Below the pieces are notes generated by a model that was not told the origin of the DNA, made no database searches, and worked only from the letters and a program-made list of their open reading frames with translations. Below, one piece after another: positions 1 to 64,000 of a DNA stretch of 64,000 bases. A program made the position numbers and the translations under genes. The stretch is from an uncultured Thermoleophilia bacterium (GTDB taxonomy: Bacteria > Actinomycetota > Thermoleophilia > UBA2241), in the NCBI GenBank assembly GCA_963699725.1, contig CAVOVA010000001.1, forward strand, positions 5,836-69,835, in the 5' to 3' direction. Each line of letters begins with the position of its first letter. Position 1 is the first letter of the stretch.

Positions 1-714
1 GGCGGCCGCGACGACCGCCCCGACGTCGAGGGGCTTGACGGTGTGGACGTGCACCAGGTGCACCGAGACGCCCTCGGCGGCGAGTAGCTCGGCGGCCTCC
101 ACGGCGCGGCCGACCATGATGCCCGTGGTGAGCACCGTCACGTCGGTGCCCTCGCGCACCAGGACGGCGCGGCCGATCTCGAACGGGTCGCTCTCGGCGA
201 ACACCACGGGGCTGGGATCACGTGTCGCCCGAAGGTACACGGGGCCCTCCCAGGCGGCGACGGCGTGCACGGCCTTGCCCATCTCGACGCCGTCGCCGGG
301 CGACACCACGGTCATGTTGGGCATGGACCGCATGAGGGCGACGTCCTCGATCGCCTGGTGCGTCTTGCCGGTCTTGCCGGCGAGCAGGCCGCTGTAGGCG
401 CCGGCGATCTTGACCGGCAGGCCCGGCTGAGCGATCGAGACGCGGATCTGGTCGGCGGCGCGCAGCGTCGCGAACACGGCGAAGGAGTTGGTGAAGGGCA
501 CGAAGCCCATCGCCGCGAGACCGGCGGCGGCGCCGGTCATGTTGGCCTCGGCGACGCCCATCTGGAAGAACCGCCGCGGGTACGCTTCGGCGAACAGGAT
601 CATCTTGCTCGACGAGGCAAGGTCGGCGTCGAGGCAGACGACGCGCTCGTCACGCGCGCCCAGCTCGACCAGCGCCTTGCCGAAGGCGTCGCGCTGTGCC
701 ATCAGCTCCGTCAT
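1..714 (-). CDS. Transketolase, C-terminal (pyrimidine-binding) subunit; 3' end cut by window edge
   Basis: Absent from the ORF track because it has no stop inside the window. My translation of the minus strand from ATG 712-714 gives MTELMAQRDAFGKALVELGARDERVVCLDADLASSSKM...FFQMGVAEANMTGAAAGLAAMGF...MRSMPNMTVVSPGDG. ATGA start/stop overlap with the upstream N-terminal subunit gene. Confidence 0.85.
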   Translation of the reverse strand, partial: MTELMAQRDAFGKALVELGARDERVVCLDADLASSSKMILFAEAYPRRFFQMGVAEANMTGAAAGLAAMGFVPFTNSFAVFATLRAADQIRVSIAQPGLPVKIAGAYSGLLAGKTGKTHQAIEDVALMRSMPNMTVVSPGDGVEMGKAVHAVAAWEGPVYLRATRDPSPVVFAESDPFEIGRAVLVREGTDVTVLTTGIMVGRAVEAAELLAAEGVSVHLVHVHTVKPLDVGAVVAAA

Positions 715-1553
715 CCGCCCTCCTCGCCGGCGCACAGCTCAGACAGCGCCCGATCGGCCAGGTCCTGCGAGATGGGTGCGGCGTGCCAGGCGCAGGTGTC
801 CTCCATGAAGGACACTCCCTTGCCCTTGACGGTATGGGCGACGATGACGCTGGGCCGGTCGCCGTCCTCTCGCGCCGCTTCGCAGGCCTCGGCCACGGCG
901 GTCGCGTCGTGGCCGTCCACCTCGGACACGAGCCAGTTGAAGGCGCGCCATTTGTCCGCGATGGGGTCGACCGGCATGACCGCACAGGTGTCGCCCATCA
1001 GCTGGATGCGGTTGTCGTCGACGATGGCGATGAGGTTGCCCAGCTCGAACTTGGGCGCCGCCATGGCGGCCTCCCACACCTGACCTTCCTGAAGCTCGCC
1101 GTCGCCGAGGAGCACGAAGATGCTCGTCTCGTCCAGGCCCCTGAGGCGCGCGCCGAGCGCCATGCCGAGTCCTGACGAGAGCCCCTGGCCGAGCGACCCG
1201 GAACTCATGTCCACGCCAGGGCAGTGCATGTCGGGGTGGGCCTGCAACAGTGAGTCCAACTCGTCGTAGGTCTCGAGCAGGGTCGTGGGGAAGTACCCGC
1301 GAAGGGCGAGAGCCGCGTAGTAGGCCGCCGCCGCGTGCCCCTTGGAGAGCACGAAGCGGTCGCGGCCGTCCCACTCGGGGTCCGCCGGATCGATGCGCAG
1401 GACGCGGAAGAACAGCGCAGTCAGGATCTCCACCGCACTCAGCGAGCCGCCGGGATGGCCGGCCTGGGCGCGGCACAGCGTTGCGACGATCAGCTTGCGC
1501 AGGTGGTTCGCGGTCTCCTGCAGGTCGGCCGCCGGGAGGGAGGATTCAGGCAA
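711..1553 (-). CDS. Transketolase, N-terminal (thiamine-diphosphate-binding) subunit
   Basis: ORF 711-1739. GHPGGSLS and GDGELQEG ThDP motifs. Start placed at TTG 1553, with GAGGAG 7 nt upstream; ATG 1592 is the alternative. Confidence 0.85.
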   Translation of the reverse strand: MPESSLPAADLQETANHLRKLIVATLCRAQAGHPGGSLSAVEILTALFFRVLRIDPADPEWDGRDRFVLSKGHAAAAYYAALALRGYFPTTLLETYDELDSLLQAHPDMHCPGVDMSSGSLGQGLSSGLGMALGARLRGLDETSIFVLLGDGELQEGQVWEAAMAAPKFELGNLIAIVDDNRIQLMGDTCAVMPVDPIADKWRAFNWLVSEVDGHDATAVAEACEAAREDGDRPSVIVAHTVKGKGVSFMEDTCAWHAAPISQDLADRALSELCAGEEGG

Positions 1554-1766
1554 TGAAGATCTCCTCGGTGTTCCGTAGAACGGAACAAGCATCCGAATGG
1601 TGGAATAGTCTGCATGATAGTCCCCTCGCGTGAGAAAGCAAGTGTTGGGGAATCTCGCGGGCCGACGGTCCAAGGCGCCCGCGCCGGAGAGGGCGCCGCG
1701 GCCTACGCGGCCGGGACAGGTCCACCCAGTGTCCCGCAAGCCGACCTGACATCAGCCCGGAACGCG

Positions 1767-2315
1767 ATGTTGGAGCCCCGCGGGTTCGAGAATGGCTTCT
1801 CGCCCGCCTGGGTGACCCAGCTCCTGCAGAACACCATGTTTCCCTCCTACGTCCTCTTCGTGAAGAGCCCGGGCCGCCTCCAGCCCGCCCTCGACCAGGC
1901 CATGTACCTGCGGGAGCACATGGTGCCGCTGCTGGTCGCCTCGGACGTGCATGATCTGAAGCTCGCACACGAGACGAAGAACATGCTGCTCAACGCCGAG
2001 ATGAAGCTGCGCGCCTCGCTGTTCCGCTCCGAGAGCCGGGGAACGCACTACCACGAGGACCGCCCGGCCCGCGACGACAAGAAGTGGCCTGCCTGGGTGC
2101 TGCTGCAGCGTGGAGACACGGGAGACATGAACCTGCGCAAACAGGCGATCCCGGCGGCGTGGAAAGCCGACCTGAGCACGTCATACACGACCCGCTACGC
2201 GCAGCGATTCCCGGGTGAGCTCGCGTATCTCGGTCTCGAGCAGGAAGGAAGGCGCCAATGGCTGTTCAGCAAGCCGACCACCGCCGCTGCATCGGCTGCA
2301 AGATCCGCCACGTGA
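1767..2315 (+). pseudogene. C-terminal fragment of an SdhA/FrdA/AprA-type FAD flavoprotein (N-terminal FAD domain missing)
   Basis: Only the C-terminal helical-domain signature is present (LNAEMKLRASLFRSESRGTHYHEDRPARDD). There is no room for a ~400-aa FAD domain before the divergent transketolase gene. The tail overlaps the next gene by 58 nt. Confidence 0.45.
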
Positions 2316-2479
2316 CCTGCCCGGCCGATGTGTTCCGCATCGAGTCCGGGACCGGGCGAGCGATCGCCAAGTATGCTACGGAGTGTCAGATCTGTCGCAG
2401 GTGTGAGAGCTTGTGCCCCGTCGGCGCTTCGTCCATCACGTCCGGCAGGTACATGCCGGACGTGACCTGCTGGGGGTAG
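2258..2479 (+). CDS. Small 4Fe-4S ferredoxin-domain protein
   Basis: 73 aa. One canonical CQICRRCESLCP group plus a degenerate CIGC...CP group. GGAAGGAAGG RBS just upstream of the ATG. Confidence 0.6.
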   Translation: MAVQQADHRRCIGCKIRHVTCPADVFRIESGTGRAIAKYATECQICRRCESLCPVGASSITSGRYMPDVTCWG

Positions 2480-2521
2480 CCGCCAGGAGGCTCAGGGGCG
2501 TCCGTCTCATCTCAAGGAGGA

Positions 2522-3217
2522 GTGCCAAACGTGGACTACGAGAGTCTCATGCGCGTCATCGGCAGCAGGCGCAGCTCCTGGCACTTCCGGTCAGACCCGG
2601 TACCCGACGCCGACATCGAGAGGATCGTCGACGCCGCCAGATACGCGCCCTCCGGGTTCAACAGCCAGCTCTGGGAGTTCGTGGTGATCACGGACCCGGG
2701 GCTGCGGAGCAGCGTCGTCGACATCGTGGCAGAGTCGGTGCCGCGGCCCCCGGCGGGGCGGGACTCGGCCCCGGCGCCGCGAGGCGAAGGCAGGATCCCG
2801 GTCAAGGACCCGTTGGGGTTCAGGACGGCCCCGGTGTTCATCCTCGTGCTCGGCGACACGAGAGTGAGACCGTTCGGCCCTCCTCCAGTGCGGGCGAACG
2901 ACAAGGCCTGGCATACCGTGTTCACGAGCACGCTCGCGGTGGCATACGAGCATATGCACCTGGCCGCCGCCGCTCTGGGGCTGGCGACGAGGTGGGTGTC
3001 GGCCGCGGGTGGCGCTCCGACTGCCTCGGCGATCCAGGGAGTGCTCGGCATCCCGGACGAACTCATGTTGTACGACATGATGGCGCTCGGCTTCTCGGAC
3101 TTCGAGCCCCTTCCCAAGAAGCTGCGGCCCCTCTCCGAGGTCCTCCACTACAATGCGTGCGGTAGCGGCGAGTTCCGGTCGCAGGCCGAGATCGAGGAGT
3201 ACTTCGCCGGGCGATGA
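2522..3217 (+). CDS. Nitroreductase-family protein
   Basis: 231 aa. RRSSWHF and RYAPSGFNSQLWEF blocks typical of the nitroreductase fold. AAGGAGG RBS before the GTG start. Confidence 0.8.
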   Translation: MPNVDYESLMRVIGSRRSSWHFRSDPVPDADIERIVDAARYAPSGFNSQLWEFVVITDPGLRSSVVDIVAESVPRPPAGRDSAPAPRGEGRIPVKDPLGFRTAPVFILVLGDTRVRPFGPPPVRANDKAWHTVFTSTLAVAYEHMHLAAAALGLATRWVSAAGGAPTASAIQGVLGIPDELMLYDMMALGFSDFEPLPKKLRPLSEVLHYNACGSGEFRSQAEIEEYFAGR

Positions 3218-3245
3218 CCGCGGCCCCGCGCGCGTGACCATCGGC

Positions 3246-3279
3246 GAGAGGGGCCGGGCCTTGCGGCCCGGCCCCTCTC
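3246..3279 (+). terminator. Perfect 15-bp GC-rich hairpin (loop TTGC) after the nitroreductase gene
   Basis: GAGAGGGGCCGGGCC-TTGC-GGCCCGGCCCCTCTC lies between convergent genes. There is no clear U-tract. Confidence 0.45.
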
Positions 3280-3320
3280 GGCTGCTCTACCAGAGGCACC
3301 GTCCGGCGCCCGAAGCACAC

Positions 3321-3352
3321 AAGGGCCCGGCTCCCAAAGGAGCCGGGCCCTT
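3321..3352 (-). terminator. Perfect 14-bp hairpin (loop CAAA) after the beta-subunit gene
   Basis: AAGGGCCCGGCTCC-CAAA-GGAGCCGGGCCCTT, located 17 nt downstream of the minus-strand stop at 3369. Confidence 0.45.
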
Positions 3353-3368
3353 CCCCCGATACTTCGGG

Positions 3369-4199
3369 TCAGGCCTTCCAGACCGCGATGTCGCCGACGT
3401 TGATGTCCTTGCTCGCGTCGACCGGGCCCATCTTCTGCGGCAGGTAGCCGTCTTTCTCGACGAGCACCGTGTACTCACCGGGCTCCACGTCGCGCAGCCA
3501 GAAGTCGCCGTAGCTGTCGGTGACGGCCTCGTACACTTTGCCGTTACCGACCTTCATGGCCTTGACCCTGGCGCCCTCGGTGCACTCGTCCACCTCAGGC
3601 TCGAACACGGCGCCGGCGATGAACGGCCTGGGCAGGCCGATGTAGTAGACCCGCGGCTTGACGTCGAGCTCCGGCTTGAGCGGCTCGGCCTTGACCACCA
3701 GTTCCTTGATCGCCGGGTCGTCCTCGTCGCCGAACGTGAACGCCCCGGTCGGGCAGGCGTCCACGCAGCGCGGCTCGGTCCAGCCGTCGTCCAGGAGGTG
3801 CGCGCAGAACGTGCACTTCTGGGCGATGTTCAGCGAGTCGTTGAAGTAGATGACGTCCTCGTACGGACACGCCTCGAGGCACAGCTGGTTGCCGCGACAG
3901 CGGTCGGGGTCGATGATCACGGCCCCGTCGTCGCGGCGGTAGATCGCCTCGACGTTGCAGGCCGGGATGCACGGCGCGTCGTCGCAGTGCTGGCAGATGC
4001 TGTGCATGTAGGTGACCTTGACCTTGGGCACCTGGCCGCGCTCGAGGTCGGTGATCTTGTTCCAGAACTGCCCCGTGTCCGGCTGGGGCTTCGCGATGGG
4101 CGACCAGTCGTTGCCGACGTGCTCGTCCTTGCAGGCCACCTGGCAGTTGTAGCAGCCGTTGCAGATGTTGAGATCGATGACGAGGACCTTGCCCATCAC
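3369..4199 (-). CDS. Fe-S beta subunit of a DMSO-reductase-family enzyme with a C-terminal beta-sandwich extension (BthL / resorcinol-hydroxylase small-subunit-like, divergent paralog)
   Basis: 276 aa. Cys groups CNGCYNCQVAC, CQHCDDAPCIPAC, CRGNQLCLEACP and CTFCAHLLDDGWTEPRCVDACP, followed by a ~90-aa non-Cys tail. GTGATG overlap with the alpha-subunit stop. Confidence 0.8.
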   Translation of the reverse strand: MMGKVLVIDLNICNGCYNCQVACKDEHVGNDWSPIAKPQPDTGQFWNKITDLERGQVPKVKVTYMHSICQHCDDAPCIPACNVEAIYRRDDGAVIIDPDRCRGNQLCLEACPYEDVIYFNDSLNIAQKCTFCAHLLDDGWTEPRCVDACPTGAFTFGDEDDPAIKELVVKAEPLKPELDVKPRVYYIGLPRPFIAGAVFEPEVDECTEGARVKAMKVGNGKVYEAVTDSYGDFWLRDVEPGEYTVLVEKDGYLPQKMGPVDASKDINVGDIAVWKA

Positions 4200-6793
4200 G
4201 CCCTCCCCCAGATGCAGGCTTCCAAGCCGGGACCGGCACAGGGGTGGAACGGCTTCTCGAACGCTTCCGGATACTTGGCCTTGAGCTCTTCCATGTCGGT
4301 CTTCTCACAGTCGGCGAGGAAGCCGCTCACGGCGTGACCCACGGCGTTCTTGGAGGTGGTACCGCGGGGCACGATGGTGTTGATCGCGCCGCCGCGGTCG
4401 ATCTCGCCGGGGACGATGGGGTCCCACTTGGCGCCGTGGTCGATGTAGATCACGCCGGGCATGATGCGCTCGGTGATGTACGCGCCGGCGAGCACGACGC
4501 CGCGGTCGTTGAAGATGCTGACCACATCGCCGTCCTTGATGCCACGCTTCTCGGCCTCGGACGGGTGGAGCCAGATCGGGTGGTACTGGTAGCCGTCGGG
4601 ACCGGTGACCTTGCAGGTCTTGATCTCGCGCAGCCAGGTGATGTCCTCGTGCTGGCTGTGGACGCTCCAGCGCGGGTGGTTGGAGCACACGAGCAGCGGA
4701 TACCGCTTGGAGCGCTCCGTACCGATGGTCTCCTCGTGCGTGACGCCCTGGGCGACCCACTTGGGCACCGGCGGCCGCTCGAGGTCGTTGGGGAAGTGCT
4801 CGACCAGGCCCGACGCCTCGAACTCGAGCTTGCCGGTCGGGGTGCTGAGCGGGTACTTCTCCGGGTCTTTGTAGAAGTTGTAGAAGCCGGCCGGCACCTC
4901 CTCCCAGCCGTTGTCGGTCGGGACCGCGTAGTAGCCCTTCTCATTGAGCTCTTCCCAGCTGATGAGGTCCTCACAGCGCGAGGTCTCGTAGCCGTACTTG
5001 ATGAGCTCGGGGATGGTCTTGCCGCCGGTGTACTCCTCCTTGAGGCCGAGGCGCTCGGAGAGCATGACGGCGATCTCGTAGTCGCTGTAGCTCTCACCGA
5101 GCGGCTCGATGCACTTCTGCTCGGGGAAGAGCAGGTTGTACTGGCCGCTGAAGATGTCGCCGGCGATGTCGTCCTCTTCGAGCTTGGTGTTCACGGGGAG
5201 GATGATGTCGGCCATCAGGCAGTCGTTCTCGAGCCAGGGGTGCTGGGCGAACATGAACTCGATGTCCGGGTGGCGCATGGCCTTGACGTAGTCGTTGCCG
5301 GCGTTCCAGCAGGTGATCCAGCTCGGCGAGTCGGTCCACACCATGTGGATCCTGGAGCAGCCATCGGCCGGGTACTTGTAGTGCTCGAACTGGTTGACGC
5401 GGTCGGCGGTCTCGGACTCGCAGCCCCACCAGTCGCACTCGCCCTCGAGGATGGCCTTGGGCACGTACGTCTTGGGCAGGAACGACGGGTGGTTGGACTC
5501 GTCCGGGTGACCGCCCGTGTAGGCCTTGCGCAGGTACGGCACGCGCAGCGGCTTGGGCTGGGCGTACTGGTCGGGCTTGTCGAACAGGCCCCACTCGATC
5601 ATCTTGGCCTGGTTCTGACCCGGCTTGCCCAGGCCCTGCATGGCGAGGCAGATGCCCTGCAGGCGGGCCGGTTCGGTGGCGTACGGGCCGCGGATGCCGG
5701 GGCCGCCGTTGCCGATGACGACCGTCGTGCGCTTGCTCGCCCACTCGTCGGCGAGGGCCTTGATGACGCGCGCTTTGACGCCGCAGATGGGCTCCGCCCA
5801 CTCCGGCGATTTCTCGACGCCGTCCTCTTCGCCCATGACGTAGGCCTCGTACTTGTCGACGCCCACGGCGTGCGTGGCGAGGTACTCCTTGTCGTAGGTG
5901 CCCTTCTTGAACCAGCGGTGCGTGATCGCCAGGTAGAGCGCGGCGTCGGTGTTGGGGAGCACCGGGATCCAGCGGTCGGCGTGCACGGCGGCGGCGTAGT
6001 TGAGGTCGGGGCACACGTAGATCTGCTTGATGCCGATCTCGCTCCACCAGTAGCTCAGGCGGCTCGGGAGCTGGCCCTGCCAGCCCCACGGGGTCGTCTC
6101 CTGGTCGCAGCCCCAGAACAGCAGCAGCTCGGCGTTCTTGGAGATGTCCCAGAGCAGGTTGCTCTGCTGGCCCTGGCCGACGGGCTCGCAGCCCCAGAAG
6201 TGCTTGTTGCCCCACCACCAGCCTTCCCAGCTGTCCGGCTGGCGGATCTGGAGGGTGAAGCCGCCCCACGCGCGCAGCAGCTTGCGGCCGGCGCCGTGGC
6301 AGGCCTGGACGACCTTGTTCTCGCCGTGCTGGTCGCACTGGTAGAGCAGGGCCGTGGGGCCGTACTTCTCCTTGATGCGCCGCATCTCGCTGGTGACGAC
6401 GTCCAGCGCCTCGTCCCAGGAGATGCGCTTGTACTTGCTGACGCCGCGGTTCTGCGGGTTGCGCTCACCGTTCGGATCGAAGTCGACGCGCATCATCGGG
6501 TAGCGGATGCGCGCGGGGGAGTAGACACGCTTCTTGTAGGCGATGCTGTACGGTGGGATCAAGGTCTTCATGCTGGGTTCGAACGTGCTGCCGCGCACCT
6601 CGAACTTCCAGGGGTTCAGGTCCGCCTTCTTGTACTTCCAGTCGTAGTGCATCGGACGGATGCGGACGATCCTGCCGTCCTTGACGTCCACCATCGATGC
6701 ATTGGAGCCGTTCTCCGGGACGCCGCAGAAACTGATGTCTCTGATGAGCGTCTTCTCGCCGGAGGCTCCGGATGTCGTTCTGTCTTCCGCCAT
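4196..6793 (-). CDS. Molybdopterin (bis-MGD) oxidoreductase large subunit, transhydroxylase / resorcinol-hydroxylase-like (divergent paralog)
   Basis: ORF 4196-6868. Start set at ATG 6793 (GGAGG 7 nt upstream). Shares blocks with the 37695-40298 protein: DGRIVRIRPM, NPQNRGVSKY..ISWDEALD, PDSWEGWWWG, KCIEPLGESYSDYEI and NHPRWSVHSQ. No twin-arginine signal and no N-terminal Fe-S Cys motif. Confidence 0.8.
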   Translation of the reverse strand: MAEDRTTSGASGEKTLIRDISFCGVPENGSNASMVDVKDGRIVRIRPMHYDWKYKKADLNPWKFEVRGSTFEPSMKTLIPPYSIAYKKRVYSPARIRYPMMRVDFDPNGERNPQNRGVSKYKRISWDEALDVVTSEMRRIKEKYGPTALLYQCDQHGENKVVQACHGAGRKLLRAWGGFTLQIRQPDSWEGWWWGNKHFWGCEPVGQGQQSNLLWDISKNAELLLFWGCDQETTPWGWQGQLPSRLSYWWSEIGIKQIYVCPDLNYAAAVHADRWIPVLPNTDAALYLAITHRWFKKGTYDKEYLATHAVGVDKYEAYVMGEEDGVEKSPEWAEPICGVKARVIKALADEWASKRTTVVIGNGGPGIRGPYATEPARLQGICLAMQGLGKPGQNQAKMIEWGLFDKPDQYAQPKPLRVPYLRKAYTGGHPDESNHPSFLPKTYVPKAILEGECDWWGCESETADRVNQFEHYKYPADGCSRIHMVWTDSPSWITCWNAGNDYVKAMRHPDIEFMFAQHPWLENDCLMADIILPVNTKLEEDDIAGDIFSGQYNLLFPEQKCIEPLGESYSDYEIAVMLSERLGLKEEYTGGKTIPELIKYGYETSRCEDLISWEELNEKGYYAVPTDNGWEEVPAGFYNFYKDPEKYPLSTPTGKLEFEASGLVEHFPNDLERPPVPKWVAQGVTHEETIGTERSKRYPLLVCSNHPRWSVHSQHEDITWLREIKTCKVTGPDGYQYHPIWLHPSEAEKRGIKDGDVVSIFNDRGVVLAGAYITERIMPGVIYIDHGAKWDPIVPGEIDRGGAINTIVPRGTTSKNAVGHAVSGFLADCEKTDMEELKAKYPEAFEKPFHPCAGPGLEACIWGRA

Positions 6794-6865
6794 ACTCTGA
6801 CCTCCGCTCGTCGATGGCCCGGCCGCCGCGGGGCTGGAACGGGAGCCTCCGCGGGACGTTGTCCG

Positions 6866-6925
6866 CAATGCGGATTAGCACGACCGCATCACGGGCATGT
6901 TCCATCGCCCGGAGCTCAGTGTCAA
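6866..6925 (-). promoter_or_regulatory. Candidate promoter (-35 TTGACA) plus palindrome ATGCGG-N10-CCGCAT upstream of the alpha1/beta1 operon
   Basis: The minus strand reads TTGACAC-N..-CCCGTGATGCGGTCGTGCTAATCCGCATTGCGG. The same layout occurs at 37560-37616. Confidence 0.4.
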
Positions 6926-6966
6926 GTGTCCGCGGCGCGGCCGGCGGCGGGGCGCGCCAGGCGCCG

Positions 6967-8046
6967 TCACGCCGGCCCCGGGGCCTGCGGTCCGGGGCCA
7001 GCGGAGTCCCCCTCGAGCCCCAGCAGGTAGTCGCCCGGACGGCTGCCCACCACCAGGCGCGTCGTCTCCCGTCCGTCGCGCCAGATCGCGCGTTCCAGCG
7101 CGCCGTACGCGCGGACCATCTGGCCGAACCGGGCCTGTTCGGCGAAGCGTCCGCGATACGAGATCACTTCACGTACGTCCTCGGCGCGGGCGCCGTCGAG
7201 CGACCGCACTTCATCGAGCGAGTAGCGGCAGGGGGTGAACAACGCGTCGCGGTCGTCGGTCACTCGCGCCTCCACCAGCGCCATGCCTGCCGGCGCGAAG
7301 CGTGGGTCGCCGTAGCGCTCCGGCACCTCGGCCGGCAGCTTGACGAAACGGATGAAATAGGGCCGGCCGGCGAAGCGGCCCTCGTTGACCTTGCGCGCCT
7401 GCAGCCGGACGAAATCGGCGGCGGAGAGCGGCGTGTCTTCGCGGTGTACGGCGTGGATCGCCTCGAGTTCCTCGTCCCGGGGGCGCGCCAGCCCGGACGA
7501 GGGATCCTCCAGCAGGCGCGTGAGCGTCGCGTGCACCCTGCGGCCGTCCTGGTCGCCGTACACGACGAGGTCGATGTCCGACGCCGGCGCGTGGAGGCCG
7601 AAGAGCAGAGAGCCCGTCAGGCCGAAGGCGGCCGGCGACGCACCGGCGGCGTCGCGCAGGAGTTCAGCGAACGCGAGGGCATCTGCCTCGAGCGAGTCGA
7701 CGGGCCCGTCCACGCGGAGGCGCCGCAGCCGCTCGCGGGGGTCGTAGACGCGCACGATCTCCTTCCACGGCACGGCCTCCACCGGGACGCCGAGCTCCGG
7801 ATCCTCGACGCGGTAGGAGAGGTTGCGCGCGCGCAGCGCTTCCTGCTGCTCCGCGACGCTGTAGACGCGGCGAAACCGGTCTCGTCCGCGCGCGCGCTCT
7901 CCGCGGGGATCGAGCACGTACCGCAGGTAGGCGACGACGCGGTCGGGGGGGTGTATCACCCCCTTGACGGTGAACAGCAGGCCGTCGGCGGTCTCGACGG
8001 CGGCGCCTTCTACCGCCGATCCGCGCCACTTCTCGTCCGCGGACAT
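6967..8046 (-). CDS. Pol-beta-superfamily nucleotidyltransferase-domain protein, function unknown
   Basis: ORF 6967-8052. ATG 8046 has GAGGAG 6 nt upstream. GLTGSLLFGLHAPASDIDLVVYG matches the G[SG]-x9-13-DxD NTase motif. N-terminal LLFTVKGVIHPPDRVVAYLRY resembles archaeal predicted nucleotidyltransferases, from memory only. Confidence 0.55.
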   Translation of the reverse strand: MSADEKWRGSAVEGAAVETADGLLFTVKGVIHPPDRVVAYLRYVLDPRGERARGRDRFRRVYSVAEQQEALRARNLSYRVEDPELGVPVEAVPWKEIVRVYDPRERLRRLRVDGPVDSLEADALAFAELLRDAAGASPAAFGLTGSLLFGLHAPASDIDLVVYGDQDGRRVHATLTRLLEDPSSGLARPRDEELEAIHAVHREDTPLSAADFVRLQARKVNEGRFAGRPYFIRFVKLPAEVPERYGDPRFAPAGMALVEARVTDDRDALFTPCRYSLDEVRSLDGARAEDVREVISYRGRFAEQARFGQMVRAYGALERAIWRDGRETTRLVVGSRPGDYLLGLEGDSAGPGPQAPGPA

Positions 8047-8124
8047 TCTCAACTCCTCGCTTGTGTGGTCGCCCGAGGCGCGTGTACGCTGGCGGGCGTC
8101 GAAGAGAGGCGAGTGACGGTCGGC

Positions 8125-8835
8125 ATGGATCTACTCATCAGCGTGATCGACGAGGCCGAAGTCCATCCGGCCGTGGCCGGCGGCGCGGACATCGTAGATG
8201 TGAAGAACCCAAGGGAAGGCTCGCTCGGCGCCAACTTCCCGCATGTGATCCGGCGCATCCGCATGCTCACCCCGGCCGCCGTCCCGGTGAGCGTCGCCAT
8301 CGGGGACTTCCCCAACCTGCCCGGGACGGCCGCTCTGGCCGCGGCGGGGGCCGCCGCTTGCGGCGTGCAGTACGTGAAGGTCGGGCTCCTGGGACCGCAG
8401 GACCACGACGAGGCCTTCGCCGTGCTCTCCGCGGTCTGCCGCGCCGCGCGCGACGAGACTCCCGGCGTCCGCGTCATGGCGGCCGCCTACGCAGAGGCGC
8501 GCGCGACCGGTTCGCTCTCGCCCGGGGAGCTGCCGGCCGTCGCCGCGGCGGCGGGGGCCGACGGCTGCATGATCGACACGCTCGGCAAGGGAGGGGTGAC
8601 GCTGTTCACCGAGTTGGCCGCGGCCGAACTCGAGCGCTTCGTGACCAGCTGCCGGGAGGCGCGGCTCCTGTGCGCCATGGCCGGCTCTCTGAGGGCCTCC
8701 GACGTGCCGCGGCTCCGCGAGCTTGCGCCGGACATCGTCGGCGTGCGCGGCGCCGTCTGCAGCGGCGGTCGCCGCGACGGCAAGCTCGACAGCGAGGCCG
8801 TGCTGCGTCTCAAGGAGCTCGTGGCGCAAGTCTGA
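8125..8835 (+). CDS. mfnB: (5-formylfuran-3-yl)methyl phosphate synthase (MfnB / DUF556, orf20-type)
   Basis: C-terminal 236 aa of ORF 6772-8835, from ATG 8125. MDLLISVIDEAEV..AGGADIVDVKNPREGSLGANFP...VGVRGAVC closely follows M. jannaschii MfnB as I recall it. Confidence 0.8.
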   Translation: MDLLISVIDEAEVHPAVAGGADIVDVKNPREGSLGANFPHVIRRIRMLTPAAVPVSVAIGDFPNLPGTAALAAAGAAACGVQYVKVGLLGPQDHDEAFAVLSAVCRAARDETPGVRVMAAAYAEARATGSLSPGELPAVAAAAGADGCMIDTLGKGGVTLFTELAAAELERFVTSCREARLLCAMAGSLRASDVPRLRELAPDIVGVRGAVCSGGRRDGKLDSEAVLRLKELVAQV

Positions 8836-9475
8836 CCCCCTCCGTGTGTCCCGTCTCGAGCAGTTCCGTGAGCCGTTGCGGATGATCGCCGTCGATCGCC
8901 CAGAGGTCGAACGGCGCATCGCCGAGCAGCTCGGCCAGGTGACCGTCGACGCCGCGGGACGCCGCGATCTCGGCGAGCGTCAAGACGCCCGCGAGGCCGT
9001 CCGCAGCCGCGGCCGCCAGGCTCGCCATGCCGTGGCGATCCTTCAGCAGCACGAGAAGGCGCCCGCGCAGCTGCCGCGTCAGCCACGCCGCGATGGAGTC
9101 CGAGGTCACCGACCAGGTGTGGGGCAGGGGATCGGCCTGCCGCAGCGGCTCCGACGGGAGGAGGACGACGGCGCCACTGCCGTCGGCGAGGCGCTCGCCT
9201 GCCTCGTGGAGGGTGCGCGCAACCTCGGCGCCGGGCGTCAGATCGGCCAGGAGGAGCCCGTACTGGTCCATGGCGAGGATGGCCATCCAGTGGGCGGTGT
9301 CCGGCTGAAGCCCGAACCGCTCGTCGAGATCGCGCACGACGTCGGCGGAAGCTCCGCCGCCGGGCACGACCAGAAGGCCACGGTCACGGCCCGCTGTGGC
9401 CAGGCGCGCACACACAGTCCGCAGGGACGCGGTCCGGGCCAGGCTTCCCCCCACCTTGACGACCGCGTCGATCAC
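8810..9475 (-). CDS. mfnE: Amino-acid-kinase-family protein, MfnE-like ([5-(aminomethyl)furan-3-yl]methyl phosphate kinase, orf21-type)
   Basis: VIDAVVKVGGSL and LVVPGGGASAD motifs. Start is GTG 9475, in a GTGA overlap with the upstream gene stop. Confidence 0.7.
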   Translation of the reverse strand: MIDAVVKVGGSLARTASLRTVCARLATAGRDRGLLVVPGGGASADVVRDLDERFGLQPDTAHWMAILAMDQYGLLLADLTPGAEVARTLHEAGERLADGSGAVVLLPSEPLRQADPLPHTWSVTSDSIAAWLTRQLRGRLLVLLKDRHGMASLAAAAADGLAGVLTLAEIAASRGVDGHLAELLGDAPFDLWAIDGDHPQRLTELLETGHTEGVRLAPRAP

Positions 9476-10563
9476 GGTTGCGCGCCTTGCGGGCCCGGCC
9501 CGCCGCCGGGGTCCGATCCGGCCGCCAGAGCCGCCCCCAGGAGGCGGGCGACGGCGGCGGCCGGCAGGGCGGCGCCCTCCGCCCCCCACAGGGCGCCCGG
9601 GGGCAGCACGTCGAGGCCGAGGCGGCCCGCGATCTCCGTCGCCAGAAAGGCGCCGGCGCCGGCGGGGGCGACGGGGACCGTGGCGGGCTCCCCCCAGCGC
9701 GACAGGACCTGGAGAAGCCCGTCGCCGATCACCTGCAACTGTCGTTCGCTCACGTAGCGCGCGAGCGCGACGATCTCGCCCTCACTCAGCGTCTCGCGAT
9801 CGGCGCAGACGAGGCGCGCCAGCCGCTCGGCGGACGCGGTCCGCGAGACGGCTCGTCCGTCGGGCGTGGTACAGACGTAGTCATCGGCGGCGATCCGCCC
9901 CAGCAGCAGGTAGGCGTCCGCCATCACCGCGAACTGCTCCGCCGCGAGACGGCACGGACGGCCGCGGATGGGCACGGTGGCCGTGAGCGTGTTGGGGTTG
10001 GTGCGCAGGACCCCGGTGTAGATCAGCTCGCCGGCGATGAGGCGGTCGAGGTCCGTGCGTCCTTCGCAGGCGAGACGACCCTCCCGGATCGGGACGATGT
10101 CGGTGGTCGTGCTTCCCACGTCCATGAGGATGCACGCATCGACGCGCGAGGCGGCGAGCAGGGCCGAGGCGACCCAGTTCGTGGCCGCGAACGCGAGCGG
10201 TCGCGTGCGCGCCGCGGGCAGCGGCGTGAGTTGGCCGTCACAGTCGAGCGCGAAGATGCGGCTCCCGGGGAAGGCGTCGACGAGTCCGTCCATCACGAAC
10301 CGCACCCCTTCACGCTTGTCCCGGAACGCGTCCGAGAGTTCGGCCGTCATCGTCAGCGCGTGCGGTGTGGAGTCGTCGACGGCGAGCTCCTCCGCCAGAT
10401 CCTTCAGGACGCCGGGGAGGCGATCGCGTCCGCGCCACATCTCGAGCGCGCGCACGGCGGTCCGCACCACGGGGGGACCGCCGGGCCGTGACTCCACCCG
10501 GGCAGCCTTGACCTGCACGCCACCTACGTCCCATCCGACGGTGACGATGGCCTCAGGGTCCAT
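9472..10563 (-). CDS. mfnF: Hydantoinase/oxoprolinase-like ASKHA protein, H4MPT-linked C1 pathway family (MfnF-like, orf22-type)
   Basis: WDVGGVQVK and MDVGSTTTDIVPI ASKHA phosphate motifs. ATG 10563 has GGAGG 7 nt upstream and lies just before the stop of the upstream gene. Confidence 0.7.
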   Translation of the reverse strand: MDPEAIVTVGWDVGGVQVKAARVESRPGGPPVVRTAVRALEMWRGRDRLPGVLKDLAEELAVDDSTPHALTMTAELSDAFRDKREGVRFVMDGLVDAFPGSRIFALDCDGQLTPLPAARTRPLAFAATNWVASALLAASRVDACILMDVGSTTTDIVPIREGRLACEGRTDLDRLIAGELIYTGVLRTNPNTLTATVPIRGRPCRLAAEQFAVMADAYLLLGRIAADDYVCTTPDGRAVSRTASAERLARLVCADRETLSEGEIVALARYVSERQLQVIGDGLLQVLSRWGEPATVPVAPAGAGAFLATEIAGRLGLDVLPPGALWGAEGAALPAAAVARLLGAALAAGSDPGGGPGPQGAQP

Positions 10564-11596
10564 CACTCCACCTCCCCCCGAACGCCGCCGAAGGCGGTGA
10601 GACGACCGCGGCCGGCAGGACGCCGTCCCGGCACGCGTCCCAGACCGCCGCCGCCATGTTGAGTGCGATCACGCGGCGCAATCCGACATACGACGTCGTC
10701 GGCCGCGGGTTGATCTCGATCAGCCAGCACGTCTCCCTGCCGAGTACCAGATCGACGCCGACATACCCACGCAGGCCGGGCACCAGGGCGACGGCCTTTC
10801 GCGCGAGCTCGCGTGCCTCCTCGCTTCGCGGGTGAGGCAACGAGGCGACCCCGCCATCGTACGCGAACGGCACCCCCGCTCGCACCCGCTGGCTGTTCAG
10901 ACTCAGCGCGATCGAACGCTCCTCGGCGACCAGCAGCGAGACGCTGGCCGCCTGACCCTCCACGTACTTCTGCACGAGCACGGAGGTCGCCGTGAGGAGG
11001 GCGGGCTGACGCAAGGCCCCTCCGAGCGCTGCTTGGTTCGCGGCCAGGCCGACGCCGTCGCACCCGGCGCCGTCGAGCGGCTTGACGACGACGGGGTAGC
11101 CGATAGACGCCGCGGCCGCCGCGGCGTCGGCCGGGACGACGCAGAGCGTCGCCGGCGTCGGCAGGCCGGCGCGCACGAAGCGGCGATGGCACTCCCACTT
11201 GTCCGCGGCGACGGCGACCGCCGCCGCCGGGCTGCCGAGAAGCGCGACGCCGGCGTCCGACAGAAGGTCGCTCACGCGTTCGAGCGCGCCCTCGCCCTCG
11301 GGGGCGACCACCAGCGCCGCTCCGCACTCGCGACCGAGCTCCAGCAGTGTTTCGAGGTACACTTCGGAGTCGACATCGACGATGCGATCGGCGTCCAGTC
11401 CCGGCGTCGGCAGACGCCGGTCGCGCGTGGTCACCACGGTGAATCTGCCCCACGACCGCAGGTCCGCCAGCAGGGCCCGCAAGAGGGCCAGGGCCTCCGT
11501 GGCGAGCCCGTTCGGAATGCGCGGCCCCGGCCATCCGCCGCCGGTGACGTACTCGTGCACGAGGATCGCTGAGGGGAGAGTCGACGTGGATGCCAT
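10553..11596 (-). CDS. mfnD: ATP-grasp ligase, MfnD-like (tyramine-L-glutamate ligase family)
   Basis: ILVHEYVTGGG N-terminus, PVVVKPLDGAGCDGV and WLIEINPRPTTS ATP-grasp blocks. Start is ATG 11596. Confidence 0.6.
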   Translation of the reverse strand: MASTSTLPSAILVHEYVTGGGWPGPRIPNGLATEALALLRALLADLRSWGRFTVVTTRDRRLPTPGLDADRIVDVDSEVYLETLLELGRECGAALVVAPEGEGALERVSDLLSDAGVALLGSPAAAVAVAADKWECHRRFVRAGLPTPATLCVVPADAAAAAASIGYPVVVKPLDGAGCDGVGLAANQAALGGALRQPALLTATSVLVQKYVEGQAASVSLLVAEERSIALSLNSQRVRAGVPFAYDGGVASLPHPRSEEARELARKAVALVPGLRGYVGVDLVLGRETCWLIEINPRPTTSYVGLRRVIALNMAAAVWDACRDGVLPAAVVSPPSAAFGGRWSDGP

Positions 11597-12347
11597 TCCG
11601 GTCCTAGACCTCATGGGAGGTCGAGTGGTGCAGGGCCTCCGCGGCGAGCGGCAGGCCTATCAGCCGGTGCGCAGTGCGCTGGTCGCGGGCTGCGATCCCG
11701 TGACCATCGCGCGGGCGCTGTGCGGCGCCTGCGGCGGCAAGGTCGTGTACATCGCCGACCTCGACGCCATCACGGGCACCGGCGACCATCTCGAGACCGT
11801 CGGGGAACTCGCCGACGGTCTCGGGGTTGAGCCCTGGGTTGACGCGGGCGTCAGCGGCGAGGAGGCCGCGGCCCGGCTGCTCGAGGCGGGCGCCGCGCGC
11901 GTGATCGTCGGCACCGAGACCCTCTCCGAGATCGGGGCGTTGCGCGGGCTTCGCGGCGCCCTGCCCGCGGGGCAGCTCATCGTCAGCCTCGACGTGGGCG
12001 CCGGCGGCGTGATCAGCAGGTGCCCATCGCTGCGCGGCCGTGCGCCGCTGGAAGCACTGGAGGTGCTCGTCGCCGAGGGCGTTGAAGACATCATCCTGCT
12101 CGCCCTGACCCAGGTCGGCACGGGAGCCGGGCCGGACGCCGGGACGCTGAGGGCGGCCCGAGCGGCGTTTCCACGGCTGCGCCTGGTCGCGGCCGGCGGC
12201 GTGCGCGACCCCGGGGACCTGCGTCTCCTCGCGGCGGCCGGCGCCGACGGCGTGCTGCTCGCGACGGCGCTTCATCGCGGCTGGATCACGCCGGCCGATA
12301 TCCGCGCGGCGCGGTCGGACGGTCGCTCGCTCACCAGCGGGCCGTGA
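11586..12347 (+). CDS. HisA/HisF-family (beta/alpha)8 barrel protein of the H4MPT-associated subgroup
   Basis: AIPVLDLMGGRVVQG...VYIADLDAI...AAGGVRDPGDL. GTG 11586 is preceded by GAGGGGAG. Confidence 0.7.
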   Translation: MDAIPVLDLMGGRVVQGLRGERQAYQPVRSALVAGCDPVTIARALCGACGGKVVYIADLDAITGTGDHLETVGELADGLGVEPWVDAGVSGEEAAARLLEAGAARVIVGTETLSEIGALRGLRGALPAGQLIVSLDVGAGGVISRCPSLRGRAPLEALEVLVAEGVEDIILLALTQVGTGAGPDAGTLRAARAAFPRLRLVAAGGVRDPGDLRLLAAAGADGVLLATALHRGWITPADIRAARSDGRSLTSGP

Positions 12348-13224
12348 GGGCGGGCACGTCGCCGAGCAAGCCGCCCTCCGTCAGAGCGACGAACAGCGAC
12401 GCCGCGATGAGGTCGGCCGTCGTGCCGGGGTTCAGCGCGTGAGCCTGATCGCCGAGCTCGGCAGACAGATCGCCGAGGCCGGCGCGTCCCGCGACGGTCG
12501 CGGTTCCTCCGGCGGCGAGGACGCGCGCCGCGCGTCGTGACACGTCCTCCGCCACGGCCACGCCGTTCTTGCGCGCGATCAGCGTGTCGGGGGTCTCGGC
12601 GAGGATCGTGAGGAACGCCGTCAGGACCGCCTCGGAGAACCTGGCGCCGTCGTCCCAGCAGCGCAGGACCGTTTCCGCGCCAAGCGTGAAGGTGAGCTGG
12701 AAATCGGTGACGTACTCACGGGCGATGGCATCGCGCTCGCGCGCTGCGTCCATGGCCTCCAGCAGGGTCACGCTGACCTCACGCTCGTGGACGTCGTGGC
12801 GGTCGGTCTCTCCCATGCCGGCGGGAGCGGCGGCCCGGATGGCCTCGTAAGCCAGGACCGCATCCCGCACCGTCAGCGATCTGAGGACCCCGGCCAGCTC
12901 CCGACGCAGGTCGCCTCCTCCGGCGGGCATACCCGCGGCGGCGTTCGCCAAGGGCGCGAGCAGCAGGATCAGCCCCAGATTGGTGTTGACGGCGACGAGA
13001 CGGCGCGTGTCGGCCGCGGCCCTGGCGATCGTCGCGCCCACCGCGGCCCTCCCGGCGTCGCGCAGCGCGGGACCGATCGCCACCGCGCTGGTCAGGAAGT
13101 CCTCGAAGCGCATGTCGGTGAAGGGGCTGCGTGGCGACACGTTCCCAGGCTTCTCGATGCTGGCCTCGAACAGGCACGCGAGCTGCGCCGCCCACGCGAT
13201 CTCGGCGCTCGTCAGCCGCTTCAT
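12331..13224 (-). CDS. Triphosphoribosyl-dephospho-CoA synthase (CitG/MdcB) family protein, H4MPT-cluster orf7-type
   Basis: LACLFEASIEKPGNVSP...NTNLGLILLLAPL...NPGTTADLIAASLF. ATGA overlap with the upstream mptN stop. Confidence 0.75.
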   Translation of the reverse strand: MKRLTSAEIAWAAQLACLFEASIEKPGNVSPRSPFTDMRFEDFLTSAVAIGPALRDAGRAAVGATIARAAADTRRLVAVNTNLGLILLLAPLANAAAGMPAGGGDLRRELAGVLRSLTVRDAVLAYEAIRAAAPAGMGETDRHDVHEREVSVTLLEAMDAARERDAIAREYVTDFQLTFTLGAETVLRCWDDGARFSEAVLTAFLTILAETPDTLIARKNGVAVAEDVSRRAARVLAAGGTATVAGRAGLGDLSAELGDQAHALNPGTTADLIAASLFVALTEGGLLGDVPALTARW

Positions 13225-14093
13225 GCGGACCCTTCGAGGACGTGGTCGACCAGGCACTGCGCGGCATCGACACCGGTGGCCGCGCGTAGCGCACGCCAGC
13301 CCGGGATCGTGTTGACCTCGATGACGCTGTACTCGCCGTCGTCGCCCGGGAGGATGTCGACGCCGGCGTGCTCGGCGCCCACGACCCGCGTCGCTCGCAG
13401 GCTCAAGGCGGCCACCCGATCATCCGGCTCGAACGGCTCCGCTTTGGCGCCCTGCGCCGCGTTCGTCTTCCAGCCGTCACCGCGGCGCATCATCGCCCCG
13501 ACGACGCGCTCGCCGACGACGAAGACGCGGATGTCCGCGTGGCCGTGAGGCACGAACTCCTGGAGGCAGTAGATGTAGCGGCCCAATTCGAGCGCGCGGA
13601 ACGCGCGGTACGCCGTGTCCGCGTCGGTGAGTCGTACGATGCCCCTGCCCTCGGAGCCGAACAGGGGCTTGACGACGACGTCGCCGCCGAGCGCTTCGTA
13701 GGCAGTCATGGCGTCTTCGAAGCGCTCGGCCACGATGGTGCGCGGCGTCGGCAGGCCGGCGTCGTGAAGCCTCGCGGAGGTGTAGTACTTGTCCACGCCG
13801 TGTTCGATGGCCGTCGCCGAGTTGACCACCCTCGCGCCGGAGTGCTCGAGCATGCGAAGGGCGTCCATGCGGAAGATGACCTGCTCCAGCGAGCCGGCCG
13901 GGATGGCGCGCACGAACACCACGTCGAACCCGTCCAGCGTGACGCCGCCGGCCGTGAGGCGTGGGCTGTGGTCGACGCCGGCGGTCAGCTGCATGACCGG
14001 GTAGCACTCCGTCTCGATGCCCCGGCGTGCCAAGGCCGAGCGGAGGCTCTCGGTGTGCCAGCCTCCCTTCTGGCCCAGGATGGCGGCCTTCAC
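13221..14093 (-). CDS. mptN: RimK-type ATP-grasp, tetrahydromethanopterin:alpha-L-glutamate ligase-like
   Basis: Part of ORF 13221-14573, from GTG 14093 (GTGA overlap with the mch stop). VVKPLFGSEGRGI and VIEVNTIPGW motifs. Confidence 0.75.
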   Translation of the reverse strand: MKAAILGQKGGWHTESLRSALARRGIETECYPVMQLTAGVDHSPRLTAGGVTLDGFDVVFVRAIPAGSLEQVIFRMDALRMLEHSGARVVNSATAIEHGVDKYYTSARLHDAGLPTPRTIVAERFEDAMTAYEALGGDVVVKPLFGSEGRGIVRLTDADTAYRAFRALELGRYIYCLQEFVPHGHADIRVFVVGERVVGAMMRRGDGWKTNAAQGAKAEPFEPDDRVAALSLRATRVVGAEHAGVDILPGDDGEYSVIEVNTIPGWRALRAATGVDAAQCLVDHVLEGSA

Positions 14094-15055
14094 GCGAAGA
14101 AGGACTGCCGGAGGACCTCCGGGTTCACTCCGCCGGCGCGGAAGGTGCGCCCGCTCGTCATGTTGGTGATCGTGACCTCCGCAGGGCTGAACAGCAGTGG
14201 GTCGATCTTGTAGAAGTCGTGGTCGTACCGCCGGAACAGCTCGCCGAAGGTGGTGCCGTAGTCCTTCGACGAGGCGGACGGAAGCTGCTCGATGATGCTC
14301 TCCACCTGCTCGTCGTCGGCCTGCACCGTGTACCAGGCGCGTCCTCCGTAGAGCACCCCGTCGTTCGTGCGGCCGATGGCGGTGAGGTCGTCGGCGGCGA
14401 TCGGCGCCAGCGGGCAGGAACCGAAGCCCGAGCGCAGTGTGCCGATGTCGAACCCCACCTCGTGCATCTTGTGGATGCCGGTCTCGACGACGCGCGCTGC
14501 GATCTGCACCGAGCCGACGATGCAGGCGGTGGGCGCCACCAGCAGGTGGAGCCTGTCCGGAGCCACGCCGCACTTCCCGGCGATCCAGTCGGTCGCCCCG
14601 AGCGGCGGCAGCGTTCTCGACTCCAGGGTGAGGACGGCGGCGTCCGCCGGATCGCGGTACTCGATGTCGGAGAAGATCGGGTCGCCCTGGTAGTGCGCCC
14701 GTGCCGGACCCGAGCCCATCGCGAAGTACGACTTGGTGTCGTCGGTCTTCGGTGTCTTCACGGCCCAGCCGGCGTACTGCGAGGCCATGCAGGCCACTAC
14801 CGGATGGCTCACGCCGACCTCGACGCCGGGCAGCGCCAGGTCATCAAGGTGAAGCTCACGCATCTGGACGCTGCCGAGGCCGCCGAGGCAGATCTCGGCG
14901 AAGAGGCGGCCGGCCGCGAGGGAGCCCCAGGCTTCGATGCCGCAATCGAGGACGGTGACGCCGTTCTCGTACTCCGAGACGGCGACGCCGTACGCCTCCT
15001 CGGCGTCCACGAGTCGCCGGCAGATGTCGCGCGCACGGTCGTTCACGCTAAGCAC
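14090..15055 (-). CDS. mch: Methenyl-tetrahydromethanopterin cyclohydrolase
   Basis: 321 aa. Full-length similarity, recalled, to Mch: VLDCGIEAWGSLAAG...SQYAGW...AMGSGPARA...GRTNDGVLYGG. Confidence 0.9.
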   Translation of the reverse strand: MLSVNDRARDICRRLVDAEEAYGVAVSEYENGVTVLDCGIEAWGSLAAGRLFAEICLGGLGSVQMRELHLDDLALPGVEVGVSHPVVACMASQYAGWAVKTPKTDDTKSYFAMGSGPARAHYQGDPIFSDIEYRDPADAAVLTLESRTLPPLGATDWIAGKCGVAPDRLHLLVAPTACIVGSVQIAARVVETGIHKMHEVGFDIGTLRSGFGSCPLAPIAADDLTAIGRTNDGVLYGGRAWYTVQADDEQVESIIEQLPSASSKDYGTTFGELFRRYDHDFYKIDPLLFSPAEVTITNMTSGRTFRAGGVNPEVLRQSFFA

Positions 15056-15896
15056 GGACCAGCACCTCCCCTCGGCCGCCCGTGTTCATGTCGCCGACAT
15101 AGCGCCGGAAGGTGTCGGCCGTGAGCGCCGTCTCCTCGAGCGAGCCGGAACTCCGCAGGGCGCGCAGGTAGGTCTGCAGGAACACGGGCCTGTACGTGCA
15201 GGCGTACGCGAACGTGGGGAGCATGGGCGGCGCCTCGCCGAAGGCGACGACGGTCCCACGCTTCATGCCGGCTCCGGGGCGTCCGCCGAGCCGGCCGCCC
15301 ACGAAGACAGAGCCGGCGAGCATGCCGGCGCCGGCGAACTCGCCGGAGTCACCGAGCACGACGATGAGGCCGCGTCGCATGCGGCCGCCGACCTCGCGGC
15401 CACACGAGCCCTTCACGATGATCGTCCCGCCGCGCATGCCCTTGGACTCGCCCGAGTACGCGGCGCCGGTGAAGTGGCCGGCGTTCCCCTCGATGACCAC
15501 CCGGCCGCCCGACATGTGGGCGCCGGCCCAGTCGCCGGTGCTGCCCTCCACGACGATCTCCCCGCCCTTCATGAACGCGCCGACGTGGGGGCCGGTGTCG
15601 CCCGCTACGGTGATGCGGCCGAACGTCATGCCGTAGCCGATCTTCTTGACGGCCTTGAGGTCGCCGCGCACGGTGATGTTGTCGGCGCCCGCGCCGTCGA
15701 CCGTGAAGAGGTCGCCCAGCTTCACCTGCCGGCGACCGTAGAAGACCGGCAGCGCCTCGATGTCCACCTGCCCGAGGCCGGCGAAGCGGTCCGGGCAGAT
15801 GCTGTCCGCCTCCACCGGGATCGTGCCCGGTTCCTTGCGCTCGAGCGTGATGCCGTCTCCTTCGAGCACGAGCGCCGCACAAGCTATGCATCCCAT
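15048..15896 (-). CDS. fwdC: Formylmethanofuran dehydrogenase subunit C
   Basis: 282 aa. Repeated G-x-x-G-x-x-M-x-GG-x-I-x-V-x-G beta-helix repeats (GAFMKGGEIVVEG, GAHMSGGRVVIEG, GMRGGTIIVKG). GAGGAGGAGG RBS. Confidence 0.85.
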   Translation of the reverse strand: MGCIACAALVLEGDGITLERKEPGTIPVEADSICPDRFAGLGQVDIEALPVFYGRRQVKLGDLFTVDGAGADNITVRGDLKAVKKIGYGMTFGRITVAGDTGPHVGAFMKGGEIVVEGSTGDWAGAHMSGGRVVIEGNAGHFTGAAYSGESKGMRGGTIIVKGSCGREVGGRMRRGLIVVLGDSGEFAGAGMLAGSVFVGGRLGGRPGAGMKRGTVVAFGEAPPMLPTFAYACTYRPVFLQTYLRALRSSGSLEETALTADTFRRYVGDMNTGGRGEVLVRA

Positions 15897-15942
15897 CGCT
15901 GCTGCCTCCTCCTCATCGCGGGAGCGACCCTCCGCGCGGCGG

Positions 15943-16830
15943 TCACGGGTTCACCAGCTCCCGCAGGGCGAAGTGGAACTGCCCCAGGGAGCCTCCGTAG
16001 TTGCCGGCCGAGATGCGCTTCACCCCGGGCAGGCAGGCCGCCGCGATGCCCACCCTCATCGCTTCCCGTACAGCCTCCTCATCCAGCCCGTCGATGACGA
16101 TCTCGAGGACGGCGTTCTCGCCGTCGCGCAGCGCCGTCTGCTCCTGGGCGCGCAGCGTCGGGCAGTACGGGGTGTTGCTCGACACGCCCTGGCCCTTGTA
16201 GCGGGACGAGACCTTGCTGCCGGAGCGCACCACGCCGCCGGGAAACGGCATGATGGCGCCGGGAACGGCGCGCATGGCGGCCACCGCCGCCTCCGCCGCC
16301 GCCAGCGACGCCTCGAGGGTCTCAGCCATCATGAAGAAGTTGCCGCCGCCGACGCTCTTGGTCACGCCGAAGCTCTCCTCCACGACGAACTCCCCGTCCA
16401 TGACCGGGACGCGCCACAGGCGGCGGCCGTCGAGCAGCTTGCTGCGCTGGAACCCGTCACCGAAGTAGCGCAGCTTGCCGCCGACCTTGAGCTTCTCGTC
16501 AGCGCCCAGTCCGTCGTAGCAGGCCGACGTCGGCGATGTCATGATCGCCTGTCCCACACGGGCCAGCAGCACCGCCTCCATGTTCTTGCGCGAGGTCGCG
16601 AACACGAGCACTGCGATGCCGGGCCGGCCGTCGGGGGTCGTCTCGTCCGCAGCGAGCTCGTTGACGCCCGCCTCGCAGCCGCAGCCGATGATCGACGTGG
16701 CGAAGCCCGTCGCCGCCGCAGCCGCCGTGTGCGCCCACTCGGACGATTCCGCGGTCACGATGAGGCGTGATCCCCACATGCCGAAGGCCTCGGCGAAGGT
16801 GTCCTCTATCTCCACTCCGTTGACGTGCAT
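15943..16830 (-). CDS. ftr: Formylmethanofuran:tetrahydromethanopterin N-formyltransferase
   Basis: 295 aa. N-terminal VEIEDTFAEAFGMWGSRLIVTA, plus FATSIIGCGCEAG and MPFPGGVVRSGSKV, typical of Ftr/FhcD. Confidence 0.9.
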   Translation of the reverse strand: MHVNGVEIEDTFAEAFGMWGSRLIVTAESSEWAHTAAAAATGFATSIIGCGCEAGVNELAADETTPDGRPGIAVLVFATSRKNMEAVLLARVGQAIMTSPTSACYDGLGADEKLKVGGKLRYFGDGFQRSKLLDGRRLWRVPVMDGEFVVEESFGVTKSVGGGNFFMMAETLEASLAAAEAAVAAMRAVPGAIMPFPGGVVRSGSKVSSRYKGQGVSSNTPYCPTLRAQEQTALRDGENAVLEIVIDGLDEEAVREAMRVGIAAACLPGVKRISAGNYGGSLGQFHFALRELVNP

Positions 16831-16836
16831 GAGAGG

Positions 16837-17967
16837 CTAGCTCCTTTCCCAGAAGGGTGCCGGCGCCCGCCCAGCCGACGGGCGGCGGCGCCGGAGAGAT
16901 TCGGTCTCGCTCACGTAGAGATGGTCCAGGACCGAGCCGGAGGCAGAGCGCACCTTCAGCGCATCGACGAGGTCCAGCAGATCGGCGTCGCCGGCCAGTC
17001 CCTGCCCGAGCAGCGCGGCGCCCTGCGCGGCCTCGCTGGCGACGGCGGCGAAACCCCCGACGAGGGTCACGGGGGCGAACCGGGAGAGCCGCTCGGCCAG
17101 AAGCCGATGGATCTCGGGGACGCGGCTGACGCGTCCCGAGAGGAGGATCTCGCGCGGCGCCTCGAGGACGGTCATCTGCGCCGCCACCTGCTTCTCGACG
17201 CCTTCGAGCAGGGCGTCGAGGGCGACGGCCGCGCGCCCTCCTGCGGCGGCGGCCGCGACGAGGTCGTCCGGCGTGCAGTCCGGGTCGCCGCAGATCCAGG
17301 CGGCTCCCCCGCTGGCCAGGACGTCCTTGGGGAAGTCCCGTAGCAGGTACGCGAGCTCGCCGTCCATGGCGCCCATGGCGCGAAGGCCTGCCGCGCCGCT
17401 GGTGCCGCCGGCTCCGTCCAGGATGGCGCCTCCGCCCACGCTGACGACCGCCGTGAAGGCCCCGCCGATCTCGACGAAGACGAACGATGTCGCGCTGCAC
17501 GGCACATCGATCCGGCGCGCCTGGTCCCACACGCCGAGAGCCACCGCGCAGAGCTTGTCGGCCGTTCCCATGTCGATGCGGTTCACCTTGCGATGGTCGG
17601 GGACGGAGGGCAGATGGACGACCGAGGGCGAGAAGCACACCGGCAGGCCGCTCGCCTTGAGCGCATCCACGATGCGTCCCATGCCGCTCACGATCGTCCC
17701 GCGCGGGCCGTCTCCGGCGTCGGCGAGCAGGAGAAGATCGAGTTCCGCCGCTCCGACGTCGCGCGCGTCGGTCCACGGCAAGCCGTAGCCCGACGGCCCC
17801 ACGACGAGATCCAGCGGGCCCGCGGCCTGCAGACACTCGACGAGGATCCCCGGATCGTCGCCGACGGCCGCGGTCGAGAAGGTCTCGTCGAGGAAGAGCG
17901 CGTCGCCGTCTCGTCCGCAGACGTCGAGGCTCACGGTCCCGGGGTCGATGCCGACGGCGCGTGTCAT
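16837..17967 (-). CDS. ASKHA-fold (actin/hexokinase-like) ATPase-like protein, DUF1464-like
   Basis: AVGIDPGTVSLDV, FVEIGGAFT and DGAGGTSG motifs. ATGA overlap with the upstream gene stop. The family name is from memory. Confidence 0.5.
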   Translation of the reverse strand: MTRAVGIDPGTVSLDVCGRDGDALFLDETFSTAAVGDDPGILVECLQAAGPLDLVVGPSGYGLPWTDARDVGAAELDLLLLADAGDGPRGTIVSGMGRIVDALKASGLPVCFSPSVVHLPSVPDHRKVNRIDMGTADKLCAVALGVWDQARRIDVPCSATSFVFVEIGGAFTAVVSVGGGAILDGAGGTSGAAGLRAMGAMDGELAYLLRDFPKDVLASGGAAWICGDPDCTPDDLVAAAAAGGRAAVALDALLEGVEKQVAAQMTVLEAPREILLSGRVSRVPEIHRLLAERLSRFAPVTLVGGFAAVASEAAQGAALLGQGLAGDADLLDLVDALKVRSASGSVLDHLYVSETESLRRRRPSAGRAPAPFWERS

Positions 17968-19379
17968 GCCGGCTCCCACTCGTCCTCGCCGGCCGTCACA
18001 TTGGCCTCGTCGTCGCTCTGCTCGACGTCGGAGGATTCCGCTTGATCGGCGACGTCATCGGGCGGGCTCAGGTAGCCCCAGCGGAGAGGCGACTCCTGCA
18101 TGTACTTCTTGCCGAGGCGCACGGCGAGGGCGGCACGCTCCAGCTCGCGTCCCAGATAGAACGCGTGGCCGGGCTCCTCGACGGCCAAGGCTGCGAACAG
18201 CTCGCCGGGGTCGGTGCCACGCAGGAAGACACCTCGGTTGAAGACGGTGATCGCCTCGTCGTCGGCGAAGATGCGGAAGTTGCGATCGCGCACGTGGCGC
18301 CGCATGTCACGAAGCTCGGTCTCCGAGTAGGTCTCGAAAGGAGGGTCTTTGAGGGCGATCAGCGCGTCGTCGAGATTCTTGGGGAGGGTGCGGTTCTTGA
18401 TCGCGTAATGCATCAGCCTGCGCGCGCGGTCGAGCTCGCGCACGGCGCCGCGCGCCCAGCTGATCACCTCGGTGGTGAGCACGTAGTCGATGCGGAGCTC
18501 CTCGATGACCCCCGCCATGACCGCGTTGATGCCCACGCTGTCCGCGTCCGTGAGCTCGGTCAGGTTGCCGAGGCCCATGAGCATCTCCGCGTCGGGGTGG
18601 CGGCGTCGGACCTCGCAGAAGCGCTCGAGCGACGCGGTGAACCCGAAGCTGAGCGGGTCGAGGATGGGATCGATGACGTAGGCGGCGCCCAGATCGGCGA
18701 CGCGGCTCACGTTGCGCTCGAGCGAATCGAGCCCTTCGCCGAAATCGGGGATCACGACCACCTTGCAGCGCAGGTCGCGAACGATGTCCAGGTTCTGCCC
18801 GTTCACGCTCAGCAGCAGATCGACGCCGGCTTCGTCGGCCTCGCGGATGGTCTCCGTGTGGAACGTGTCGATGCTCACCGTGAGATCGCGCTCCTTGAGG
18901 GCGCGGACCACCTCGCCGACGTGCGGGAACGCCTCCATGGGCGGGCAGCCGAGGTCGATGACATCGGCGCCGCTCGCCAGGAAGTACCCGGCTTGGGCGA
19001 GGATCTCCGGGAGTGGGAGACTCCACGCCTCCACGATCTCGGCGATGATCCGCACGTGATACTCGCCGTAGCCCTCCAGGATGCGCTCCTGGCCGAAGTG
19101 CAGCGGGAGGTCTTTGAGGTCCTTGGGCCCGCGCACGACGGGGACCCCCACGCGGTCCTCGATGAGGCCGAGATCGCCACGACTCAGGCCGGGAATCATG
19201 ACCTGGGCGCAGTCACAGTCGGCCGGGAGGCGACGGGCGATCCACTCCGTACGCATGAGCGCGGCCACCGACCCTCGCAGCTCGGCCACCTCGTAGTCGA
19301 AGTCGAGCTCGAGTCGCGCCAGCGTCGCGCGCAAGGCATCGGCTGCCAGGCGTCCGGTTACGAACAGCGTATCGACCAC
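17964..19379 (-). CDS. Dihydropteroate-synthase-related protein of H4MPT biosynthesis (MJ0301/orf9-type)
   Basis: 471 aa. Pterin-binding barrel blocks GADVIDLG, SIDTF, and MGLGNLTELTDADSVGINAVM, with an acidic C-terminal tail. Confidence 0.75.
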   Translation of the reverse strand: MVDTLFVTGRLAADALRATLARLELDFDYEVAELRGSVAALMRTEWIARRLPADCDCAQVMIPGLSRGDLGLIEDRVGVPVVRGPKDLKDLPLHFGQERILEGYGEYHVRIIAEIVEAWSLPLPEILAQAGYFLASGADVIDLGCPPMEAFPHVGEVVRALKERDLTVSIDTFHTETIREADEAGVDLLLSVNGQNLDIVRDLRCKVVVIPDFGEGLDSLERNVSRVADLGAAYVIDPILDPLSFGFTASLERFCEVRRRHPDAEMLMGLGNLTELTDADSVGINAVMAGVIEELRIDYVLTTEVISWARGAVRELDRARRLMHYAIKNRTLPKNLDDALIALKDPPFETYSETELRDMRRHVRDRNFRIFADDEAITVFNRGVFLRGTDPGELFAALAVEEPGHAFYLGRELERAALAVRLGKKYMQESPLRWGYLSPPDDVADQAESSDVEQSDDEANVTAGEDEWEPA

Positions 19380-19398
19380 GTCAGGCGTCCTCGCCGTC

Positions 19399-20376
19399 TC
19401 AGGAGTAGAGCCACTCGCTCTGCGATGTGTGCTGCGCGGCGAACGCGCGCCCCGTGATCTCCGGGCGTATCTCCGCCAGCGTGCCGAAGCGCTCGGCGAA
19501 GGCGTTGTGCTCGTGGATGCCCTCGAAGTTCTCCTGCCGAGCCAGTACGAACGTGTCGTCGTCGAGGTATCCGTACTCGCCGCATACGCCGTCCAGCATC
19601 TGGCGCACGACGTCTTCGACGAACCGGGGATTGCGGTGCGCCTTCTCGACGACCGCGAGCTCGTCGGGCCGTTTGAGCAGCTCGTAGATCTCGGAGCTCA
19701 TGGATTGCTCCGCGATGCGCAGAAGATCCTCGGCGCGCAAGCGCTGATCGGAGCCCACGATGAGGGTGCCTTTGCCGCGCTGGTTGTGCGAGGCCATCGG
19801 CAGGAGGCCCACGATGCGTTCCGCCTCTTCTTCTCCGTAGCCCTCTTCCACGAGCAGTTCGACCGAGTGCTCGCGCACCATGTCCTGAGCGCACGGGCAC
19901 ACCGTGAGGCCGTTGACTTCGACGCCGACGAGCAGGCGCGTGCGGGCGCGCGTCGCCGCGGCGATGCCCACGAGCGTGTAGAGCTGCTCCGTCGGCCTCT
20001 GGGTGACCGGCGTGATCTTGGTGATCGGCGACTGCGCGCGGATGTGCACCTCCGCGCGCAGCGCGCCCTGGGTCGCGACCACGTCCTCCGCCATACGCCT
20101 CGCGAGCGACTCGATGTCGGCGAACGGAGTGCGCGTGAGCCCCTCGGCGAGATCCTCGACCACTTCGCTGAACCGCGACATGTGCACGCCGGCCTGCTCG
20201 GGACTGAGGTCGGCGTACAGGTCGAGCACGGCGTAGAACAGCTCAGACCTGCCGCCGTCCTTCATGGCGATGATGCGGCGCAGGTTCGTCACCCCTGCGC
20301 GACTCAGCGCCACGCCGACTGCAGGCCGGGCCTGCTGCGTGTCTCTGCTCGGACGGCACTGCTGGTCCGGATCCAT
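19399..20376 (-). CDS. mptA: GTP cyclohydrolase, FolE2/MptA family
   Basis: 325 aa. VHMSRF, TVCPCAQ, and HNQRGKGT blocks characteristic of type IB/MptA cyclohydrolases. GAGGGGA RBS. Confidence 0.8.
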   Translation of the reverse strand: MDPDQQCRPSRDTQQARPAVGVALSRAGVTNLRRIIAMKDGGRSELFYAVLDLYADLSPEQAGVHMSRFSEVVEDLAEGLTRTPFADIESLARRMAEDVVATQGALRAEVHIRAQSPITKITPVTQRPTEQLYTLVGIAAATRARTRLLVGVEVNGLTVCPCAQDMVREHSVELLVEEGYGEEEAERIVGLLPMASHNQRGKGTLIVGSDQRLRAEDLLRIAEQSMSSEIYELLKRPDELAVVEKAHRNPRFVEDVVRQMLDGVCGEYGYLDDDTFVLARQENFEGIHEHNAFAERFGTLAEIRPEITGRAFAAQHTSQSEWLYS

Positions 20377-20386
20377 TCGTATCCCC

Positions 20387-22018
20387 TCAGCCGCAGGCGA
20401 CGGTCTCGGTACACGAGTCCTCGTCGGCCAGCATGGCGTAGTTGTCGTACGAGACCGTGTAGGCTGCTTTGAAGTGGGCGCGCATGTCGTCCTCGATCCG
20501 CGGGTCGTACTCCGGGGCCACCGAGAAGGTGCGCCCCGAGACCTGCTTGAGGACCACGCCGTCGCGGGCCACGAGCTCGCCGCCCTTGTACACGTACCGC
20601 GGCCGGGCGAACATCGCCTCCTTGTCGTCCTGCTCCTCGTACACGGCGATGTCCGCGTCGGCGCCGACGCCGAGGTGCCCCTTGTCCTTCAGACCGAGGG
20701 TTCGGGCGGGACCCGCGCGAGTGATGACGGCGATGTCGCTGAGCGAGTACTCCCGGTCCAGCTCGGCGAGCACCGATCCGTTGCGCGCACGCGCGTGCAC
20801 CGAGGCGAGCATCTCCGCGCGGTAGCCGCGGTCCATGAGCAGGCGGATGATCTGCGGGTAGTTGCTGAAGGTGCCCGCATTGGGGTGGTCGGTCGTCAGG
20901 AACACCTTCCACGGGTCGTCGATGAGGAGGTAGAGCTCCAGGCCGGTGACCCACATGGTCGCGTTGATGGGGTTGCCTGGTGCATAGACGATCGGCACGA
21001 TGCCGCCCCCCGATTCGCCCTCGACGTCGTCGTTCATCCAGCGCCCGCCGGCGGTGTTGTGCAGGTTGTGCTGCAGCGGTCCGTCGCAGGTCATGGTGGT
21101 GGCCCGCCCGAAGACGACCTGGCCGACGTCGACGGTCAGCCTGGGGCTGGCGTTGACGGCCTCCGCGACGGCGACCGCCTCGGACTTGTGCACGTGGCCC
21201 TTGCCGGCGCCGTAGCTGAGGAACTGCAGGTGGCAGAGGTGCGCGCGGTGGCCGTCCAGCGCCTTGATCGTCTCGATGCTGGTGCGGGCGCTCGTGTGCC
21301 GGCCGAGGTTGATGCCGTGGATGTGGACGGCGTGGGGGAGCTCGAGGTCGTCGGCGATCGTCGCCAGGGTCTCCATGATCTGGCGTGGGGTGACGCCGTA
21401 GCCGATGACCTCGTCGTCGAGCTCGGAGACGTTGCTGCCCCACTTCCAGTTCTCGACGCCGCCTGGGTTCACGATCTTGATCGCGTAGCCCTCGCTCGCC
21501 CGCAGCAGCCAGGCGACGTAGTCCTTGGCGCGATCGAACTGCTTGTCGGCGATGCTCTGCATCACGAAGTGGTTGTTGCCCATCACCATGAAGGCGCCGT
21601 TGTCGAGGTTGGGCGTGTCCTCGAGTTCCTCGTGCGTGTGCCGCGCCATCAGCGGTGCGGTCGACGCCTGCATCACCGTGGTGTAGCCGAGCTCGGAGTA
21701 CAGCTGCCCGGTGGCGTAGGTCGAGGGCACCGTGCCCCCGGCGCCCGCCCTCAGCGCTGCGGAATGGGTGCGCTCGTACCCCCGATGATCCTCCGGGCGC
21801 AGCTTGCGGCCGGCGTTGACCTCTCCGCCGACGATGTGCGCGTGGATGTCCACGCCGCCGGCCATGACCACCAGCCCGGCGGCGTCGACGATCTCCGCGT
21901 GCTCGCGGTCGATCTCCTCGGCCGCCACGATGCGACCGTCCTTCACCCAGATGTCGCCGATCTCTCCGGCTTTGCTGTTCTGCGGGTCGTAGACCCGTCC
22001 ACCTATGATGCCCAGCAT
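20387..22018 (-). CDS. fwdA: Formylmethanofuran dehydrogenase subunit A (amidohydrolase)
   Basis: Lower part of ORF 20387-23245, from ATG 22018 (TGATG junction with fwdB). GGVDIHAHI metal motif and HAVHIHG. Confidence 0.9.
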   Translation of the reverse strand: MLGIIGGRVYDPQNSKAGEIGDIWVKDGRIVAAEEIDREHAEIVDAAGLVVMAGGVDIHAHIVGGEVNAGRKLRPEDHRGYERTHSAALRAGAGGTVPSTYATGQLYSELGYTTVMQASTAPLMARHTHEELEDTPNLDNGAFMVMGNNHFVMQSIADKQFDRAKDYVAWLLRASEGYAIKIVNPGGVENWKWGSNVSELDDEVIGYGVTPRQIMETLATIADDLELPHAVHIHGINLGRHTSARTSIETIKALDGHRAHLCHLQFLSYGAGKGHVHKSEAVAVAEAVNASPRLTVDVGQVVFGRATTMTCDGPLQHNLHNTAGGRWMNDDVEGESGGGIVPIVYAPGNPINATMWVTGLELYLLIDDPWKVFLTTDHPNAGTFSNYPQIIRLLMDRGYRAEMLASVHARARNGSVLAELDREYSLSDIAVITRAGPARTLGLKDKGHLGVGADADIAVYEEQDDKEAMFARPRYVYKGGELVARDGVVLKQVSGRTFSVAPEYDPRIEDDMRAHFKAAYTVSYDNYAMLADEDSCTETVACG

Positions 22019-23286
22019 CAGCTCACCGCCTCGATGATCCGGTCGAGGACGTCCTCGTCGGTCGGACGATCCGTCGAGATGACCTGCTTCAGGGGGATCG
22101 GCACGTTGTCCATGCGGTAGGCCGTGCCGCTGGCGTCGACGCCGTAGGCCGCCGTCGGGAAGAGGACCTTGGCCTTCGCGGCCACCACGCTCGGTCCGTG
22201 GTCGAAGACGATCGTCGGGATGCTGTCGAGGTGCGCCGCGGCGGCGGCCGGGAAGTGCGCGCCCGGGTCGGAGGCGATGATCACGGCGGCGTCGGCGGCC
22301 TTGCGCGCCAGCATGTCGACCGCGGTGAACTCGCCCGGCATGAACAGCGGATAGCCGCGCGCGAAGCTGACGGCGAACGGGTAGCCCGTGGTCCACGTGA
22401 GTACCTGGTCGGCGCCGGTGACGTTGCCGTGTCCCCGCATGGGGATGACCGAGAACTTGGCGTGGTTGTTCAGTTCGGCCACGAGGGTGAACAGCTCCGC
22501 GACGTTGAGCTGGCGCGCGGGCGCCATGGTGAGGCCCATGCCCATGAAGGCGACTCCGTAGCGGCACGACTTCATGCGCTCGGCCAGCTCCTTGAGCTCC
22601 GTCACCGGGACGCCGCCGACCACGTCGGCCGACGGCTCGCCGCCCCGCACCAGCAGGCGCAGGGTGGACAGCACTTCGTAGTCGCTGCCGACCTCGATCT
22701 GAAGGAAGTGATCGGCCTTCTTCGAACTGCCTGTGGGCCGCACGTCGACCACGTACATCACGCGGTCGGCGCGTCCGTTGGGGGTGAGCGCGCCTTTCGC
22801 GGTCAGCGAGAAGCGCGGAAAGTGGCGCAGGTGCGAGGCGTCGGGGTTGCAGCCCCAGAACACCACGAGGTCGGCCCGGTCGCGCACCTCCCCCAGCGTG
22901 CAGGTGGGCTCGCCGACCGCCTGCATGGCGAGCCCCGTCGGACCGTGACAGACCGACGATGTGGAGTCGATGACGGCGCCGATCTTGTCGGCGAGCGCGA
23001 CTGCCTTGCGCTGTGCCTCGCTCGCCGACGAGCTGAGCCCGTAGATCAGAGGGCTGTCGGCTGCCGAGAGGATGCTCGCCGCCTCGGCGACGGCTTCGTC
23101 CCACTCCACCTCGCGGCCGTCGACAAGCGGCCGGCGCGAGCGTGGATCGTAATCCATGAAGATGCCCTGTCCGCTGGAACAGGCGAGCTTGACCTTGAGG
23201 ATCTCGTTGTCCTCGGTCTCCACTTTCAGGTCGTCGCACAGGCATCCGCAGAACGGGCAGGCGACGTTCTCGATCGTCGTACTCAC
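22018..23286 (-). CDS. fwdB: Formylmethanofuran dehydrogenase subunit B (Mo/W-pterin binding, Cys type)
   Basis: 422 aa. N-terminal CPFCGCLCDD Fe-S motif and DSTSSVCHGP putative metal-ligand Cys. GTGA overlap with the fwdD stop. Confidence 0.85.
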   Translation of the reverse strand: MSTTIENVACPFCGCLCDDLKVETEDNEILKVKLACSSGQGIFMDYDPRSRRPLVDGREVEWDEAVAEAASILSAADSPLIYGLSSSASEAQRKAVALADKIGAVIDSTSSVCHGPTGLAMQAVGEPTCTLGEVRDRADLVVFWGCNPDASHLRHFPRFSLTAKGALTPNGRADRVMYVVDVRPTGSSKKADHFLQIEVGSDYEVLSTLRLLVRGGEPSADVVGGVPVTELKELAERMKSCRYGVAFMGMGLTMAPARQLNVAELFTLVAELNNHAKFSVIPMRGHGNVTGADQVLTWTTGYPFAVSFARGYPLFMPGEFTAVDMLARKAADAAVIIASDPGAHFPAAAAAHLDSIPTIVFDHGPSVVAAKAKVLFPTAAYGVDASGTAYRMDNVPIPLKQVISTDRPTDEDVLDRIIEAVS

Positions 23287-23636
23287 GTCGAGACCTCCTC
23301 GCCGGGCAGCGGTGTCACGTCGACCTTGAGCCCCTTGAAGCAGGGCATGCCCGTGCCCAGCGTCTCCGTGCCGATGAGCTTGTTGGCCATGGTCCCCATG
23401 GGGACGAACACCAGGCCGGCCGGCACGGTGCCGGCGCGGGCCGTGAGCTCCGCCTCGCCGTCCGCCGTGCGCAGCAGCACCTGCCCGCCTTCGCTGACCT
23501 CGAGGCGGGTCATGTCGTCGGGGTTCATCTCCACGAGCGCGGTGGCTGCGAGATACTCGGCGGAAGCCTTGCCCTTGTGCATCCCGATGGCCTGCTTACG
23601 CGTACGCCCGGTGATCAAGGTGAGTGGGTCGCTCAC
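23283..23636 (-). CDS. fwdD: Formylmethanofuran dehydrogenase subunit D (molybdopterin-dinucleotide-binding beta-barrel)
   Basis: ORF 23283-23702. Start set at GTG 23636 (GGGAGGAG 4-5 nt upstream). LITGRT...MNPDDMTRLEVSEGGQV...FVPMG. Confidence 0.75.
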   Translation of the reverse strand: MSDPLTLITGRTRKQAIGMHKGKASAEYLAATALVEMNPDDMTRLEVSEGGQVLLRTADGEAELTARAGTVPAGLVFVPMGTMANKLIGTETLGTGMPCFKGLKVDVTPLPGEEVST

Positions 23637-24789
23637 GGCTCTCCTCCCTTCGCTCTTCGCTCTCTTCGTGCGCTTGCCCCGCGCGTGCGAGGAGGTCTGC
23701 AAGGCATTCCCGCCGGTCGCGGGACCGCGTCACGACGGTGCATATCGGGTGACCCTTGGCGATCGCCTGCCGGCTGCGCGGCACGTCTCTCACGCCGCGC
23801 GCCAGCCAGGCGTCGGTGTCGGGGGTCGTCACCTGGCGGCGTGCGTAGACGATCGCCTTGCCGAAGAACCCGGGAACGAGCGGCTGCACGACGTCCGCGT
23901 CCGGCAGCTGCCCGGCGCAGGCGTCCACGTGGGCGCTGAAGACGTTGGCGCCGCAGGCATCCTCCAGCAGCTCCATAGAGCCGCTGTAGCGGGGGTTGAC
24001 CTCGATCACGTGCGGGCGCACGATGCCTCTCTGATCCCTGCCGACAACAACATCCATGCCGTTGACGCCTCTCAGGCCAAAGTGCCGCGTGAGCGTGCGC
24101 GCCGCGTGGCGGATCTCCGCGATCACGGTGTCTGACTCCGCAGCGGAGAGGTCGACGGGGTGGATGTTGCCGCACCATCCGAACCCCGAGCTCCCCAGAG
24201 CGGCTAGCCCGATGAGCTGTTCGCTGAGACCGAGGATGCGGCAGTCACGGCCGTCGGCGACGAACGCCACCGACGCGGGCAGTCCATCCACCTCGGATTG
24301 TAGCACGTGGTCCGCGTCGAGCAGCGTCCCGTCCCAGTGTCGCACGCCGTGCCCGCCGCCGCTCCGCACGCGCTTGCGCAGCCAGCGGCCTGGCCCGGCT
24401 TCGGCCTCCTCGCCGGGCAGGAGTGTGACGGGATACGCGATGCCGGATCCTTCGCACACACGTCGCAGCAGCGCCCAGTCCCTGACCTCGAGCAGCACCT
24501 CCGGCGGGTTGCCGAGCACCTCGCACTCGCTCGCGAGTCCTGCCACGACCTCGGCGTGATTCTCGAGGTTGGCGCCGTACACCACGGCGTCCGCGGCGAC
24601 CCGCCGCGCGGCCTGTCCCAGCCCTTCGGCGTTCAACGCCAGCCCGAGGTCGCGTCCCAGAGCGTAGGTCTCGGCCAGGAGGACCTGGTCGCGGTCGGCG
24701 AAGAAGTCAACGGCGACCACGTCGTGGCCGCCGCGGATGGCGGCCGCCGTCATGGCGCGCGTGCTGACAGCGAGGACGAGGATGCGCAC
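23596..24789 (-). CDS. ATP-grasp protein of the H4MPT-associated carboligase-like family (orf17-type)
   Basis: Part of ORF 23596-25077, from GTG 24789 (VRILVLAVS). VIEVNPRYSGSMELLE ATP-grasp block. The 3' end overlaps the fwdD start by 41 nt. Confidence 0.65.
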   Translation of the reverse strand: MRILVLAVSTRAMTAAAIRGGHDVVAVDFFADRDQVLLAETYALGRDLGLALNAEGLGQAARRVAADAVVYGANLENHAEVVAGLASECEVLGNPPEVLLEVRDWALLRRVCEGSGIAYPVTLLPGEEAEAGPGRWLRKRVRSGGGHGVRHWDGTLLDADHVLQSEVDGLPASVAFVADGRDCRILGLSEQLIGLAALGSSGFGWCGNIHPVDLSAAESDTVIAEIRHAARTLTRHFGLRGVNGMDVVVGRDQRGIVRPHVIEVNPRYSGSMELLEDACGANVFSAHVDACAGQLPDADVVQPLVPGFFGKAIVYARRQVTTPDTDAWLARGVRDVPRSRQAIAKGHPICTVVTRSRDRRECLADLLARAGQAHEESEERREESRERPTHLDHRAYA

Positions 24790-25649
24790 TAGCCGGCCAG
24801 CTCCTTGGCGCTCTCCATGATGCCCTCGGCGTCGAGGACGAGGTCGTTGCGCTCGAAGAGGCGGGCGATGGAGCGCTTGTGCACCTTCATCTTGAGATCG
24901 CCGATCCCCAGCGCACCGAAGAGCAGCTTGTCGCCGATCTCCTTGCCGTTCCAGGTCGCCTTGGTGCCCTCGACGCCCAGTGGCGGCACCGCGTTGACGT
25001 CGGCGAGCACGCGGAGCGTCGGGTGCTCCTGCCACAGAGCCTCGGGTACGAGCTGGACACCCTCGACGCCCGTGCACACGACGGCGCAGGCGCCCTCGAG
25101 CGCGGTGGCGGTCGTGCTCTCGTCGGCGGCGACGGCCGGCATCACGTCGGCGCCGAAGCGATCCTTGACGACGGCGCAGGCCGCTTCAGCGCGTTCGATG
25201 GTGCGCGAGGTGAGGGTCACGTGGGCGCCCTCGGCCGCGAGGAGCCCGGCCGCTCGCTGTCCCACGGGGCCGGTCCCCGCCAGCACCACGACCTTCTGTC
25301 CGCTCACCGGCACCGACGAGATCACCTTGACGACGGCGGCCGCCGCGGTGGTGTTGCAGCCGTTGGAGTCGAGCATGACGGAGACGCGCAGCGGGTCGAA
25401 GAACGAGCCGACCGCCTCGCGAAGGATCGCCTCGCCCTTGGCAACGTCGATGCCGCCGATGAAGACGGCCGTGTTCTTGAGATCGGCGGGGCCGCGCGTG
25501 AACATGGCGCCGTAGACGAGGTCGCGCACCTCGCCGGGCTCGATGCCGCCGTACTGCAGGAGCGCGTCGATGCCGGCGTCGTAGGCCGTCACCGCGTCGA
25601 ACACGGCAGCGACGCGGTCGCTGTCGAACTGGATGAGGATCTTCTGCAT
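24789..25649 (-). CDS. NAD(P)-dependent methylene-tetrahydromethanopterin dehydrogenase (MtdA/MtdB family)
   Basis: 286 aa. KILIQFDSD...VFIGG...VVVLAGTGPVGQRAA Rossmann motif. AAGGAGG RBS. Confidence 0.85.
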   Translation of the reverse strand: MQKILIQFDSDRVAAVFDAVTAYDAGIDALLQYGGIEPGEVRDLVYGAMFTRGPADLKNTAVFIGGIDVAKGEAILREAVGSFFDPLRVSVMLDSNGCNTTAAAAVVKVISSVPVSGQKVVVLAGTGPVGQRAAGLLAAEGAHVTLTSRTIERAEAACAVVKDRFGADVMPAVAADESTTATALEGACAVVCTGVEGVQLVPEALWQEHPTLRVLADVNAVPPLGVEGTKATWNGKEIGDKLLFGALGIGDLKMKVHKRSIARLFERNDLVLDAEGIMESAKELAG

Positions 25650-25775
25650 GGGCTCCTACCTCCTTGATTCCGTTGCGTCACATCTCGAGAGCCGGCGCCG
25701 TGCCGGAAGGTATACTCGTCCGGCGCTCCCCGACTTCGTCAACGCCGCGTCACGCGCCGCCGGAGGCACCGCCGC

Positions 25776-26363
25776 ATGAGCCAGCTCCGACAACTCGCCC
25801 TCACGCCCGGCTGGATCTACGAGATCGTCGTGTGTACGTACGTTGAGGGCTCTCCTCACGCATCACCTGCCGGCGCGTGGACGCATGATCTGCGCTCTCT
25901 CTGTATGGAGCTGTACGACACGTCGCATACGCTGCCGGCCCTGCTCGAGGCCGGCGAGTTCGTCGTGGACCTGCCGGTGGACGCCGGGACGTTCTTCCGG
26001 GCGCTGCACGACCCGTCCGCGCTCCGCTTCGAGCGCGCCTCCGTGGTCTCCGCACCTTGCCTGGCCGACGCGAGCGCGACCATCGAGCTGACGGTCACCG
26101 ATGCCACGTCGCGTGAAGGAAGGACGCTCGTCACCGGCGCCGTCCGCCACGTCACGACCCGCGGGGAGGCGCGGCTCATCAATCGTGCCGAGGGATTGCT
26201 GGTCGAGAGCCTCATCGTGGCCTCGCGGTCCGGACTGCGCCCGCGGGAGGACACGCTCGCGCTGCTTGCCGAGAACGCCCGAGTCGTCGAGAAGGTGGCA
26301 CCCGGCTCGGACTTCGCCGAGGCGATGTCCCGCCTGAGGGACGCGTTAGCCTCGGGGTCATAG
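25776..26363 (+). CDS. DUF447-family (split-barrel flavin-binding-like) protein, H4MPT-cluster orf19-type
   Basis: 195 aa. WIYEIVVCTY N-terminus and INRAEGLLVESLIVASR. Family recalled from methylotroph archaeal-like clusters. Confidence 0.6.
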   Translation: MSQLRQLALTPGWIYEIVVCTYVEGSPHASPAGAWTHDLRSLCMELYDTSHTLPALLEAGEFVVDLPVDAGTFFRALHDPSALRFERASVVSAPCLADASATIELTVTDATSREGRTLVTGAVRHVTTRGEARLINRAEGLLVESLIVASRSGLRPREDTLALLAENARVVEKVAPGSDFAEAMSRLRDALASGS

Positions 26364-27326
26364 CGCGTCCTTGCGGATCTCCACCTTGGCGCGAGTGTTG
26401 CGCCCGCGGGCGATGGTCACGGAATCACCCAGGCCGTTGTCCCGCAGGTACTCGCGCATGTGCGACTCGAGCAAGGCGGCCTGGTCTTCGCGCGCGAGTC
26501 CGTAGACGGCCGGCCCCCACGAGCTCTGGCCGGCCCCGAACGCGCCCCCGCGCAGCATGGCGGCGGCGGTCTCGTTCGTGGCTTCGTGGGAGTAGGTCCC
26601 GCCCTGGACATCCGTGAAGTACGCGCCGGTCTTGCGGTCGATCGCGGTCAGGGCGCGCCCGAACGTCTCGATGTCGCGTTCTACCAGCGCCGGCATGAGC
26701 AGGAGCTGCGTGATGCGACACACCTCCTCCGAGATGTGCACGGACGGCGTCAGCGACGCGAACACGCCCTCCTCGCTGTTGCTGCTCAGGCCTTCGCCTC
26801 CGGCCGGGATGGCGATCACGAAGCACCAGTCCGCGGGGAAGTCATGCCGCCACACCACGGTGGGCACGGAGCAGCGCTCGCGAGCGGGCACGCCGCAGCC
26901 GGCGTCGATGAGGAGGCCGCCGCTGCGGAAGGCGGCGATGCCGATACCCGACCGCCGCCCCCGCTGCAGCGCGTACGCGATCTCGCGTACGTCGGCGTCG
27001 ATCCCGCAGACCGCGGCGAGACCGGCGCCGACTGCGAGTGCGAGCTGGGTGCCGGAGCCAAGCCCGACGTGTTCGGGGATGCGCTCCTTCACCTTGATCG
27101 CGACCCTCGGTTCCACGCCGTAGGCGTCGCAGAACCTGCTCACAGCCGCGCGCACCGGTTCCTTGTTGTCGCCGACGATCGTCAGTTCGTCTTGCTCCTC
27201 GAACACGACCGACGTGCCGGGCTGGTCGATCGCCACGCCGATGCTGCCGAAACAGCGGCCGATATCCTCGCTCAGGTTGGTGAACCCGAGGTGAAGCCGG
27301 GAGCCGGTCTCGACGGAGACCCTCAC
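26358..27326 (-). CDS. mptG: Beta-ribofuranosylaminobenzene 5'-phosphate synthase (GHMP family)
   Basis: 322 aa. SRLHLGF and IPEHVGLGSGTQLALAVG GHMP motif. GTGA overlap with the afpA stop. Confidence 0.85.
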   Translation of the reverse strand: MRVSVETGSRLHLGFTNLSEDIGRCFGSIGVAIDQPGTSVVFEEQDELTIVGDNKEPVRAAVSRFCDAYGVEPRVAIKVKERIPEHVGLGSGTQLALAVGAGLAAVCGIDADVREIAYALQRGRRSGIGIAAFRSGGLLIDAGCGVPARERCSVPTVVWRHDFPADWCFVIAIPAGGEGLSSNSEEGVFASLTPSVHISEEVCRITQLLLMPALVERDIETFGRALTAIDRKTGAYFTDVQGGTYSHEATNETAAAMLRGGAFGAGQSSWGPAVYGLAREDQAALLESHMREYLRDNGLGDSVTIARGRNTRAKVEIRKDAL

Positions 27327-27889
27327 GAGGCGGCGTCCCCCCGCTCCGCGCAGGCGCGCAGGATGCCCTCGATCTCAGACGGCGATTCGAACACGGTGAT
27401 GCCCTCCATCGTGCGCAGCTTGTCGGTGTTCTCCACGTCGATCGCGCGGATCTTGAGTTCGAGGCGTTCGCCGCCGGGACGCATGGTCACCGTCGTGCCC
27501 GGGCGAAGGTCGACCGGCATGATGTAGATCGGCGTCGTCGACTTGGCGGTCTGTCCGACGGCGTTGGTCACCATCGTGTCCTCGATGCCGTGCGCTATCT
27601 TGGCAACCGAGTTCGCGGTCGCCGGCGCCACGAGCAGGCAATCGTACTGACCGATCTGCAGGGGCCCGGTGATGAACGGCGAGTTGGCGTCCTTCTCGAT
27701 CTTCACCGACTTGGCGATCTCTTCGACCGTCTCGGTCAGCTTGTACCAGCGCAGCACCCGCACCGCGGCGATAGACATGGCCGCGGTGATCTCCACGTCG
27801 AGCTGTTCCCGGAGAGCCGCCATGGCTGCGACGGTCTCGGGCATCTTGTCGCCCGAACCGGTGATTCCCCACACGACCTTCAGAGTCAT
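27323..27889 (-). CDS. afpA: Archaeoflavoprotein AfpA / DmrA-like flavoprotein (HFCD fold)
   Basis: 188 aa. VVWGITGSGD N-terminus and LLVAPATANSVAKIAHGI. GAGGAGG RBS. Confidence 0.7.
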   Translation of the reverse strand: MTLKVVWGITGSGDKMPETVAAMAALREQLDVEITAAMSIAAVRVLRWYKLTETVEEIAKSVKIEKDANSPFITGPLQIGQYDCLLVAPATANSVAKIAHGIEDTMVTNAVGQTAKSTTPIYIMPVDLRPGTTVTMRPGGERLELKIRAIDVENTDKLRTMEGITVFESPSEIEGILRACAERGDAAS

Positions 27890-27902
27890 CGCCTCGACCT
27901 CC

Positions 27903-28523
27903 TCACTCGGGACGGCCTGCGAGAAGCCGCGTTACTTCTACCAGACGGTCGACAACCTTGTGGATGGCGTCCAGGCCCACCTCGTCTGCCTGCACGCCGG
28001 CCGCGCCCTTGTCACGCGACCAGACGGCGGCGCCGAGATTGGCGCCGAAGGCGCCGCCGCCCACGGGGATCATCTCGTTGATGAGGTAGAATCCCGCGAT
28101 CGTCAGCAGCGTCGGCTCCTGACCCCCGCTGCGGTCGCCACCGACGGCGATGCCTGTCCCCACCTTGCCGCGAAACACCCCTGGTTCGCTGGCGACAACG
28201 GCCCGGCAGCGGTCGAGGATCGTCTTGAGCTGGCCGCTGATCTGGCCCTGGTACACCGGCGTGCCGAGGATCCAGGCGTCGGCCCATTTGAGCTTCGAAT
28301 ACAGATCTTCCATGTCGTCCTTGAAGGCGCACCCCTGTCGCTTGCGGATGCAGGCGTCGCAGTGCACGCAGAACCCGATGGTCTTGCGATGGGCGCTGAA
28401 GTAGTCGACGCTCGCGCCGTGCTGCTCTTGAGCGTGCCGGAGCGCCTCGTTCACTGCGAAGTCGGTGGCCTTTCGGCGTGAGCTTCCCGAGATGCCGAGA
28501 AGTCTGATGCCGCTCTCGTTCAT
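27903..28523 (-). CDS. Iron-sulfur flavoprotein (Isf-like NADPH-dependent FMN reductase fold)
   Basis: Part of ORF 27903-28793, from ATG 28523. LLGISGSSR flavodoxin-like start. Compact CVHCDACIRKRQGC (CxxCxxCx6C) motif as in Methanosarcina Isf. Confidence 0.7.
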   Translation of the reverse strand: MNESGIRLLGISGSSRRKATDFAVNEALRHAQEQHGASVDYFSAHRKTIGFCVHCDACIRKRQGCAFKDDMEDLYSKLKWADAWILGTPVYQGQISGQLKTILDRCRAVVASEPGVFRGKVGTGIAVGGDRSGGQEPTLLTIAGFYLINEMIPVGGGAFGANLGAAVWSRDKGAAGVQADEVGLDAIHKVVDRLVEVTRLLAGRPE

Positions 28524-28668
28524 CGCTTCTCCGTACTTCCCGTTCGAGGACAGCGCCCAATGGACGACGAGGGCGGGGGTGCCGATACTCTTCAGCGAGC
28601 CCCCCCGCCCTCGGCCTTCTTCGTCATGGACCGGCAGGTCTGCCGCCGGTCCGGGACAAGAGGTCCTG

Positions 28669-29409
28669 TTACTCTGCGGCCTTGTTCTTGATCCCCGAGA
28701 TGTAGTCGTACAAGAAGGCGGCGATGAGACCGCCGGCGATCGGGCCGATGATGTAGATGGGGAAGTTGCCCCAATCGGCGATCGACGCTCCATCCGCGGC
28801 CTTGCCGCCGTACAGCGTCTCGACCAGGTAGGGACCGAAGGAGCGCGCCGTGTTCATCGAGGCGCCGGCGATCGGGCCGGTGACGATGATGTCCGCCGCG
28901 ACCACGATACCGATCGCGACGCCGGCGAAGCCGCTCGGCGCCCGGCTGTCCACGGCGGAGCCCCAGATGACGAGCACCAGGAAGGCGGTGGTCACGAGTT
29001 CGACGAGGATCGCCTGCCAGTAGCTCACGTCTGCGCCCGGCGCGGTGATGCCGAGACCCGCGTCGACCGCTCGCTGCCCCCAGATCCAGACGATCACGAG
29101 GGATGCCGCGGCGGCGCCGATCAGCTGCGCGATCACGTAGTAGATCATGTCCTTGGCCGGGAAGCGGCCGGTGGCCCACAGGGTGATGCTCACCACAGGA
29201 TTGATGTGCGTGCCCGAGATGTGCCCAAAGGCGTAGATCATGACCAGGACGGCGAAGCCGAAGGCGAGGCCGATCAGGAGCAGGCCGGCCATGTCGGGCC
29301 CCTCGAAGACCGTGACCATGGTCACGACGGAGCCGGTGCCCAGGAACACGAGCACGAAAGTACCGATCAACTCCGCGAGAGCCCGCTTCGCGAGGGTGGG
29401 TTGTGGCAC
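28669..29409 (-). CDS. MIP-family channel (aquaporin/glycerol-facilitator fold) with non-canonical NPA boxes
   Basis: 246 aa, six hydrophobic segments. First box HISGTHINPVVS (NPV), second box GASMNTARSFGP (NTA). GGAGGTGA RBS before GTG 29409. Confidence 0.85.
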   Translation of the reverse strand: MPQPTLAKRALAELIGTFVLVFLGTGSVVTMVTVFEGPDMAGLLLIGLAFGFAVLVMIYAFGHISGTHINPVVSITLWATGRFPAKDMIYYVIAQLIGAAAASLVIVWIWGQRAVDAGLGITAPGADVSYWQAILVELVTTAFLVLVIWGSAVDSRAPSGFAGVAIGIVVAADIIVTGPIAGASMNTARSFGPYLVETLYGGKAADGASIADWGNFPIYIIGPIAGGLIAAFLYDYISGIKNKAAE

Positions 29410-29531
29410 GGTGTCACCTCCAAAGACGTTTGTGACGAACGGAAGGTCCTGTCGGGGACCGGGAGACTGCGCTCCCGGTCCCCGATCGTCTCACGAGAAT
29501 CCTGAATCAGTTCCTCGCGGACCTCCTTCGG

Positions 29532-31064
29532 TCAGACGGCCACGTTCCACTGGCAGTAGCCCACTGAGCCGGAACCACGGCCCGTCGCCATCGGGACGTT
29601 CCTCTTGATGAGGGCGCAGGTAGCGCAGTCCTTGCAGGCACGGACCGGGGCGCCCGGCGTGCCGGGAGCGACCGCGATGGCATTGGTCATGAGGGTCGCG
29701 GTGGTGCACTCCGGCGTGAGGAAGCAGGGGAAGTCGGACAGCGTCATCAGGGCAGCGAAGCGCTGGGTGATGGCGCAGGCCGGATACGTGTAGCGCTGCG
29801 GGTTGCTGATCACGTCGTTGCTGTCGACGGTGCTCAGGTCGACCGCGACGCCCTTGACCTTGCCGCCGGCGCCGATCGGCTTGATGTCGAGGATGGCCTC
29901 GCCGCGCTTGAGGATGTCCATGAAGTCGACGTTGTGCAGCTCGTCGGCCTCGCCGCGGTCCGGATGCATGGCGGCGTAGTTGTGGAAGCGCTTGTTGAGC
30001 AGGTCGATCACCATCGGGACGGTGAAGCTGTCCTTCCACAGGATGTACGCCGTGGCGCAGGCCGTCGAGCCGGTGGCGACGGAGAGCACGTCGTACGGGC
30101 TCTTGAAGGCATCGGCCTTGAGGGCGGCGTTCAGCGTGTTCTCGAGCACGCCGGTGACGGCCTCGTAGATCGCGAACACCATGTCGTCGTTGAACATGTT
30201 GTAGGCCGACTGCGCGATGTGGTGGGCGACGTCGCCGACGCAGTACGCGGGGACGGCGGTGATGTTGGCGTAGTGCACGCCGGCCTTCATCGCGGCGACG
30301 ATGGTCGGGCGCATCTTCTCTTTGTAATCCGCCATGTACTTGCTGACGTCGAACGAGCTGTGCGGGCCGTGGCCACCGAGGTTATGCGTGGCCATGAGCT
30401 GCGCCTGAGCGGCGGACGGCTCGCGGTACACGAACTGCAGCATGTCGACCTCGGCCTGCTCGGCGTCGGCCAGGGTCTTGCCCGACTCGACGGCGGCGCG
30501 GAACGCGCCGGCGAGGCCGTAGGAGGTGTTCATGCCCCACGACTTGCAGGCGAGGATGGTCTTCTTGTGGTCGGCCGGGATGTCCAGGGGAACCAGGATC
30601 TGGTTCACGAGGTTCGGCACCGAGCCGACCGACATGGCGAAGTCGACGACACAGGTGGGGCCGTACATGCCGCCGTAGCGACGCGCGGCCTCCATGCCGA
30701 CGAGGGCCTTGTTCGCCGCGATGGCGTCGATGAACTTCCACATCGAAGCCTTGAACGCGGGATCCTCTTCGTACATGATCTCGAGGATCGGCGGCGTCTG
30801 ATAGTGCTCGACGAACGGATCGTCCTCGGGACGTACGGTGTCGGTGAGGGACGTCATGACGTCGAAGTGAGCGTTCACGGACTTCACGTGCAGGTCGATG
30901 ACTTCCTGCGACTGCCCCTCATAGGCCGTCATCTTGTTCACGGCGTCGACGTACGGCTTCGCGTCCGTCACCTTGAAGGTACCACCGCGGTTGGCCTTGT
31001 TGACGCCGAATACCGCTTTGGTGGCGCCCACTGCCTCGGTTATCATCTTCTCGTAAAGCGACAT
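29532..31064 (-). CDS. Hypothetical 510-aa Cys-rich protein, no family recognised
   Basis: Long ORF with GGAGG 5 nt before the ATG and composition like its neighbours. No Rossmann, P-loop, CxxCH, radical-SAM or DxHxxG motif seen. Seven Cys in the last ~85 aa (YPACAI, FPCFLTPEC, ACKDCATCA, GYCQW). Confidence 0.8.
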   Translation of the reverse strand: MSLYEKMITEAVGATKAVFGVNKANRGGTFKVTDAKPYVDAVNKMTAYEGQSQEVIDLHVKSVNAHFDVMTSLTDTVRPEDDPFVEHYQTPPILEIMYEEDPAFKASMWKFIDAIAANKALVGMEAARRYGGMYGPTCVVDFAMSVGSVPNLVNQILVPLDIPADHKKTILACKSWGMNTSYGLAGAFRAAVESGKTLADAEQAEVDMLQFVYREPSAAQAQLMATHNLGGHGPHSSFDVSKYMADYKEKMRPTIVAAMKAGVHYANITAVPAYCVGDVAHHIAQSAYNMFNDDMVFAIYEAVTGVLENTLNAALKADAFKSPYDVLSVATGSTACATAYILWKDSFTVPMVIDLLNKRFHNYAAMHPDRGEADELHNVDFMDILKRGEAILDIKPIGAGGKVKGVAVDLSTVDSNDVISNPQRYTYPACAITQRFAALMTLSDFPCFLTPECTTATLMTNAIAVAPGTPGAPVRACKDCATCALIKRNVPMATGRGSGSVGYCQWNVAV

Positions 31065-31180
31065 CTCTACCTCCGTGCCTCGATTGACCGGTTTCCGTTG
31101 GTGGTTGTGCCGGGATGGGCCACCGATCGACGGGCCTCCCGGTGGCCGGCGGGGCTGAGTACGCCCCCTTCAGACCGCGC

Positions 31181-31384
31181 CTACTCGAGCACCTCTTTGC
31201 ATTCCGCGCAGAGGATGCGCGGCAGCTTCTTCCGGGACTTCTTGTTCGGGAACGGGTAGCCGCCCTCCCAGAAGTCGACATCCTCACGGAGCGCGTGATC
31301 CATGCAGAGACCCATGCCGCACACGATACAGATGCCGACCGCCTCGGTCTGCTTGCCGGCCTTCGCGCACACATAACACTGCAT
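31181..31384 (-). CDS. DUF2180-like small zinc-ribbon protein
   Basis: 67 aa from ATG 31384 (GGAAGGAGGG RBS). MQCYVCAKAGKQTEAVGICIVCGMGLCMDH...CAEC, giving three CxxC pairs. Resembles archaeal DUF2180 proteins as I recall them. Confidence 0.6.
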   Translation of the reverse strand: MQCYVCAKAGKQTEAVGICIVCGMGLCMDHALREDVDFWEGGYPFPNKKSRKKLPRILCAECKEVLE

Positions 31385-31569
31385 ACCTGACCCTCCTTCC
31401 TGTTGGTGAGTGTCATCCATTTCTAACACTTCCGCGACGAGGACTTGCCGTTGTGCTTGTCGCCGTCGCCCGCGCGGTGACGGGACGTGCTGCCGCCTGC
31501 GAGCCACTTCATTCGAGTGACGCCTCACCTCCTTGTCGTTCTCCGCTCTGAGGCTGACTCCGAAAGCAA

Positions 31570-31611
31570 GACAGCCGGGCTGCCGAGAACGATCTCGGCA
31601 GCCCGGCTGTC
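31570..31611 (-). terminator. Perfect 19-bp hairpin (loop ACGA), followed on the minus strand by TTGCTTTCGG
   Basis: GACAGCCGGGCTGCCGAGA-ACGA-TCTCGGCAGCCCGGCTGTC. It separates the mod operon side from the DUF2180 promoter region. Confidence 0.5.
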
Positions 31612-31873
31612 GGGGCGCGGGGGTAAGAATACAGCCGGACTATCCCTTCCGCAGGGTAGCCACTCTACGGTGCAGCGGTACTCTACGAGGTGGGTAGGAC
31701 TAGTGTCAACGTACTCGTTCCAATGTACGGACCGTCGGCGACGTTACAGTACTCCGTCGGAGCGCATTCAGTCTGCGCTGAAGCGCTTCTCGACGCCGGC
31801 GCGGCGGCTGCTGCCGCCGGCGTGGAGCACGCCGACCCGAACCGGGTGGTCGCCAGGGATCGTCGCCGGCGCA

Positions 31874-32938
31874 TCAGGCGGGGTACGTGACGATCTCGGT
31901 CGCCTTCACCGAGGCGTACACGGGACCGCCCTCACCGAGGTGGAGCGCGGCCACGGCCGCCGGTGTGACCTCGGCGACGATCGGCATGGGCCCCGAGACG
32001 TGCACGCGGATACGCTCACCAGCTACGTCCAGTTCACCGGCCGTACCCGACCACACGTTGCGCCGCGAACCCTCGGGATGCGCGCGGTGAAGCGCCACCG
32101 CCCCCGGAGGGATGACGGCGAAGACGTCGCCCTCCCGTGGGACGGTCTCGGCCGTGACGATACGCTGGCCCGCGGGGAGCTCCACGACGTGCCCCGCACC
32201 CTGCCCCCGGTAGAGGTTGAGGCCGACGAGGTCGGCGACGTAGCGCGAGCGCGGGTGGGCGCTGAGCTCCTCAGGCGCGCCCACCTGGACCACGCGACCG
32301 TCTTCGAGAACGACCAGCAGGTCGGCCAGGGTCATCGCCTCGATCGGGTCGTGGGTGACGAGCAGGCAGGTGCCGCTGTACGAGCCGAGGTGCCGGTTGA
32401 GTTCCCGGCGGAGCTCCGCCCGCGCACCCGCGTCCATGGCCGACAGCGGCTCATCGAGGAGGAGCAGGCGTGGGTCCGTGGCCAGCGCGCGTGCCAGAGC
32501 GGCGCGCTGGGCCTGCCCTCCGGAGAGGGCCTTCGGCCGCTCCAGGGCGCAGGCTGCGAGGTCGACTCGTTCCAGCCACTCCGTCGCGACCCGGCGCGCG
32601 GTTCTCCGGTGCAGTCCGCGGGCACGCAGGCCGAAGGCCACGTTCTCGAGCACGTTGAGGTGGGGGAACAGCAGATAGTCCTGGAACACGACCCCGACCG
32701 GCCGGTGCTCCGGCGGGACGCGGACGCCGGCGGACACGTCTTCGAGCACTCGCCCATCGAGCACGACCTTTCCGGTTTCGAGGGGTATGAGGCCCGCCAG
32801 GGCGCGCAGGAGCGTCGTCTTGCCGGCGGCGTTCGGGCCCAGCAGGACGACGACCTGGTCGTCGGCGACCGCCAGCTCGGCCTCGAGATCGAGGGCTCCC
32901 TTGTGCAGAGCCACCTGTGCCTCGAGACTCATGCCCAT
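31874..32938 (-). CDS. modC: Molybdate/tungstate ABC transporter ATP-binding protein with C-terminal TOBE-like domain
   Basis: Walker A GPNAAGKTT, signature LSGGQAQR, Walker B LLLLDEP, and a ~120-aa C-terminal extension. Confidence 0.85.
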   Translation of the reverse strand: MGMSLEAQVALHKGALDLEAELAVADDQVVVLLGPNAAGKTTLLRALAGLIPLETGKVVLDGRVLEDVSAGVRVPPEHRPVGVVFQDYLLFPHLNVLENVAFGLRARGLHRRTARRVATEWLERVDLAACALERPKALSGGQAQRAALARALATDPRLLLLDEPLSAMDAGARAELRRELNRHLGSYSGTCLLVTHDPIEAMTLADLLVVLEDGRVVQVGAPEELSAHPRSRYVADLVGLNLYRGQGAGHVVELPAGQRIVTAETVPREGDVFAVIPPGAVALHRAHPEGSRRNVWSGTAGELDVAGERIRVHVSGPMPIVAEVTPAAVAALHLGEGGPVYASVKATEIVTYPA

Positions 32939-32969
32939 GCCCTCCCGCGCGCGTGTCCCTCGGGCGTCG

Positions 32970-33929
32970 TCATCGCGAAGGGAACCAGCGGTCGCGCAGC
33001 GCGATGAGCACGGCGAGGCAGATGACCAGCATGATCAGGCTCAGCGTGATCGCCGCATCGGGGTTGTTCTGCAGGGCGAGATAGACGGCCAGCGGGATCG
33101 TCTGCGTCCTCCCCGGCAGGTTGCCGGCGAAGGTGATGGTGGCGCCGAACTCGCCCAGCGCCCGCGCCCAGCACAGGGCGGCGCCGGCGCCGAGCGCCGG
33201 CGCGATCAGCGGCAGCGTGACCCGTCGGAAGGTCGTCCAGTGCCCGGCGCCCAGCGTCGCCGCCGCGTCCTCGTACCGCCGGTCCATGGAGCGGATGCCG
33301 GCCTCCACGGTGATCACCAGGAACGGCATGGCGACGAAGGTCTCGGCGAGGATCGCGGCGGTCGTGGTGAACGGCAGGGTCAGGCCGAACGCCCGGTCGA
33401 GCCACTGCCCGACGATGCCGCTCCGCCCGAAGGCGAGCAGCAGGGCCACGCCGCCGACCACCGGCGGAAGCACCATGGGGAGCGTCACCACGGCGCGCAC
33501 CACGTTGCGGCCACGGAAGGGCACGCGCGCGAGCAGCCACGCGAGGGGTACGCCGAGAACGACGGAGAGGGCGACGGCGCCGAAGGAGCAGACGAGGGAG
33601 AGCCGCAGGGCGGTGAGTACACCGGGCGCCGTGAGATCCTCCGGGAGATGGCGCCAGGGAACGCGGGCTACGAGCGCGACCACCGGCAGGGCGAGAAAGG
33701 CGATGCCGATCGCCGCCAGCGGCACGAAGCCGAACGGAGCGCGGCCACCCCGCCGAGCTTGTGCCGGCCGCCGTGAGGCTGCGGGGGCGGGCGGGACCGT
33801 CCAGGGGACCGGCGCCCGCCCGGCGCGCCCGGTGACGAGCGAGTCGCCGGCGACGACGGCGAGCTTGCCCGTGCCGTCCGGCCGGGGGCCGCCCGCGCCC
33901 TCCGGGCTCGTGCTCTCGTGGTCGCTCAC
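32970..33929 (-). CDS. modB: Molybdate ABC transporter permease
   Basis: ALGEFGATITFAGNLPGRTQT, the characteristic ModB loop. The N-terminal ~70 aa are low complexity, so the start is uncertain. Confidence 0.85.
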   Translation of the reverse strand: MSDHESTSPEGAGGPRPDGTGKLAVVAGDSLVTGRAGRAPVPWTVPPAPAASRRPAQARRGGRAPFGFVPLAAIGIAFLALPVVALVARVPWRHLPEDLTAPGVLTALRLSLVCSFGAVALSVVLGVPLAWLLARVPFRGRNVVRAVVTLPMVLPPVVGGVALLLAFGRSGIVGQWLDRAFGLTLPFTTTAAILAETFVAMPFLVITVEAGIRSMDRRYEDAAATLGAGHWTTFRRVTLPLIAPALGAGAALCWARALGEFGATITFAGNLPGRTQTIPLAVYLALQNNPDAAITLSLIMLVICLAVLIALRDRWFPSR

Positions 33930-33992
33930 GGCTTGTCTCTCATGCGTCGCCGATCGGGCTCGTGGCCGTCGGCCGCGCGGGCATCGTCGTTC

Positions 33993-34868
33993 TCATTCGC
34001 CCGGCGGCGGCAGGAAGCCGTAGTCGGTGAGCACCGCCCGGCCCTCGCGGGAGAGCACGAAGTCGACGAACTCGCGTGCCAGGGTCCGGTTGCCGCCTCC
34101 GGTGACCGTCGCGATGGGATAGGCGGCGACCACGTTCTCCGGTCGGGGGATCGCGACGGCGGCGATGTCGCCGCCGGCTGCCGTGACGTCGGTCACGTAC
34201 ACGAGGCCGGCGTCGGCCTCGCCGAGCGCGATCTTGGTGACCACGCCCTTGACCGAGACCTCCAGGGAGACCGGGCTCACGCTGACGCCGGCCCGGTCGA
34301 GGATCTCGCGACCGTACTTGCCGGCCGGCACCTCGGGAGCCGCGAGTACCACCTTGAGATCCGAGCGGCTCAGGTCCGACAGCTCGTCGATGCTCTCGGG
34401 ATTCCCCGGCGCCACGGCGATGGCGAGCTGGTTGCCGGCGAACGCTCTCGGATCGTCCACGAGGTCGCCGGCTTGGTCCATGTTCACGGTGTCGGCGGAC
34501 GCGAAGACGTCGGCCGGCGCGCCCTGCCGGATCTGGGCGACGAGGTCGTTGCTGCCCGCGAAGTTGAGCGCTACGTCGACTCCGGGATGAGCGGCGATGA
34601 ACGCGTCACCGAGCTGCGCGAAGGCCTCGGTGAGCGAGGCCGCGGCGAAGACGTTGACGGTCGCCGTCGAGTGCGCGTCTCCGGCGCCGGCCTCGCCGCC
34701 GCATGCGGACGCCGTGAGAAGCACGACGGCGAGCAGGGAGACCAGGATGCCTGCCGGGCGCCCGCGCGTGACGCCGCGGGATACGCGAGCGCTGCGGATC
34801 GCCGGGCGATCGGCGTCACGCGGCGCGGTCACGGCGGTGCGACCACGCCGAGCCGGACAGGCAGCCAC
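33993..34868 (-). CDS. modA: Molybdate-binding periplasmic lipoprotein
   Basis: Part of ORF 33993-35036. LLTASAC lipobox, FAGSNDLVAQI and GEADAGLVYVTD blocks. Start placed at GTG 34868 after AAAGGAG; ATG 34958 is an alternative. Confidence 0.8.
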   Translation of the reverse strand: MAACPARRGRTAVTAPRDADRPAIRSARVSRGVTRGRPAGILVSLLAVVLLTASACGGEAGAGDAHSTATVNVFAAASLTEAFAQLGDAFIAAHPGVDVALNFAGSNDLVAQIRQGAPADVFASADTVNMDQAGDLVDDPRAFAGNQLAIAVAPGNPESIDELSDLSRSDLKVVLAAPEVPAGKYGREILDRAGVSVSPVSLEVSVKGVVTKIALGEADAGLVYVTDVTAAGGDIAAVAIPRPENVVAAYPIATVTGGGNRTLAREFVDFVLSREGRAVLTDYGFLPPPGE

Positions 34869-34871
34869 GTC

Positions 34872-35015
34872 CTTCGCTCCTTTCCAAGCACGGGGAGGTC
34901 CGGGCGTTTCCGCCGCGGGCCCACGACAGCGGCGATCGCTGCCCCATGGTCTATCCATGGTACGGCCCGGCGCCCCTAGCGGATGCCGTAGGGCGGAGGG
35001 CTTGGAGTCGGACTG
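34872..35015 (-). promoter_or_regulatory. Candidate Moco (molybdenum cofactor) riboswitch in the modA leader
   Basis: The minus strand reads GACTCCAAGCC (compare the conserved CUCCGAGCC), then hairpins CGCCC..GGGGCG and CCATGG-ATAGA-CCATGG, then a GGCG-GAAA-CGCC tetraloop, then CCTCCCC..GGAAAGGAGCG holding the RBS. The consensus is recalled, not computed. Confidence 0.4.
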
Positions 35016-35102
35016 CGCGAAGCGTAGCACGGCCATCAGAACCGAGGCCAGTCCAATGCGGGCGGGCGGCGCGCGGACCGCGTTGCCCGCCGCCGGTCGG
35101 AT

Positions 35103-36239
35103 CTACTTCACGTCCGGGTTCGGCAGCATGAACTCGCGGACCACCGCCACCAGATCGTGATACGAGGTGATGAAGCCGCGCAGCGTGCGCGCCGTCGCGC
35201 CGTAGGAGTCGAACTCCGCGGGAGTCATCCCGTCCGCGTCGTAGGCGCGTCTGAAATCGGGGAAACGGTCGTAGAGCTCCTTCACCATCTCCGCCGGGAC
35301 GGGGTCGTCCATGCGCGGCACGACCGCGATGTCGGATTCGTTGAAGAGGCGCTGCCAGCTGTAGGGGATCGTCAGCACGACGTCGCCGCCGATGAGCTCT
35401 GACCAGTGCAGATGATGACGGTACGCGGCGGCGAGCAGGCGCGTACGGTAGCCGCGCTCGCGCGCGATGGCGTAGGCCTTCTTCATGCAGGCGAGGCCGG
35501 CCCACGGCACGCAGCCGGGGTCGGCGACCACGCCGTCGCGCTTCATCAGGACCTGCATCCAGTCGTCGAGACGGCCGACCATCAGGGTGCAGACGGGAGT
35601 CATGGACGAGACGTCCTCGCCGGCGGCCTCACGCCGCTGCAGGCCGCGCTCGACCGCTTCGGCGACGGCGAGCGCCTGCGGAACCGTGAAGCAGACCGTG
35701 GCGTTGATGTTGACGCCGGCCGCCGTCACCGTCTCGATCGCCCGCACGCCCGCCTCGGTCACAGGGATCTTCACCTGCATGTTGGGGGCGAGGGCGCCGA
35801 ATCGTAGGGCCTGTTCCGCGATGCGCGCGGCGTCGCGATACAGCCTCGGGTCCGTCTGGATGGAGAGCCGCCCCTTCTTGCCGCCCTCGCGCTCGAATAC
35901 GGGGAGCAGGAGCTCGGCCCCGCGCATCGCCATCTCCTCGATCAGCTGCCAGGTGATCTCGTCTTCGGACCAGGTCGAGTTCTGCTCGACGATCTCCGCG
36001 ATGCGTTCGCGCCAGAGGTGCATCTCCTTCTTCAGCACATCGCCGACGATCGTCGGGTTCGTCGTGGCTCCGACTGCTCCGCGCTCGATCGCGTAGGTGA
36101 GCTCCTCGACGGAACAGGAATCGTTCCAGTAGTCGGTCGCCGTCGTCGCGGTCGTCTGGTACAGACGGGCGTCGCGGGCGGTCGCCGGCGCGTCGTCCGG
36201 CGTGCCGGCCGGTGAGGATAGTGGGGGTGCGGCGGACAT
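35103..36239 (-). CDS. tal: Transaldolase (long form)
   Basis: 378 aa. GATTNPTIV, RLSIQTDP and KIPVT blocks. Confidence 0.85.
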   Translation of the reverse strand: MSAAPPLSSPAGTPDDAPATARDARLYQTTATTATDYWNDSCSVEELTYAIERGAVGATTNPTIVGDVLKKEMHLWRERIAEIVEQNSTWSEDEITWQLIEEMAMRGAELLLPVFEREGGKKGRLSIQTDPRLYRDAARIAEQALRFGALAPNMQVKIPVTEAGVRAIETVTAAGVNINATVCFTVPQALAVAEAVERGLQRREAAGEDVSSMTPVCTLMVGRLDDWMQVLMKRDGVVADPGCVPWAGLACMKKAYAIARERGYRTRLLAAAYRHHLHWSELIGGDVVLTIPYSWQRLFNESDIAVVPRMDDPVPAEMVKELYDRFPDFRRAYDADGMTPAEFDSYGATARTLRGFITSYHDLVAVVREFMLPNPDVK

Positions 36240-36280
36240 ATGGTCTCCTCGGGACTTGCTCCTGATGACTCGTGCGCCGG

Positions 36281-36309
36281 ATTGTAGTCCTATTCCGTAG
36301 CGCGGTCGA
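36281..36309 (-). promoter_or_regulatory. Candidate tal promoter (-35 TCGACC, 17-nt spacer, -10 TACAAT)
   Basis: Read on the minus strand about 45 nt upstream of the tal ATG. Confidence 0.3.
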
Positions 36310-36368
36310 GGGCGTTCCGTCTTGCGGAACGACCCGGCGATCGCCGGCGCCGGCGGCAGGCCGCCGTG

Positions 36369-37490
36369 TCAGGGGCGCCGGCGACCCAGCCCGAGCGTCT
36401 CTACGAGGCAGGCGGCGACGCCGGCGGCGTCATCGAGCGCGAAGCGGCGACGGTGGGGAAGATCGGTGTCGGTCACGACCGCGAGCAGTTCCTCGGGCGA
36501 ATACTTCGTCTCCGCGTACCCCGCAGCGCCGCGCACGACCTCGATCACGTGCGTCGTCTCGTGCCGATAGCCTTCGCAGACGACGATGTCGTAGCCGGAG
36601 AAGTACCGCTCGGCGAGCTCGGCCAGGGTCGTGGTCTCCCGCTGCGTGGTCACGAAGGCGAACTGCGCCGGCGAACCCACCGCGTAGGCCTCCGCGCCGG
36701 CCTGACCGTGACGCCAGGAGTCCTTGCCGGGGGTGTCGATGTCGAAGTGGGCGACGCTCTTGATCGCCCCCACCGTGTAGCCGAGACCGACGAGCTCGGG
36801 GATCAAGCGCTCGATCAACGTCGTCTTGCCGCTGTTCGGCCGCCCGACGACGCCGATCACGACCGGCGGCCCGGGTTCGGCGGTCTCCACGGCGGCACGC
36901 TGGCGGCGGCGAGCCTCCTCCCAATCGTCCGGGGAGTTCACGTTGAAGAACGGCTCTGCGCGCGAGAAGGGCACGGTCCGCACGCGCACCTCAGGCAGCA
37001 GGTCCAGGAGGCTGTGCGCGCCCCGGTCGAGAAGGCTCTTCAGGTGCGGCGCGCAGGCTGGGCCGTACACGGCGTGCAGGGGCTCCAGGTGGTCGCCGAC
37101 GATCGGCAACGCCACATCCACGCCGTCGAAGGCCGCGACGACGCGCTCGACGGTCGCGCGCTCGGGGAACGCCACGTCGGCGGCGAGAGTGAAGATGGGT
37201 TCGTGGTAGCGGGCCAGGAGGGAAGCGAGCCCCGCAAGCGGCGAGCCCGTCACCACGTCGGTCACGGTCTCCACACCGGCGGGCAGTGACGCCGGGATCT
37301 GGGCGGCGTCACGCACCGAGAGCGCGACCGTCGGGAAGAGGTCGCCGAGAAAGACCAGATTGCGCTCCAGAAGTGTGGTCCCGGCGAGACGCAGCAGACG
37401 CTTGTCGCGCCCCATACGCCTTGCCTCGCCACCGGCGAGGAGGGCGCCGACGCGGATACGTCGCGGGGTTCTCGAGAGGTCGATGGTCAC
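36369..37490 (-). CDS. Fused MobA (molybdenum cofactor guanylyltransferase) - MobB (MGD biosynthesis adapter, P-loop)
   Basis: N-terminal LLAGGEARRMGRDK MobA motif. C-terminal half has VVGRPNSGKTTLIERL, the MobB P-loop. Single 373-aa ORF from GTG 37490. Confidence 0.8.
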   Translation of the reverse strand: MTIDLSRTPRRIRVGALLAGGEARRMGRDKRLLRLAGTTLLERNLVFLGDLFPTVALSVRDAAQIPASLPAGVETVTDVVTGSPLAGLASLLARYHEPIFTLAADVAFPERATVERVVAAFDGVDVALPIVGDHLEPLHAVYGPACAPHLKSLLDRGAHSLLDLLPEVRVRTVPFSRAEPFFNVNSPDDWEEARRRQRAAVETAEPGPPVVIGVVGRPNSGKTTLIERLIPELVGLGYTVGAIKSVAHFDIDTPGKDSWRHGQAGAEAYAVGSPAQFAFVTTQRETTTLAELAERYFSGYDIVVCEGYRHETTHVIEVVRGAAGYAETKYSPEELLAVVTDTDLPHRRRFALDDAAGVAACLVETLGLGRRRP

Positions 37491-37559
37491 GATCCGTCAG
37501 TGTAGCTCAAGCGCCCGCGCACGCGCCGCCGGCGCCTCCCGCGGCAACAGCTGGAGCGG

Positions 37560-37616
37560 TTGACACGAACACGCGCCACGGTAGGATTTCCGTGATGCGG
37601 GCAGAGGCATCCGCAT
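37560..37616 (+). promoter_or_regulatory. Candidate promoter (-35 TTGACA, 16-nt spacer, -10 TAGGAT) plus palindrome ATGCGG-N10-CCGCAT
   Basis: TTGACACGAACACGCGCCACGGTAGGATTTCCGTGATGCGGGCAGAGGCATCCGCAT. Same layout as 6866-6925 on the other strand. Confidence 0.45.
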
Positions 37617-37694
37617 CGTGGATGCTACCGCGCCCGCCCGCGCCGGACGGGCTCGGGTCCGCCAATCCCCAGCCGTGAGCGGAGGTCGGAGAGT

Positions 37695-40298
37695 ATGGGT
37701 CACACGGAGAGGCTCACCAACTGCACCACAGGCGGACCCGTCTTCGTGGATGTGGAAGACGGCCGGATCGTGCGCATGACGCCGATCGACCTCGCCGACG
37801 ACGACAAGGGCGACTGGGTCATCGAGGCGCGGGGTCGCAGGTTCACCCCGCCGCGCCGCACCACGCTCTCGCCGCATGCCCAGGCGCAGCGCTCGATGGT
37901 GTACTCGCCGAAGCGCATCCTCACACCGCTCAAGCGTGTTGACTGGGATCCCGACGGCGAGCGCAACATCCAGAACCGCGGCGTCTCCGGGTACGAGGCG
38001 ATCAGCTGGGACGAGGCGCTCGACCTTGTGACCACGGAGATGATCCGCGAGAAGCGCGAGCACGGTCCCGGCTCCATTCTCACCACGTGCAGCTCGCACC
38101 ATCTGTGGGGCAATATCGGCTACCGCCACAGCGCCTACTACCGCTTCCTCAACCTGATGGGCATGGTCCACTCGGCGCACAATCCCGACAGCTGGGAGGG
38201 CTGGCACTGGGGCGCCATGCCGATGTGGGGCAACAGCCACCGGCTCGGCATCCCGGAGCAGTACGACCTGCTCGAGGACGCGCTCAAGCACACCGAGATG
38301 GTCGTCTTCTGGTCTTCCGATCCTGAGACCACCGGCGGCGGCATCTACTCCGCCTTCGAGAGCACCTCACGCCGCTACTGGATGAAGGAGCTCGGGATCA
38401 AGATGGTGTTCGTCGATCCCTACTTCAACCCGACCGCCGAGCTGTTCTCGGACAAATGGTTCGCGCCGCGGCTCGGCACCGACGTCGCCTTCGGACTCGC
38501 CATCGCGCACACGTGGCTGGCCGAGGGCACCTACGACAAGGAGTACGTCGCCGAGCGCACGTCGGGCTTCGACGAGTGGAGCGACTACGTCCTCGGCAAG
38601 TCCGACAACGTGCCCAAGACGCCGGAGTGGGCGGAGGGCGAGTGCGGCGTCCCCGCCCGCCAGATCCGCGCCCTGGCTCGCGAGTGGGGCGCCAAGAAGA
38701 CGATGCTCGCCGCCGGCGGCCTCGGCGGCTGGGGCGGCGCCTGCCGATCGGCGACCGGCAACGAGTGGGCCCGGACGATGATCGCCCTGGCGGCGATGCA
38801 GGGCTACGGCAAGCCGGGCGTCAACATCTGGGGCACCTCGCAGGGCGCCCCGTCCGACTGCTCGTTCGTGTTCCCCGGCTACGCCGAAGGCGGCATCTCC
38901 GGCGATCCCGAGAAGACGGCGGCGGCCTACCGCTTCCTGTACCGCATGTTCCCGCACAGCTCGGGCCGGAAGCCGACGGTGAACGTCCACGACTCCACCG
39001 AGGGTCAGGCCATCCCTCGGCTGCGCATCCCCGAGGCGATGATGCACGAGCGCTTCGAGTGGCGCGGCAAGGGTTTCTCGGGCTCTTCGATCCAGAGCCA
39101 GATGCAGAAGTACCAGTACCCGGCGCCGGGCTACCCGTTCGTCACCATGTACTGGCGGTACGGTGGCTCGTTCTTCGGCACCATGCAGCAGACGAACCGC
39201 TACGTGAAGGCGTATCGCGAGGGTGGAGTGCGCACCGTGGTCAACCAGTCGATCTGGATGGAGGGCGAGGCCAAGTACGCCGACATCGTGTTGCCGGCCT
39301 GCACCAACTTCGAGCGCTGGGACATGAGCGAGTTCGGCAACTGCTCGGGCTACATCCCGGACAACCACAACCAGACCAACCACCGCGTGATCGTCCTCCA
39401 GAAGAAGTGCGTCGAGCCGCTCGGCGAGAGCAAATCCGACTACGACATCTTCGCGGCCGTCGCCGGGCGCATGGGCATGGGCGATGTCTTCACCGAGGGC
39501 GGCATGGACGAGTACGACTGGTGCAAGGCCTACTTCCACGCCACCGACCTCCCCAAGGGCATCACCTGGGAGGAGTTCGAGAAGAAGGGCTACTACGTCG
39601 TGCCGATCCCCGAAGACTACAAGTCGACGCCGGCGATGCGCTGGTTCGCCGAGGGGCGCAAGCGCGACACGCCCGACTGGGGTCCGCGACCCGGCGACAC
39701 GGTCGGCTTCGAGGGGCTGCAGACGGCGTCCGGCAAGATCGAGTTCGTGAGCTCGGCGATCAAGCGCCTGGAGATGGACGTGGTCGACCCCGAGCGCCCG
39801 GCCATGGGCCCGCAGTTCATCCCGAGCTGGGAAGGCCACCACACGACGGAGCTCTACGAGAAGTACCCGCTGCAGATGGTCAGCCCGCACCCGCGCTTCA
39901 GCTTCCACACCATGGGTGACTCCAAGGAGAGCTGGCTGAACGAGGTCGACGAGCATCGCATCCTCCACGACGACGGGCACTACTACTGGGTCATGCGCCT
40001 GAACAGCAAGGACGCGGAGGCGCGGGGGATCGCCGAGGGCGATCTGATCCGCGCCTTCAACGACCGCGGCGCCGTGATCCTCTCGGCGCAGCTCACCGAG
40101 CGTGTGGCGCCGGGGACCGTGCACTCCTACGAGAGCTGCGCCGAGTACACGCCGCTCGGCGAACCCGGTGACTCCCCCGACATCGCGGGCTGCGTCAACA
40201 TCCTCACCAACAAGCGCTACATCACGCCGACCTCGACGGCGATGTCCAACAACTCGTGTCTGATCCAGGTCGAGAAGTGGGAGGGGGAGGCCCGATGA
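37695..40298 (+). CDS. athL: Pyrogallol-phloroglucinol transhydroxylase large (Mo-bisMGD) subunit homolog
   Basis: 867 aa. No TAT signal and no N-terminal Fe-S motif. LTNCTTGGPVFVDVEDGRIVRMTPID, CSSHHLWGNIGYRHS, NPDSWEGWHWG, LPACTNFERWD and SPHPRFSFHTMGD match Pelobacter acidigallici AthL (875 aa) as I recall it. Confidence 0.85.
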   Translation: MGHTERLTNCTTGGPVFVDVEDGRIVRMTPIDLADDDKGDWVIEARGRRFTPPRRTTLSPHAQAQRSMVYSPKRILTPLKRVDWDPDGERNIQNRGVSGYEAISWDEALDLVTTEMIREKREHGPGSILTTCSSHHLWGNIGYRHSAYYRFLNLMGMVHSAHNPDSWEGWHWGAMPMWGNSHRLGIPEQYDLLEDALKHTEMVVFWSSDPETTGGGIYSAFESTSRRYWMKELGIKMVFVDPYFNPTAELFSDKWFAPRLGTDVAFGLAIAHTWLAEGTYDKEYVAERTSGFDEWSDYVLGKSDNVPKTPEWAEGECGVPARQIRALAREWGAKKTMLAAGGLGGWGGACRSATGNEWARTMIALAAMQGYGKPGVNIWGTSQGAPSDCSFVFPGYAEGGISGDPEKTAAAYRFLYRMFPHSSGRKPTVNVHDSTEGQAIPRLRIPEAMMHERFEWRGKGFSGSSIQSQMQKYQYPAPGYPFVTMYWRYGGSFFGTMQQTNRYVKAYREGGVRTVVNQSIWMEGEAKYADIVLPACTNFERWDMSEFGNCSGYIPDNHNQTNHRVIVLQKKCVEPLGESKSDYDIFAAVAGRMGMGDVFTEGGMDEYDWCKAYFHATDLPKGITWEEFEKKGYYVVPIPEDYKSTPAMRWFAEGRKRDTPDWGPRPGDTVGFEGLQTASGKIEFVSSAIKRLEMDVVDPERPAMGPQFIPSWEGHHTTELYEKYPLQMVSPHPRFSFHTMGDSKESWLNEVDEHRILHDDGHYYWVMRLNSKDAEARGIAEGDLIRAFNDRGAVILSAQLTERVAPGTVHSYESCAEYTPLGEPGDSPDIAGCVNILTNKRYITPTSTAMSNNSCLIQVEKWEGEAR

Positions 40299-41128
40299 AG
40301 AAATGGCACATGGTCATCGACGTGGCGCGCTGCCACGACTGCAACGACTGCTTCCTCGCCGACAAGGACGAGTTCGTCGACAACGAGTTCCCGCCGTATT
40401 CGGCGGCGCAGCCGTGGCACGGCCACCGCTGGATGAACATCAAGCGCAAGGAGCGCGGCCAGTACCCCCTGGTGCAGACCGCGTACCTGCCGATGCCGTG
40501 CATGCACTGCGACGAGGCTCCCTGTCTCACCGCCGACGGCGCCGTCTACCGGCGCGAGGACGGGATCGTGATCATCGACCCGGTGAAGGCCAAGGGCCGC
40601 AAGGAGATCGTCGCCAGCTGCCCGTACTCGGCCATCTACTGGAACGAGGAGAAGGAGCTGGCGCAGAAGTGCACCGGCTGCGCCCACCTGCTCGACGACG
40701 GCTGGACCGAGACGCGCTGCAGCCAGGTCTGTCCGACCGAGGCGATCAAGCTGGTGATGGCCGAGGAAACGGAGATCGAAGCCCTGGTGGCGGCGGAGGG
40801 TCTCGAACGCTACCGCGACGCGCTCGGCGCCAGGCCGCGCGTGTACTACAAGAACCTGCACCGCTGGGAGAAGGCGTTCGTCGGAGCCAGCGTCGTGTTC
40901 GGCGACACCGACGAGTGCGCCGAGGGGGCGGCCGTCACCGTCATGCGCGACGGCGCCGTCGTCGGTGAGGGCACGACCGATCTCTTCGGCGAGGTGGCCG
41001 TGGATCACCTCGAGCCCGGCCACGAGTATGTCGTGCGCATCGCCGCGGACGGCTACCAGCCGATCGAGCTGACCGTCCAGATTGACGCCAGCCTCAACGC
41101 CGGGACGGTGTTCCTGGAGAAGGCCTAG
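40295..41128 (+). CDS. bthL: Transhydroxylase small (Fe-S) subunit homolog with C-terminal beta-barrel domain
   Basis: 277 aa, against 274 aa for BthL. ATGA overlap with the alpha stop. Cys groups CHDCNDC, CMHCDEAPC, SCP and CTGCAHLLDDGWTETRCSQVCP, plus a ~95-aa C-terminal domain. Confidence 0.85.
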   Translation: MKKWHMVIDVARCHDCNDCFLADKDEFVDNEFPPYSAAQPWHGHRWMNIKRKERGQYPLVQTAYLPMPCMHCDEAPCLTADGAVYRREDGIVIIDPVKAKGRKEIVASCPYSAIYWNEEKELAQKCTGCAHLLDDGWTETRCSQVCPTEAIKLVMAEETEIEALVAAEGLERYRDALGARPRVYYKNLHRWEKAFVGASVVFGDTDECAEGAAVTVMRDGAVVGEGTTDLFGEVAVDHLEPGHEYVVRIAADGYQPIELTVQIDASLNAGTVFLEKA

Positions 41129-41347
41129 AGAGAGCGGCCGGCGCCGGCCGCTGGAGCGGCGCCGGCCTTGCGTCGCCGCGGCCTTCCGGAGAGCCGACCC
41201 CCCGGCTGCAGCTGCTCCGGCGCCGCGGCGCACGTTCGGCGCGCGCATCGGCTCTTGCATCGTGGCCCGGCATGCGGCACACTGAGCGGCATTCTCAGCA
41301 TGCGATACCGAGATACCATTCCCTTCGGGCGAGAAAGGGAGACACTC

Positions 41348-43060
41348 ATGCCTGACCTTCTTCACGTCGATCTGACCGAGCGGACCGCGGCCAAAGGACC
41401 GTTGCCCGCAGACCACGAGATGCTCGGTGGGCACGCGCTCACGTCGGCGATCGTCGCCGCAGAGGTCGATCCCACGTCGGACCCGCTGGGTCCGGACAAC
41501 GTGCTGGTCTTCGCCGCCGGGCTGTACGCGGGCACCATGGTGCCGAACGGCGGCAGGCTCTCGGCCGGCGCCAAGAGTCCCCTCACGGGCGGCATCAAGG
41601 AGGCCAACTCCGGGGGTTCCACCGCGCGCACCATGTCGCGGCTGGACCTGCGCGGCATCAAGCTCACCGGCCGCGCGGACTCGCTCAGCGTGGTCGAGAT
41701 CGACGCGGGCGGCGCCAGGATCGTCCCTGCCGCGGATCTGCAGGGGGCGGGCTCGTATGAGACGGTGGCCCGCCTGCGCGAGAAGTACGGCGACAAGGTA
41801 TCGATCATCTGCATCGGACCCGCCGGCGAGATGGGCCTCAAGGCGGCGGCGATCATCACCACCACCCCGGACTTCTACCTGCGCGCGGCGGCCCGCGGCG
41901 GCCTCGGCGCCGTCATGGGCGCGAAGAACGTCAAGGCCATCGTCGTCGACGGCGCCGGCGGCTCGGGCGTGACGGTCGCCGACAAGGCAGCGCTGAAGGC
42001 GGCGTCCGCAGCGCTCAACAAGGGCATCCTCTCCCACCCGGCCATGGCCGCCCTCGAGGCGCTGGGATCCGCGTTCCTGGTCAATGTCAGCCAGTCCATC
42101 GGCTGTCTCACCACGAAGAACTTCTCCGTCGGGCAGTACGACGATGCCCAGGCGATCAGTGGCGAGCACATGGCCGAGCTGCTTACCGGGCGACCGAACG
42201 GCGCCACCAAGCACAGCTGCATGGCCGGCTGCATCGTCAACTGCTCCCAGGTCTACACGGACGCCGACGGCAACGTCGTCACGTCCGGTCTCGAGTACGA
42301 GACGATCGGCCTTATCGGCGCCAACTGCGCCATCGACGACCTCGATCACATCGCCCGGATCGACCGGCTGTGCGACGACCTGGGCCTCGACACCATGGAG
42401 ATCGGCGCTGCCCTGGGCGTCGCCATGGAGGGCGGCCTCATCGACTGGGGCGACGGCGTCGCCGTGTGCGCGCTGCTGGAGAAGCTGACCGACGGCGACG
42501 CCGACGCGGCGCTCATCGCCAACGGCTGCGTCGCGACGGGCGCCAGGCTCGGCGTCACCCGCGTGCCGGCCTGCAAGGGCCAGGGCATGGCCGCCTACGA
42601 CCCACGCGTCCTCAAGGGGACGGGTACGACCTACGTGACCACGCCGCAGGGCGCCGACCACACGGCCGGCAACGCGCTGCCGAGTCCGGCCAACCCGGAC
42701 TACGACCCCGGTTCGCCGGAGGGCCAGGCCCAGATGTCAGAGTTTCTCCAGGCGTACTTCGCCGCGATCGACTCGCTCGGCATGTGCCTCTTCGCCACGC
42801 TGCCGGCGCTCGACATGCCGGAGCTCCAGGGCCACTTCGTCGCGGCGGCGTCCGCGATCCTGGGCAAGGACCTGCCGGAGGACTATCTCACCAGCATGGG
42901 CAGGGACGTCGTGCTGATGGAGCGGGACTTCAACCGTCGCGCCGGGTTCACCGCCGCCGACGACCGGATGCCCGCGTTCCTGTGCGAGGAGCCGGTCGCG
43001 CCCAGCGGCAACGTGTACGACGTCGACGAGGCCGATCTGGACGCCATGTTCACGTCGTGA
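41348..43060 (+). CDS. Aldehyde:ferredoxin oxidoreductase (AOR) family tungsto/molybdopterin enzyme
   Basis: Part of ORF 41168-43060, from ATG 41348 (AAGGGAG RBS). NGGRLSAGAKSPLTGG, GLGAVMGAKNVKAIVV, HSCMAGCIVNCS and EYETIGLIGANC blocks. Confidence 0.85.
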   Translation: MPDLLHVDLTERTAAKGPLPADHEMLGGHALTSAIVAAEVDPTSDPLGPDNVLVFAAGLYAGTMVPNGGRLSAGAKSPLTGGIKEANSGGSTARTMSRLDLRGIKLTGRADSLSVVEIDAGGARIVPAADLQGAGSYETVARLREKYGDKVSIICIGPAGEMGLKAAAIITTTPDFYLRAAARGGLGAVMGAKNVKAIVVDGAGGSGVTVADKAALKAASAALNKGILSHPAMAALEALGSAFLVNVSQSIGCLTTKNFSVGQYDDAQAISGEHMAELLTGRPNGATKHSCMAGCIVNCSQVYTDADGNVVTSGLEYETIGLIGANCAIDDLDHIARIDRLCDDLGLDTMEIGAALGVAMEGGLIDWGDGVAVCALLEKLTDGDADAALIANGCVATGARLGVTRVPACKGQGMAAYDPRVLKGTGTTYVTTPQGADHTAGNALPSPANPDYDPGSPEGQAQMSEFLQAYFAAIDSLGMCLFATLPALDMPELQGHFVAAASAILGKDLPEDYLTSMGRDVVLMERDFNRRAGFTAADDRMPAFLCEEPVAPSGNVYDVDEADLDAMFTS

Positions 43061-43138
43061 GGGCGCGCGGGGGCGGGGGCGCCTTCACATGACGGTATAC
43101 TGATACCAGATAGGGGCCTACGGGGAGAAAGGACGCCG

Positions 43139-43984
43139 ATGTCACCGCGTCGATCCAGCAGTCAGACCAAGCGCGGCCGCGGCAGGGAGGCCGGAGACCG
43201 CGGCGAGAGCCAGTTCGTCGTCCAGGCGTTGGCCAAGGGACTGGCCGTGCTCTCGCTCTTCGACGCCGAGAACCGGGAGTGGAGCCTCGACGAGATCACG
43301 GCGGAGCTCGGGCTGCCGCGCATGACTGCCTATCGCATGGCCCGGACCCTTCTGGGCGCCGGCTATCTGGTCACCGACCAGGTGTCCGGCAAGTATCGCC
43401 TCGGACCGGCGCTGCTCGCGTCGACGTATCTCTCCGAGGGCTACGCGGAGCTGGTCGCGATGGCCCAGCCGTATCTCCGGTCGCTGGTGGATGAGACGGG
43501 GGAGTCGGCCACGCTGGCGGTGGAGGTCGACGGCGTGGCCGTCTGCGTCGCCATGCTCGAATCGATCCGCCCGCATCGGAGAGAGGTGGCGGTCGGCCGC
43601 ATCATCGGCGACACGGCGAACGCGCACGGCAAGATGTTCGCGGCGTGCAAGTCGGAGAAGGAGCGCGAGGCGATCGTCACCTCGGAGCTCGAGCGGCGCA
43701 CGCCCGAGACGATCACCGACCCTGAAGAGTTGCGTCAGAAGCTCGAGGAGGCACGGCGGCAGGGCGTCGCCTTCGACCTCGAGGAGCGCGACGCGGGCAC
43801 CTGCGCCTGCGCCGCGCCCGTTCGCGACCAGACCGGCAAGGTCATCGCCACGCTGGCCGTCGTCGTGCCGACGGGGCGGTTCGACGCCGAGGCCCGGGAG
43901 AACTGCGCCGCCGCCGTCAAGAGCGTGGCGGCTTCGTTCTCAGCCTTCTTCGGCTACTCCGCGACGAGCGACGACACGCAGTAG
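43139..43984 (+). CDS. IclR-family transcriptional regulator (paralog 1)
   Basis: 281 aa. wHTH WSLDEITAELGLPRMTAYRMARTL and an IclR effector domain. Highly similar to 53451-54314. Confidence 0.85.
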   Translation: MSPRRSSSQTKRGRGREAGDRGESQFVVQALAKGLAVLSLFDAENREWSLDEITAELGLPRMTAYRMARTLLGAGYLVTDQVSGKYRLGPALLASTYLSEGYAELVAMAQPYLRSLVDETGESATLAVEVDGVAVCVAMLESIRPHRREVAVGRIIGDTANAHGKMFAACKSEKEREAIVTSELERRTPETITDPEELRQKLEEARRQGVAFDLEERDAGTCACAAPVRDQTGKVIATLAVVVPTGRFDAEARENCAAAVKSVAASFSAFFGYSATSDDTQ

Positions 43985-44070
43985 CCGCGGTTCGCCCCGG
44001 TCCAGGGGCGGACCGGCACGAAGCGCCACCGTCACGACGCCGCGCCAAACGTTCGGATCGCGATCGCACG

Positions 44071-44114
44071 TTGCCGTACGGTATGCGCATGAGATAATCT
44101 GATATGCGAATACC
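44071..44114 (+). promoter_or_regulatory. Candidate promoter (-35 TTGCCG, -10 TAATCT) overlapped by an 11-bp inverted repeat GGTATGCGCAT-N13-ATGCGAATACC
   Basis: AT-rich island in high-GC DNA, 50-90 nt upstream of the dehydrogenase start. One mismatch between the arms. Confidence 0.4.
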
Positions 44115-44163
44115 ATTGCGCCCGCCGAGCGGCAGGGCGGCGTCGAGTGCGAGGAGCTTCGGA

Positions 44164-45123
44164 GTGGGTGTCGGGGACGTCCGGAAGGTGGCGGTGATCG
44201 GTGCTGGCACGATGGGACCTGGCCTCGCCCAGGTCTTCGCCGGCGCCGGGTATCCGGTCTCACTCTTCTCTCGCTCGGAGGCGACGCTGACGAAGGCCAT
44301 GTCCGTCGCCGCCGCCAACGTGGAGACGTTCGTGAGGCACGGCCTCTTCGACGCCGACGAGGCGACCGCCGTCGTGACCCGCATCAGCCCGACGCAACGG
44401 CTGGAGGAGGCGGGGACCGGCGCAGACCTCGTCGTCGAGGCGATCGCCGAGGACATGGACGCAAAGGGCGCCGTGTTCGCCGAGCTCGACGCGGTGTGCC
44501 CCGACGACGCCGTGCTCACGAGTACCACGTCGTACCTCGACATCTACGAGGTCGTCCCCCCACGGCGGCTCCCGAACACGGTCATCGCCCACTGGTTCGC
44601 GCCGCCGCACATCGTCCCGCTGGTCGAGGTGGTCAAAGGAGAGATGACGAGTGAGGACACCGTGGTCGCGCTACTCGCGCTGCTCACGCGTCTGGGAAAG
44701 ACGCCGGTCGTCATGGAGCGCTTCGTGCCCGGGTTCTGCATCAACCGTCTGCTGCGCAGTATCGGGCGCGAGGTCTTCTTCCTGCTCGACAACGGCTACG
44801 TGACGCCGGAGCAGCTGGACCTCGCGGTCAAGTCCAGCCTCGTGCCCCGGGCCATGGTGCTCGGGTTCGTCCAGCGGTACGACTTCACGGGGCTGGACCT
44901 CAGCCTGGCCAACCTGCGCAATCCCCACTACGTAGAGCCGCCGCGGGACGACGCGCCGCCCAGCCTCGCCACTCGCGTCGAGAGGGGCGAGTTGGGCGTC
45001 AAGACCGGCAAGGGCTTCTTCGACTACGGCGGCCGGGAGCTCGAGGAGATCCTGGCGGCGCGCGACGACGAGCTCATCCGGGCGGTCGCGGCGACCCGCG
45101 GCCTCGTGAAGGAGCCGGCGTGA
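44164..45123 (+). CDS. 3-hydroxyacyl-CoA dehydrogenase-family NAD-dependent dehydrogenase
   Basis: ORF 44104-45123. Start set at GTG 44164 (GAGGAG 7 nt upstream). VAVIGAGTMGPGLAQVFA Rossmann motif. HWFAPPHIVPLVEV. Confidence 0.8.
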   Translation: MGVGDVRKVAVIGAGTMGPGLAQVFAGAGYPVSLFSRSEATLTKAMSVAAANVETFVRHGLFDADEATAVVTRISPTQRLEEAGTGADLVVEAIAEDMDAKGAVFAELDAVCPDDAVLTSTTSYLDIYEVVPPRRLPNTVIAHWFAPPHIVPLVEVVKGEMTSEDTVVALLALLTRLGKTPVVMERFVPGFCINRLLRSIGREVFFLLDNGYVTPEQLDLAVKSSLVPRAMVLGFVQRYDFTGLDLSLANLRNPHYVEPPRDDAPPSLATRVERGELGVKTGKGFFDYGGRELEEILAARDDELIRAVAATRGLVKEPA

Positions 45124-45989
45124 TGGCGGTCAGGAGACTCCCGGCAGGCAGAGTCATCGTCACGGCGGCGCTCAACGGCGCTTTCGTGACCAAGGACGTC
45201 AATCCGAACGTGCCGGAGCAGCCGGAAGAGATCGCGCAGGCGGCGCTCGACTGCCACGACGCGGGCGCAGCCATCGTGCACATCCACGCGCGCGACGAGC
45301 AGGGCAGGCCCTGCGGCTCGCGCGCGCGGTTCGAGGAGATCCTTGCCGCCGTTCGCAGCCGTTGTCCCGACGTCATCGTCAACTTGTCCACCGGCGGGGG
45401 CACCAACCTCACCATCGAAGAGCGGGTCTCGTGCCTGGACGCCGACCCGGAGATGGCCTCGCTCAACATGGGAACGCTCATGCGCCAGTCCGGGCCCAAT
45501 GCCGGCGAGCCCTTCGTCAACATGACCGCCGACATCGAGGCTTGGGCGGCCAAGATGAAGGCGATGCGCATCAAGCCGGAGATGGAGTGCTACTCGCAGA
45601 GCATGTACCGGGACGTGCGCAATCTCATTGCCAAGGGGCTCGTCGAGCCGCCCTTCTACGTCAACTTCGTACTCGGCATGAAGCACCAGGGCGCCGTCGA
45701 GGCGACACCCGAGATGCTGACCTCCATGTACCAGGCGCTTCCCGAAGGCTGCTTCTTCAACGTCACCGCCACCGGCGCCGCGCAGCTTCCGCTCACGACG
45801 ATGGGCATGGTCATGGGCGGCGCCGTGCGCGTAGGCCTCGAGGACAACATCTACTATCGCCGGGGCGAACCCGCCCGCAGCAACGCGCAGCTGGTCGAGC
45901 GCACGGTCCGCCTCGCCCGGGAACTCACCCTCGAACCGGCCACGCCGGACGAGGCCAGGGCCATCCTGGGCGTCGTCAAGAAGAACTAG
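45120..45989 (+). CDS. BKACE-family (DUF849, beta-keto acid cleavage) enzyme
   Basis: 289 aa. VTAALNGA..., AAIVHIHARDEQG and GGAVRVGLEDN blocks. GTGATG junction with the upstream stop. Confidence 0.8.
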   Translation: MMAVRRLPAGRVIVTAALNGAFVTKDVNPNVPEQPEEIAQAALDCHDAGAAIVHIHARDEQGRPCGSRARFEEILAAVRSRCPDVIVNLSTGGGTNLTIEERVSCLDADPEMASLNMGTLMRQSGPNAGEPFVNMTADIEAWAAKMKAMRIKPEMECYSQSMYRDVRNLIAKGLVEPPFYVNFVLGMKHQGAVEATPEMLTSMYQALPEGCFFNVTATGAAQLPLTTMGMVMGGAVRVGLEDNIYYRRGEPARSNAQLVERTVRLARELTLEPATPDEARAILGVVKKN

Positions 45990-46009
45990 CTGACCAGGAG
46001 GACGCACGC

Positions 46010-46780
46010 ATGGAGGATCTCTTCTCTCTCGAGGGCAGGAACGCTGTGGTCCTGGGGGCCGGCGGTATGGGCGCGGCGATCGCCGCCGGCCTGCTGCGCT
46101 TCGGCGCGAGGCTCGAGGTGGCCGATCGTGACGCGGCGGGGCTGGCACGGTGCGCTACGAACCTCGCAGAAGCGGGCTATCCGACCGTTGGCATCCACGA
46201 GGTGGACGCCACTGACGAGAGCAGCATGCAGGCGCTCGTCGAGGCGACGGTGGCGAGCATGGGCAAGGTCGACATCCTCGTCAATGCCCTCGGCTACAAC
46301 TTCAAGGCCAACGCGACCGAGTTCCCGATGGACGAGTGGGACAGGCTGTTCAACGTCAACGTCAGGGCCGTCATGATGGCCTGCAAGCTGTTCGGCGCGC
46401 ACATGGTCGAGCAGGGTGGCGGCAAGATCATCAACCTCTCGTCGGTGCGCGACGATCGCGGCGCGCTTGGCGGCAACGCGGGCTACTGCGCCACCAAGGG
46501 CGCCGTCAAGATGATCACCAGGCAGCTGGGCGTCGAGCTGGCGCCGCACAAGGTCTACGTCAACGCGCTTGGACCCATCATCACCGTGACACCCATGACC
46601 GCCGAACGCATCAAGCAAGACGCCTCTCGTTACGAGCGCATGCTGTTGAACGTGCCGATGGGCCGCATGGCCGACGTGGAGGACCTGGTCGGTCCGGCCG
46701 TGTTCCTCGCGTCGTCCGCGTCGGACTTCATCACCGGTACGGTGCTGTACGTCGATGGCGGCATGATGGCCTACGCCTGA
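46010..46780 (+). CDS. Short-chain dehydrogenase/reductase (SDR)
   Basis: Part of ORF 45362-46780, from ATG 46010 (CAGGAGG RBS). VLGAGGMGAAIA, NALG, and YCATKGAV (YxxxK). Confidence 0.8.
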   Translation: MEDLFSLEGRNAVVLGAGGMGAAIAAGLLRFGARLEVADRDAAGLARCATNLAEAGYPTVGIHEVDATDESSMQALVEATVASMGKVDILVNALGYNFKANATEFPMDEWDRLFNVNVRAVMMACKLFGAHMVEQGGGKIINLSSVRDDRGALGGNAGYCATKGAVKMITRQLGVELAPHKVYVNALGPIITVTPMTAERIKQDASRYERMLLNVPMGRMADVEDLVGPAVFLASSASDFITGTVLYVDGGMMAYA

Positions 46781-46802
46781 GGCAGGACGAGGAACGAGGC
46801 CC

Positions 46803-47996
46803 ATGAACGACGTCGTCATCGTCTCCGCGGTGCGCACCGCGCTCGGCCGGCTCGGCGGGGCGCTCAAGGACGTGCCGCCCGAGGAGCTCGCCAGGGTCGT
46901 GATCGCGGCCGCGGTCGAGCGCGCCGGCGTCGAGCCGGCGGAGGTCGACGAGGTCGTCCTGGGCCAGACCAAGCAGAGCGCCGACGCCGCCAACCTGGCG
47001 CGGGTGGCGGCGCTCAAGGCCGGTTTCCCGGTCGAGGTGCCGGCCTACACCGTCATGCGCCAGTGTGGCTCCGGTCTGCAGGCGGTGGGCAACGCCGTGC
47101 AGGCCATCCGCGCCGGCGACGCCGAGATCGTCGTCGCCGGCGGCGTCGAGAGCATGAGTCTGGCGCCGTACTACCTGCGCGGCGCTCGCTTCGGCTTCGT
47201 CTCCGGCAACAGCGTCCTCGTCGACCCCAACACGGAGAGCCAGCCGCGCTCGCAGCCCTACGAGGTCTACGGAGACCTCACGATGGGACTCACCGCGGAG
47301 AACCTCGCGGAGAAGTTCGCCATCACGCGCGAGGAGCAGGACGCGTACGCGCTGCGCAGCCAGGAGCGCGCCTTCGCCGCCATCCGCGCGGGGAGGTTCG
47401 AGGACGAGATCGTGCCGGTGGAGGTGCCGCAGAAGAAGGGTCCGCCGGCGGACTTCGCCGTCGACGAGTATCCGCGACGCACGAGCCTCGCGCAGCTCGC
47501 CGCTCTCAAGCCGCACTTCAAGGAGGGCGGCACGGTCACCGCCGGGAACGCCTCGGGACGCAACGACGGCGCCGCCTGCCTCGTCCTGATGTCCGCGGAG
47601 GCTGCGCGGGCGCGCGACATCACGCCGCTGGCGACGGTGCGCGCCCACGCGGTCGTCGGCGTCGACCCGCGGTTCATGGGTATCGGGCCCGTCCCCGCCG
47701 CCCGCAAGGCGCTCGAGCGGGCCGGCCTCGCACTCGCGGCGATCGGCCTCGTCGAGATCAACGAGGCCTTCGCGTCGCAGACGATCGCCTGCGTGCGCGA
47801 GCTCGGCCTGGATGAGGACACCCTGAACGTCAACGGAGGCGCCATCGCGCTCGGACATCCCCTGGGCTGCTCCGGCGCCCGCATCCTCACCACCCTGCTC
47901 CACGAGATGCGCAAGCGCGGCACACGCTACGGGCTCGCCGGTATCTGTATCGCCGGCGGTCAGGGCATGGCCACGATCATCGAGACCGCCGGGTAG
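46803..47996 (+). CDS. Acetyl-CoA C-acetyltransferase (thiolase II)
   Basis: 397 aa. MRQCGSGLQA active-site Cys, and NVNGGAIALGHPLGCSGARI. Confidence 0.9.
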   Translation: MNDVVIVSAVRTALGRLGGALKDVPPEELARVVIAAAVERAGVEPAEVDEVVLGQTKQSADAANLARVAALKAGFPVEVPAYTVMRQCGSGLQAVGNAVQAIRAGDAEIVVAGGVESMSLAPYYLRGARFGFVSGNSVLVDPNTESQPRSQPYEVYGDLTMGLTAENLAEKFAITREEQDAYALRSQERAFAAIRAGRFEDEIVPVEVPQKKGPPADFAVDEYPRRTSLAQLAALKPHFKEGGTVTAGNASGRNDGAACLVLMSAEAARARDITPLATVRAHAVVGVDPRFMGIGPVPAARKALERAGLALAAIGLVEINEAFASQTIACVRELGLDEDTLNVNGGAIALGHPLGCSGARILTTLLHEMRKRGTRYGLAGICIAGGQGMATIIETAG

Positions 47997-48038
47997 CCGG
48001 GAGGCCCACCCGTCTTGACCACGTTGAAGGAGAGAGAA

Positions 48039-48845
48039 ATGACAGATGTCGTCACCGATCCCTACTCGGGACTTCAGCTCATCGAGCTGAGCCACGTGTG
48101 GGGCCACGGCGTCCCGTCCGAGCCGGGACAGCTGGACGTGCGCATGGTGCGCGCGGTCAAGCACGCCCAGCACGGCGTGCTCGCCTGGCGGGTCACCACC
48201 AGCCTGCACACCGGCACCCACATGAACGCGCCCATCCACATGGTCCAGCGCGGCGACGACCTGGCCGCCGTCTCCCCGGACCGTCTCTTCGGCAACGCCG
48301 CCGTGCTCGACGTCCCCAAGGGTAGCTGGGAGGTCATCACGGCGGCCGATCTCGAGGCCGCATCGCCGGGCGTCGAGGACGGCGACATCGTCGTCATCGT
48401 CACGGGCTGGCACCACAAGTACTCCGACGGCCTCGAGTACTTCGGCGAAGCTCCGGGTCTCACGAAGGACGCCGCCGAGTGGTTGATAGCGAAGAACCCG
48501 AAGTTCGTGGCCGTCGACACGCCGTTCATCGACGTGCCGCTCGCGACCTCCATGGGCCCGCATCGCGGCGGCCCGCAGATGAAGCGCCTCGCGCCCGCGT
48601 ACAAGGCCGCGACGGGTCGCGACGCCAAGGCCGACTTCCCGGACTGGTTCCCGGCCCACAAGGCCCTCGCCGCCGCCGGCATCCCGACGGTCGAGCAGGT
48701 CGGTGGTGACGTCGACCTCGTGAAGGGCAAGCGGGCCACCATCGCCGCGACCCCCTGGAAGTTCGAGCACGGCGACGCCTGCCCCATCCGCATGGTCGCC
48801 ATGCTCGACCCGTCCGGCAAGCTGCGCGTCGACGCCGGCAACTGA
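48039..48845 (+). CDS. Cyclase-family (kynurenine-formamidase-fold) protein, paralog 1
   Basis: ORF 48015-48845. ATG 48039 follows GAAGGAGAGAG. HTGTHMNAPIH is a variant of the HxGTHxDxPxH metal motif. Confidence 0.75.
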   Translation: MTDVVTDPYSGLQLIELSHVWGHGVPSEPGQLDVRMVRAVKHAQHGVLAWRVTTSLHTGTHMNAPIHMVQRGDDLAAVSPDRLFGNAAVLDVPKGSWEVITAADLEAASPGVEDGDIVVIVTGWHHKYSDGLEYFGEAPGLTKDAAEWLIAKNPKFVAVDTPFIDVPLATSMGPHRGGPQMKRLAPAYKAATGRDAKADFPDWFPAHKALAAAGIPTVEQVGGDVDLVKGKRATIAATPWKFEHGDACPIRMVAMLDPSGKLRVDAGN

Positions 48846-48873
48846 CGATCCGCCGACGAGAAGGGAACCGGAC

Positions 48874-49656
48874 ATGAGTCTGAAGGTCTACAACCTGAGC
48901 CACACGTTCACGCAGTTCATCCCGGAGTGGCCATCCACGCCGAGCGTCAACGTCAAGGTGAGCAAGTTCCACGCCAAGGACGGCGTCTACGAGGTGGAGT
49001 GGGAAGGCATCATGCACCGCTGCACGCACATGGATGCGCCGCTCCACGTCACCGAGAACACGCCGAGCATCGCCGACTACCCGCTCTGGCGCCTGGTCGG
49101 CACCGGCGTCTGCGTCGACATCCCCAAAGGCAAGTGGGGTGTCATCACCCCCGAGGACCTCGAGAACGCGACGCCCACGATCGAAGAGGGCGATATCGTC
49201 ATGATCAACACCGGCTTCCACCGCCTGTGGGCCGACACCGACGAGTACTTCGCCTACGGCTGCGGCATGGGGGCCGATGGCGCCCGATGGCTGGTCGACA
49301 AGAAGGTCAAGCTGGTGGGCTACGGTCATCAGGCCAACGACCACCCGATCGCGACCAAGCTGGTCGACCACGGCCTCGGCCCGAGCCAGCCGCACCTCAT
49401 AGAGGAGTACAAGGCCGAGACCGGCCGCGACCCCAAAGAGGACTTTCCGAGCTGGGAGCCGGCGCACAAGATCCTCATGTGTCAGGGCGGCATCCCCGGC
49501 ATCGAGAACGTCGGCGGCGACCTGGACGAGGTCACCGGCAAACGCTGCACCTTCCTCGCGCTGCCGTGGCGCTGGCCGGGCGGCGACGGCTGCATGGTCC
49601 GCATCCTCGCGGTCGTGGATCCGGACCAGACGTTCCGTTTCGAGACGGGACAGTGA
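48874..49656 (+). CDS. Cyclase-family protein, paralog 2
   Basis: 260 aa. HRCTHMDAPLH motif variant and GDIVMINTGFH. Confidence 0.75.
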   Translation: MSLKVYNLSHTFTQFIPEWPSTPSVNVKVSKFHAKDGVYEVEWEGIMHRCTHMDAPLHVTENTPSIADYPLWRLVGTGVCVDIPKGKWGVITPEDLENATPTIEEGDIVMINTGFHRLWADTDEYFAYGCGMGADGARWLVDKKVKLVGYGHQANDHPIATKLVDHGLGPSQPHLIEEYKAETGRDPKEDFPSWEPAHKILMCQGGIPGIENVGGDLDEVTGKRCTFLALPWRWPGGDGCMVRILAVVDPDQTFRFETGQ

Positions 49657-49667
49657 GAGGGAGTGAC

Positions 49668-50879
49668 ATGACGGACATTCTGGAGGGTGTGAAGGTCATC
49701 GAGATGGGCCACGTCGTGGCCGTCCCTGCGGCCTCGTCGATGATGGGCGACTGCGGCGCCGACGTGATCAAGATCGAGCCGCTCACGGGCGACCAGTCGC
49801 GGACCTTCCGCGGCACCGACATCAACCCGGGCTTCTATCTTCACAACCGCAGCAAGAAGAGCATCGCGATCGACCTCCGGCAGCAGGCCGGCAAGGAGAT
49901 CGTCTACAAGATGGTCGGCGACCACGACGTGTTCCTGACCAACTATCAGGCAGGATCCCTGGAGCGCCTGGGCCTCGACTACGAGACCCTGTGCGGCTAC
50001 AAGAAGAACATCATCTACGGCATCGTCTCGGCCTACGGCACCGTGGGTCCGGACAAGGACATGGCCGGCTATGACTTCGCCGCCGGGTGGGCACGCTCCG
50101 GCATCCAGGACATGCTGAGCGCGCCGGGCACGCCGCCGCCGGCCTCCCGGCCCGGCATCATCGACCGCGTCTCGTCCATGCAGATCTTCGGCGGCATGTG
50201 TGCGGCCCTCTATCACCGGGAGCACACGGGCGAGGGCCAGAAGGTGGAGTTCAACCTGTACCACACCGGCGTGTGGATGGTGGGCGCCGACATCATGGAC
50301 GCCCTCTTCGGGCTGCCGCTGCGGCGGGTGGACCCATCCAAGTCCGACAACCCGTTCTACGACGTCTACGAGTGCAAGGACGGCCGCTGGCTGCAGCTCA
50401 CGGCGGCCGACCGCTACGCCAAGGCGCACGATCCGGCCGGCGCCAAGTTCTGGCAGTCCTTCACGCGTGCCCTCGACCGGCCGGACCTAGCCGAGGATCC
50501 GCGCTTCGCGACCACCGACATGCGCCAGCAGCACCGCGACGTCCTCACGCCGATGCTCAACGACGTGTTCAGGTCGCGCACCTATGCGGAGTGGGAGGAA
50601 CGCCTCCGCGCCGAGAACCTGATGTACGGCCCCATCCTCTCGCCCGAGCAGGTGATCGAGGATCCGCAGGCGCTGGCCAACGACTTCTTCGCCGAGGTCG
50701 ACCAGCCCGGCGTGGGCACGATCCGCACGATCAACTCACCGAACAAGTTCGTGCAGAACCCCGCCTCGATCAAGTCGCTGACGCCGGGTCTCGGCGAGCA
50801 GACGGACGAGATCCTCGGCGAGCTCGGCTACACCACGGGCGGCATCGATGAACTGCGTGAGGCCAAGGTCATCCTCTGA
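49668..50879 (+). CDS. Family III CoA-transferase (CaiB/BaiF type)
   Basis: Part of ORF 48927-50879, from ATG 49668. LEGVKVIEMGHVVAVPAASSMMGDCGADVIKIEP, and the LGEQTDEIL C-terminus. Confidence 0.85.
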   Translation: MTDILEGVKVIEMGHVVAVPAASSMMGDCGADVIKIEPLTGDQSRTFRGTDINPGFYLHNRSKKSIAIDLRQQAGKEIVYKMVGDHDVFLTNYQAGSLERLGLDYETLCGYKKNIIYGIVSAYGTVGPDKDMAGYDFAAGWARSGIQDMLSAPGTPPPASRPGIIDRVSSMQIFGGMCAALYHREHTGEGQKVEFNLYHTGVWMVGADIMDALFGLPLRRVDPSKSDNPFYDVYECKDGRWLQLTAADRYAKAHDPAGAKFWQSFTRALDRPDLAEDPRFATTDMRQQHRDVLTPMLNDVFRSRTYAEWEERLRAENLMYGPILSPEQVIEDPQALANDFFAEVDQPGVGTIRTINSPNKFVQNPASIKSLTPGLGEQTDEILGELGYTTGGIDELREAKVIL

Positions 50880-50916
50880 CCGGACGCCTGTGCAGCGGAC
50901 CCCACAAGGAGCCACG

Positions 50917-51366
50917 ATGACAGACGCGCAGACCAACGAGCAGAAACGGGTGCTCCTCGGAGATGGGCTCTTCACCCCGACAGAGCCGGGTGAAGACGGC
51001 CAGATCATCGCCACGCACTGCAACTCGTGCGGCGACTACTTCTTCCCGCGCAGCTTCACCTGCCACAACCCCGACTGCGAAGAGAAGGACGTCGAGGACG
51101 TCGCCCTCAGCTCCACCGGCACGGTCGACACCTACTCGGACATGAGCTACCCGCCGCCGCCGCCGTTCGTGGCGTCCAAGGAGGACTGGGAGCCCACTCC
51201 GGTGGTCTCGGTGAAGATGCCCGAAGGCATCCACATCATCGGGATGATGGAAGGCTGCACGCCCGAGGAAGTCTCCATCGGCATGCCCGTCAAGACCGTG
51301 ATCCGCGTGCTCTACACCAACAAGAACGGTGAAGAGCTGGTCGGCTGGAAGTTCAGGAGGGTCTGA
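50917..51366 (+). CDS. DUF35 Zn-ribbon/OB-fold protein (thiolase partner)
   Basis: 149 aa from ATG 50917 (AAGGAG RBS). CNSCGDYFFPRSFTCHNPDC rubredoxin-like ribbon followed by an OB-like domain. Confidence 0.75.
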   Translation: MTDAQTNEQKRVLLGDGLFTPTEPGEDGQIIATHCNSCGDYFFPRSFTCHNPDCEEKDVEDVALSSTGTVDTYSDMSYPPPPPFVASKEDWEPTPVVSVKMPEGIHIIGMMEGCTPEEVSIGMPVKTVIRVLYTNKNGEELVGWKFRRV

Positions 51367-51368
51367 CC

Positions 51369-52556
51369 GTGGACGATATCGCCATCATCGGAGCGGGTCT
51401 GCACCCCTGGGGCAAGTTCCCCGAGAAGTTCTGGACCAACATGGCGTCGGACGCGATCTACGAGGCCCTCGAGGATGCCGGCATCACCTGGAAGGACATC
51501 GAGATCGTCGTCTCCGGTTCGCAGAACTGGGGCGGGCGCAAGGGTATCTATGCCGGGAGCTACATCGACGAGGTCATGGGCTACACCGGCGTGCCCACCA
51601 TGAACATCAACAACGCGTGCGCCACGGGCGGCACCTGCATCGCCGTAGCTGCCGCGATGGTCGCCTCGGGCCAGGCCGACATCGTGCTGGCCGTCGCCGC
51701 CGACAAGTCGGCGAAGGGCTTCTTCCCCTTCCTGCCGCCCTACCACGAGGAGCCGGTGCCGGCCGACGACACCATGCGCTGGCTGATGGGCCTGCCGAAC
51801 CCGGTGTACTGGGCGCTCGAGTGCCGCAAGAAGATGGACAGGTTCGGCATCACCGACGAGCACCTCGCCATGGTCAAGGTCGCCACCAGCAAGCACGGCT
51901 CCCTCAACCCGGCGGCGCGCTATCAGAAGGAGTTCACCCTCGAGGAGGTCCTCGCGTCGCCGATGGTGACCAACCCGCTGCGCCTGTACGAGATCTGCGC
52001 GACCAGTGATGGCGCCGGGGCCGTGATCCTCTGCAACGCCAAGAAGGCGAAGCAGTTCACCTCCAAACCCATCACGATCTGCGGCTCCGGCCTCGGCAGC
52101 CCGCTGTACGGCGACCCGACGACGCGCATCCCGGTGCTCGGCTTCCAGCCCAAGGAGGGCATGCCGATCATCAGCGAGAGCTGGGTCGCGGCCCGGGCCG
52201 CCTTCGAGGATGCGGGCATGGGCCCGGAGGACATCGACTTCGTCGAGGTGCCGGACAACAGCTCGTGGCACTACTTCCAGTACCTCGAGACCATGGGCTT
52301 CTTCGAGGAGGGCACGGCTCACCTCGCGCTCGAGCGCGGCGAGACGGTGATCGGCGGCAGACTGCCGGTCTGCCCCAGCGGCGGCTTCTCCAGCTTCGGC
52401 GAGGCCACCATGGCGCAGGGGTTCGCCCAGGTCTACGAGATGGTCCTGCAGCTGCGCGGCCAGTGCGGCGCTCGGCAGGTGGAGGGCGCCAGGGTCGGCA
52501 TGTCCGAGGTCTACGGCATGGCCGGCAACAACGCCGCCCTCATCCTCAAGAACTAG
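51369..52556 (+). CDS. Thiolase-fold protein of the SCP-x/DUF35-associated type
   Basis: 395 aa. NNACATGG active-site Cys, and CPSGGFSSFGEA. Starts 2 nt after the DUF35 stop. Confidence 0.8.
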   Translation: MDDIAIIGAGLHPWGKFPEKFWTNMASDAIYEALEDAGITWKDIEIVVSGSQNWGGRKGIYAGSYIDEVMGYTGVPTMNINNACATGGTCIAVAAAMVASGQADIVLAVAADKSAKGFFPFLPPYHEEPVPADDTMRWLMGLPNPVYWALECRKKMDRFGITDEHLAMVKVATSKHGSLNPAARYQKEFTLEEVLASPMVTNPLRLYEICATSDGAGAVILCNAKKAKQFTSKPITICGSGLGSPLYGDPTTRIPVLGFQPKEGMPIISESWVAARAAFEDAGMGPEDIDFVEVPDNSSWHYFQYLETMGFFEEGTAHLALERGETVIGGRLPVCPSGGFSSFGEATMAQGFAQVYEMVLQLRGQCGARQVEGARVGMSEVYGMAGNNAALILKN

Positions 52557-52567
52557 GGGGAGGCATC

Positions 52568-53350
52568 ATGGCCGACTACGCGACCATCCTCTACGACACG
52601 GCGGATCACGCGGCGTGGATCACGCTGAACAGACCGGAAGTGCTCAACGCGCAGAGCGACGAGCTGCGCGCGGAGGTGACGCAGGCGCTCGAGCGCGCCA
52701 GCCTGGACGACGACGTCCACGTCGTCGTCGTCACGGGCGCCGGGGAGAAGGCCTTCAGCGCCGGCGCCGACATCAGCCAGTTCCCGGAGCGGTACCCGGT
52801 GGACGTGGTCACCGCCAAGGCGCGGCGACGTCCCTACGAGACCATCCGCGAGATGCCCAAACCGGTCGTCGCCGCCGTCAACGGCCTCGCCCTCGGCGGC
52901 GGCTGCGAGCTGGTGCTGGCCTGCGACCTGGTCGTCGCCGCCGACACCGCCAAGTTCGGCCAGCCGGAGATCCGCGTCGGCGTCATTCCCGGCTGCGGCG
53001 GCACGCAGATCCTGCCGCGGCTGATGGGGGAGAAGCGCGCCAAGGAGTTCATCTTCACCGGGCGCATGATGGAGGCCGACGAAGCGCTCGGGTACGGCAT
53101 CGTGAACAAGGTCGTGCCGCTCGCCGAGCTCCGCGAGGCGACGGAGAAGCTCGTCAACGACCTCCTGCGCAACAGCCCGGCGATCCTCAAGCTGGCCAAG
53201 ATCGCCGTCAACAAGTCGCTCGAGACGCCGCTCTCCGTCGGCATGAGCTACGAGCGGGATCTCTTCGCGATGTGCTTCGGCACCGACGATCAGAAGGAGG
53301 GCGCCAAGGCGTTCCTCGAGAAGCGCAAGCCCACCTACACAGGGACATGA
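52568..53350 (+). CDS. Enoyl-CoA hydratase/isomerase (crotonase)
   Basis: 260 aa. VVVTGAGEKAFSAGADI, AAVNGLALGGGCELVLACD, and KEGAKAFLEKRKP. Confidence 0.9.
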   Translation: MADYATILYDTADHAAWITLNRPEVLNAQSDELRAEVTQALERASLDDDVHVVVVTGAGEKAFSAGADISQFPERYPVDVVTAKARRRPYETIREMPKPVVAAVNGLALGGGCELVLACDLVVAADTAKFGQPEIRVGVIPGCGGTQILPRLMGEKRAKEFIFTGRMMEADEALGYGIVNKVVPLAELREATEKLVNDLLRNSPAILKLAKIAVNKSLETPLSVGMSYERDLFAMCFGTDDQKEGAKAFLEKRKPTYTGT

Positions 53351-53367
53351 CCGTGCGCGGCGCAGCC

Positions 53368-53387
53368 GTTGGGGCGGCCGCCCCAAC
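53368..53387 (+). terminator. GC-rich perfect palindrome GTTGGGGCGG/CCGCCCCAAC after the crotonase gene
   Basis: Lies 18 nt after the stop and has no U-tract. Weak call. Confidence 0.3.
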
Positions 53388-53450
53388 TCCCCGCATCAGA
53401 TGCGCGGGAGCGCGGGCGGGGGTGCGACACTGAGCCAGGGGAGAAGGGCG

Positions 53451-54314
53451 ATGGCGAACATCACGGCGGCAGGCGAACGCCGCAAGCGGGAGCATCCCGC
53501 AGACGGCCGGCGGCGCGGCGGCGACGCGCTCGTGCTGCGCACGCTCGCCGGCGGATTGGCGATGCTGGGTCTCTTCGACGCCGAGCATCGCCAGTGGAGC
53601 CTGGACGAGATGGTCGCCCACCTCGGGGTGTCGCGGATGACCGGCTATCGCATGGCACGCACCCTCCAGAGCACCGGGCACCTCGTGTACGAGCCGGAGG
53701 CCGGCAGGTATCATCTCGGGCCGGCCATGCTCGCAGGCATCTATCTGGCGGAGGACTTCGCTCAGCTCGTGACGATCTCGCGGCCGTATCTCGAGTCGCT
53801 GATGAAGGAGACCGGGGAGCTGGCCGCCCTGGCGGTGGAGCTCGACGGCGTCGCGGTCTGTGTCGACCTCGTCGCCTCCGCGCGCCCCTTCGTGCCCGAG
53901 ATCGCCATGGGGCGCACGATCGGAGACACGGCGAACGCCCACGGCAAGATGTTCGCCGCCATGAAACCCGATGCCGAACGGGCGCGGATCGTCGGCAGGC
54001 CGCACGAGCGGCTCACGCCGGCGACGATCACCGACCCCGACGCGCTGGCGGCCGAGCTGGAGAAGATCAGGAGTGATGAACTGGCCTACGACCTCGAGGA
54101 ACACGACCTCGGCACCTGTGCCGTGGTCGCGCCCGTGCGGAACCAGATGGGAGAGGTCATCGCGACGCTTGGCGTCGTGGTCCCCACGGGTCGTTTCGAC
54201 CCCGAGGCAAGAGCGGTGTGCGCCGAGGCGGTGAGGGTCACGGCCGCCTCCCTCTCCGAGTTCTACGGGTACTCGCGACCGGTCGCGCGGCGCGGCGGCG
54301 CCGGTACGCAGTGA
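53451..54314 (+). CDS. IclR-family transcriptional regulator (paralog 2)
   Basis: Part of ORF 53400-54314, from ATG 53451. WSLDEMVAHLGVSRMTGYRMARTL, GRTIGDTANAHGKMFAA and VVVPTGRFDPEARAVCAEAV mirror paralog 1. Confidence 0.85.
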   Translation: MANITAAGERRKREHPADGRRRGGDALVLRTLAGGLAMLGLFDAEHRQWSLDEMVAHLGVSRMTGYRMARTLQSTGHLVYEPEAGRYHLGPAMLAGIYLAEDFAQLVTISRPYLESLMKETGELAALAVELDGVAVCVDLVASARPFVPEIAMGRTIGDTANAHGKMFAAMKPDAERARIVGRPHERLTPATITDPDALAAELEKIRSDELAYDLEEHDLGTCAVVAPVRNQMGEVIATLGVVVPTGRFDPEARAVCAEAVRVTAASLSEFYGYSRPVARRGGAGTQ

Positions 54315-54634
54315 CGGACCCGCTGACCTGGCCGGAGGGTCCGCGCGCCGTCGTTCGCGGCCGTGATCGTCTCCGACCTCCTGGATATGGTCTGGACACC
54401 ACCGTCGTACGCTGACGGCAGGGACGGCCACGTCACGCGGTTCTCCGGGCTGGACCGAGATCCTGCGGACGGCGGATCGACCGGAGCGGCGGTCGGGCGC
54501 TCCAGTCTCAACGACTTCGCCTCGAGCGACTCGTCCAGCGGCGCGGACATGGGCGCCGCCACGCTGCGTGGGTACGGGTTGCGAGTCTCCCGGCATGCAC
54601 GCTCGACCATCGGTACGCAGAATACGATGTGTGC

Positions 54635-54662
54635 TTGCCAACATGCGGTATTTCCGTATCAT
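54635..54662 (+). promoter_or_regulatory. Candidate promoter (-35 TTGCCA, 16-nt spacer, -10 TATCAT)
   Basis: TTGCCAACATGCGGTATTTCCGTATCAT, about 75 nt upstream of the aminotransferase ATG. The spacer contains CGGTAT, as at 60128-60155. Confidence 0.4.
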
Positions 54663-54736
54663 TGTGTCCTACGACCGTCCGCCGCTGAGTCGGCGACGCT
54701 CGACAGAGTCCGCGCAACGACGAGGGGGAGCATGCA

Positions 54737-56113
54737 ATGATCGCCGAGTCCGACCTCCTGGCATTGTCCCATCCGGGCGCGCCCAAGATGGTGACCGAGG
54801 TCCCGGGTCCCAAGGTCAACTCGCTCATGGCCGAGTCGGCCAAGTATGAGTCGTTCACCCGCGGCGGCGGCGGGTTCCCGGTCATCCTCGAGCAGGGCAA
54901 GGGTTCCACCGTGTTCGACGCCGACGGCAACCTCTATATCGACATGGCGGCCGGCGTTGCCGTCAACGCGGTCGGCCGTGGCCATCCCAAGGTCCTCGAG
55001 GCGATCCGGCGCCAGTGCGACGTCATCATGCACACCACGGACATCACCAACCCCAAGCGCATCGAGCTCGCCAAGAAGGTCTCCGGCATCATGCCCGAGG
55101 GTCTCGCCGGGAACTGCCACACTGCTGTCTATCAGGCCGGCAGCGACGCCGTCGAGACGGCCATCAAGTTCGCCCGCGCGTACACCGGCCGTTCGCAGCT
55201 CCTCGCCTTCCACGGCGCCTATCACGGGGTCTGGTGCGGCACCGCGGCGCTCACCACGTCCTACAACTACCGTCACGGCTGGGGTCCGCTGATCGCCGGC
55301 GTGCAGCACCTGCCGTACGCCTACTGTTACCGCTGCCCGTTCGGCAAGGAGTACCCCTCCTGCGACCTGCAGTGCGGCAAGTACGTGGACGACGTCCTCA
55401 ACGGCCCGTACACAGGCGCCGACGACGTCGCCGCCGTGGTGATCGAGTCGCAGCAGGGTGAGGGCGGGTACGTGGCTCCGCCGCCAGAGTTCCTTGAGGC
55501 GGTCAAGACCGCCTGCGAGAAGAACGGCTGCCTCTACATCGCCGACGAGGTGCAGTCCGGAGCGGGCCGCACCGGCAAGATGTGGGCCATTCAGTACTCA
55601 TCGGTGGTCCCCGACATGCTTACCTGGGGAAAGGGCATGGGCGGCGACATGCCGATGGCCGGCGTCACCTATCGCGCCGACATGGAAGAGGCCCTGCGCG
55701 AGGGCTCGCAGCCGAGCACCTTCGCCGGCAACGCCATGGGGTGCGAGGTCGCGATGACCAACATCGACCTCATCACCGACCCGGAGACGGACCTCCTCGG
55801 CCGCGCCGCGGCGCTCGGCGAGGAGATCAAAGGCCTCTTCACCGACGCGATGTCGACCGTCAAGGCCATCGGTGACGTGCGCGGCAACGGCCTGATGGTC
55901 GGCATCGAAGTGGTGGCCGACCGCAAGACCAGGGAGCCGCTGGCCGGCGAGAAGGTCGGCGAGATCGCCTTCAAGCTGCTCAACCGCGGCATCCTCATGA
56001 CGCCATGCGGGCGGCACGGCAACGTCTTCCGCTTCATGCCGCCGCTCACGATCCCGCATGACTATGCCGTGAGCGCGACGGACATCATGCTCGACATCCT
56101 CAAGGAGTACTGA
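54737..56113 (+). CDS. Class III (omega/4-aminobutyrate-type) PLP aminotransferase
   Basis: 458 aa. SGSDAVE-like block QAGSDAVETAIKFAR, DEVQSGAGRTGK, and TWGKGMGG (PLP Lys). Confidence 0.85.
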   Translation: MIAESDLLALSHPGAPKMVTEVPGPKVNSLMAESAKYESFTRGGGGFPVILEQGKGSTVFDADGNLYIDMAAGVAVNAVGRGHPKVLEAIRRQCDVIMHTTDITNPKRIELAKKVSGIMPEGLAGNCHTAVYQAGSDAVETAIKFARAYTGRSQLLAFHGAYHGVWCGTAALTTSYNYRHGWGPLIAGVQHLPYAYCYRCPFGKEYPSCDLQCGKYVDDVLNGPYTGADDVAAVVIESQQGEGGYVAPPPEFLEAVKTACEKNGCLYIADEVQSGAGRTGKMWAIQYSSVVPDMLTWGKGMGGDMPMAGVTYRADMEEALREGSQPSTFAGNAMGCEVAMTNIDLITDPETDLLGRAAALGEEIKGLFTDAMSTVKAIGDVRGNGLMVGIEVVADRKTREPLAGEKVGEIAFKLLNRGILMTPCGRHGNVFRFMPPLTIPHDYAVSATDIMLDILKEY

Positions 56114-56217
56114 GCGGAGCGGCATCCGATCGCGCCGCCGCCCGCGGCCAGTCACACGAGACTGTGGCCCGCCGCGGACCCCGCCGTCCCACGGACGCCC
56201 AAATGGGGAGGGTCGCC

Positions 56218-57036
56218 ATGTCCGACGCGTTGCAGTTCATCCAGGTCGGGGAACTGGCAAGAGGGATCAGCGAAGCCACGCTGCCGCCGGACGGCGGACT
56301 GAGCGGCACCTCGCTGACGCTCCACGGCCAGGACCAGACCGTCACGCGGCTCAACTTCCCGGCCGCCGGCCGCCTCGACTGGGAGGTGCTCGAAGGTCCA
56401 GGAGCCGGCGCGGGCGGCGAGGAGGCGTGCCTCGTCACGCGACCGCGTGACGAGGTCTTCGTGGTCGACTACATCGCCGGTTCGCGACGGGCGACGTCGG
56501 TGACGATCGTGCTCGACCGGGCGCAAGGAGCAGCCACGACCGTCGTCGGGACGCTGCCGACGGAGGAAGAGGCCTCCAGGAGCGCTTACGCGCTCGCCAC
56601 CGAGGGGGCGGAGCTCACCGGTGTCGCGGTCGAGTTCGTGCCTGCCTTCCTGGATCGCCCCTTCGTGCCGGGCGAGCACCCGCATGTGCCGACCGAAGAG
56701 CTCGTGGGCAAACGGGTCCGCTACGTCTACAGCCGGACAGAGGCCTACGAGCACATCTACCTCAACGAGGATCTGTACACGTGGCAGTGCCTCGAGGGCA
56801 GCGAGAAGGGTCTGGCCGACACCGATCGCTGCCACTACCGCAGGATAGGGGACCAGCTCTACCTCTTCGTCTGGCGTGAGAAGATCATCCCCACCCTCGG
56901 CGTCGTGCTCGTGGATTGGCAGGACAAGCGCTCGACCGGAAAGCTCTTCGGCTACGAGGCGAGCGACTTCGGCGCTCTCTCGAACACGCCCATCGCCTCT
57001 ACGGCGACCTTGCTCAACGTGACGAGGTACGCGTGA
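56218..57036 (+). CDS. MoaF-family protein (function unknown)
   Basis: Part of ORF 56164-57036, from ATG 56218 (GGGGAGGG RBS). The C-terminal block YEHIYLNEDLYTWQCLEGSEKGLADTDRCHYRRIGDQLYLFVWREKIIPTLGVVLVD matches MoaF_C as I recall it. Confidence 0.55.
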   Translation: MSDALQFIQVGELARGISEATLPPDGGLSGTSLTLHGQDQTVTRLNFPAAGRLDWEVLEGPGAGAGGEEACLVTRPRDEVFVVDYIAGSRRATSVTIVLDRAQGAATTVVGTLPTEEEASRSAYALATEGAELTGVAVEFVPAFLDRPFVPGEHPHVPTEELVGKRVRYVYSRTEAYEHIYLNEDLYTWQCLEGSEKGLADTDRCHYRRIGDQLYLFVWREKIIPTLGVVLVDWQDKRSTGKLFGYEASDFGALSNTPIASTATLLNVTRYA

Positions 57037-57370
57037 TCACGATGCCGTCGCCAGGAGCCTTTGCCGCCTTCGACCTTTTCCACTATCGTCAGCTGACATT
57101 GTGGCCACCTTGGTCAACTCAGCGCCGGCGGGAGCCGAGCGGCGCCTCGGTTCTTCCCAGCCGGACGAAGGGAGCGAGGATCAGACAGACCATGTGACTT
57201 GAATCGCGACCGGCAGTCCCAGGTCCGCCGCCGTCGGCACTCCGGCCTCCAGTCCCGGAGCGTGAATGGGACGGCAGAATGGGACTCGGACATGCCTCGC
57301 GTACAAGGCCCGCAGCCGTGCAGCGCGGCACGCGGAACGTTCTGAACGACATCAAAGGGGGACAGAGACC

Positions 57371-58597
57371 ATGCAGAGGAAAGTCGCGTACAGTGTTCTG
57401 GCGCTCATGCTGGTGCTGGGAGCACTCGTCCTGGCGGCGTGCGGCTCAGAAGGCGACACAGGGGCTCGCGATGAGTCCGCGACGCCTGCCGCGGAAGCCA
57501 CCGGCGAACCCTTGAAGATGGGGTTCGACGAAGGGTTCACAGGCTTCATGGCCGTCGACGCGGAGATGACCGACAAGGGCATCCAGCTGGCCGTCGAGCA
57601 GCTGGGCGGTCAGGTCGACGGTCGGCCGCTGGAGTACATCAAGGCAGATAACGGTTCCGATCCGGTCCAGGCGGTGGACAAAGCGAGGCAGCTCGTGGAG
57701 AGCGACAAGATCGACGTCATGCTCGGGCCGATCTTCTCGCCGGCGAACGCCGCCGTGACCGACTACCTCGCCAAGAACGGCGGCATCCCGTCCATCTCGA
57801 TCTACGGGCAGCCGATCGACAACATGAAGACGGCCAACGGGCTCTCGTTCGTCCCCAGCGGGCTGTTCTCGTTCGCCGGCTACGAGACCGGCAAGTACGC
57901 CGCCGAGCAGCTCGGGTACAAGACCGCCAACTGCATCAACTACGAGGACACCGCAGGCCGTCAGCTGCAGGAAGGCTTCACCAAGGGCTTCCAGGAAGCC
58001 GGAGGCAAGATCCTCAGCACCCAGTACGTGCCCATCGACGCCGTGGACTTCAGTTCGTACCTCACGAGTCTCAAGGATGCCGACTGCACCTACTGGTGGA
58101 TCTTCGGCAACGGTGCCGCGCCCTTCGTCAAGCAGTACAACGACTACGGCCTCACCGCCCCGCTGATCACGGCAATGGCCAGCAACCTCACCGAGCCGCA
58201 GCTCGCCGACCTCGGCGACGTCTCCCTCGGCCTCATCGGCGGTGAGTTCTACTCGCCGGAGATCGACAACCCCATGAACCAGCAGTTCGTGGATGCGTAC
58301 AAGGCCAAGTACGGCGGAGAATACCCGACCATGCAGTCCTTCGGCGCCTGGTTGGCCGTCAACCTGTTCGTGGAGGCGGTCAAGAAGACCGGCGGCGACA
58401 CGACGCCAACTGCGCTCATCGACGCGATGTCGAGCATCACCATCGACACCCCTGCCGGCCCGTACAGCATGAGCAAGTACCAGCAGATGTACGTCGGTAC
58501 CGGCAACTACTTCATGATGGAGACCAAGAAGGTGGGCGACCGGATCGCGTGGGTGCCCGTGTACACCTTCGAAGGTCTGTTGCACGAGCAGAAATAG
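57371..58597 (+). CDS. ABC transporter substrate-binding lipoprotein, LivJ/type-1 PBP family
   Basis: Part of ORF 57266-58597, from ATG 57371. Signal peptide with LVLAACGS lipobox. GPIFSPANAAV and typical Leu/Ile/Val-binding-family layout. Confidence 0.85.
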   Translation: MQRKVAYSVLALMLVLGALVLAACGSEGDTGARDESATPAAEATGEPLKMGFDEGFTGFMAVDAEMTDKGIQLAVEQLGGQVDGRPLEYIKADNGSDPVQAVDKARQLVESDKIDVMLGPIFSPANAAVTDYLAKNGGIPSISIYGQPIDNMKTANGLSFVPSGLFSFAGYETGKYAAEQLGYKTANCINYEDTAGRQLQEGFTKGFQEAGGKILSTQYVPIDAVDFSSYLTSLKDADCTYWWIFGNGAAPFVKQYNDYGLTAPLITAMASNLTEPQLADLGDVSLGLIGGEFYSPEIDNPMNQQFVDAYKAKYGGEYPTMQSFGAWLAVNLFVEAVKKTGGDTTPTALIDAMSSITIDTPAGPYSMSKYQQMYVGTGNYFMMETKKVGDRIAWVPVYTFEGLLHEQK

Positions 58598-58647
58598 CAC
58601 CTCGGCGGCGTCAAGCGGGCGCGGGACGCCGCAGGTTGGGACGAAGA

Positions 58648-58680
58648 GGGGCTCACGGCGGGATGCCGTGAGCCCCCCTT
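58648..58680 (+). terminator. Perfect 12-bp hairpin GGGGCTCACGGC-GGGAT-GCCGTGAGCCCC followed by CCTT
   Basis: Lies 50 nt after the SBP stop. Confidence 0.5.
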
Positions 58681-58822
58681 CGCATGCGGGAGTCGAGGTG
58701 CCTCGCCCGTCAGGAGGACGCCGGGTGCGCCGTACGGCGCGTGCGTGTCGCGGGCCAGCGTGGTGCCGGCAACGGCTCGTTTCAGGGGAGAAGTGTCACC
58801 GGCCGCACGGAGGTGTGTACAG

Positions 58823-59995
58823 ATGAGCTCCAGATTGGACGGTCTCGAGTTCCTGTCGCCGACCAGGTTCGTCTTCGGGTTCGGTACCTGCGCGCGCCTT
58901 GCCGACGAGGTCAAGGCGCTCGGGGGCACCAAGCCGCTGGTCGTCACCAAGAGGTCCATGGTCGAGCGGGGCGACGTGGCGCCCGCGTTCCGGTCGCTCG
59001 AGGACGGCCGTGTCCCCTTCGCCATCTATGACGGTGTCCTGCCCGACGCTCCTATCGGTCTGGTGGACGAGGCGGTCGAGGTCTTGAGGGCGTCGGGCTG
59101 CGACATCGTCGTCGGCCTCGGCGGTGGCAGCGCGATGGACATCGCCAAGTGCGTGGCCGTCGCGGCGACCAACGACGTAGGTGTGCGCGGGATGCTGGGG
59201 CACGGCAGGGTACCACGCCGCGGCCTCCCCAAGATCGTCGTCTCGACCACGCACGTCGCCGGCGCCGACACCGGCTCGGCGGCGGTGCTGCAGATCGACG
59301 ACCAGACTCACGAGCACGGCGTCGTCGACAGTCGCCACCTCCTGGCCGACACGGTCATCAACGATCCGGAGCTGACGCTGACGATGTCCGCGGAGGCGAC
59401 CATCGACACATGCCTCGACACCCTCGTCACGGGCGTCGAATGTCTCACCGGGTCGCAGGCGAACCCCCTGTCCGACCTCTACAGCGAGAGCATCCTGCGG
59501 ATCTGCGCGACGTATCTGCCGGCGGTCGTGGACGACGGATCTGATCGCGAGGCACGTTACAACCTGGCGCTCGCGGCGAGCATGGGCGGCTGGGCCTACA
59601 TGAGCTCGTTCATCGGCGCCGTCCACGGCATCTCCTACGGCGTCGCCGCGGTCTGCGGGCTCACCCACGGACGCTCGATGGCTGCCATCCTCCCGTCCGT
59701 GATGCGCTACAACCTGCAGACGCGCCCGGCGCCGTTCGTCCGCATCGCCGAGATCCTCGGTATGCGCACAGACGGGATCGCGGACTTCAAGGCGGCCAGG
59801 CACTCGGTGGTAGCGGTCGAGGAGCTTCTCGATCGCGTGGCCGTGGCGCACAGGCTGCGCGACTACGGTCTCAGGCGCGACCAGATCGGAGCCGTCGCCG
59901 ACCTCTCGTGGGGCCAGATAGACGACTTCCTCGAGTCCAACGCACGCCCGTTCGGCCGGGAGGACGTCGAGACCATCCTCAACGATGCATACTGA
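58823..59995 (+). CDS. Iron-containing (group III) alcohol dehydrogenase
   Basis: Part of ORF 58745-59995, from ATG 58823. VVGLGGGSAMDIAK motif and the GAVHGISYG His-cluster region. Confidence 0.85.
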   Translation: MSSRLDGLEFLSPTRFVFGFGTCARLADEVKALGGTKPLVVTKRSMVERGDVAPAFRSLEDGRVPFAIYDGVLPDAPIGLVDEAVEVLRASGCDIVVGLGGGSAMDIAKCVAVAATNDVGVRGMLGHGRVPRRGLPKIVVSTTHVAGADTGSAAVLQIDDQTHEHGVVDSRHLLADTVINDPELTLTMSAEATIDTCLDTLVTGVECLTGSQANPLSDLYSESILRICATYLPAVVDDGSDREARYNLALAASMGGWAYMSSFIGAVHGISYGVAAVCGLTHGRSMAAILPSVMRYNLQTRPAPFVRIAEILGMRTDGIADFKAARHSVVAVEELLDRVAVAHRLRDYGLRRDQIGAVADLSWGQIDDFLESNARPFGREDVETILNDAY

Positions 59996-60127
59996 ACGGC
60001 GGTCGCGGTAACCTCCTGTGAAATACGCATACCACATCACATCGCTTCGGAACGTGGGGCTGCGAGGCTTGACAGACAGGGTCGTGCGAGACTGCGGCAG
60101 GCGCCAAACGATTCCGATTCCGGCGAC

Positions 60128-60155
60128 TTGCAATAATGTGATATCGGTATATCAT
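60128..60155 (+). promoter_or_regulatory. Candidate promoter (-35 TTGCAA, 16-nt spacer, -10 TATCAT)
   Basis: TTGCAATAATGTGATATCGGTATATCAT. It lies about 230 nt upstream of the permease ATG, so a long leader would be implied. Confidence 0.35.
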
Positions 60156-60386
60156 TCGCGATCATGCGTCGCAGGAGCCTGCCGATGGCTGTGCGGTTCG
60201 GCCACCTCGCCGGATGCAGCGCTCGAGGCGTCGTGAAGAGCTCGGCCGGTCGTTCCGCGCACCAGGCGTGGGGCGCCGGTGGTACGGCAGCGTGCGGGAG
60301 GTGAGCGCGGACTCAACGAGATCGACTCTTCCCGTCGGCGCTCGCCGGACCGCTGACGCAGTGCACGTGTCGACGCTAGGGGGCGC

Positions 60387-61247
60387 ATGAGCACTTTCAT
60401 CATCACGACATTGAACGGCGTCTCATACGCCTTCATCCTCTTTCTTCTCGCGGCCGGTTTCTCCCTGACCTTCGGCGTCATGGGGGTCCTCAACCTGGCC
60501 CATGGCGCCCTCTTCGTGCTGGGCGCCTATTTCGGCCTGGCAGTCGTCAGTCAGCTGGATACGTTCTGGTTGGGCATCGTGGTCGCTGCCGCAGGGACCG
60601 GCCTCGTCGGCCTCGGCATCTACTACTTCTTCCTTCGTCACCTCTACGGCAAGATCCCGGAGCAGGCGGTCCTGACGATCGGCCTGGGCTATGCCTTCGC
60701 GAACATCATCCTCTGGGTCTGGGGACCGTTTGCGAAGATGGGCATGACGCCGTCGGCCTTCACCGGCGTCGTTCGCGTCGGTACCCTCGCCTTTCCCATC
60801 TACCGGCTCGTCATCATCGGCATCGGCCTGCTCGTCCTGGTGGTTCTCTGGTGGATGCAGGACAGGACCAGAGTGGGCGCCATCATCCGCGCCGGCATGG
60901 ACAACAAGGAGATGACCCGCAGTCTGGGCATCAACTACGGGGTCGTCAGCACCCTCGTGTTCCTCTTCGGCGCGGCGCTCGCCGGGTTCGCCGGCATCAT
61001 GGGCACCCCCATCCTCGGCGCCTACCCTTCCATGGGTGACGGGTTGCTGTTGCTCACCCTGATGGTCGTGGTGGTCGGCGGCACCGGTTTCATCCAGGGC
61101 ACCATGCTCGGCGCCCTCGTCATCGGGCTGCTCGACACGTTCGGGAAGACGTACGTGCCGTCGGTGGCGTTGTTCACCTCGTACGCGATCTTCATCGCCG
61201 TGTTGCTGGTGCGGCCGAGCGGCCTCATCGGAAGGAAGGTCTTCTGA
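60387..61247 (+). CDS. livH: Branched-chain-amino-acid-type ABC transporter permease (LivH family)
   Basis: 286 aa, multi-TM. NLAHGALFVLGAY and VVGGTGFIQGTMLGAL blocks. Confidence 0.85.
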   Translation: MSTFIITTLNGVSYAFILFLLAAGFSLTFGVMGVLNLAHGALFVLGAYFGLAVVSQLDTFWLGIVVAAAGTGLVGLGIYYFFLRHLYGKIPEQAVLTIGLGYAFANIILWVWGPFAKMGMTPSAFTGVVRVGTLAFPIYRLVIIGIGLLVLVVLWWMQDRTRVGAIIRAGMDNKEMTRSLGINYGVVSTLVFLFGAALAGFAGIMGTPILGAYPSMGDGLLLLTLMVVVVGGTGFIQGTMLGALVIGLLDTFGKTYVPSVALFTSYAIFIAVLLVRPSGLIGRKVF

Positions 61248-62320
61248 TGTCCACACCGATGCGGCCGGCCGGCCTCCTGCTGGGCCGTCTGACGCGAAAG
61301 GCCGTGGCGGCGCCGGTGCCCGCCGAGCGCGGCGGCGCGGCGGCGCTGCTCAAGGCCTGGCTGCCGGCGATCGTCATCCTTGCGCTGCTCCTCGCGCTCC
61401 CCGGGTTCGTCCCGTCGTACATCCAGAGCCTCGTCACCAAGATGATGATCTTCGCCCTCTTCGGCGTGAGCATGAACATCCTCTGGGGCTACGGGGGCAT
61501 CCCGACGTTCGGTCACGCCGCCTACTTCGGCTTCGGCGGCTACGTGTGCGGCATCCTGATCGTCCACGGCGGCATCTCCAACTTCTGGGTCAACCTGCTA
61601 CTGGTGGTCGTGTTCACCGCACTGCTCGGCGCAGGGCTCGGCATCCCGGCCTTCCGCGTCTACGGCGTCGGGGCGTCGGACAACCCGATCTACTTCCTGC
61701 TGGTGACGCTCGCCTTCGGAGAGTTGCTGGTGCGCGTCGCCATCTCGGCGCGGTCGCTCACCGGCGGGTCGACGGGCCTGGCCGGTATCCCGTACCCGGA
61801 CCTCGGCATCCCGGGGATCACCATCAACTCCCACAGCTTCTACTTCCTGGTGCTCGGCATCCTGGCCGTCTGCCTGATCCTCGTCTACCGGCTCGTGAAC
61901 TCCCACTACGGCTACGCGCTCCGCGGCATTCACGACAACGAACGCCGCATGCAGGCGTTGGGCTACAACACGTGGCTGTACAAGTACACGTCGTACATCA
62001 TCGCCGGCGCGTTCGGCGGAGTGGCCGGCTGCCTCTTCGCCTACTTCGGCGGCGTCATGGTGCCGGGCAACATGGGCATGGCGATGACCGACATCGTCTT
62101 CCTCATCGTCATCCTGGGCAGCGCCTCCGTGTACTTCGGTCCGGTCATCGGGGCGGTCGCGGTCGTCGGTATCGAGTATCTGGCCAGCGTGTACGTGCCA
62201 GACCGCTGGCCGCTGATCATGGGCACCATCATCGTCATCGCGATCATGGTGATCCCGAAGGGCGTCGGCGTGATGCTTCTCGACCTGTGGAGGAAGGTGT
62301 TCCGTGGCAGCGCTGCTTGA
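61247..62320 (+). CDS. livM: Branched-chain-amino-acid-type ABC transporter permease (LivM family)
   Basis: 357 aa, multi-TM. ILWGYGGIPTFGHAAYFGFGGY block. TGATG junction with livH. Confidence 0.85.
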   Translation: MSTPMRPAGLLLGRLTRKAVAAPVPAERGGAAALLKAWLPAIVILALLLALPGFVPSYIQSLVTKMMIFALFGVSMNILWGYGGIPTFGHAAYFGFGGYVCGILIVHGGISNFWVNLLLVVVFTALLGAGLGIPAFRVYGVGASDNPIYFLLVTLAFGELLVRVAISARSLTGGSTGLAGIPYPDLGIPGITINSHSFYFLVLGILAVCLILVYRLVNSHYGYALRGIHDNERRMQALGYNTWLYKYTSYIIAGAFGGVAGCLFAYFGGVMVPGNMGMAMTDIVFLIVILGSASVYFGPVIGAVAVVGIEYLASVYVPDRWPLIMGTIIVIAIMVIPKGVGVMLLDLWRKVFRGSAA

Positions 62321-63068
62321 GGTCTCTGGCCTGTCCGTGCACTTCGGTGGTCTCGCCGCCGTCAAGGACGTCAGCTTCACCATCGAAGAGGGCGAGCGGC
62401 TCGGCATGATCGGCCCCAACGGCGCCGGCAAGACGACGCTCTTCAACCTGCTCACGGGGCAGCTCAAGCCGTCGGGCGGCAAGGTCGTCTTCAAGGGCCA
62501 GGACATCACCCACAAGCCGGTCTACGCCCGCACTCAGCTCGGGATCGCGCGGTCGTTCCAGATCACCAGCCTGTTCCCCAACGAGACGGTACTCACCAGC
62601 GCGCTCATCGCGCTGCAGGGCACGCGCGGCGGCCGCTATCGCGTCTGGGGCGTCTTCACGCGCGACAAGGCGCTGCGCGCCGCGGCGCAGGAACTCCTCG
62701 AGTCGATCGACCTGTGGGACAAGCGCCATGAGGTCGTCAGCTCGCTGGCCTACGGCGAGCAGCGCAAGCTCGAGATGGGTTTCAGCCTCGCGAGCGGGCC
62801 CGAGTTGCTCCTGCTCGACGAGCCGAGCTGTGGCCTCACTCCCACGGAGAGCGCCGACATCACCGAGCGCATCCGCGCGCTCGGCAAGAAGATCACCGTG
62901 CTCATGATCGCCCACGACATGGACCTCGTGTTCGGCGTGGCGGAGCGCATCATCCTGCTGCACTTCGGCGAGATCTCCTGCGAGGGCACCTGCGACGAGA
63001 TCCGCGCCAACCAGACCGTCAAGGACATCTACATGGGCTCGCACAAGGCGAGCACCGCGGGTGGGTGA
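62304..63068 (+). CDS. livG: ABC transporter ATP-binding protein (LivG family)
   Basis: Walker A GPNGAGKTT, signature-like LAYGEQRKLE, Walker B LLLLDEP. GTG 62304 follows GGAGGAAGG. Confidence 0.85.
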   Translation: MAALLEVSGLSVHFGGLAAVKDVSFTIEEGERLGMIGPNGAGKTTLFNLLTGQLKPSGGKVVFKGQDITHKPVYARTQLGIARSFQITSLFPNETVLTSALIALQGTRGGRYRVWGVFTRDKALRAAAQELLESIDLWDKRHEVVSSLAYGEQRKLEMGFSLASGPELLLLDEPSCGLTPTESADITERIRALGKKITVLMIAHDMDLVFGVAERIILLHFGEISCEGTCDEIRANQTVKDIYMGSHKASTAGG

Positions 63069-63074
63069 ACGAGG

Positions 63075-63791
63075 ATGCTTGAGATCAACGACATCCACAC
63101 CTGGTACGGCGACAGCTACGTGCTGCAAGGCGTCGACATGGAGGTCAGGGACGGGACCGTGATCGCGCTCCTGGGCCGGAACGGCATGGGCAAGACCACC
63201 ACGGTCCGCTCCATCATGGGCCTCACGCCGCCCCGCAAGGGAAGCATCAAGTTCAACGGGACGGAGCTCGTCGGGCTCTCCCCGAACCGGATAGCGCGCA
63301 CCGGTATCGGTCTCGTGCCGCAGGGCAGGATGATCTTCCCGTCGCTGTCCGTCACCGAGAACCTGACGATGGCGGCGCGTACCGGGGGCAAAGACGACCC
63401 CTGGACCCTGGAGAAGGTGTACGAGACCTTCCCCCGGCTGAAGGAGCGCACCAAGAACAAGGGCAACCTCCTGAGCGGCGGCGAGCAGCAGATGCTCACC
63501 ATCGCCCGCGCGCTCATGACCAACCCCGACCTCATCATGCTCGACGAGCCGTCGGAGGGACTGGCTCCGATCGTGGTCCAGGAGGTGTACCGCATCATCG
63601 AGCGGCTCAAGGCGGCGGGACAGTCCATCCTGCTCGTCGAGCAGGACTTTGGCATGGCCATGAGCGTCGCCGACTACGCCTACATCATGAGCAAGGGAGC
63701 CATCGTCTACAGTTCCAGGCCGGAGGACCTGATCGACAACGAGCCCGTGAAGGCGCAGTACCTCGGGGTCGGCGGCGAGGACGACGTGTGA
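63075..63791 (+). CDS. livF: ABC transporter ATP-binding protein (LivF family)
   Basis: Walker A GRNGMGKTT, LSGGEQQML, and IMLDEPSEGLAP. Confidence 0.85.
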   Translation: MLEINDIHTWYGDSYVLQGVDMEVRDGTVIALLGRNGMGKTTTVRSIMGLTPPRKGSIKFNGTELVGLSPNRIARTGIGLVPQGRMIFPSLSVTENLTMAARTGGKDDPWTLEKVYETFPRLKERTKNKGNLLSGGEQQMLTIARALMTNPDLIMLDEPSEGLAPIVVQEVYRIIERLKAAGQSILLVEQDFGMAMSVADYAYIMSKGAIVYSSRPEDLIDNEPVKAQYLGVGGEDDV

Positions 63792-63900
63792 CCTGACGGA
63801 AGACCCATCGCGCCGCGAGGACCCTTCTCGCGAGGGGATGAAGCCTTCGCATCGAAGAGTCGGCCTGGCCGCGTCGGTCGGCACGAAAGGACGGCAGCAC

Positions 63901-64000
63901 ATGGTGCCAGGCAAGTACGGCAAGTACGTGATCGACGATCCGAAGTTGGTCAGGGATCTCGCCTTCCACGACTTCGGCAGCGTCGGCGGCTTCACGTTCC
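63901..64000 (+). CDS. 5' end of an unidentified CDS running off the window
   Basis: ATG 63901 follows AAAGGA. MVPGKYGKYVIDDPKLVRDLAFHDFGSVGGFTF stays open to the edge. No family assignable from 33 aa. Confidence 0.3.
   Translation, partial: MVPGKYGKYVIDDPKLVRDLAFHDFGSVGGFTF

Follow-up and report, generated by a model that had tools for sequence, protein, structure and literature searches.

Two alpha/beta gene pairs for molybdoenzymes lie in the 64,000-nucleotide stretch of DNA from an uncultured Thermoleophilia bacterium analysed here (the window). The alpha subunit of one of them, pair 2, is an AthL orthologue, and the question raised by the locus is what the other, pair 1, does (Table 1). 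Pair 1 was originally predicted to be a second, divergent member of the pyrogallol-transhydroxylase/resorcinol-hydroxylase (PgtL/RhL) family, and the sequence strings quoted for it were all found in place. The family assignment is borne out by Pfam, with AhtL-like_1st, Molybdopterin and Molydop_binding domains in both alphas (in alpha1 PF21423, 43.1 bits against a cut-off of 27, PF00384 and PF01568) and Fer4_11 and CarboxypepD_reg domains in both betas (PF13620 in beta1), and by direct comparison (alpha1 and alpha2, 35% identity over 855 aa, E=3e-144; beta1 and beta2, 42%, E=1e-67). The blocks common to the two pairs include PDSWEGWWWG and PDSWEGWHWG, NHPRWSVHSQ and PHPRFSFHTM, and KCIEPLGESYSDYEI and KCVEPLGESKSDYDI (pair 1 given first each time). 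The best PDB match of alpha1 is AthL (4v4c_A, E=2.7e-134) and the best solved relative of beta1 is BthL (E=2.9e-51), i.e. PgtL and PgtS of Pelobacter acidigallici (4v4c), whose domain order is that of pair 1 in both subunits.

Table 1. Features of the two gene pairs and of the region next to pair 1 (positions in the window).
Feature	Position	Strand	Description
alpha1	4196..6793	-	865 aa; Mo-bisPGD catalytic subunit of the PgtL/RhL family; no TAT signal, no FS0 Cys motif
beta1	3369..4199	-	276 aa; iron-sulfur subunit with 15 cluster Cys; C-terminal CarboxypepD_reg-like domain
5' intergenic region of alpha1	6794..6966	-	GGAGG 8 nt before ATG; TTGACA hexamer at ~6920-6925
Hairpin, candidate terminator of the bicistronic unit	3312..3350	-	Perfect 12-bp G+C-rich stem, GGGCCCGGCTCC-TTTG-GGAGCCGGGCCC; T-rich tail
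PDSWEGW codons (P186-D187-S188-W189-E190-G191-W192)	6218..6238	-	From alignment; Ser188, predicted Mo ligand
CDQHGENK loop codons (C153-D-Q-H156-G-E-N-K160)	6314..6337	-	From alignments; His156 corresponds to AthL His144
Cys group III codons (C101-RGNQL-C107-LEA-C111-P112)	3864..3899	-	CRGNQLCLEACP; C-x5-C-x3-CP spacing
Nitroreductase-family flavoprotein	2522..3217	+	Pfam PF00881; convergent with beta1
alpha2	37695..40298	+	Orthologue of P. acidigallici AthL; 1214 bits, full length, against 4v4c_A
beta2	~40292..41128	+	BthL-type small subunit; distal-cluster ligands missing, Asp replacing the fourth Cys of group I

There is a single Cys in the N-terminal region of alpha1, where the AhtL-like domain replaces the FS0 cluster domain. 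This N-terminus, the serine of PDSWEGW, a ferredoxin-type beta and the lack of an RR motif all place pair 1 in the PgtL/RhL family. No twin-arginine motif was found in alpha1, in alpha2 or in the longer upstream ORF of alpha1, whose in-frame extension reaches a TTG at 6868, which agrees with the cytoplasmic location proposed for both enzymes. The Mo-ligating serine, however, is not where it had been supposed to be. The original prediction had located it in CSSHHLWGN of alpha2 and noted that the corresponding stretch of alpha1 reads CDQHGENK, while the alignment puts the ligand at the PDSWEGW serine in both alphas, pairing alpha1 Ser188 with Ser147 of Rhodobacter sphaeroides DMSO reductase (1eu1) and AthL residue 175. 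Since Ser188 aligns with the ligand serine, the CDQHG segment does not correspond to the ligand loop. Neither the alpha1 clade nor the AthL clade shows any variation in PDSWEGW, and a serine metal ligand is a trait of the PgtL/RhL family (PMC10100899). Asp187 is the counterpart of AthL Asp174, and AthL/BthL resembles pair 1 in being cytoplasmic, in its PDSWEGW ligand and in having equivalents of both Asp174 and His144. In the CDQHGENK loop D154, Q155, H156 and G157 are invariant within the alpha1 clade; alpha2 retains SSHH, YRH, PDSWEGW, PGYAE and Y560.

As judged from the alignments (MAFFT on 163 and on 66 sequences, and hhalign of clade profiles), the substrate pocket of alpha1 is remodelled relative to AthL. 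Tyr152 of AthL is replaced by Ala and Arg153 by Cys165, the loops carrying Trp354 and Tyr560 are deleted, and Tyr404 is replaced by Met398, in a region (residues 386-445) where the alignments differ by method and Tyr404 is preserved in none. Arg153, Tyr404 and Tyr560 are all invariant across the AthL clade, and alpha1 has none of these three pocket residues. The changed residues and loops presumably line the phenol and co-substrate sites, and we take Tyr404, Tyr560 and Trp354 to belong to a second phenol site; roles for His144, Asp174, Arg153, Tyr404 and Tyr560 were reportedly described in the 2004 paper on the AthL crystal structure.

Beta1 is predicted from its Cys pattern to hold three [4Fe-4S] clusters and a distal [3Fe-4S]-type site. 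BthL is without this fourth site, with G, A and L at the positions of Cys81, Cys101 and Cys107, and beta1 therefore does not conform to the three-cluster beta of pyrogallol-phloroglucinol transhydroxylase (EC 1.97.1.2), the enzyme that turns pyrogallol into phloroglucinol in a tetrahydroxybenzene-dependent reaction. It had been credited with four full Cys groups, and four there are, the third of which has three Cys rather than four. The spacing of group III is identical in EbdB (2ivf_B, CKGHRHCVEACP) and PcrB (4ydd_B, CKGAQACVQSCP), and is presumably that of the [3Fe-4S] FS4 site seen in structures; PsrB and ArrB have CxxCxxCxxxCP at this point and BthL has AKGKKELLDTCP. In a census of 90 betas, all 15 cluster Cys were present in 44 of the 47 from the alpha1 and sister clades, and the three distal-cluster ligands were missing in every AthL-like beta scored (18/18). 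The beta adjoining an RhL-like alpha (locus L023) likewise has no distal cluster. The Cys losses noticed earlier in beta2 are real, but they are the normal state of BthL, and it is beta1 that departs from the crystallised enzyme.

Neighbour-joining bootstraps of 100/100 were obtained for the alpha1 clade, for alpha1 with its sister clade and TAT-exported relatives, and for AthL+RhL. In this tree alpha1 is not part of the AthL+RhL branch but groups with relatives that are mostly TAT-exported. It is 35-38% identical to AthL and lies on a different major branch, whereas an orthologue of AthL would be expected in the same clade and at an identity of some 55% or more. RhL/RhS (RehLS) of Azoarcus (Aromatoleum) anaerobius belongs to the same family as pair 1, but its large subunit (A0N0U2), represented in our comparisons by the N-terminal 399 aa, is over these residues 58-60% identical to AthL and alpha2 and 63-64% to L023 and P0163, compared with 41% to alpha1 (residues 47-399), and it retains the SHH-WGN missing in alpha1. 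Identity and tree thus agree in keeping alpha1 out of the RhL clade. Since alpha1 lies outside both characterised clades, the divergence originally proposed for it stands, and pair 1 is, on these comparisons, a third, uncharacterised branch of the PgtL/RhL family.

Its assignment to the type II DMSO reductases, by contrast, has to be abandoned, since both alphas are Ser-ligand proteins without FS0, close to DorA/TorA/BisC, and only the distal motif of beta1 is type-II-like. Beta1 shares with EbdB, PcrB and NarH the four Cys groups and the group III spacing, but it is much shorter, ends in a BthL-type C-terminal domain and is partnered by an alpha that has a Ser ligand, lacks FS0 and is not TAT-exported. 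The Asp ligand and FS0 of the type II family are thus absent, no gene for a gamma haem subunit adjoins pair 1, and alpha1 scores 141.5 bits with TIGR03479 (cut-off 984.75), beta1 117.6 bits with TIGR03478. DorA/TorA/BisC, the nearest relatives outside the family and the outgroup in the tree, resemble alpha1 in their Ser ligand and lack of FS0. Alpha1 nevertheless does not belong with them, with 321.5 bits for TIGR00509 (cut-off 1017.55) and 261-275 bits for the TorA models (cut-offs 909 and 1465).

Pair 1 is a real, transcribed and very strongly conserved molybdoenzyme. Its ORFs share 4 bp (GTGA), and contigs from four metatranscriptomes cover 3355-6792, coverage ending at both gene boundaries and, on the beta1 side (~3355), near the hairpin. 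This hairpin, which starts 18 nt past the beta1 stop as read directly in the sequence, was absent from the terminator list of the consensus scanner and is likely to be the terminator of the unit. Pair 1 is thus a self-contained bicistronic cassette with a ribosome-binding site and a hairpin at its ends. Its promoter is only putative because a sigma-70 consensus scan called none in the 5' region of alpha1. More than 5000 homologues of alpha1 were found, the top 120 at 82-94% identity, and orthologues from several phyla share 81-97% identity; in the same genome pairs they average 86% identity versus 69% for AthL-type alphas.

The surroundings of these orthologues point to polyphenols. Of the 32 alpha1 loci that are 15 kb or longer, at least 16 include an AthL-type alpha no more than 10 kb away, phloroglucinol-pathway families, as defined in PMC10470551, occur in 10, an IclR gene in 11 and a Peripla_BP_6 binding-protein gene in 14, and the pathway linkage is seen in Actinomycetota, Chloroflexota and one Desulfobacteraceae MAG. 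In the window, a phloroglucinol-pathway cluster (AOR, IclR, 3HCDH, BKACE, thiolase and cyclase genes) lies 3' of pair 2, and alpha2 is likely to be a pathway partner of pair 1. Polyphenol genes are lacking within 10 kb in half of the longer loci, some alpha1 loci lie among signalling genes or next to integrases, and no partner protein is consistently adjacent across the loci.

Given the remodelled pocket and the complete iron-sulfur wire, pair 1 probably catalyses another step of anaerobic polyphenol degradation, one that involves electron transfer. On this basis we favour, with a probability of about 0.5, the reading that pair 1 is a Mo (or W) bis-pyranopterin redox hydroxylase or dehydroxylase acting on a polyphenol-derived substrate. 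It would then not be a pyrogallol/tetrahydroxybenzene transhydroxylase but would carry out a net two-electron oxygen-atom transfer at the Mo of alpha1, either a water-dependent hydroxylation of a polyphenol-derived hydroxylated aromatic or the reverse, reductive dehydroxylation, with beta1 passing electrons to or from a soluble partner (a ferredoxin or flavoprotein), and it would work in one catabolic network with the AthL-type transhydroxylase and the phloroglucinol pathway. RhL/RhS, a water-dependent, net-oxidative phenol hydroxylase that converts resorcinol to hydroxyhydroquinone with an acceptor, offers a precedent for such chemistry. If RhS is like the L023 beta, however, a redox hydroxylase works without the distal cluster, and its retention in beta1 may be ancestral rather than proof of redox chemistry. 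The direction of the reaction and the substrate cannot be read from the sequence.

A rival reading takes pair 1 as a true transhydroxylase for a different phenol pair, its Fe-S clusters being structural, as is assumed for those of AthL/BthL. Hydroxyhydroquinone/tetrahydroxybenzene isomerisations, described for Pelobacter massiliensis, exemplify such a reaction, and this reading is consistent with the shared family, the Ser, Asp and His present in alpha1, an orthologue (85%) in a Geopsychrobacteraceae MAG (L029) and the frequent tandem arrays of two or three transhydroxylase-like pairs, as needed for sequential transhydroxylations. It seems rather unlikely to us, being difficult to reconcile with the Tyr404-to-Met change, the deleted Tyr560 and Trp354 loops, the low identity to AthL and the strong conservation of all 15 cluster Cys, in contrast to the loss of a cluster in the transhydroxylase branch. 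An oxotransferase for a non-aromatic substrate (S-oxide, N-oxide or oxyanion) would owe its linkage to transhydroxylases to the clustering of Mo enzymes around molybdate-uptake and cofactor genes. ModA, ModC and MobB genes do precede pair 1 in many Thermoleophilia, several alpha1 loci are without aromatic genes, many homologues carry the JGI annotation TMAO reductase, and the top NCBIfam scores are those of BisC, DmsA and TorA models, all far under their cut-offs. Yet pairs in Chloroflexota and Actinomycetota sit inside IclR-regulated phloroglucinol islands devoid of Mod/Mob genes, DorA, TorA and BisC are monomers with no beta, and the SYGW of the DorA/TorA-like P0248, which we take to represent the Tyr114/Trp116 positions of S-oxide reductases, aligns with CDQH in alpha1, and we regard an oxotransferase as quite improbable.

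A role in C1 metabolism would be suggested by the window itself, where pair 1 adjoins an H4MPT/MFR block (Mch, Ftr, FwdB/C/D-type subunits, an MtdB-like gene and pterin-biosynthesis genes), as had been pointed out. This synteny recurs in a few close Thermoleophilia (L007, L013, L015 and L043) but is found neither in the remaining Thermoleophilia nor in any other phylum examined, the usual company elsewhere being AthL-type pairs, IclR genes and phloroglucinol ring-cleavage genes. The cassette moreover has its own ribosome-binding site and terminator, and the C1 block already includes a dedicated FwdB/C/D-type set, which makes a C1 function extremely improbable.

Returning to the redox hydroxylase or dehydroxylase, a more specific version of it concerns the 1,2,3,5-tetrahydroxybenzene co-substrate, whose cellular origin has, to our knowledge, never been explained. 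Pair 1 could conceivably be a 'primer' enzyme that the transhydroxylase pathway has been missing, either a water-dependent hydroxylase coupled to an electron acceptor and making this compound from pyrogallol or phloroglucinol or, in reverse, a dehydroxylase controlling its pool. Although we consider this unlikely, it would explain why both enzyme types are closely linked across phyla, why the electron wire is intact and why the sequence is so unusually well conserved, and pair 1 would, if so, supply the catalytic co-substrate needed by AthL-type transhydroxylases. As for the soluble partner, the nitroreductase-family flavoprotein next to pair 1 is a possible, tentative candidate for a redox partner: it is 72% identical to the product of the gene that immediately follows a sister-clade alpha (L060), and nitroreductase genes flank alpha1 in the Chloroflexota loci L032, L035, L039 and L079.

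The window (68.6% G+C), in which real ORFs were chosen with a GC3 filter, holds two alpha/beta pairs of one family: pair 1, the subject of the original prediction, with a Mo subunit (alpha1) and an Fe-S subunit (beta1), and pair 2 (alpha2 and beta2), which serves as comparator. Both alphas match the Pfam families AhtL-like_1st, Molybdopterin and Molydop_binding and both betas Fer4_11 and CarboxypepD_reg; identity is 35% between the two alphas (E=3e-144) and 42% between the two betas (E=1e-67). The strings quoted in the original prediction are all present, neither alpha carries a twin-arginine (TAT) signal, as it held, and its view of pair 1 as a divergent paralogue was borne out, but the loss of a Ser ligand and the link to C1 genes that it implied did not survive (discussed below). 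Reading by eye 3' of the beta1 stop revealed a G+C hairpin of 12 perfectly matched bp that ends in a T-rich tail; a consensus promoter/terminator scan missed this hairpin and called no promoter. The G+C of pair 1 is lower than that of its neighbours (0.64-0.69 vs 0.71-0.75), and since its GC3 is 0.94-0.96 this reflects amino-acid composition, so that the idea of a recent lateral transfer into this genome was rejected.

Coordinates of the two pairs and of nearby features in the window
Feature	Position	Strand	Remarks
alpha1	4196-6793	minus	865 aa; GGAGG ahead of ATG
beta1	3369-4199	minus	276 aa; GTGA overlap with alpha1
alpha2	37695-40298	plus	pair 2
beta2	about 40292-41128	plus	pair 2
Nitroreductase gene	2522-3217		
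C1 module	about 8000-28000	minus	H4MPT/methanofuran genes
DUF2193 match and MIP-family channel gene	28669-31064	minus	adjacent genes
Mo genes	31874-37490	minus	directly upstream of alpha2
AOR-family gene	41168-43060	plus	tungsto/molybdopterin; 40 bp 3' of beta2
Two cyclase-family (PF04199) genes	48015-49656	plus	tandem

Pair 2 has a close match among solved enzymes. alpha2 aligns end to end (1214 bits) with AthL (4v4c_A) and beta2 with BthL (270 bits) of the Pelobacter acidigallici pyrogallol-phloroglucinol transhydroxylase, which are also the best solved relatives of pair 1 (E=2.7e-134 for alpha1 and 2.9e-51 for beta1). The genes 3' of pair 2 encode AOR-family (aldehyde:ferredoxin oxidoreductase), IclR, 3-hydroxyacyl-CoA-dehydrogenase-like, BKACE and thiolase proteins and two members of the cyclase family, a set that without the AOR gene equals the gene families of the phloroglucinol pathway of Clostridium scatologenes (PMC10470551). 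Because of these alignments and downstream families, pair 2 is the orthologue of this transhydroxylase. The AOR-family gene lies inside the transhydroxylase operon, and no homologue of it was found near transhydroxylase pairs among 82 related loci. The tandem PF04199 genes, also within the pair 2 cluster, are candidates for dihydrophloroglucinol cyclohydrolase, although their identity with the cyclase genes in related loci is no more than 40-45%. The Mo genes upstream of alpha2 (a ModABC-type molybdate transporter, transaldolase and a MobA-MobB fusion) are placed between both transhydroxylase-like pairs in the close relatives L005, L008 and L012, and the window therefore contains a rearranged 'Mo island'.

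The original prediction had located the serine ligand of Mo in the CSSHHLWGN stretch of alpha2 and considered it replaced in CDQHGENK of alpha1. The alignments contradict this: Ser188 of alpha1, in PDSWEGW, aligns with AthL residue 175 and with the textbook Mo ligand, Ser147 of Rhodobacter DMSO reductase (1eu1). PDSWEGW is present in both alphas and unvarying across the alpha1 and AthL clades, and the CSSHH/CDQH loop, rather than corresponding to a Ser-ligand loop, carries a conserved His (His144 in the AthL numbering used hereafter, His156 in alpha1). The family has been entered as Ser-coordinating (PMC10100899), and alpha1 has lost no ligand. Three independent alignments (MAFFT with 163 sequences, L-INS-i with 66 and hhalign between clade profiles) agree that alpha1 retains His144, His154, Asp174, Ser175 and Trp176, that it has Ala for Tyr152 and Cys for Arg153 (nearly invariant in its clade), and that deletions of four and ten residues remove the GLGGWGG loop (Trp354) and ANCSGYIPDNY (Tyr560), respectively. 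In the hhalign comparison, AthL FPGYAEGGISGD lies opposite alpha1 KMIEWGLFDKPD, and Tyr404 opposite an invariant Met398. The AthL-clade state of all these positions is invariant, and Tyr152, Arg153, Trp354, Tyr404 and Tyr560 are reported to bind both phenols in the 2004 structure of AthL. What the alignments show is a conserved Ser/Asp/His core and a remodelled pocket. An AlphaFold2 model of alpha1, made from an input alignment of 26 sequences almost all 81-91% identical, was too poor for pocket inspection (mean pLDDT 48.6, pTM 0.43).

The Fe-S subunits differ as well. beta1 has 15 cluster Cys in groups I (CxxCxxCxxxC), II (CxxCxxxxCxxxC), III (C-x5-C-x3-CP) and IV (CxxC...CxxxCP), so that the 'four full Cys groups' once assigned to it were nearly right, with the exception of group III. 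beta2 is indeed short of several Cys: like BthL, it has no fourth Cys in group II and neither the first nor the second in group III, and by homology with NarH-type subunits these are ligands of the distal cluster, FS4. In a census of 90 betas from related loci, all 15 Cys were kept in 44 of the 47 that go with alphas of the alpha1 type or the sister clade, and the three FS4 ligands were missing in all 18 AthL-like betas scored. beta1 is the complete, ancestral wire, and the spacing of its group III, which is that of EbdB and PcrB and unlike that of PsrB and ArrB, points to a distal site of the [3Fe-4S] type. The notion that a distal cluster proves a redox function is weakened by the beta adjoining the most RhL-like alpha (in L023; RhL is the alpha subunit of Azoarcus anaerobius resorcinol hydroxylase), which also lacks FS4. 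FS4 loss is therefore a mark of the entire AthL+RhL branch and alone is no sign of redox-neutral chemistry. The fourth Cys of group I is a ligand of cluster FS2 in NarH-type subunits; this residue is Cys in BthL and Asp in beta2 (in CFLAD), an Asp also seen in 11 of the 18 scored betas of the AthL type, and the cluster may be Asp-ligated or of the 3Fe kind.

A search of 1.84 billion representatives returned 6237 relatives. The phylogeny proposed in the original prediction was built by NJ from 66 sequences with 100 bootstraps, RhL (A0N0U2) being used as its first 399 residues (PMC7327174 supplement). alpha1 fell outside the AthL+RhL branch, and bootstrap support was 100% for that separate branch, for the alpha1 clade, for this clade with its sister clade, and for both with a set of 45-52% relatives. 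RhL residues 1-399 are 58-60% identical to AthL/alpha2, 63-64% to L023/P0163 and 41% to alpha1. Because of this grouping and of the SRRDFL-type TAT signals on most of the 45-52% relatives, alpha1 is a cytoplasmic member of a branch whose proteins are mostly exported and wholly uncharacterised, and from which it has split off; a literature search found no paper describing or characterising its clade. The representative proteins P0123-P0147 (40-52% identical to alpha1) mostly bear SRRDFL-type signals too, and in many of them long Thr/Val-rich linkers join the signal to the catalytic domain, a layout that suggests export and tethering to the cell surface. Sister-clade alphas (L060-L080; 65-70% identical to alpha1, motif NDQH...GPH) have no beta gene within 10 kb, and at several of these loci a nitroreductase-family gene lies directly 3' of alpha (e.g. 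L060:9986-12613, then 12651-13349), that of L060 being 72% identical to the window's nitroreductase. In a Desulfobacteraceae MAG (L023:1-7308), two pairs adjoin: one with an RhL-like alpha (64% identity with the N-terminus of RhL) and, immediately downstream of it, one of the alpha1 type (88% identity with alpha1).

There are more than 5000 alpha1 homologues, of which the best 120 (82-94% identical) come from Thermoleophilia, other Actinomycetota, Chloroflexota/Dehalococcoidia and Aminicenantes MAGs. Species-representative genomes yielded 79 loci, all in MAGs, with Desulfobacteraceae, Geopsychrobacteraceae and Korobacteraceae also represented; the closest to the window are Thermoleophilia MAGs (96-97%). 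ORFs were called in every locus and then clustered. In Thermoleophilia loci, ModA, ModC and MobB genes precede the pair 1 type, with the AthL-type pair just beyond, and H4MPT genes take their place in L007, L013, L015, L043 and the window. In other Actinomycetota (L003/L040, L036, L078, L049, L056), a cyclase, one or two AthL-type pairs, a flavodoxin-like gene and IclR are followed by alpha1-beta1 and then by RidA, TatD and a Peripla_BP_6 ABC transporter. In Chloroflexota (L030, L032, L035, L079), the upstream side has nitroreductase and RidA-like genes in divergent orientation, and alpha1-beta1 and an AthL-like pair converge, after which come BKACE, 3HCDH, cupin, cyclase and SDR genes. Among the 32 alpha1 loci of at least 15 kb, at least 16 contain an AthL-type alpha, 10 phloroglucinol-pathway families, 11 IclR and 14 Peripla_BP_6; some alpha1 loci have none of these. 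The partner that recurs is the polyphenol pathway. Phage-integrase/transposase genes flank the cassette in two contigs that are Chloroflexota-like or low-GC, L002 (13721-14566, 618-1517) and L028 (5561-8458), as would be consistent with horizontal spread of alpha1-beta1 as a two-gene unit.

Pair 1 is a real, expressed and strongly constrained unit. Across 231 genome pairs with both enzymes, mean identity is 86% for alpha1 orthologues and 69% for the best AthL-type pairs, and for distant genome pairs it is 85% vs 60%; pair 1 is thus the better conserved of the two enzymes across phyla. DNA runs with the locus come from sediment, wetland and soil metagenomes, and in four metatranscriptomes (ice, rice paddy, soil and sediment) contigs 85-99% identical tile 3355-6792, with coverage falling to about zero in both flanks; in these four, coverage likewise extends to alpha2, beta2 and the AOR gene.

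We put at about one half the probability that pair 1 performs no AthL-type transhydroxylation and would instead hydroxylate or dehydroxylate an aromatic derived from polyphenols in a net two-electron reaction, beta1 passing electrons to or from a soluble partner. The nitroreductase or flavodoxin-like protein, found near the pair in a minority of loci, is a weak lead to that redox partner. That pair 1 is a transhydroxylase for other phenol pairs seems unlikely; it shares the Ser/Asp/His core with AthL, and the residues that presumably hold the phenols are changed or deleted. It is rather doubtful that pair 1 makes or controls 1,2,3,5-tetrahydroxybenzene, the transhydroxylase co-substrate, of whose origin we know of no account. 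An oxotransferase for non-aromatic substrates, co-located for cofactor reasons, would sit well beside Mo genes, and is improbable with the polyphenol pathway as recurrent partner. As H4MPT synteny is limited to a few Thermoleophilia, the C1 adjacency emphasized in the original prediction is lineage-specific and probably incidental, and a role in C1 metabolism was rejected on this ground as highly improbable.

Studies of anoxic soil, sediment and aquifer (meta)genomes routinely tally all AthL-like genes as 'pyrogallol hydroxytransferase' and read the tallies as pyrogallol fermentation (e.g. PMC3971608, PMC4959651). Pair 1, one of two pairs commonly present, is a separate enzyme, with another pocket and another Fe-S complement. 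We know of only two family members with a known reaction; if one could be assigned to the third branch, the anaerobic degradation of polyphenols, which is relevant to peat and wetland carbon storage, would gain a step, and a widespread annotation would be corrected.

The C1 module itself is a full H4MPT/methanofuran set in a Thermoleophilia-like genome, with genes for Mch, FwdC-like, Ftr, FwdB, FwdD-like and MtdB-like proteins, an MptA-type GTP cyclohydrolase, and pterin-binding, ATP-grasp, CitG-like and DUF447 proteins; according to one review, Fhc complexes are exclusive to aerobic methylotrophs. Between this block and the molybdate transporter lie a gene matching DUF2193 ('conserved in archaea') with 746 bits and, beside it, the MIP-family channel gene.

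Follow-up and report, generated by a model that had tools for sequence, protein, structure and literature searches.

The closest structurally characterised relatives of the enzyme considered here are two archaeal formylmethanofuran dehydrogenases (Fwd) and one bacterial formyltransferase/hydrolase complex (Fhc). The tungsten enzyme of M. wolfeii (FwdABCDFG, PDB 5T5I) includes the FwdF polyferredoxin and FwdG, which are not universal, since some archaea reportedly have gene sets for four subunits, FwdDBAC (as cited in PMC7325909). The Fwd of 'Ca. Ethanoperedens thermophilum' (PDB 8RJA) is named as F420-reducing, which implies a dedicated electron output, and is described in PMC11493965 as working oxidatively, generating CO2. 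The FhcABCD complex of M. extorquens (Methylorubrum extorquens; PDB 6S6Y) releases formate: according to Hemmann 2019 (PMC6926001), its FhcB has Ser62 in place of the ligand Cys118, has lost His119 and Arg288 and has no N-terminal [4Fe-4S] domain, there is no FwdD, and a helix-loop-helix region of FhcC docks the formyltransferase FhcD.

Bacterial clusters that retain fwdD are already published, from Synergistetes, Firmicutes and NC10 (Chistoserdova 2016, PMC5020050) and from the Hakuba serpentinite Actinobacteria, where fwdDBA-ftr-fwdC occurs without fwdE, fwdF or fwdG (Merino et al. 2020, PMC7325909); these clusters, too, are described as having Cys118 and the N-terminal [4Fe-4S] domain (PMC7325909, PMC5020050). 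In a published survey (PMC10100899), 149 bacterial hits were obtained for FwdB, compared with 94 for FhcB; its authors remark that some of the FwdB proteins are without the ligand Cys. A first, sequence-only reading of the DNA analysed here had contrasted its enzyme with an Fhc type held to be usual in bacterial H4MPT clusters, a premise that is too broad, as Fhc is the rule only in model Proteobacteria and Planctomycetes. As the published clusters include actinobacterial fwdDBA-ftr-fwdC without fwdEFG, and as standard models name the gene correctly, the finding as then stated is confirmatory and not surprising. Literature searches found no biochemistry on any bacterial Fwd.

The locus belongs to an uncultured soil Thermoleophilia (Actinomycetota) bacterium, and was analysed in a window of 64 kb (the whole stretch of DNA). 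All genes of the set lie on the minus strand, in a ~20-kb operon devoted to H4MPT/methanofuran biosynthesis and C1 transfer. First among the fwdDBA genes is fwdD (23283..23636; 117 aa, the molybdopterin-dinucleotide-binding 'domain IV' cap), which starts at a GTG at 23636, preceded by the ribosome-binding site AGGGAGGAG, and stops at 23283. It is followed by fwdB (22018..23286; 422 aa, the Mo/W-bisPGD catalytic subunit with an N-terminal [4Fe-4S] domain), whose GTG start overlaps the TGA of fwdD as GTGA and has GAGGAGG upstream, and by fwdA (20387..22018; a 543-aa amidohydrolase, formyl-MFR forming or cleaving), whose ATG overlaps the fwdB stop as TGATG. Both fwdB and fwdD, with their coordinates and their coupling, are thus as first described. 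Further along lie ftr (15943..16830; formyl-MFR:H4MPT formyltransferase, the counterpart of fhcD), directly followed by fwdC (15048..15896; a 282-aa beta-helix scaffold), and mch (14090..15055; methenyl-H4MPT cyclohydrolase, Pfam MCH 1.5e-122). On the other side is mtd (24789..25649; methylene-H4MPT dehydrogenase, Pfam Mpt_N 2.5e-31 plus NAD(P)-binding domains), which in most related loci stands directly upstream of fwdD. Host phylum, gene order and the lack of fwdE, fwdF and fwdG are shared with the Hakuba clusters. The Hakuba genomes are reportedly without methanopterin biosynthesis genes (PMC7325909), whereas the window holds the whole biosynthetic set (MptA, beta-RFAP synthase, AfpA, ATP-grasp ligases and a CitG-like gene) and, in addition, a conserved, archaeal-type DUF2180-DUF2193-MIP-Isf module.

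Among solved structures, the HMMER matches of FwdB are by far strongest to the archaeal enzymes (8rja_B, 3e-119; 5t5i_B, 4e-118), values of about 1e-118 that exclude a chance match, whereas M. extorquens FhcB (6s6y_B) reaches just 9e-12, in a match that begins at query residue 56. FwdB shares 45% identity with the M. wolfeii subunit (5t5i_B), and the two are essentially collinear (gaps at 7 of 423 positions, all but one N-terminal and none in the pterin-binding core). The motifs ACPFCGCLCDD and DSTSSVCHGP, highlighted in the sequence-only reading, are both present, and alignment with solved FwdABCD and with FhcB bears out the ligand assignment. The [4Fe-4S] cysteines C10, C13, C17 and C36 correspond to Cys9, 12, 16 and 35 of 5t5i_B; C113 (SSVCHGP), at the Mo/W ligand position, corresponds to Cys118 and also to the selenocysteine ('X') of 9sfi_Q; H114 and R284 (PMRGH) correspond to His119 and Arg288. 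The B subunit therefore has every element whose loss defines Fhc (Fe-S domain, ligand Cys, His and Arg), and the contrast originally drawn with FhcB was correct.

FwdD supplies the domain IV cap, and its presence, coupled to fwdB, again separates the locus from Fhc, where no homologue exists. It matches Pfam PF01568 at 2e-13 and solved archaeal FwdD chains at 2e-18 to 8e-14 (2ki8, 8rja_D and 5t5i_D at 2e-18 to 6e-15; 8rja_D at 3e-17). Judged from sequence, FwdB and FwdD are a complete formate-dehydrogenase-like module, with [4Fe-4S] cluster, Cys ligand, catalytic His and Arg, and domain IV cap. FwdA (Pfam Amidohydro_3, 1e-50; TIGR03121, 693 bits; 5t5i_A, 1e-138; FhcA, 6s6y_A, 7e-111) has metal-hydrolase motifs, the candidate binuclear-metal residues being, at motif level only, HAH59-61, K181, HIH232-234, H263 and D377. 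FwdB plus FwdD structurally equals a split formate dehydrogenase, and weak FdhF and FdhH matches are found, which could be taken to mean that FwdBD serves the cell mainly as a free formate dehydrogenase or CO2 reductase, only loosely tied to methanofuran chemistry. We consider this most improbable: fwdD, fwdB and fwdA are translationally coupled, ftr, fwdC, mch and mtd always accompany fwdDBA in the related loci, and FwdB scores 530 bits against the equivalog model TIGR03129 (cut-off 328), yet only 65 bits against the Fdh-alpha model, far under its cut-off of 666.

An argument for a working metal site comes from comparison of 80 related genome loci, in which 90 FwdB-like sequences were aligned and scored for a signature of seven residues, CCCC-C-H-R ([4Fe-4S] cysteines, ligand Cys, His and Arg). 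The signature was intact in 76/76 complete FwdB genes with an adjacent fwdD (from Actinomycetota, Chloroflexota, Desulfobacterota, Synergistota, Gammaproteobacteria, Gemmatimonadota and Planctomycetota; 45-98% identity). Of the 90 sequences, 88 had all four Fe-S cysteines; the exceptions, L031 and L067, were N-terminally incomplete as extracted. Tandem FwdB paralogues without fwdD had lost Cys, His and Arg in ten cases out of ten, and those of Gemmatimonadota and Gammaproteobacteria kept the Fe-S cysteines. A signature that is intact beside fwdD and lost where fwdD is missing speaks for a Mo/W site that works and is maintained by selection.

The same pattern bears on the idea that the complex is an Fhc-like formyltransferase/hydrolase that releases formate, FwdB and FwdD serving mainly as a scaffold around a vestigial or regulatory metal site. 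Such an enzyme would fit the lack of a dedicated electron-transfer subunit and the two Fhc features of the locus (ftr beside fwdC and an FhcC-type C-terminal insertion). It seems very unlikely, given that the seven residues and a separate fwdD are kept in every case, over seven phyla or more, that relaxed selection is visible in the fwdD-less second copies, as loss of Cys, His and Arg, and that the FwdB alignment shows no pterin-core insertions, in contrast to the clashing loops of FhcB (PMC6926001). The earlier claim of a genuine Mo/W formylmethanofuran dehydrogenase is well supported by the sequence data (ligands, FwdD and the 76/76 signature), and the redox type of the enzyme appears highly probable; its metal, direction and electron partner we infer.

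The ftr and fwdC genes, first read as ordinary neighbours, turn out to give the complex an Fhc-like side. Ftr is well recognised (Pfam FTR 2e-58 and FTR_C 2e-60; 1ftr_A 2e-91; 6s6y_D 2e-87), and its adjacency to fwdC is kept in the bacterial loci but not in the archaeal loci L077 and L079. As in M. extorquens, the host is bacterial, the genes stand in an H4MPT cluster and ftr (fhcD) adjoins the gene of the C subunit. FwdC (Pfam GXGXG; 5T5I FwdC at 1e-42) aligns over its full length with FhcC (6s6y_C; residues 25-281 against 8-263), including the Ftr-docking helix-loop-helix, whereas its alignment with archaeal FwdC ends near residue 233. The difference is a C-terminal insertion of 21-25 residues (about residues 235-255) common to FhcC and the sampled bacterial FwdC and missing from archaeal FwdC, that of M. 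wolfeii included. An AF2 model of FwdC (pLDDT 91.8) predicts a helix at 238-249 within the insertion; Foldseek with the whole model gave TM 0.88 for FhcC and 0.85 for FwdC, with better E-values for archaeal chains and no clear preference for FhcC. From gene order and this insertion the enzyme looks like a Fwd/Fhc hybrid, and the same two features make it reasonably likely that Ftr docks on the complex.

Compared with the M. wolfeii enzyme, which it resembles in its collinear FwdB, in all ligands and catalytic residues and in its separate FwdD domain IV, the window enzyme has neither the FwdF polyferredoxin nor FwdG, and its gene set includes ftr; nor does the window encode a counterpart of the electron output of the 8RJA enzyme. 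FwdE, FwdF and FwdG had been noted as missing from the operon, and indeed FmdE-, FwdF- and FwdG-like ORFs were not found anywhere in the 64-kb window. ORFs with two CxxCxxCxxxC motifs beside fwdDBA were found neither here nor in the bacterial loci, but only in the archaeal L077 and L079. There is no ferredoxin in or beside the operon, the sole small ferredoxin-like ORF of the window lying ~20 kb away. A candidate, unproven electron partner is an Isf-like Fe-S flavoprotein (27903..28523, minus strand; FMN_red with a CxxCxxCx6C motif, Pfam FMN_red 5e-30), with a Cys motif that lines up with the one in 7d38_A; loci of Thermoleophilia, Syntrophobacteraceae and Anaerolineae keep its gene within the cluster. 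DUF2193, encoded in the same module, is another Fe-S protein of the cluster. The window also encodes an aldehyde:ferredoxin oxidoreductase, which makes a ferredoxin pool plausible, and in 13 gammaproteobacterial loci the operon runs on as fwdDBA-ftr-fwdC-ferredoxin-FprA-like flavoprotein, which points to ferredoxin as the bacterial acceptor.

Molybdenum supply genes had been counted in favour of the Mo/W enzyme, and all of them are real: modABC (31877-~34870) with a Moco riboswitch upstream (34877..35007, minus strand; RF01055, 44 bits against a cut-off of 36) and a fused mobA-mobB (about 36369..37490, minus strand; Pfam NTP_transf_3 plus MobB, for bis-MGD cofactor synthesis). As evidence they are weak and not specific to Fwd, because the window encodes three other Mo/W enzymes (two AhtL-like Mo enzymes and the aldehyde:ferredoxin oxidoreductase).

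Our overall reading, to which we give a probability of roughly 0.7 (blending those of the redox type, the oxidative direction and Ftr docking), is that fwdDBA, together with ftr-fwdC further downstream, specifies a redox-active formylmethanofuran dehydrogenase of the Mo- or W-bis-pterin kind. Ftr, FwdA, FwdB, FwdC and FwdD would form one formyltransferase/dehydrogenase complex, in which Ftr would transfer the formyl group of formyl-H4MPT to methanofuran (possibly tethered), FwdA would hydrolyse formyl-MFR, and FwdBD would receive the formate through a channel and oxidise it to CO2. The FwdB [4Fe-4S] cluster would be the exit for two low-potential electrons, which, since neither FwdF nor FwdG is encoded, would go straight to a soluble acceptor, most probably a ferredoxin. 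The net role would be the conversion of methylene-H4MPT to CO2 (by Mtd, Mch, Ftr and Fwd) without free formate, the last step being captured as low-potential reductant.

Since Fwd is reversible, direction is not readable from sequence, and the same redox enzyme could run in reverse, as in methanogens, loading CO2 onto methanofuran with reduced ferredoxin and feeding H4MPT-type C1 assimilation or a Wood-Ljungdahl-like route. The archaeal sequences closest to it include that of the CO2-reducing M. wolfeii Fwd, the aldehyde:ferredoxin oxidoreductase implies low-potential ferredoxin metabolism, and Merino 2020 (PMC7325909) proposed a possible role of actinobacterial fwdABCD during growth on CO. 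The reductive direction, entertained in the sequence-only reading, nevertheless finds no support here and seems unlikely: Mer, Mtr, CODH/ACS and an F420-dependent Mtd were not found in the 64-kb window, and the top structural relative (8rja) is itself oxidative and CO2-generating (PMC11493965). The Mtd of the window is a member of Mpt_N, to which the NAD(P)-linked MtdA and MtdB of bacteria belong; it is not of the F420- or H2-dependent type that accompanies the M. wolfeii enzyme. In related lineages of aerobic type, fwdDBA-ftr-fwdC occurs together with Fae, a pairing indicative of formaldehyde oxidation; neither Fae nor another source of methylene-H4MPT was found in the window. We regard the oxidative direction as probable.

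A broader reading, which we put forward tentatively and at somewhat less than even odds, is that Ftr-FwdABCD may be a so far undescribed five-subunit 'formyltransferase/dehydrogenase', a living intermediate between archaeal Fwd and bacterial Fhc with a wide distribution among anaerobic and soil bacteria. Such an enzyme would have gained Ftr docking (perhaps with tethered methanofuran) and kept Mo/W-dependent oxidation to CO2, delivering electrons directly to a ferredoxin-type acceptor without FwdF/FwdG; the fwdD-less tandem copies would represent the next step to Fhc, and the DUF2180-DUF2193-MIP-Isf module might supply C1 entry or the electron partner. The hybrid features may also offer a testable series from archaeal Fwd to the metal-free Fhc of methylotrophs, in which Ftr docking is proposed to come before the loss of FwdD and the catalytic residues, and this before the loss of the Fe-S domain. 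A bacterial Fwd free of FwdFG would also be a compact candidate for engineered CO2 capture as formamide. If the enzyme is active, bacteria would complete the oxidation of H4MPT-bound C1 units at about -530 mV, with the electrons kept as reduced ferredoxin and not lost as formate, and the assumed energetics of formaldehyde and methyl oxidation would change for soil/peat Thermoleophilia, Chloroflexota, Synergistota and others.

The products of fwdB (22018-23286, minus strand) and fwdD (23283-23636, minus strand) appear, with good support from every sequence criterion tested, to belong to the redox Mo/W formylmethanofuran dehydrogenase family (Fwd). In a comparison against all PDB sequences, FwdB matched 8rja_B ('Ca. 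Ethanoperedens', E = 3e-119), 5t5i_B (M. wolfeii, E = 4e-118) and three further archaeal FwdB/FmdB chains (E = 3e-105 to 9e-91) far more strongly than 6s6y_B (E = 9e-12), the FhcB of the metal-free, formate-releasing formyltransferase/hydrolase complex (Fhc) of M. extorquens. The FwdB-FhcB alignment starts at query residue 56, and FhcB is thus without a counterpart of the N-terminal domain. BLASTP aligned FwdB to its M. wolfeii counterpart at 45% identity over 423 positions, of which 7 are gaps, six near residues 47-58. The alignments to solved chains paired C10, C13, C17 and C36 with the four cluster cysteines, C113 with the tungsten ligand Cys118 and, in 9sfi_Q, with the selenocysteine, and H114 and R284 with His119 and Arg288. 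FhcB carries Ser62 in place of Cys118, lacks His119, Arg288, the Fe-S domain and FwdD, and has clashing loops (Hemmann 2019, PMC6926001), whereas the window FwdB keeps exactly the features that were lost there. FwdD consists of a PF01568 domain (2e-13) and matches FwdD chains of known structure (E = 2e-18 to 8e-14), while FwdB, FwdA and FwdC score above the NCBIfam equivalog cut-offs of TIGR03129, TIGR03121 and TIGR03122, respectively. The sequence-only reading, which had recognised FwdB and FwdD genes with these motifs, assigned FwdB to the redox type and equated the cysteine of SSVCHGP with the metal ligand, is well supported by the alignments and domain matches. No reliable sequence determinant was found for Mo versus W.

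We annotated 80 related loci from species-representative genomes (out of at least 544 matching stretches) with the window proteins, and recorded seven FwdB positions: the four cluster cysteines, the ligand Cys, the His and the Arg. In each of the 76 cases in which a complete FwdB gene lies next to fwdD, the signature is CCCCCHR; one further fwdD-adjacent copy (locus L067) misses only its N-terminal end in the extraction. This set, 98% to 44% identical to the query, spans Thermoleophilia and other Actinomycetota, Anaerolineales and Chloroflexota, Syntrophobacteraceae, Desulfocapsa, Synergistaceae, Gammaproteobacteria, Gemmatimonadota, Planctomycetota and two archaea. Ten loci of Gemmatimonadota and Gammaproteobacteria (L049, at 16844-18136; L051, L055-L057, L060, L062, L063, L072, L074) harbour a second fwdB, part of a tandem set (fwdB'-fwdA'-ftr'(-fwdC')) devoid of fwdD. 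These second copies are full length and retain the four Fe-S cysteines; in 10 out of 10 the ligand Cys is changed to A, S, G or M, the His is replaced and the Arg has become G. Judged by its sequence, B' seems to occupy an intermediate position between FwdB and the truncated M. extorquens FhcB. Of the computational arguments for a functional FwdBD site in the window, the strongest is that fwdD co-varies strictly with Cys, His and Arg. A separate case is the FwdB of an Acidobacteriota MAG (L078, 9980-11293), which keeps the ligand Cys and Arg, and has Gln at the catalytic His position; no fwdD was detected at this locus.

The window (G+C of about 69%) has its nearest relatives in Thermoleophilia MAGs, and among the 80 fetched loci FwdB identity reaches 97-98% in two of them (L001 and L002). 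The genes under study lie in an almost uninterrupted minus-strand run that begins at about 31.4 kb and ends at about 9.5 kb, with DUF447 as its only plus-strand gene. In cluster order, it comprises DUF2180 (31181-31384; a 67-aa Cys-rich protein), DUF2193 (29532-31064; 510 aa, PF09959 at 746 bits), a MIP channel (28669-29409), an Isf-like Fe-S flavoprotein (27903-28523), AfpA, a beta-RFAP-synthase-like GHMP kinase, DUF447, Mtd, an ATP-grasp protein, fwdD, fwdB and fwdA (20387-22018), followed by MptA, a DUF6513/pterin-binding protein, DUF1464, ftr, fwdC and mch; the tail is formed by a RimK-like ligase, a CitG-like protein and further ATP-grasp and hydantoinase-like genes. The ORFs of fwdD and fwdB lie where they had been placed, and their proposed translational coupling holds: fwdD starts with GTG at 23636 (preceded by AGGGAGGAG) and ends within a GTGA that also holds the start of fwdB, and the stop of fwdB in turn shares bases with the ATG of fwdA. 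Several ATP-grasp/RimK-type ligases, together with the hydantoinase-like and CitG-like genes, are embedded in the cluster (9475-14090 and 23596 to about 24789, both minus strand). These genes may serve to build the glutamyl tails of H4MPT and methanofuran (MFR), a point relevant to a possible tethering of MFR like that in Fhc.

FwdA carries hydrolase motifs and matches both FwdA (1e-138) and FhcA (7e-111), and Ftr matches archaeal Ftr and FhcD alike. In the bacterial loci among the 80, ftr adjoins fwdC, usually between fwdA and fwdC; it is absent from both archaeal loci (L077, L079). Only with FhcC did the window FwdC align over its whole length (residues 25-281 versus 8-263 in FhcC), whereas its alignments to five archaeal FwdC chains end near residue 233. 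In a multiple alignment, a segment of 21-25 residues (query ~235-255, 'YRPVFLQTYLRALRSSGS') was common to FhcC and the sampled bacterial FwdC, and deleted in archaeal FwdC. In the AF2 model of FwdC (pLDDT 91.8), a helix is predicted for residues 238-249; the corresponding helix-loop-helix of FhcC (residues 216-246) forms the formyltransferase-binding platform (Hemmann 2019, PMC6926001). Whole-model Foldseek did not discriminate between the two types (TM 0.88 to 6s6y_C, 0.85 to 5t5i_C), and the informative test is the local C-terminal alignment. Thus, from the FhcC-type insertion and the synteny of ftr and fwdC, which suggest an Fhc-like arrangement, we infer a five-subunit Ftr-FwdABCD complex. 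Such a complex would share the Ftr-docking features of Fhc, though by its sequence it fails as an Fhc.

The window encodes no FwdE, FwdF or FwdG, in line with their earlier reported absence from the operon, and none was found beside bacterial fwdDBA in the 80 loci in general. A ferredoxin-motif scan of the window returned only the beta subunits of two AhtL-like enzymes and a small ORF, none of them fwd-linked. This ORF (~2258-2476, plus strand) has one complete CxxCxxCxxxCP motif and lies directly upstream of a nitroreductase-family gene (2522-3214, plus strand). Within the cluster, the only Fe-S proteins are the Isf-like flavoprotein, a candidate electron partner, and DUF2193. In 13 gammaproteobacterial MAG loci (L049-L053, L061-L062, L064-L066, L068, L069, L071, L073), the two genes directly after fwdD-fwdB-fwdA-ftr-fwdC encode a small ferredoxin (Fer4) and a pyridine-nucleotide flavoprotein resembling FprA (e.g., 11223-11558 and 11638-13035 in L068). 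This pair is likely an electron-output module for bacterial Fwd, and its position suggests that electrons may pass from Fwd via ferredoxin to NAD(P)+. The window also encodes, at another site, an aldehyde:ferredoxin oxidoreductase, which points to a ferredoxin pool.

The module DUF2180-DUF2193-MIP channel-Isf-like flavoprotein that heads the H4MPT/Fwd cluster is of archaeal type. DUF2193 occurs beside mtd-fwdDBA in about 27 of the 80 loci (Thermoleophilia, Anaerolineales, Syntrophobacteraceae, Synergistaceae, Desulfocapsa), none of which is among the loci with Fae, and is better conserved than FwdB (~75% identity between Actinomycetota and Synergistaceae). A 2025 paper (PMC12375889) demonstrated Fe-S cluster binding by DUF2193 and its link to MIP in methanogens. 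As a lead to the electron partner or a C1 entry point, DUF2193 gave no assignable function, its mediocre AF2 model (pLDDT 72) having no Foldseek match in the PDB at E <= 0.001.

The molybdenum genes that had been taken as support for Fwd (modABC, mobAB and a Moco riboswitch; RF01055, 44 bits) are all real, but they are not attributable to it, since the window also encodes other Mo/W enzymes as well as MoaF. The enzymes are two paralogous AhtL-like (pyrogallol-hydroxytransferase-like) oxidoreductases, each with a Fer4_11 and CarboxypepD_reg beta subunit (4199-6868 with 3372-4199, minus strand; 37695-40295 with 40256-41125, plus strand), and a W/Mo aldehyde:ferredoxin oxidoreductase (41168-43057), which follows the second pair and precedes an IclR regulator; together they suggest anaerobic aromatic or aldehyde metabolism. 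The modA ORF as called mechanically (33993-35036) encloses the riboswitch (34877-35007, minus strand), whose P3 region has a 37-nt insert where the model has 13 nt; the true start of modA must therefore lie downstream of 34877.

Regarding the direction of the reaction, we favour oxidation, because Mtd is of the Mpt_N type, Mer and CODH/ACS are absent from the 64-kb window, and Fae adjoins the orthologous operon in other phyla (tblastn found no Fae in the window itself). The reductive direction, earlier mentioned as a possibility, finds no support in these data, and readings beyond those weighed here seem very improbable.

The redox-Fwd gene type is already discussed for bacteria and correctly annotated; a standard pipeline names the product 'formylmethanofuran dehydrogenase subunit B', and database names agree. 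Adam et al. (Nat Microbiol, 2019) reportedly also treat Fwd/Fhc evolution. According to earlier work (Chistoserdova 2016, PMC5020050), Synergistetes, Firmicutes and NC10 have kept fwdD, which Proteobacteria and Planctomycetes have lost. In Hakuba Actinobacteria, fwdDBA-ftr-fwdC was described without fwdEFG, and with the Fe-S domain and Cys118 (Merino 2020, PMC7325909). The authors of a MopB survey with 149 bacterial FwdB hits versus 94 for FhcB proposed that the genes were transferred from Archaea (Wells 2023, PMC10100899). Of the sequence-only reading, the redox type is well supported; the rarity in bacteria was overstated, the reductive direction lacks support, and the Mo genes nearby are not specific to Fwd. 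The literature searched held only genomic mentions of bacterial Fwd, and it appears that no bacterial enzyme of this type has been characterised so far. The parts of main interest are the hybrid Fwd/Fhc architecture and the apparent series of intermediates.

Follow-up and report, generated by a model that had tools for sequence, protein, structure and literature searches.

Genes of H4MPT- and methanofuran-dependent C1 metabolism have a scattered distribution among anaerobic bacteria (Chloroflexi, Synergistetes, Deltaproteobacteria, Actinobacteria). Clusters of this type have already been noted in Actinomycetes, Chloroflexi, Synergistetes and Deltaproteobacteria (Chistoserdova 2016, PMC5020050), and in the part of that survey available to us they comprise the same MtdB, Mch, Ftr/Fhc, FwdA-D, Afp, ATP-grasp and pterin genes as the locus described here; that part makes no mention of DUF2193, DUF2180, an AqpM channel or a leader RNA, which in our loci form a conserved cluster head. 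The sole biochemical study of the DUF2193 family (Dieter et al. 2025, PMC12375889) concerns Mvol_0354 of Methanococcus voltae, each subunit of which carries a single [4Fe-4S] cluster; it also reports that 91% of the methanogen homologues adjoin a MIP gene. Our literature search yielded little on DUF2193 beyond this biochemistry and nothing on DUF2180.

Here we analyzed a 64-kb stretch of DNA from a Thermoleophilia bacterium (the window), in which a DUF2193 gene (29532..31064, minus strand) encodes a protein of 510 aa. The protein belongs to the same Pfam family as Mvol_0354 from end to end, is likewise all-alpha with a Cys-rich C-terminal tail, retains C447, C477, C480 and the last cysteine, and has an AqpM-type MIP gene next to its own. 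It differs from Mvol_0354 in that the host is bacterial, the protein has an insertion of about 11 residues and three extra cysteines, and the gene lies inside an H4MPT/methanofuran island behind a riboswitch-like leader, neither of which is mentioned in PMC12375889.

Identity and fold of the 510-aa protein

The initial annotation placed the 510-aa ORF in no family, which turned out to be wrong. The PF09959 (DUF2193) profile matches the protein with 746.4 bits (cutoff 25; E 1.7e-224), residues 2–490 covering profile positions 2–489 of 498, and more than 900 close homologues are public. Judged by its sequence, the ORF is a bacterial member of the uncharacterized iron-sulfur family DUF2193; the family itself is not undescribed, being already in Pfam and having one archaeal member published as a [4Fe-4S] protein. 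That the ORF is coding had been recognized correctly, as it starts with ATG, has GGAGG 7 nt upstream and shows a GC3 of 0.93 as in the neighboring genes. At least 563 species genomes encode proteins 65–99% identical to it, and the exact sequence of the window protein has no database record. The identity to archaeal AqpM-linked DUF2193 members is about 54–59%, in a comparison restricted to sequences other than that of M. voltae.

A confident match to a known enzyme family would have weighed against the early reading of this gene, but sequence, profile and fold searches returned none. DUF2193 was the only match in the Pfam scan, which gave no DNA-binding domain, and the NCBIfam scan found no family for DUF2193 or DUF2180. 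Neither the protein on its own nor a profile of 22 sequences gave anything below E 0.2 against PDB sequences, and HMMER against 1.84 billion representatives retrieved about 15 full-length clusters and no distant superfamily. The AlphaFold2 model of the protein has a pLDDT of 90.3 and a pTM of 0.91; in Foldseek against the PDB its best match had an E value of 0.06, with TM ≤0.17 and solely unrelated helical membrane proteins retrieved. A reading as a transporter was dropped, since the protein is soluble according to the literature. A corrinoid methyltransferase of the MtaB, MttB/MtbB/MtmB or MtrH type was also considered, and the protein matched none of these TIM-barrel methyltransferase families in Pfam or NCBIfam. 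The idea that the locus is a defense system was abandoned after PADLOC models gave none.

The Cys-rich C-terminus pointed out in the initial annotation is real, with seven cysteines between residues 430 and 504 (YPAC, FPC, TPEC, CKDCATC, GYC). Four of them, C447, C477, C480 and C504, are kept in at least 96% of 142 homologues and are the probable [4Fe-4S] site; from the homology and these four conserved cysteines we infer one cluster on the C-terminal tail. In the bacterial clade the tail cysteines are spaced as CX2CX2CX20C, and the D/H positions of the published motif are not confidently alignable. Owing to the insertion of about 11 residues, with the last cysteine 23 residues past the CxxC, the published CX2CX6DX2(H/C)X2C spacing is lost. 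Outside the tail, conservation extends to about 35 polar or charged residues, kept in at least 90–95% of the 142 sequences and including H66, H264, H281, H282, H377, E205, D278 and D293, a pattern that would fit an enzyme with a large substrate.

Gene order in the window

Upstream of DUF2193 lies the gene for a small Cys-rich (zinc-ribbon-like) protein of 67 aa (31181..31384, minus strand). It contains three CxxC pairs, and its early assignment to DUF2180 agrees with PF09947 (124.1 bits, cutoff 22.2, E 2.5e-36, profile positions 1–66 of 68). The RBS GGAGG and the ATG of this gene are kept across 22 loci, and DUF2180 co-occurs with the MIP gene at DUF2193 loci both bacterial and archaeal. In the window, the MIP gene begins 122 nt downstream of DUF2193 (28669..29409, minus strand; PF00230, E 4.7e-50). 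TIGR00861 matches the encoded channel with 172.2 bits (cutoff 171.25), and its best PDB relatives are AqpM of Methanothermobacter (E 1e-54) and of Archaeoglobus (E 3e-53). The channel has the same length and helices as the known AqpM structures (Methanothermobacter marburgensis 2EVU/2F2B; Archaeoglobus fulgidus 3NE2), but it is bacterial, lies within a C1 operon and is, as had been noted, atypical; its boxes are HINPVV and SMNTAR (NPV and NTA) in place of the canonical NPA/NPA.

The co-directional string described downstream of DUF2193 was also borne out. On the minus strand, the MIP gene is followed by an Isf-like iron-sulfur flavoprotein (FMN_red, 206 aa; 27903..28523; PF03358, E 5e-30), the true start of which is an internal ATG, with a 203-aa orthologue called at the matching place in locus L001; an AfpA-type archaeoflavoprotein (27323..27889; TIGR02699, 216 bits against a cutoff of 192, with TIGR02700 also matching), on sequence grounds probably the dihydromethanopterin reductase of the island; and beta-RFAP synthase, the first step of H4MPT biosynthesis (26358..27326; TIGR00144, 166 bits against a cutoff of 113.5). 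Pfam assignments continue the string on the same strand with MtdB-like (24789-25649), ATP-grasp (23596-24792), FwdD (23283-23702), FwdB-like (22018-23286), FwdA (20387-22021), MptA (19399-20376), a pterin-binding protein (17964-19379), DUF1464 (16837-17979), Ftr (15943-16830), FwdC (15048-15896) and Mch (14090-15055), such that an H4MPT/methanofuran C1 oxidation module with homologues of MtdB, Mch, Ftr and FwdA/B/C/D is complete on one strand at 14090-25649. At other loci AfpA travels with RFAP synthase and MptA, company that Isf keeps as well. Because of this company, and because many DUF2193-MtdB loci have neither Isf nor AfpA, these two flavoproteins probably take part in reduction of the H4MPT cofactor and not in the DUF2193 reaction.

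Among the window proteins scanned, we found no corrinoid methyltransferase or methanol/methylamine dehydrogenase, and tblastn with the 1Y5Y sequence detected no fae in the 64-kb window, in agreement with what had been claimed from the letters alone. The protein scans gave no B12-binding protein either. The window also holds a gene of the Fe-ADH family at 58745..59995.

DUF2193 islands in bacteria and archaea

The gene order of the window recurs widely. In 61 of the 63 bacterial species loci that have at least 4 kb of downstream sequence, DUF2193 leads on its own strand into H4MPT/methanofuran C1 genes (MtdB, Mch, Ftr, FwdABCD). These loci represent eight or more lineages and come from Thermoleophilia, Anaerolineae, Chloroflexia, Syntrophobacteraceae, Desulfovibrionaceae, Desulfocapsa, Synergistaceae, Caldisericota and Spirochaetaceae. 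The linkage of homologues to DUF2180, MIP and H4MPT genes, on which the early reading depended, is therefore conserved. At the two exceptional loci, SDR and AOR stand beside DUF2193. The most frequent and tightest neighbor is MtdB, the gene of which lies 70–200 nt past DUF2193 at loci that have no MIP, Isf and AfpA. MIP adjoins DUF2193 in Thermoleophilia, Syntrophobacteraceae and some Desulfovibrionaceae, and not in Synergistaceae or Caldisericota; the AqpM-type MIP together with DUF2180 accompanies DUF2193 in Thermoleophilia, Syntrophobacteraceae, Desulfocapsa and methanogens.

DUF2193 is also the best conserved protein of the island. Its median identity between the window protein and those of other phyla is 74%, against 42–62% for the other island proteins (MtdB 59%, FwdB 59%, Ftr 60%, Mch 47%). 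Thus, the first gene of the H4MPT island across many phyla encodes its most conserved protein. The best 80 genome loci and all named matches come from anaerobes or archaea, with none among aerobic H4MPT users. Methanogens and Archaeoglobales are H4MPT users, and all named DUF2193 organisms that could be placed, leaving out the Thermoprotei match P0293, belong to lineages that use H4MPT or carry its genes.

In archaea, DUF2193 is found in several other arrangements. One locus has the order mtrEDCBAFGH-mer-AOR-DUF2193, another is a corrinoid methyltransferase cluster containing AOR-DUF2193-Mer, and in Geoglobus and Archaeoglobus the start and stop of MtrH and DUF2193 overlap. Methanospirillum has the order DUF2193-DUF2180-AqpM-5-FTHF-cyclo-ligase, and in L083 Fe-ADH follows DUF2193. 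These independent archaeal contexts all point to H4MPT-bound C1 units and aldehydes. Over the whole set of loci, enzymes of aldehydes and alcohols recur as neighbors, with AOR in L025, L034, L088, L089 and L112, SDR in L025 and Fe-ADH in L083.

The DUF2193 islands encode MtdB, Mch, Ftr, FwdABCD and cofactor biosynthesis, and fae is absent at every DUF2193 locus, within flanks of up to 10 kb on either side, except L029, which holds DUF2193, mtdB and fae together. Fae-type methylotroph clusters have otherwise the same downstream enzymes. Because L029 carries all three genes, DUF2193 does not simply stand in for Fae at every locus; many methanogens with DUF2193 also have Fae.

A candidate riboswitch upstream of the operon

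The initial annotation confined the unit to 29532-31384, which is too short, as a conserved promoter and leader RNA (31570..31709) belong to it. The promoter of the DUF2180/DUF2193 operon is of the sigma-70 type (31680..31709, minus strand; TTGACA-18 nt-TAGAGT, 10 of 12 matches) and is the sole promoter-like site within 26000-32000; both its TTGACA box and its -10 box are conserved in aligned Thermoleophilia upstream regions. It is followed by the candidate aptamer (31589..31663, minus strand; covariance model R1, 71 bits, E 2.5e-14), with the consensus GGCUACCC-hairpin-GGGA...GCUGU...(pseudoknot partner)...ACAGCCGRGCUGCC. In the 32 seed sequences, 94% of the cells of the structure are paired compared with 25–50% in slid controls, and in 58 non-seed matches 92.9% are paired compared with 29–43%, with none of 500 shuffles as good. 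Compensatory changes in the 58 non-seed sequences affect 11 of the 21 leader pairs, including the pseudoknot, which lies outside the search model.

At its minimum free energy (−67 kcal/mol, z −6.9) the leader folds into an intrinsic terminator hairpin of 19 bp with a U-rich tail (31570..31611, minus strand), which was also identified in a terminator scan and covaries across loci, with 87% of cells paired and compensatory changes in six pairs. The 5′ arm of the hairpin (31611-31593) shares sequence with the 3′ strands of the aptamer helices P1 and P3, so that the two folds are mutually exclusive and the terminator is the likely expression platform. An assignment of this hairpin as a mere modC terminator was rejected, since it lies downstream of the conserved promoter and is kept with the aptamer at loci that have no mod genes. 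The leader resembles ON riboswitches that act by transcription termination (ZTP, fluoride and guanidine classes) in its pseudoknotted aptamer, in the overlap of the aptamer's 3′ part with the 5′ arm of the terminator and in tandem copies, which occur in some genomes. In contrast to these classes, it has no match in Rfam 15, where no covariance model reached its gathering score and only matches at the level of the terminator hairpin appeared up to E 10, and its ligand binding is putative.

Promoter, pseudoknotted aptamer and terminator stand upstream of the operon in three phyla. We kept 34 leader matches at E ≤1e-4, in 30 of 120 loci; a loose regular-expression scan of metagenomes gave many chance matches within genes. 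The leader also precedes DUF2193 at loci of the AOR context, and it precedes a second gene, X593 (593 aa), which leads into mtdB. This arrangement upstream of both genes indicates one ligand-controlled C1 regulon. X593 itself matched nothing in Pfam, NCBIfam or the PDB, showed no similarity to DUF2193 in hhalign and had no fold match, its model being mediocre (pLDDT 69); the notion that it displaces DUF2193 was rejected, because both genes are found together, each behind a separate copy of the leader. On comparative sequence evidence the leader is a candidate for a previously undescribed riboswitch-like RNA, although it may be bound by a protein instead of a small molecule. We found no conserved protein regulator upstream of DUF2193 in the phyla that have no leader, and nothing in the literature that links a riboswitch to methanopterin genes.

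Possible roles of DUF2193

Conserved gene linkage, together with the absence of a match to an unrelated enzyme family, supports DUF2193 well as the uncharacterized head of a C1 module. This part of the original proposal stands; the claim of an undescribed family does not, a participation of Isf and AfpA in the reaction is not supported, and the C1-activating function is one that we infer. As the first and best-conserved island gene across many phyla, placed behind a riboswitch-like RNA, the DUF2193 gene is by sequence a strong candidate for the missing C1 entry enzyme of anaerobes. DUF2193, DUF2180 and the AqpM-type channel form the opening module of an H4MPT/methanofuran C1-oxidation island that has spread horizontally. 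In the mechanism that we propose, the channel would admit a small uncharged C1 compound, most likely formaldehyde, which is methanediol in water, and DUF2193 would join it to the pterin at the level of methylene-H4MPT, yielding the substrate of the next enzyme, MtdB. An AqpM orthologue beside DUF2193 fits a small neutral solute, and in archaea DUF2193 would be placed between Mer and aldehyde:ferredoxin oxidoreductase. Transcription from the conserved promoter would run into the pseudoknotted leader and, as the alternative fold is a terminator, expression is probably ON when ligand stabilizes the aptamer. We give a probability of about 45% to this reading of DUF2193 as an H4MPT-linked enzyme whose small, uncharged C1 substrate, most likely formaldehyde, is handled at the level of methylene-H4MPT.

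The proposed step is the one that Fae performs in aerobic methylotrophs, and by analogy DUF2193 would hold the same pathway position, supplying methylene-H4MPT to MtdB. The two proteins are otherwise dissimilar: Fae is a cofactor-free protein of about 170 aa and DUF2193 one of 510 aa with a predicted Fe-S site, and they share no similarity in sequence or fold. DUF2193 is therefore not classed as Fae, and only a Fae-like role is proposed. Formaldehyde and H4MPT condense without the help of a redox cofactor, and do so spontaneously as well, so that a 510-aa Fe-S protein seems oversized for this reaction. In addition, the adjacency to MtrH in Archaeoglobales speaks for the methyl level over the methylene level, and gene linkage inside a mobile island can in part reflect co-transfer rather than a shared reaction.

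Some of the same neighborhoods could be read as cofactor metabolism, with DUF2193 making, reducing or repairing the H4MPT/methanofuran cofactor, for example in one of the unassigned redox steps by which methanopterin is made, drawing electrons from Isf and AfpA. Isf, AfpA (of the dihydromethanopterin-reductase family) and RFAP synthase follow DUF2193 in Thermoleophilia and Syntrophobacteraceae, MptA, a pterin-binding protein and ATP-grasp ligases lie nearby at other loci, the Methanospirillum gene adjoins a 5-FTHF-cyclo-ligase homologue, and a reductive step would suit an Fe-S cluster. We consider this unlikely: the M. maripaludis DUF2193 gene is reported as non-essential where H4MPT is indispensable (PMC12375889), aerobic H4MPT users do not appear among the best 80 genome loci and the named matches, the archaeal Mtr-Mer-AOR, MtrH and AqpM contexts have no biosynthesis genes, and the channel linkage would be left unexplained. 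The recurrence of AOR, SDR and Fe-ADH would suit an Fe-S-dependent methanol/diol dehydrogenase or dehydratase that turns a small alcohol or diol, taken in by the channel, into an aldehyde, passes this on to H4MPT enzymes, AOR, SDR or Fe-ADH and does not itself use H4MPT. Glycerol-facilitator-type MIP channels accompany diol dehydratase operons, the joint presence of DUF2193 and fae in L029 fits a step upstream of Fae, and DUF2193 might supply the methanol-to-formaldehyde step that the Mtr/Mer bypass of Methanosarcina is postulated to include. However, the tightest and most frequent neighbor is MtdB and not an aldehyde enzyme, hydrogenotrophic methanogens with the DUF2193-AqpM pair do not use methanol, and neither Pfam nor Foldseek against the PDB detected a motif or fold of the dehydratase or dehydrogenase type, all of which makes such an enzyme rather improbable.

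A non-enzymatic function, as an Fe-S cluster carrier or a regulator sensing redox or Fe-S status, seems to us very unlikely, even though a carrier or regulatory role is what the authors of the M. voltae study proposed (PMC12375889). The tetramer-monomer equilibrium of that [4Fe-4S] protein is cluster-dependent, the protein is 13-fold more abundant on pyrite, and its C-terminal Cys motif is like that of the COG2122 sulfide-assimilation protein (PMC12375889, PMC9431491); the cysteines are conserved in the window protein. In a carrier or sensor, on the other hand, one would not expect the highest conservation of a C1 island, at 74% between phyla, nor dozens of polar residues kept invariant across a stretch of 500 residues beyond the Cys tail, and the linkage to MtdB, Mer, MtrH and AOR would have no explanation; the Pfam scan also gave no DNA-binding domain, and the operon already has an RNA-based control element.

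Returning to the H4MPT-linked C1 enzyme, its broadest version is doubtful as a whole: DUF2193 would be a new-fold, AqpM-fed Fe-S enzyme at the point where C1 units enter or leave the anaerobes' H4MPT pathway, either a non-homologous counterpart of Fae or a formaldehyde- or methanol-activating enzyme, switched on in bacteria by a new class of C1- or methanopterin-sensing riboswitch, with X593 and a LarC2 nickel-pincer insertase in the same regulon. The place of DUF2193 at the head of these islands, and its archaeal neighbors Mer, MtrH, AOR and AqpM, make an uncharacterized domain a specific candidate for the C1 entry step that H4MPT islands lack, offer a physiological role for the AqpM channel and give a metabolic context to the M. 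voltae biochemistry, while the ligand of the candidate riboswitch, once identified, would reveal the signal that controls the module. Experiments are feasible, since homologues are carried by the cultivable hosts Solidesulfovibrio magneticus, Acetomicrobium and Methanococcus maripaludis, at least the last of which is genetically tractable.

DUF2193 is a compact family with no solved structural relative

The 510-aa ORF at 29532..31064 on the minus strand starts with an ATG, carries GGAGG 7 nt 5' of it and has a third-position G+C of 0.93, matching its neighbours in a window of ~68% G+C; the earlier view of it as a coding gene with a ribosome-binding site and neighbour-like composition thus holds. 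Upstream on the same strand, a 67-aa ORF (31181..31384) begins at an ATG behind a conserved GGAGG; the longer GTG-initiated ORF suggested by the ORF finder was rejected. The initial annotation described the anatomy correctly, including the seven C-terminal cysteines, which we place within residues 430–504, and the downstream gene string, and its naming of the small protein as DUF2180 agrees with the Pfam match to PF09947. Its statement that no family matches the 510-aa protein was wrong, as Pfam aligns it end to end with PF09959 (DUF2193; E = 1.7e-224). For both proteins, we found no NCBIfam or PADLOC model and no solved relative by PDB sequence search.

The AlphaFold2 model of DUF2193, based on a 22-sequence alignment, is all-alpha with 25 helices (pLDDT 90.3, pTM 0.91), the C-terminal tail being its sole less certain part. 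The structure search proposed at the outset, in which the model was compared with the PDB by Foldseek, matched no known enzyme family and found no relative (best E = 0.06, TM ≤0.17), implying a fold without a solved counterpart. Among 142 homologues, C447, C477, C480 and C504 are kept in at least 96%, and about 35 polar residues distributed along the whole chain, including H66, H264, H281, H282, H377, E205, D278 and D293, are kept at ≥90–95%. Conservation of this kind typifies enzymes that have a large substrate or bind a second metal, not proteins that simply carry a cluster. Compared with the archaeal motif, bacterial members show an ~11-residue insertion ahead of the last Cys and additional cysteines at 453 and 483.

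DUF2193 relatives are encoded in at least 563 species-level genomes. The best 80 of these are anaerobic bacteria throughout, covering Thermoleophilia (with 99%-identical proteins in MAGs, which places the window in this actinobacterial class), Anaerolineae, Chloroflexia, Syntrophobacteraceae, Desulfovibrionaceae (Solidesulfovibrio), Desulfocapsa, Synergistaceae/Acetomicrobium, Caldisericota and Spirochaetaceae. Archaeal sources are Methanospirillum, Methanobacteriaceae, Methanosarcinales, Geoglobus, Archaeoglobus and one Thermoprotei MAG. A HMMER search of 1.84 billion representatives recovered only ~15 full-length clusters at 50% identity and no remote superfamily. By identity, the family divides into a subfamily comprising the bacterial clade and archaeal proteins linked to the MIP channel AqpM, the latter 54–59% identical to the window protein, and a second one (33–41%) comprising proteins linked to MtrH or to aldehyde:ferredoxin oxidoreductase (AOR) and Mer.

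DUF2193 heads H4MPT islands across bacterial phyla

Downstream of DUF2193 in the window, the same strand encodes the MIP channel, an Isf-like flavoprotein, AfpA and beta-RFAP synthase, followed by an MtdB-like protein, an ATP-grasp ligase, FwdD, an FwdB-like protein, FwdA and MptA, and then by a pterin-binding protein, DUF1464, Ftr, FwdC and Mch. We probed 80 bacterial loci using the proteins of the window and limited the counts to the 63 bacterial loci that had 4 kb or more of sequence downstream. Tetrahydromethanopterin (H4MPT) or methanofuran genes follow DUF2193 on the same strand in 61/63 loci, three or more of them in 59/63, and the conserved linkage anticipated by the initial annotation is thereby borne out. 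The two exceptions, both from Anaerolineae (L025 and L034), have a short-chain dehydrogenase (SDR) and a tungsten-type AOR after DUF2193. Loci that have no MIP, DUF2180, Isf or AfpA (Synergistaceae, Caldisericota, many Anaerolineae and some Desulfovibrionaceae) start mtdB 70–200 nt after DUF2193. Despite variation in the distal order, with Mch inserted in Chloroflexia and the ATP-grasp gene placed first in two loci, DUF2193 remains at the island head. It is also the most conserved island component when the window proteins are compared by their median identity to equivalents from other phyla: 74%, versus 60% for Ftr, 59% for MtdB and FwdB, 57% for MptA, 53% for FwdA, 47% for Mch and 42% for the ATP-grasp protein.

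The islands encode all steps from methylene-H4MPT to formate or CO2, together with cofactor biosynthesis. As previously noted, the 64-kb window has no gene for the formaldehyde-activating enzyme Fae, judging by tblastn with a Fae sequence checked against PDB 1Y5Y. Among the window and L001–L083, with flanks of up to 10 kb on either side of DUF2193, tblastn detected fae in just one locus, L029, where the order is DUF2193-mtdB-fae. Within these flanks, DUF2193 is therefore the only conserved unknown at the point where the MtdB substrate must arise.

The channel (28669-29409, minus) is orthologous to AqpM (E = 1e-54 against 2EVU and 3e-53 against 3NE2), and the label 'atypical' fits it, since its boxes read NPV and NTA in place of the two expected NPA motifs. 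AfpA scores above the TIGR02699 cutoff and also matches the dihydromethanopterin reductase model. Isf and AfpA always travel together, tied to RFAP synthase or MptA, and are missing from many DUF2193-MtdB loci, from which we infer that they serve H4MPT reduction and biosynthesis rather than DUF2193.

In two unclassified bacterial MAGs (L060 and L079, 6417-7789, plus strand), DUF2193 is preceded by a sodium:solute-symporter-like protein and a CdaR-like regulator, both named by eye from N-terminal sequence, which are found in place of a MIP channel. Between the window's RFAP synthase and mtdB genes, the other strand carries a DUF447 (flavin-reductase-like) gene (25776-26363, plus) whose placement is conserved in 18 loci from Thermoleophilia; no family matched the ORF on the minus strand at 25856-26254.

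Archaeal contexts add AOR, Mer and MtrH

Methanospirillum has the order DUF2193-DUF2180-AqpM, followed by a 5-formyl-THF cyclo-ligase homologue, and a DUF2193-MIP pair occurs in Methanobacteriaceae and one unplaced contig. In Geoglobus ahangari and Archaeoglobus sulfaticallidus, an MtrH homologue overlaps the DUF2193 start. A. sulfaticallidus (L087) encodes two paralogues 4 kb apart, at 453-1952(-) and 6001-7449(+), one in a DUF2193-DUF2180-MIP operon and grouping in the same subfamily as the window protein, the other overlapping the MtrH homologue, which suggests related but distinct functions. One metagenomic archaeon has the order mtrEDCBAFGH-mer-AOR-DUF2193, another has AOR-DUF2193-Mer inside a corrinoid methyltransferase cluster, and on one contig DUF2193 overlaps an Fe-ADH gene. 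Taken together, the bacterial and archaeal neighbours fall into two groups, enzymes of H4MPT-bound C1 units (MtdB, Mer, MtrH) and proteins that handle small aldehydes, alcohols or neutral solutes (AOR, SDR, Fe-ADH, AqpM).

In the two archaeal loci with AOR (L089:1-7512 and L088:1-8508), its gene abuts or overlaps the DUF2193 start beside Mer, in one of them directly after a complete mtrEDCBAFGH operon; this arrangement may represent a formaldehyde/formate side branch at methylene-H4MPT.

A candidate riboswitch precedes DUF2193 operons

Alignment of Thermoleophilia regions upstream of DUF2180 uncovered a conserved promoter (TTGACA/TAGAGT) and, behind it, a leader RNA (together at 31570-31709 of the window, minus strand) with the invariant element GGCUACCC...GGGA...GCUGU...ACAGCCGRGCUGCC and a conserved terminator in its 3' part. 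DUF2193 is preceded by this element in Anaerolineae, Chloroflexia and Deltaproteobacteria too, and eleven loci have it in tandem copies (L010, L013, L014, L015, L029, L038, L044, L098, L134, L181 and L196). The window's aptamer measures 75 nt (31589-31663). Its P1 pairs GGCU with RGCY, a CCC/GGG hairpin forms a pseudoknot through pairing of its loop with a downstream segment, and P3 pairs GCUGU with ACAGC, in addition to a GC/GC contact. In the 32 seed sequences, 94% of cells were paired, versus 25–50% with the partners slid, and the terminator likewise shows covariation. A covariance model that left out the pseudoknot detected the element in 46 of 82 genome sources (the window and L001–L081), always on the DUF2193 strand and 0.2–0.8 kb upstream, bar three second copies (L001, L051 and L058), and gave 34 matches at E ≤1e-4 in 30 of the 120 metagenome contigs L090–L209. 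Across 58 non-seed matches, 92.9% of cells were paired, versus 29–43% in slid controls, with compensatory changes in 11/21 pairs, including 5/6 pseudoknot pairs; none of 500 shuffles equalled this pairing. Rfam 15 contains no matching family, and the element was absent from the loci searched in Synergistaceae, Caldisericota, Desulfovibrionaceae and archaea.

At minimum energy, the window leader folds into the terminator (−67 kcal/mol, z = −6.9), whose 5' arm, invariant in sequence, includes the 3' strands of both P1 and P3. Because these strands are shared, a ligand-stabilized aptamer should block termination, making the leader a candidate ON riboswitch.

The leader precedes DUF2180/DUF2193 operons, the two AOR-context loci among them, and also a 593-aa protein (X593), which always has a LarC2-type nickel-pincer insertase next downstream and often mtdB after it (L095:2743-4521(-), L051:9408-11186, L058:10972-12750, L130:5741-7519(-), L018:3103-4878, L021:3012-4787, L031:3643-5418 and L040:11131-12903). 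X593, which the window does not encode, matches nothing in Pfam, NCBIfam or the PDB and is not similar to DUF2193; the structural model is mediocre and gave no fold match. The protein is 68–94% conserved in these loci and in the 120 clusters listed among 683 matches. We considered X593 as a substitute for DUF2193 and rejected this, since the two co-occur in several genomes, each with its own leader copy; X593 is a second orphan of the same leader regulon. In the close relative GCA_936415865 (L001:5668-7453), X593 is split over three frames, called as hypothetical genes of 80, 289 and 159 aa, and is either a pseudogene or the product of an assembly frameshift.

Possible function of DUF2193

Our preferred reading, to which we assign a probability of roughly 45%, is that DUF2193 acts on H4MPT-bound C1 at the methylene level and joins it with a small uncharged C1 compound. 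Formaldehyde, as methanediol, is the best candidate for this compound, because methylene-H4MPT is a substrate of both MtdB and Mer, AOR acts on aldehydes, fae is lacking and an aquaglyceroporin-like channel fits a small diol. The Fe-S cluster might serve in electron transfer, as a Lewis acid or in regulation. The presence of fae in L029, together with the AOR, SDR and Fe-ADH neighbours, speaks for an enzyme that acts before Fae and forms an aldehyde from an alcohol or diol, which we regard as unlikely. A role in cofactor biosynthesis or repair appears rather unlikely, being weakened by the archaeal contexts and by the reported non-essentiality of the M. maripaludis homologue (MMP_RS04980).

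Published work on Methanococcus voltae found one [4Fe-4S] cluster per DUF2193 subunit, a switch between tetramer and monomer and 13-fold higher abundance on pyrite; the authors proposed that the protein carries Fe-S clusters or has a regulatory function (Dieter et al. 2025, PMC12375889). Such a carrier or sensor would leave both the conservation and the gene linkage of DUF2193 unexplained, and we consider it improbable. The same paper reports a MIP/aquaporin gene adjoining 91% of methanogen homologues and does not mention methanopterin, formaldehyde or DUF2180; in the literature searched, DUF2180 went unmentioned and DUF2193 was scarcely covered.

We regard the system as an H4MPT-based C1 module headed by an uncharacterized and probably enzymatic component and fitted with a candidate RNA switch. 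That DUF2193 is a truly new C1-activating enzyme is possible, if doubtful. The original suggestion of an undescribed C1 system stands in part: the family and its MIP linkage are already published (PMC12375889), and H4MPT genes in these phyla are already known (PMC7438021, PMC6025917 and PMC5020050). The papers that could be searched did not mention the position of DUF2193 at the island head across phyla, its exceptional conservation, the Mer, AOR and MtrH contexts, the lack of a known fold, the leader RNA or X593.

Genes surrounding the C1 island

Upstream of the C1 operon lie modABC, transaldolase and MobA/B. A Moco/tungsten-cofactor riboswitch (RF01055; 34877-35007, minus; 44 bits against a gathering score of 36) fronts modABC (31874-35036), itself directly upstream of the operon, and MobA/B is found at 36369-37490; Mo or W supply thus clusters with the Fwd and AOR genes. 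The earlier statement that the window lacks a methanol or methylamine dehydrogenase needs qualifying, as a 416-aa protein with Fe-ADH and ADH_Fe_C domains is encoded at 58745-59995 (plus), 27 kb from DUF2193. Also encoded in the window are two molybdoenzymes resembling pyrogallol-phloroglucinol transhydroxylase, both paired with a 4Fe-4S/CarboxypepD_reg subunit, along with an enzyme of the AOR family, regulators of the IclR type, a beta-keto acid cleavage enzyme, thiolases, a 3-hydroxyacyl-CoA dehydrogenase and two cyclases (3369-6868, minus; 37695-41128, 41168-43060 and 44104-52556, plus). This gene set flanking the C1 island looks like a pathway for anaerobic degradation of trihydroxybenzenes of the gallate/phloroglucinol type.
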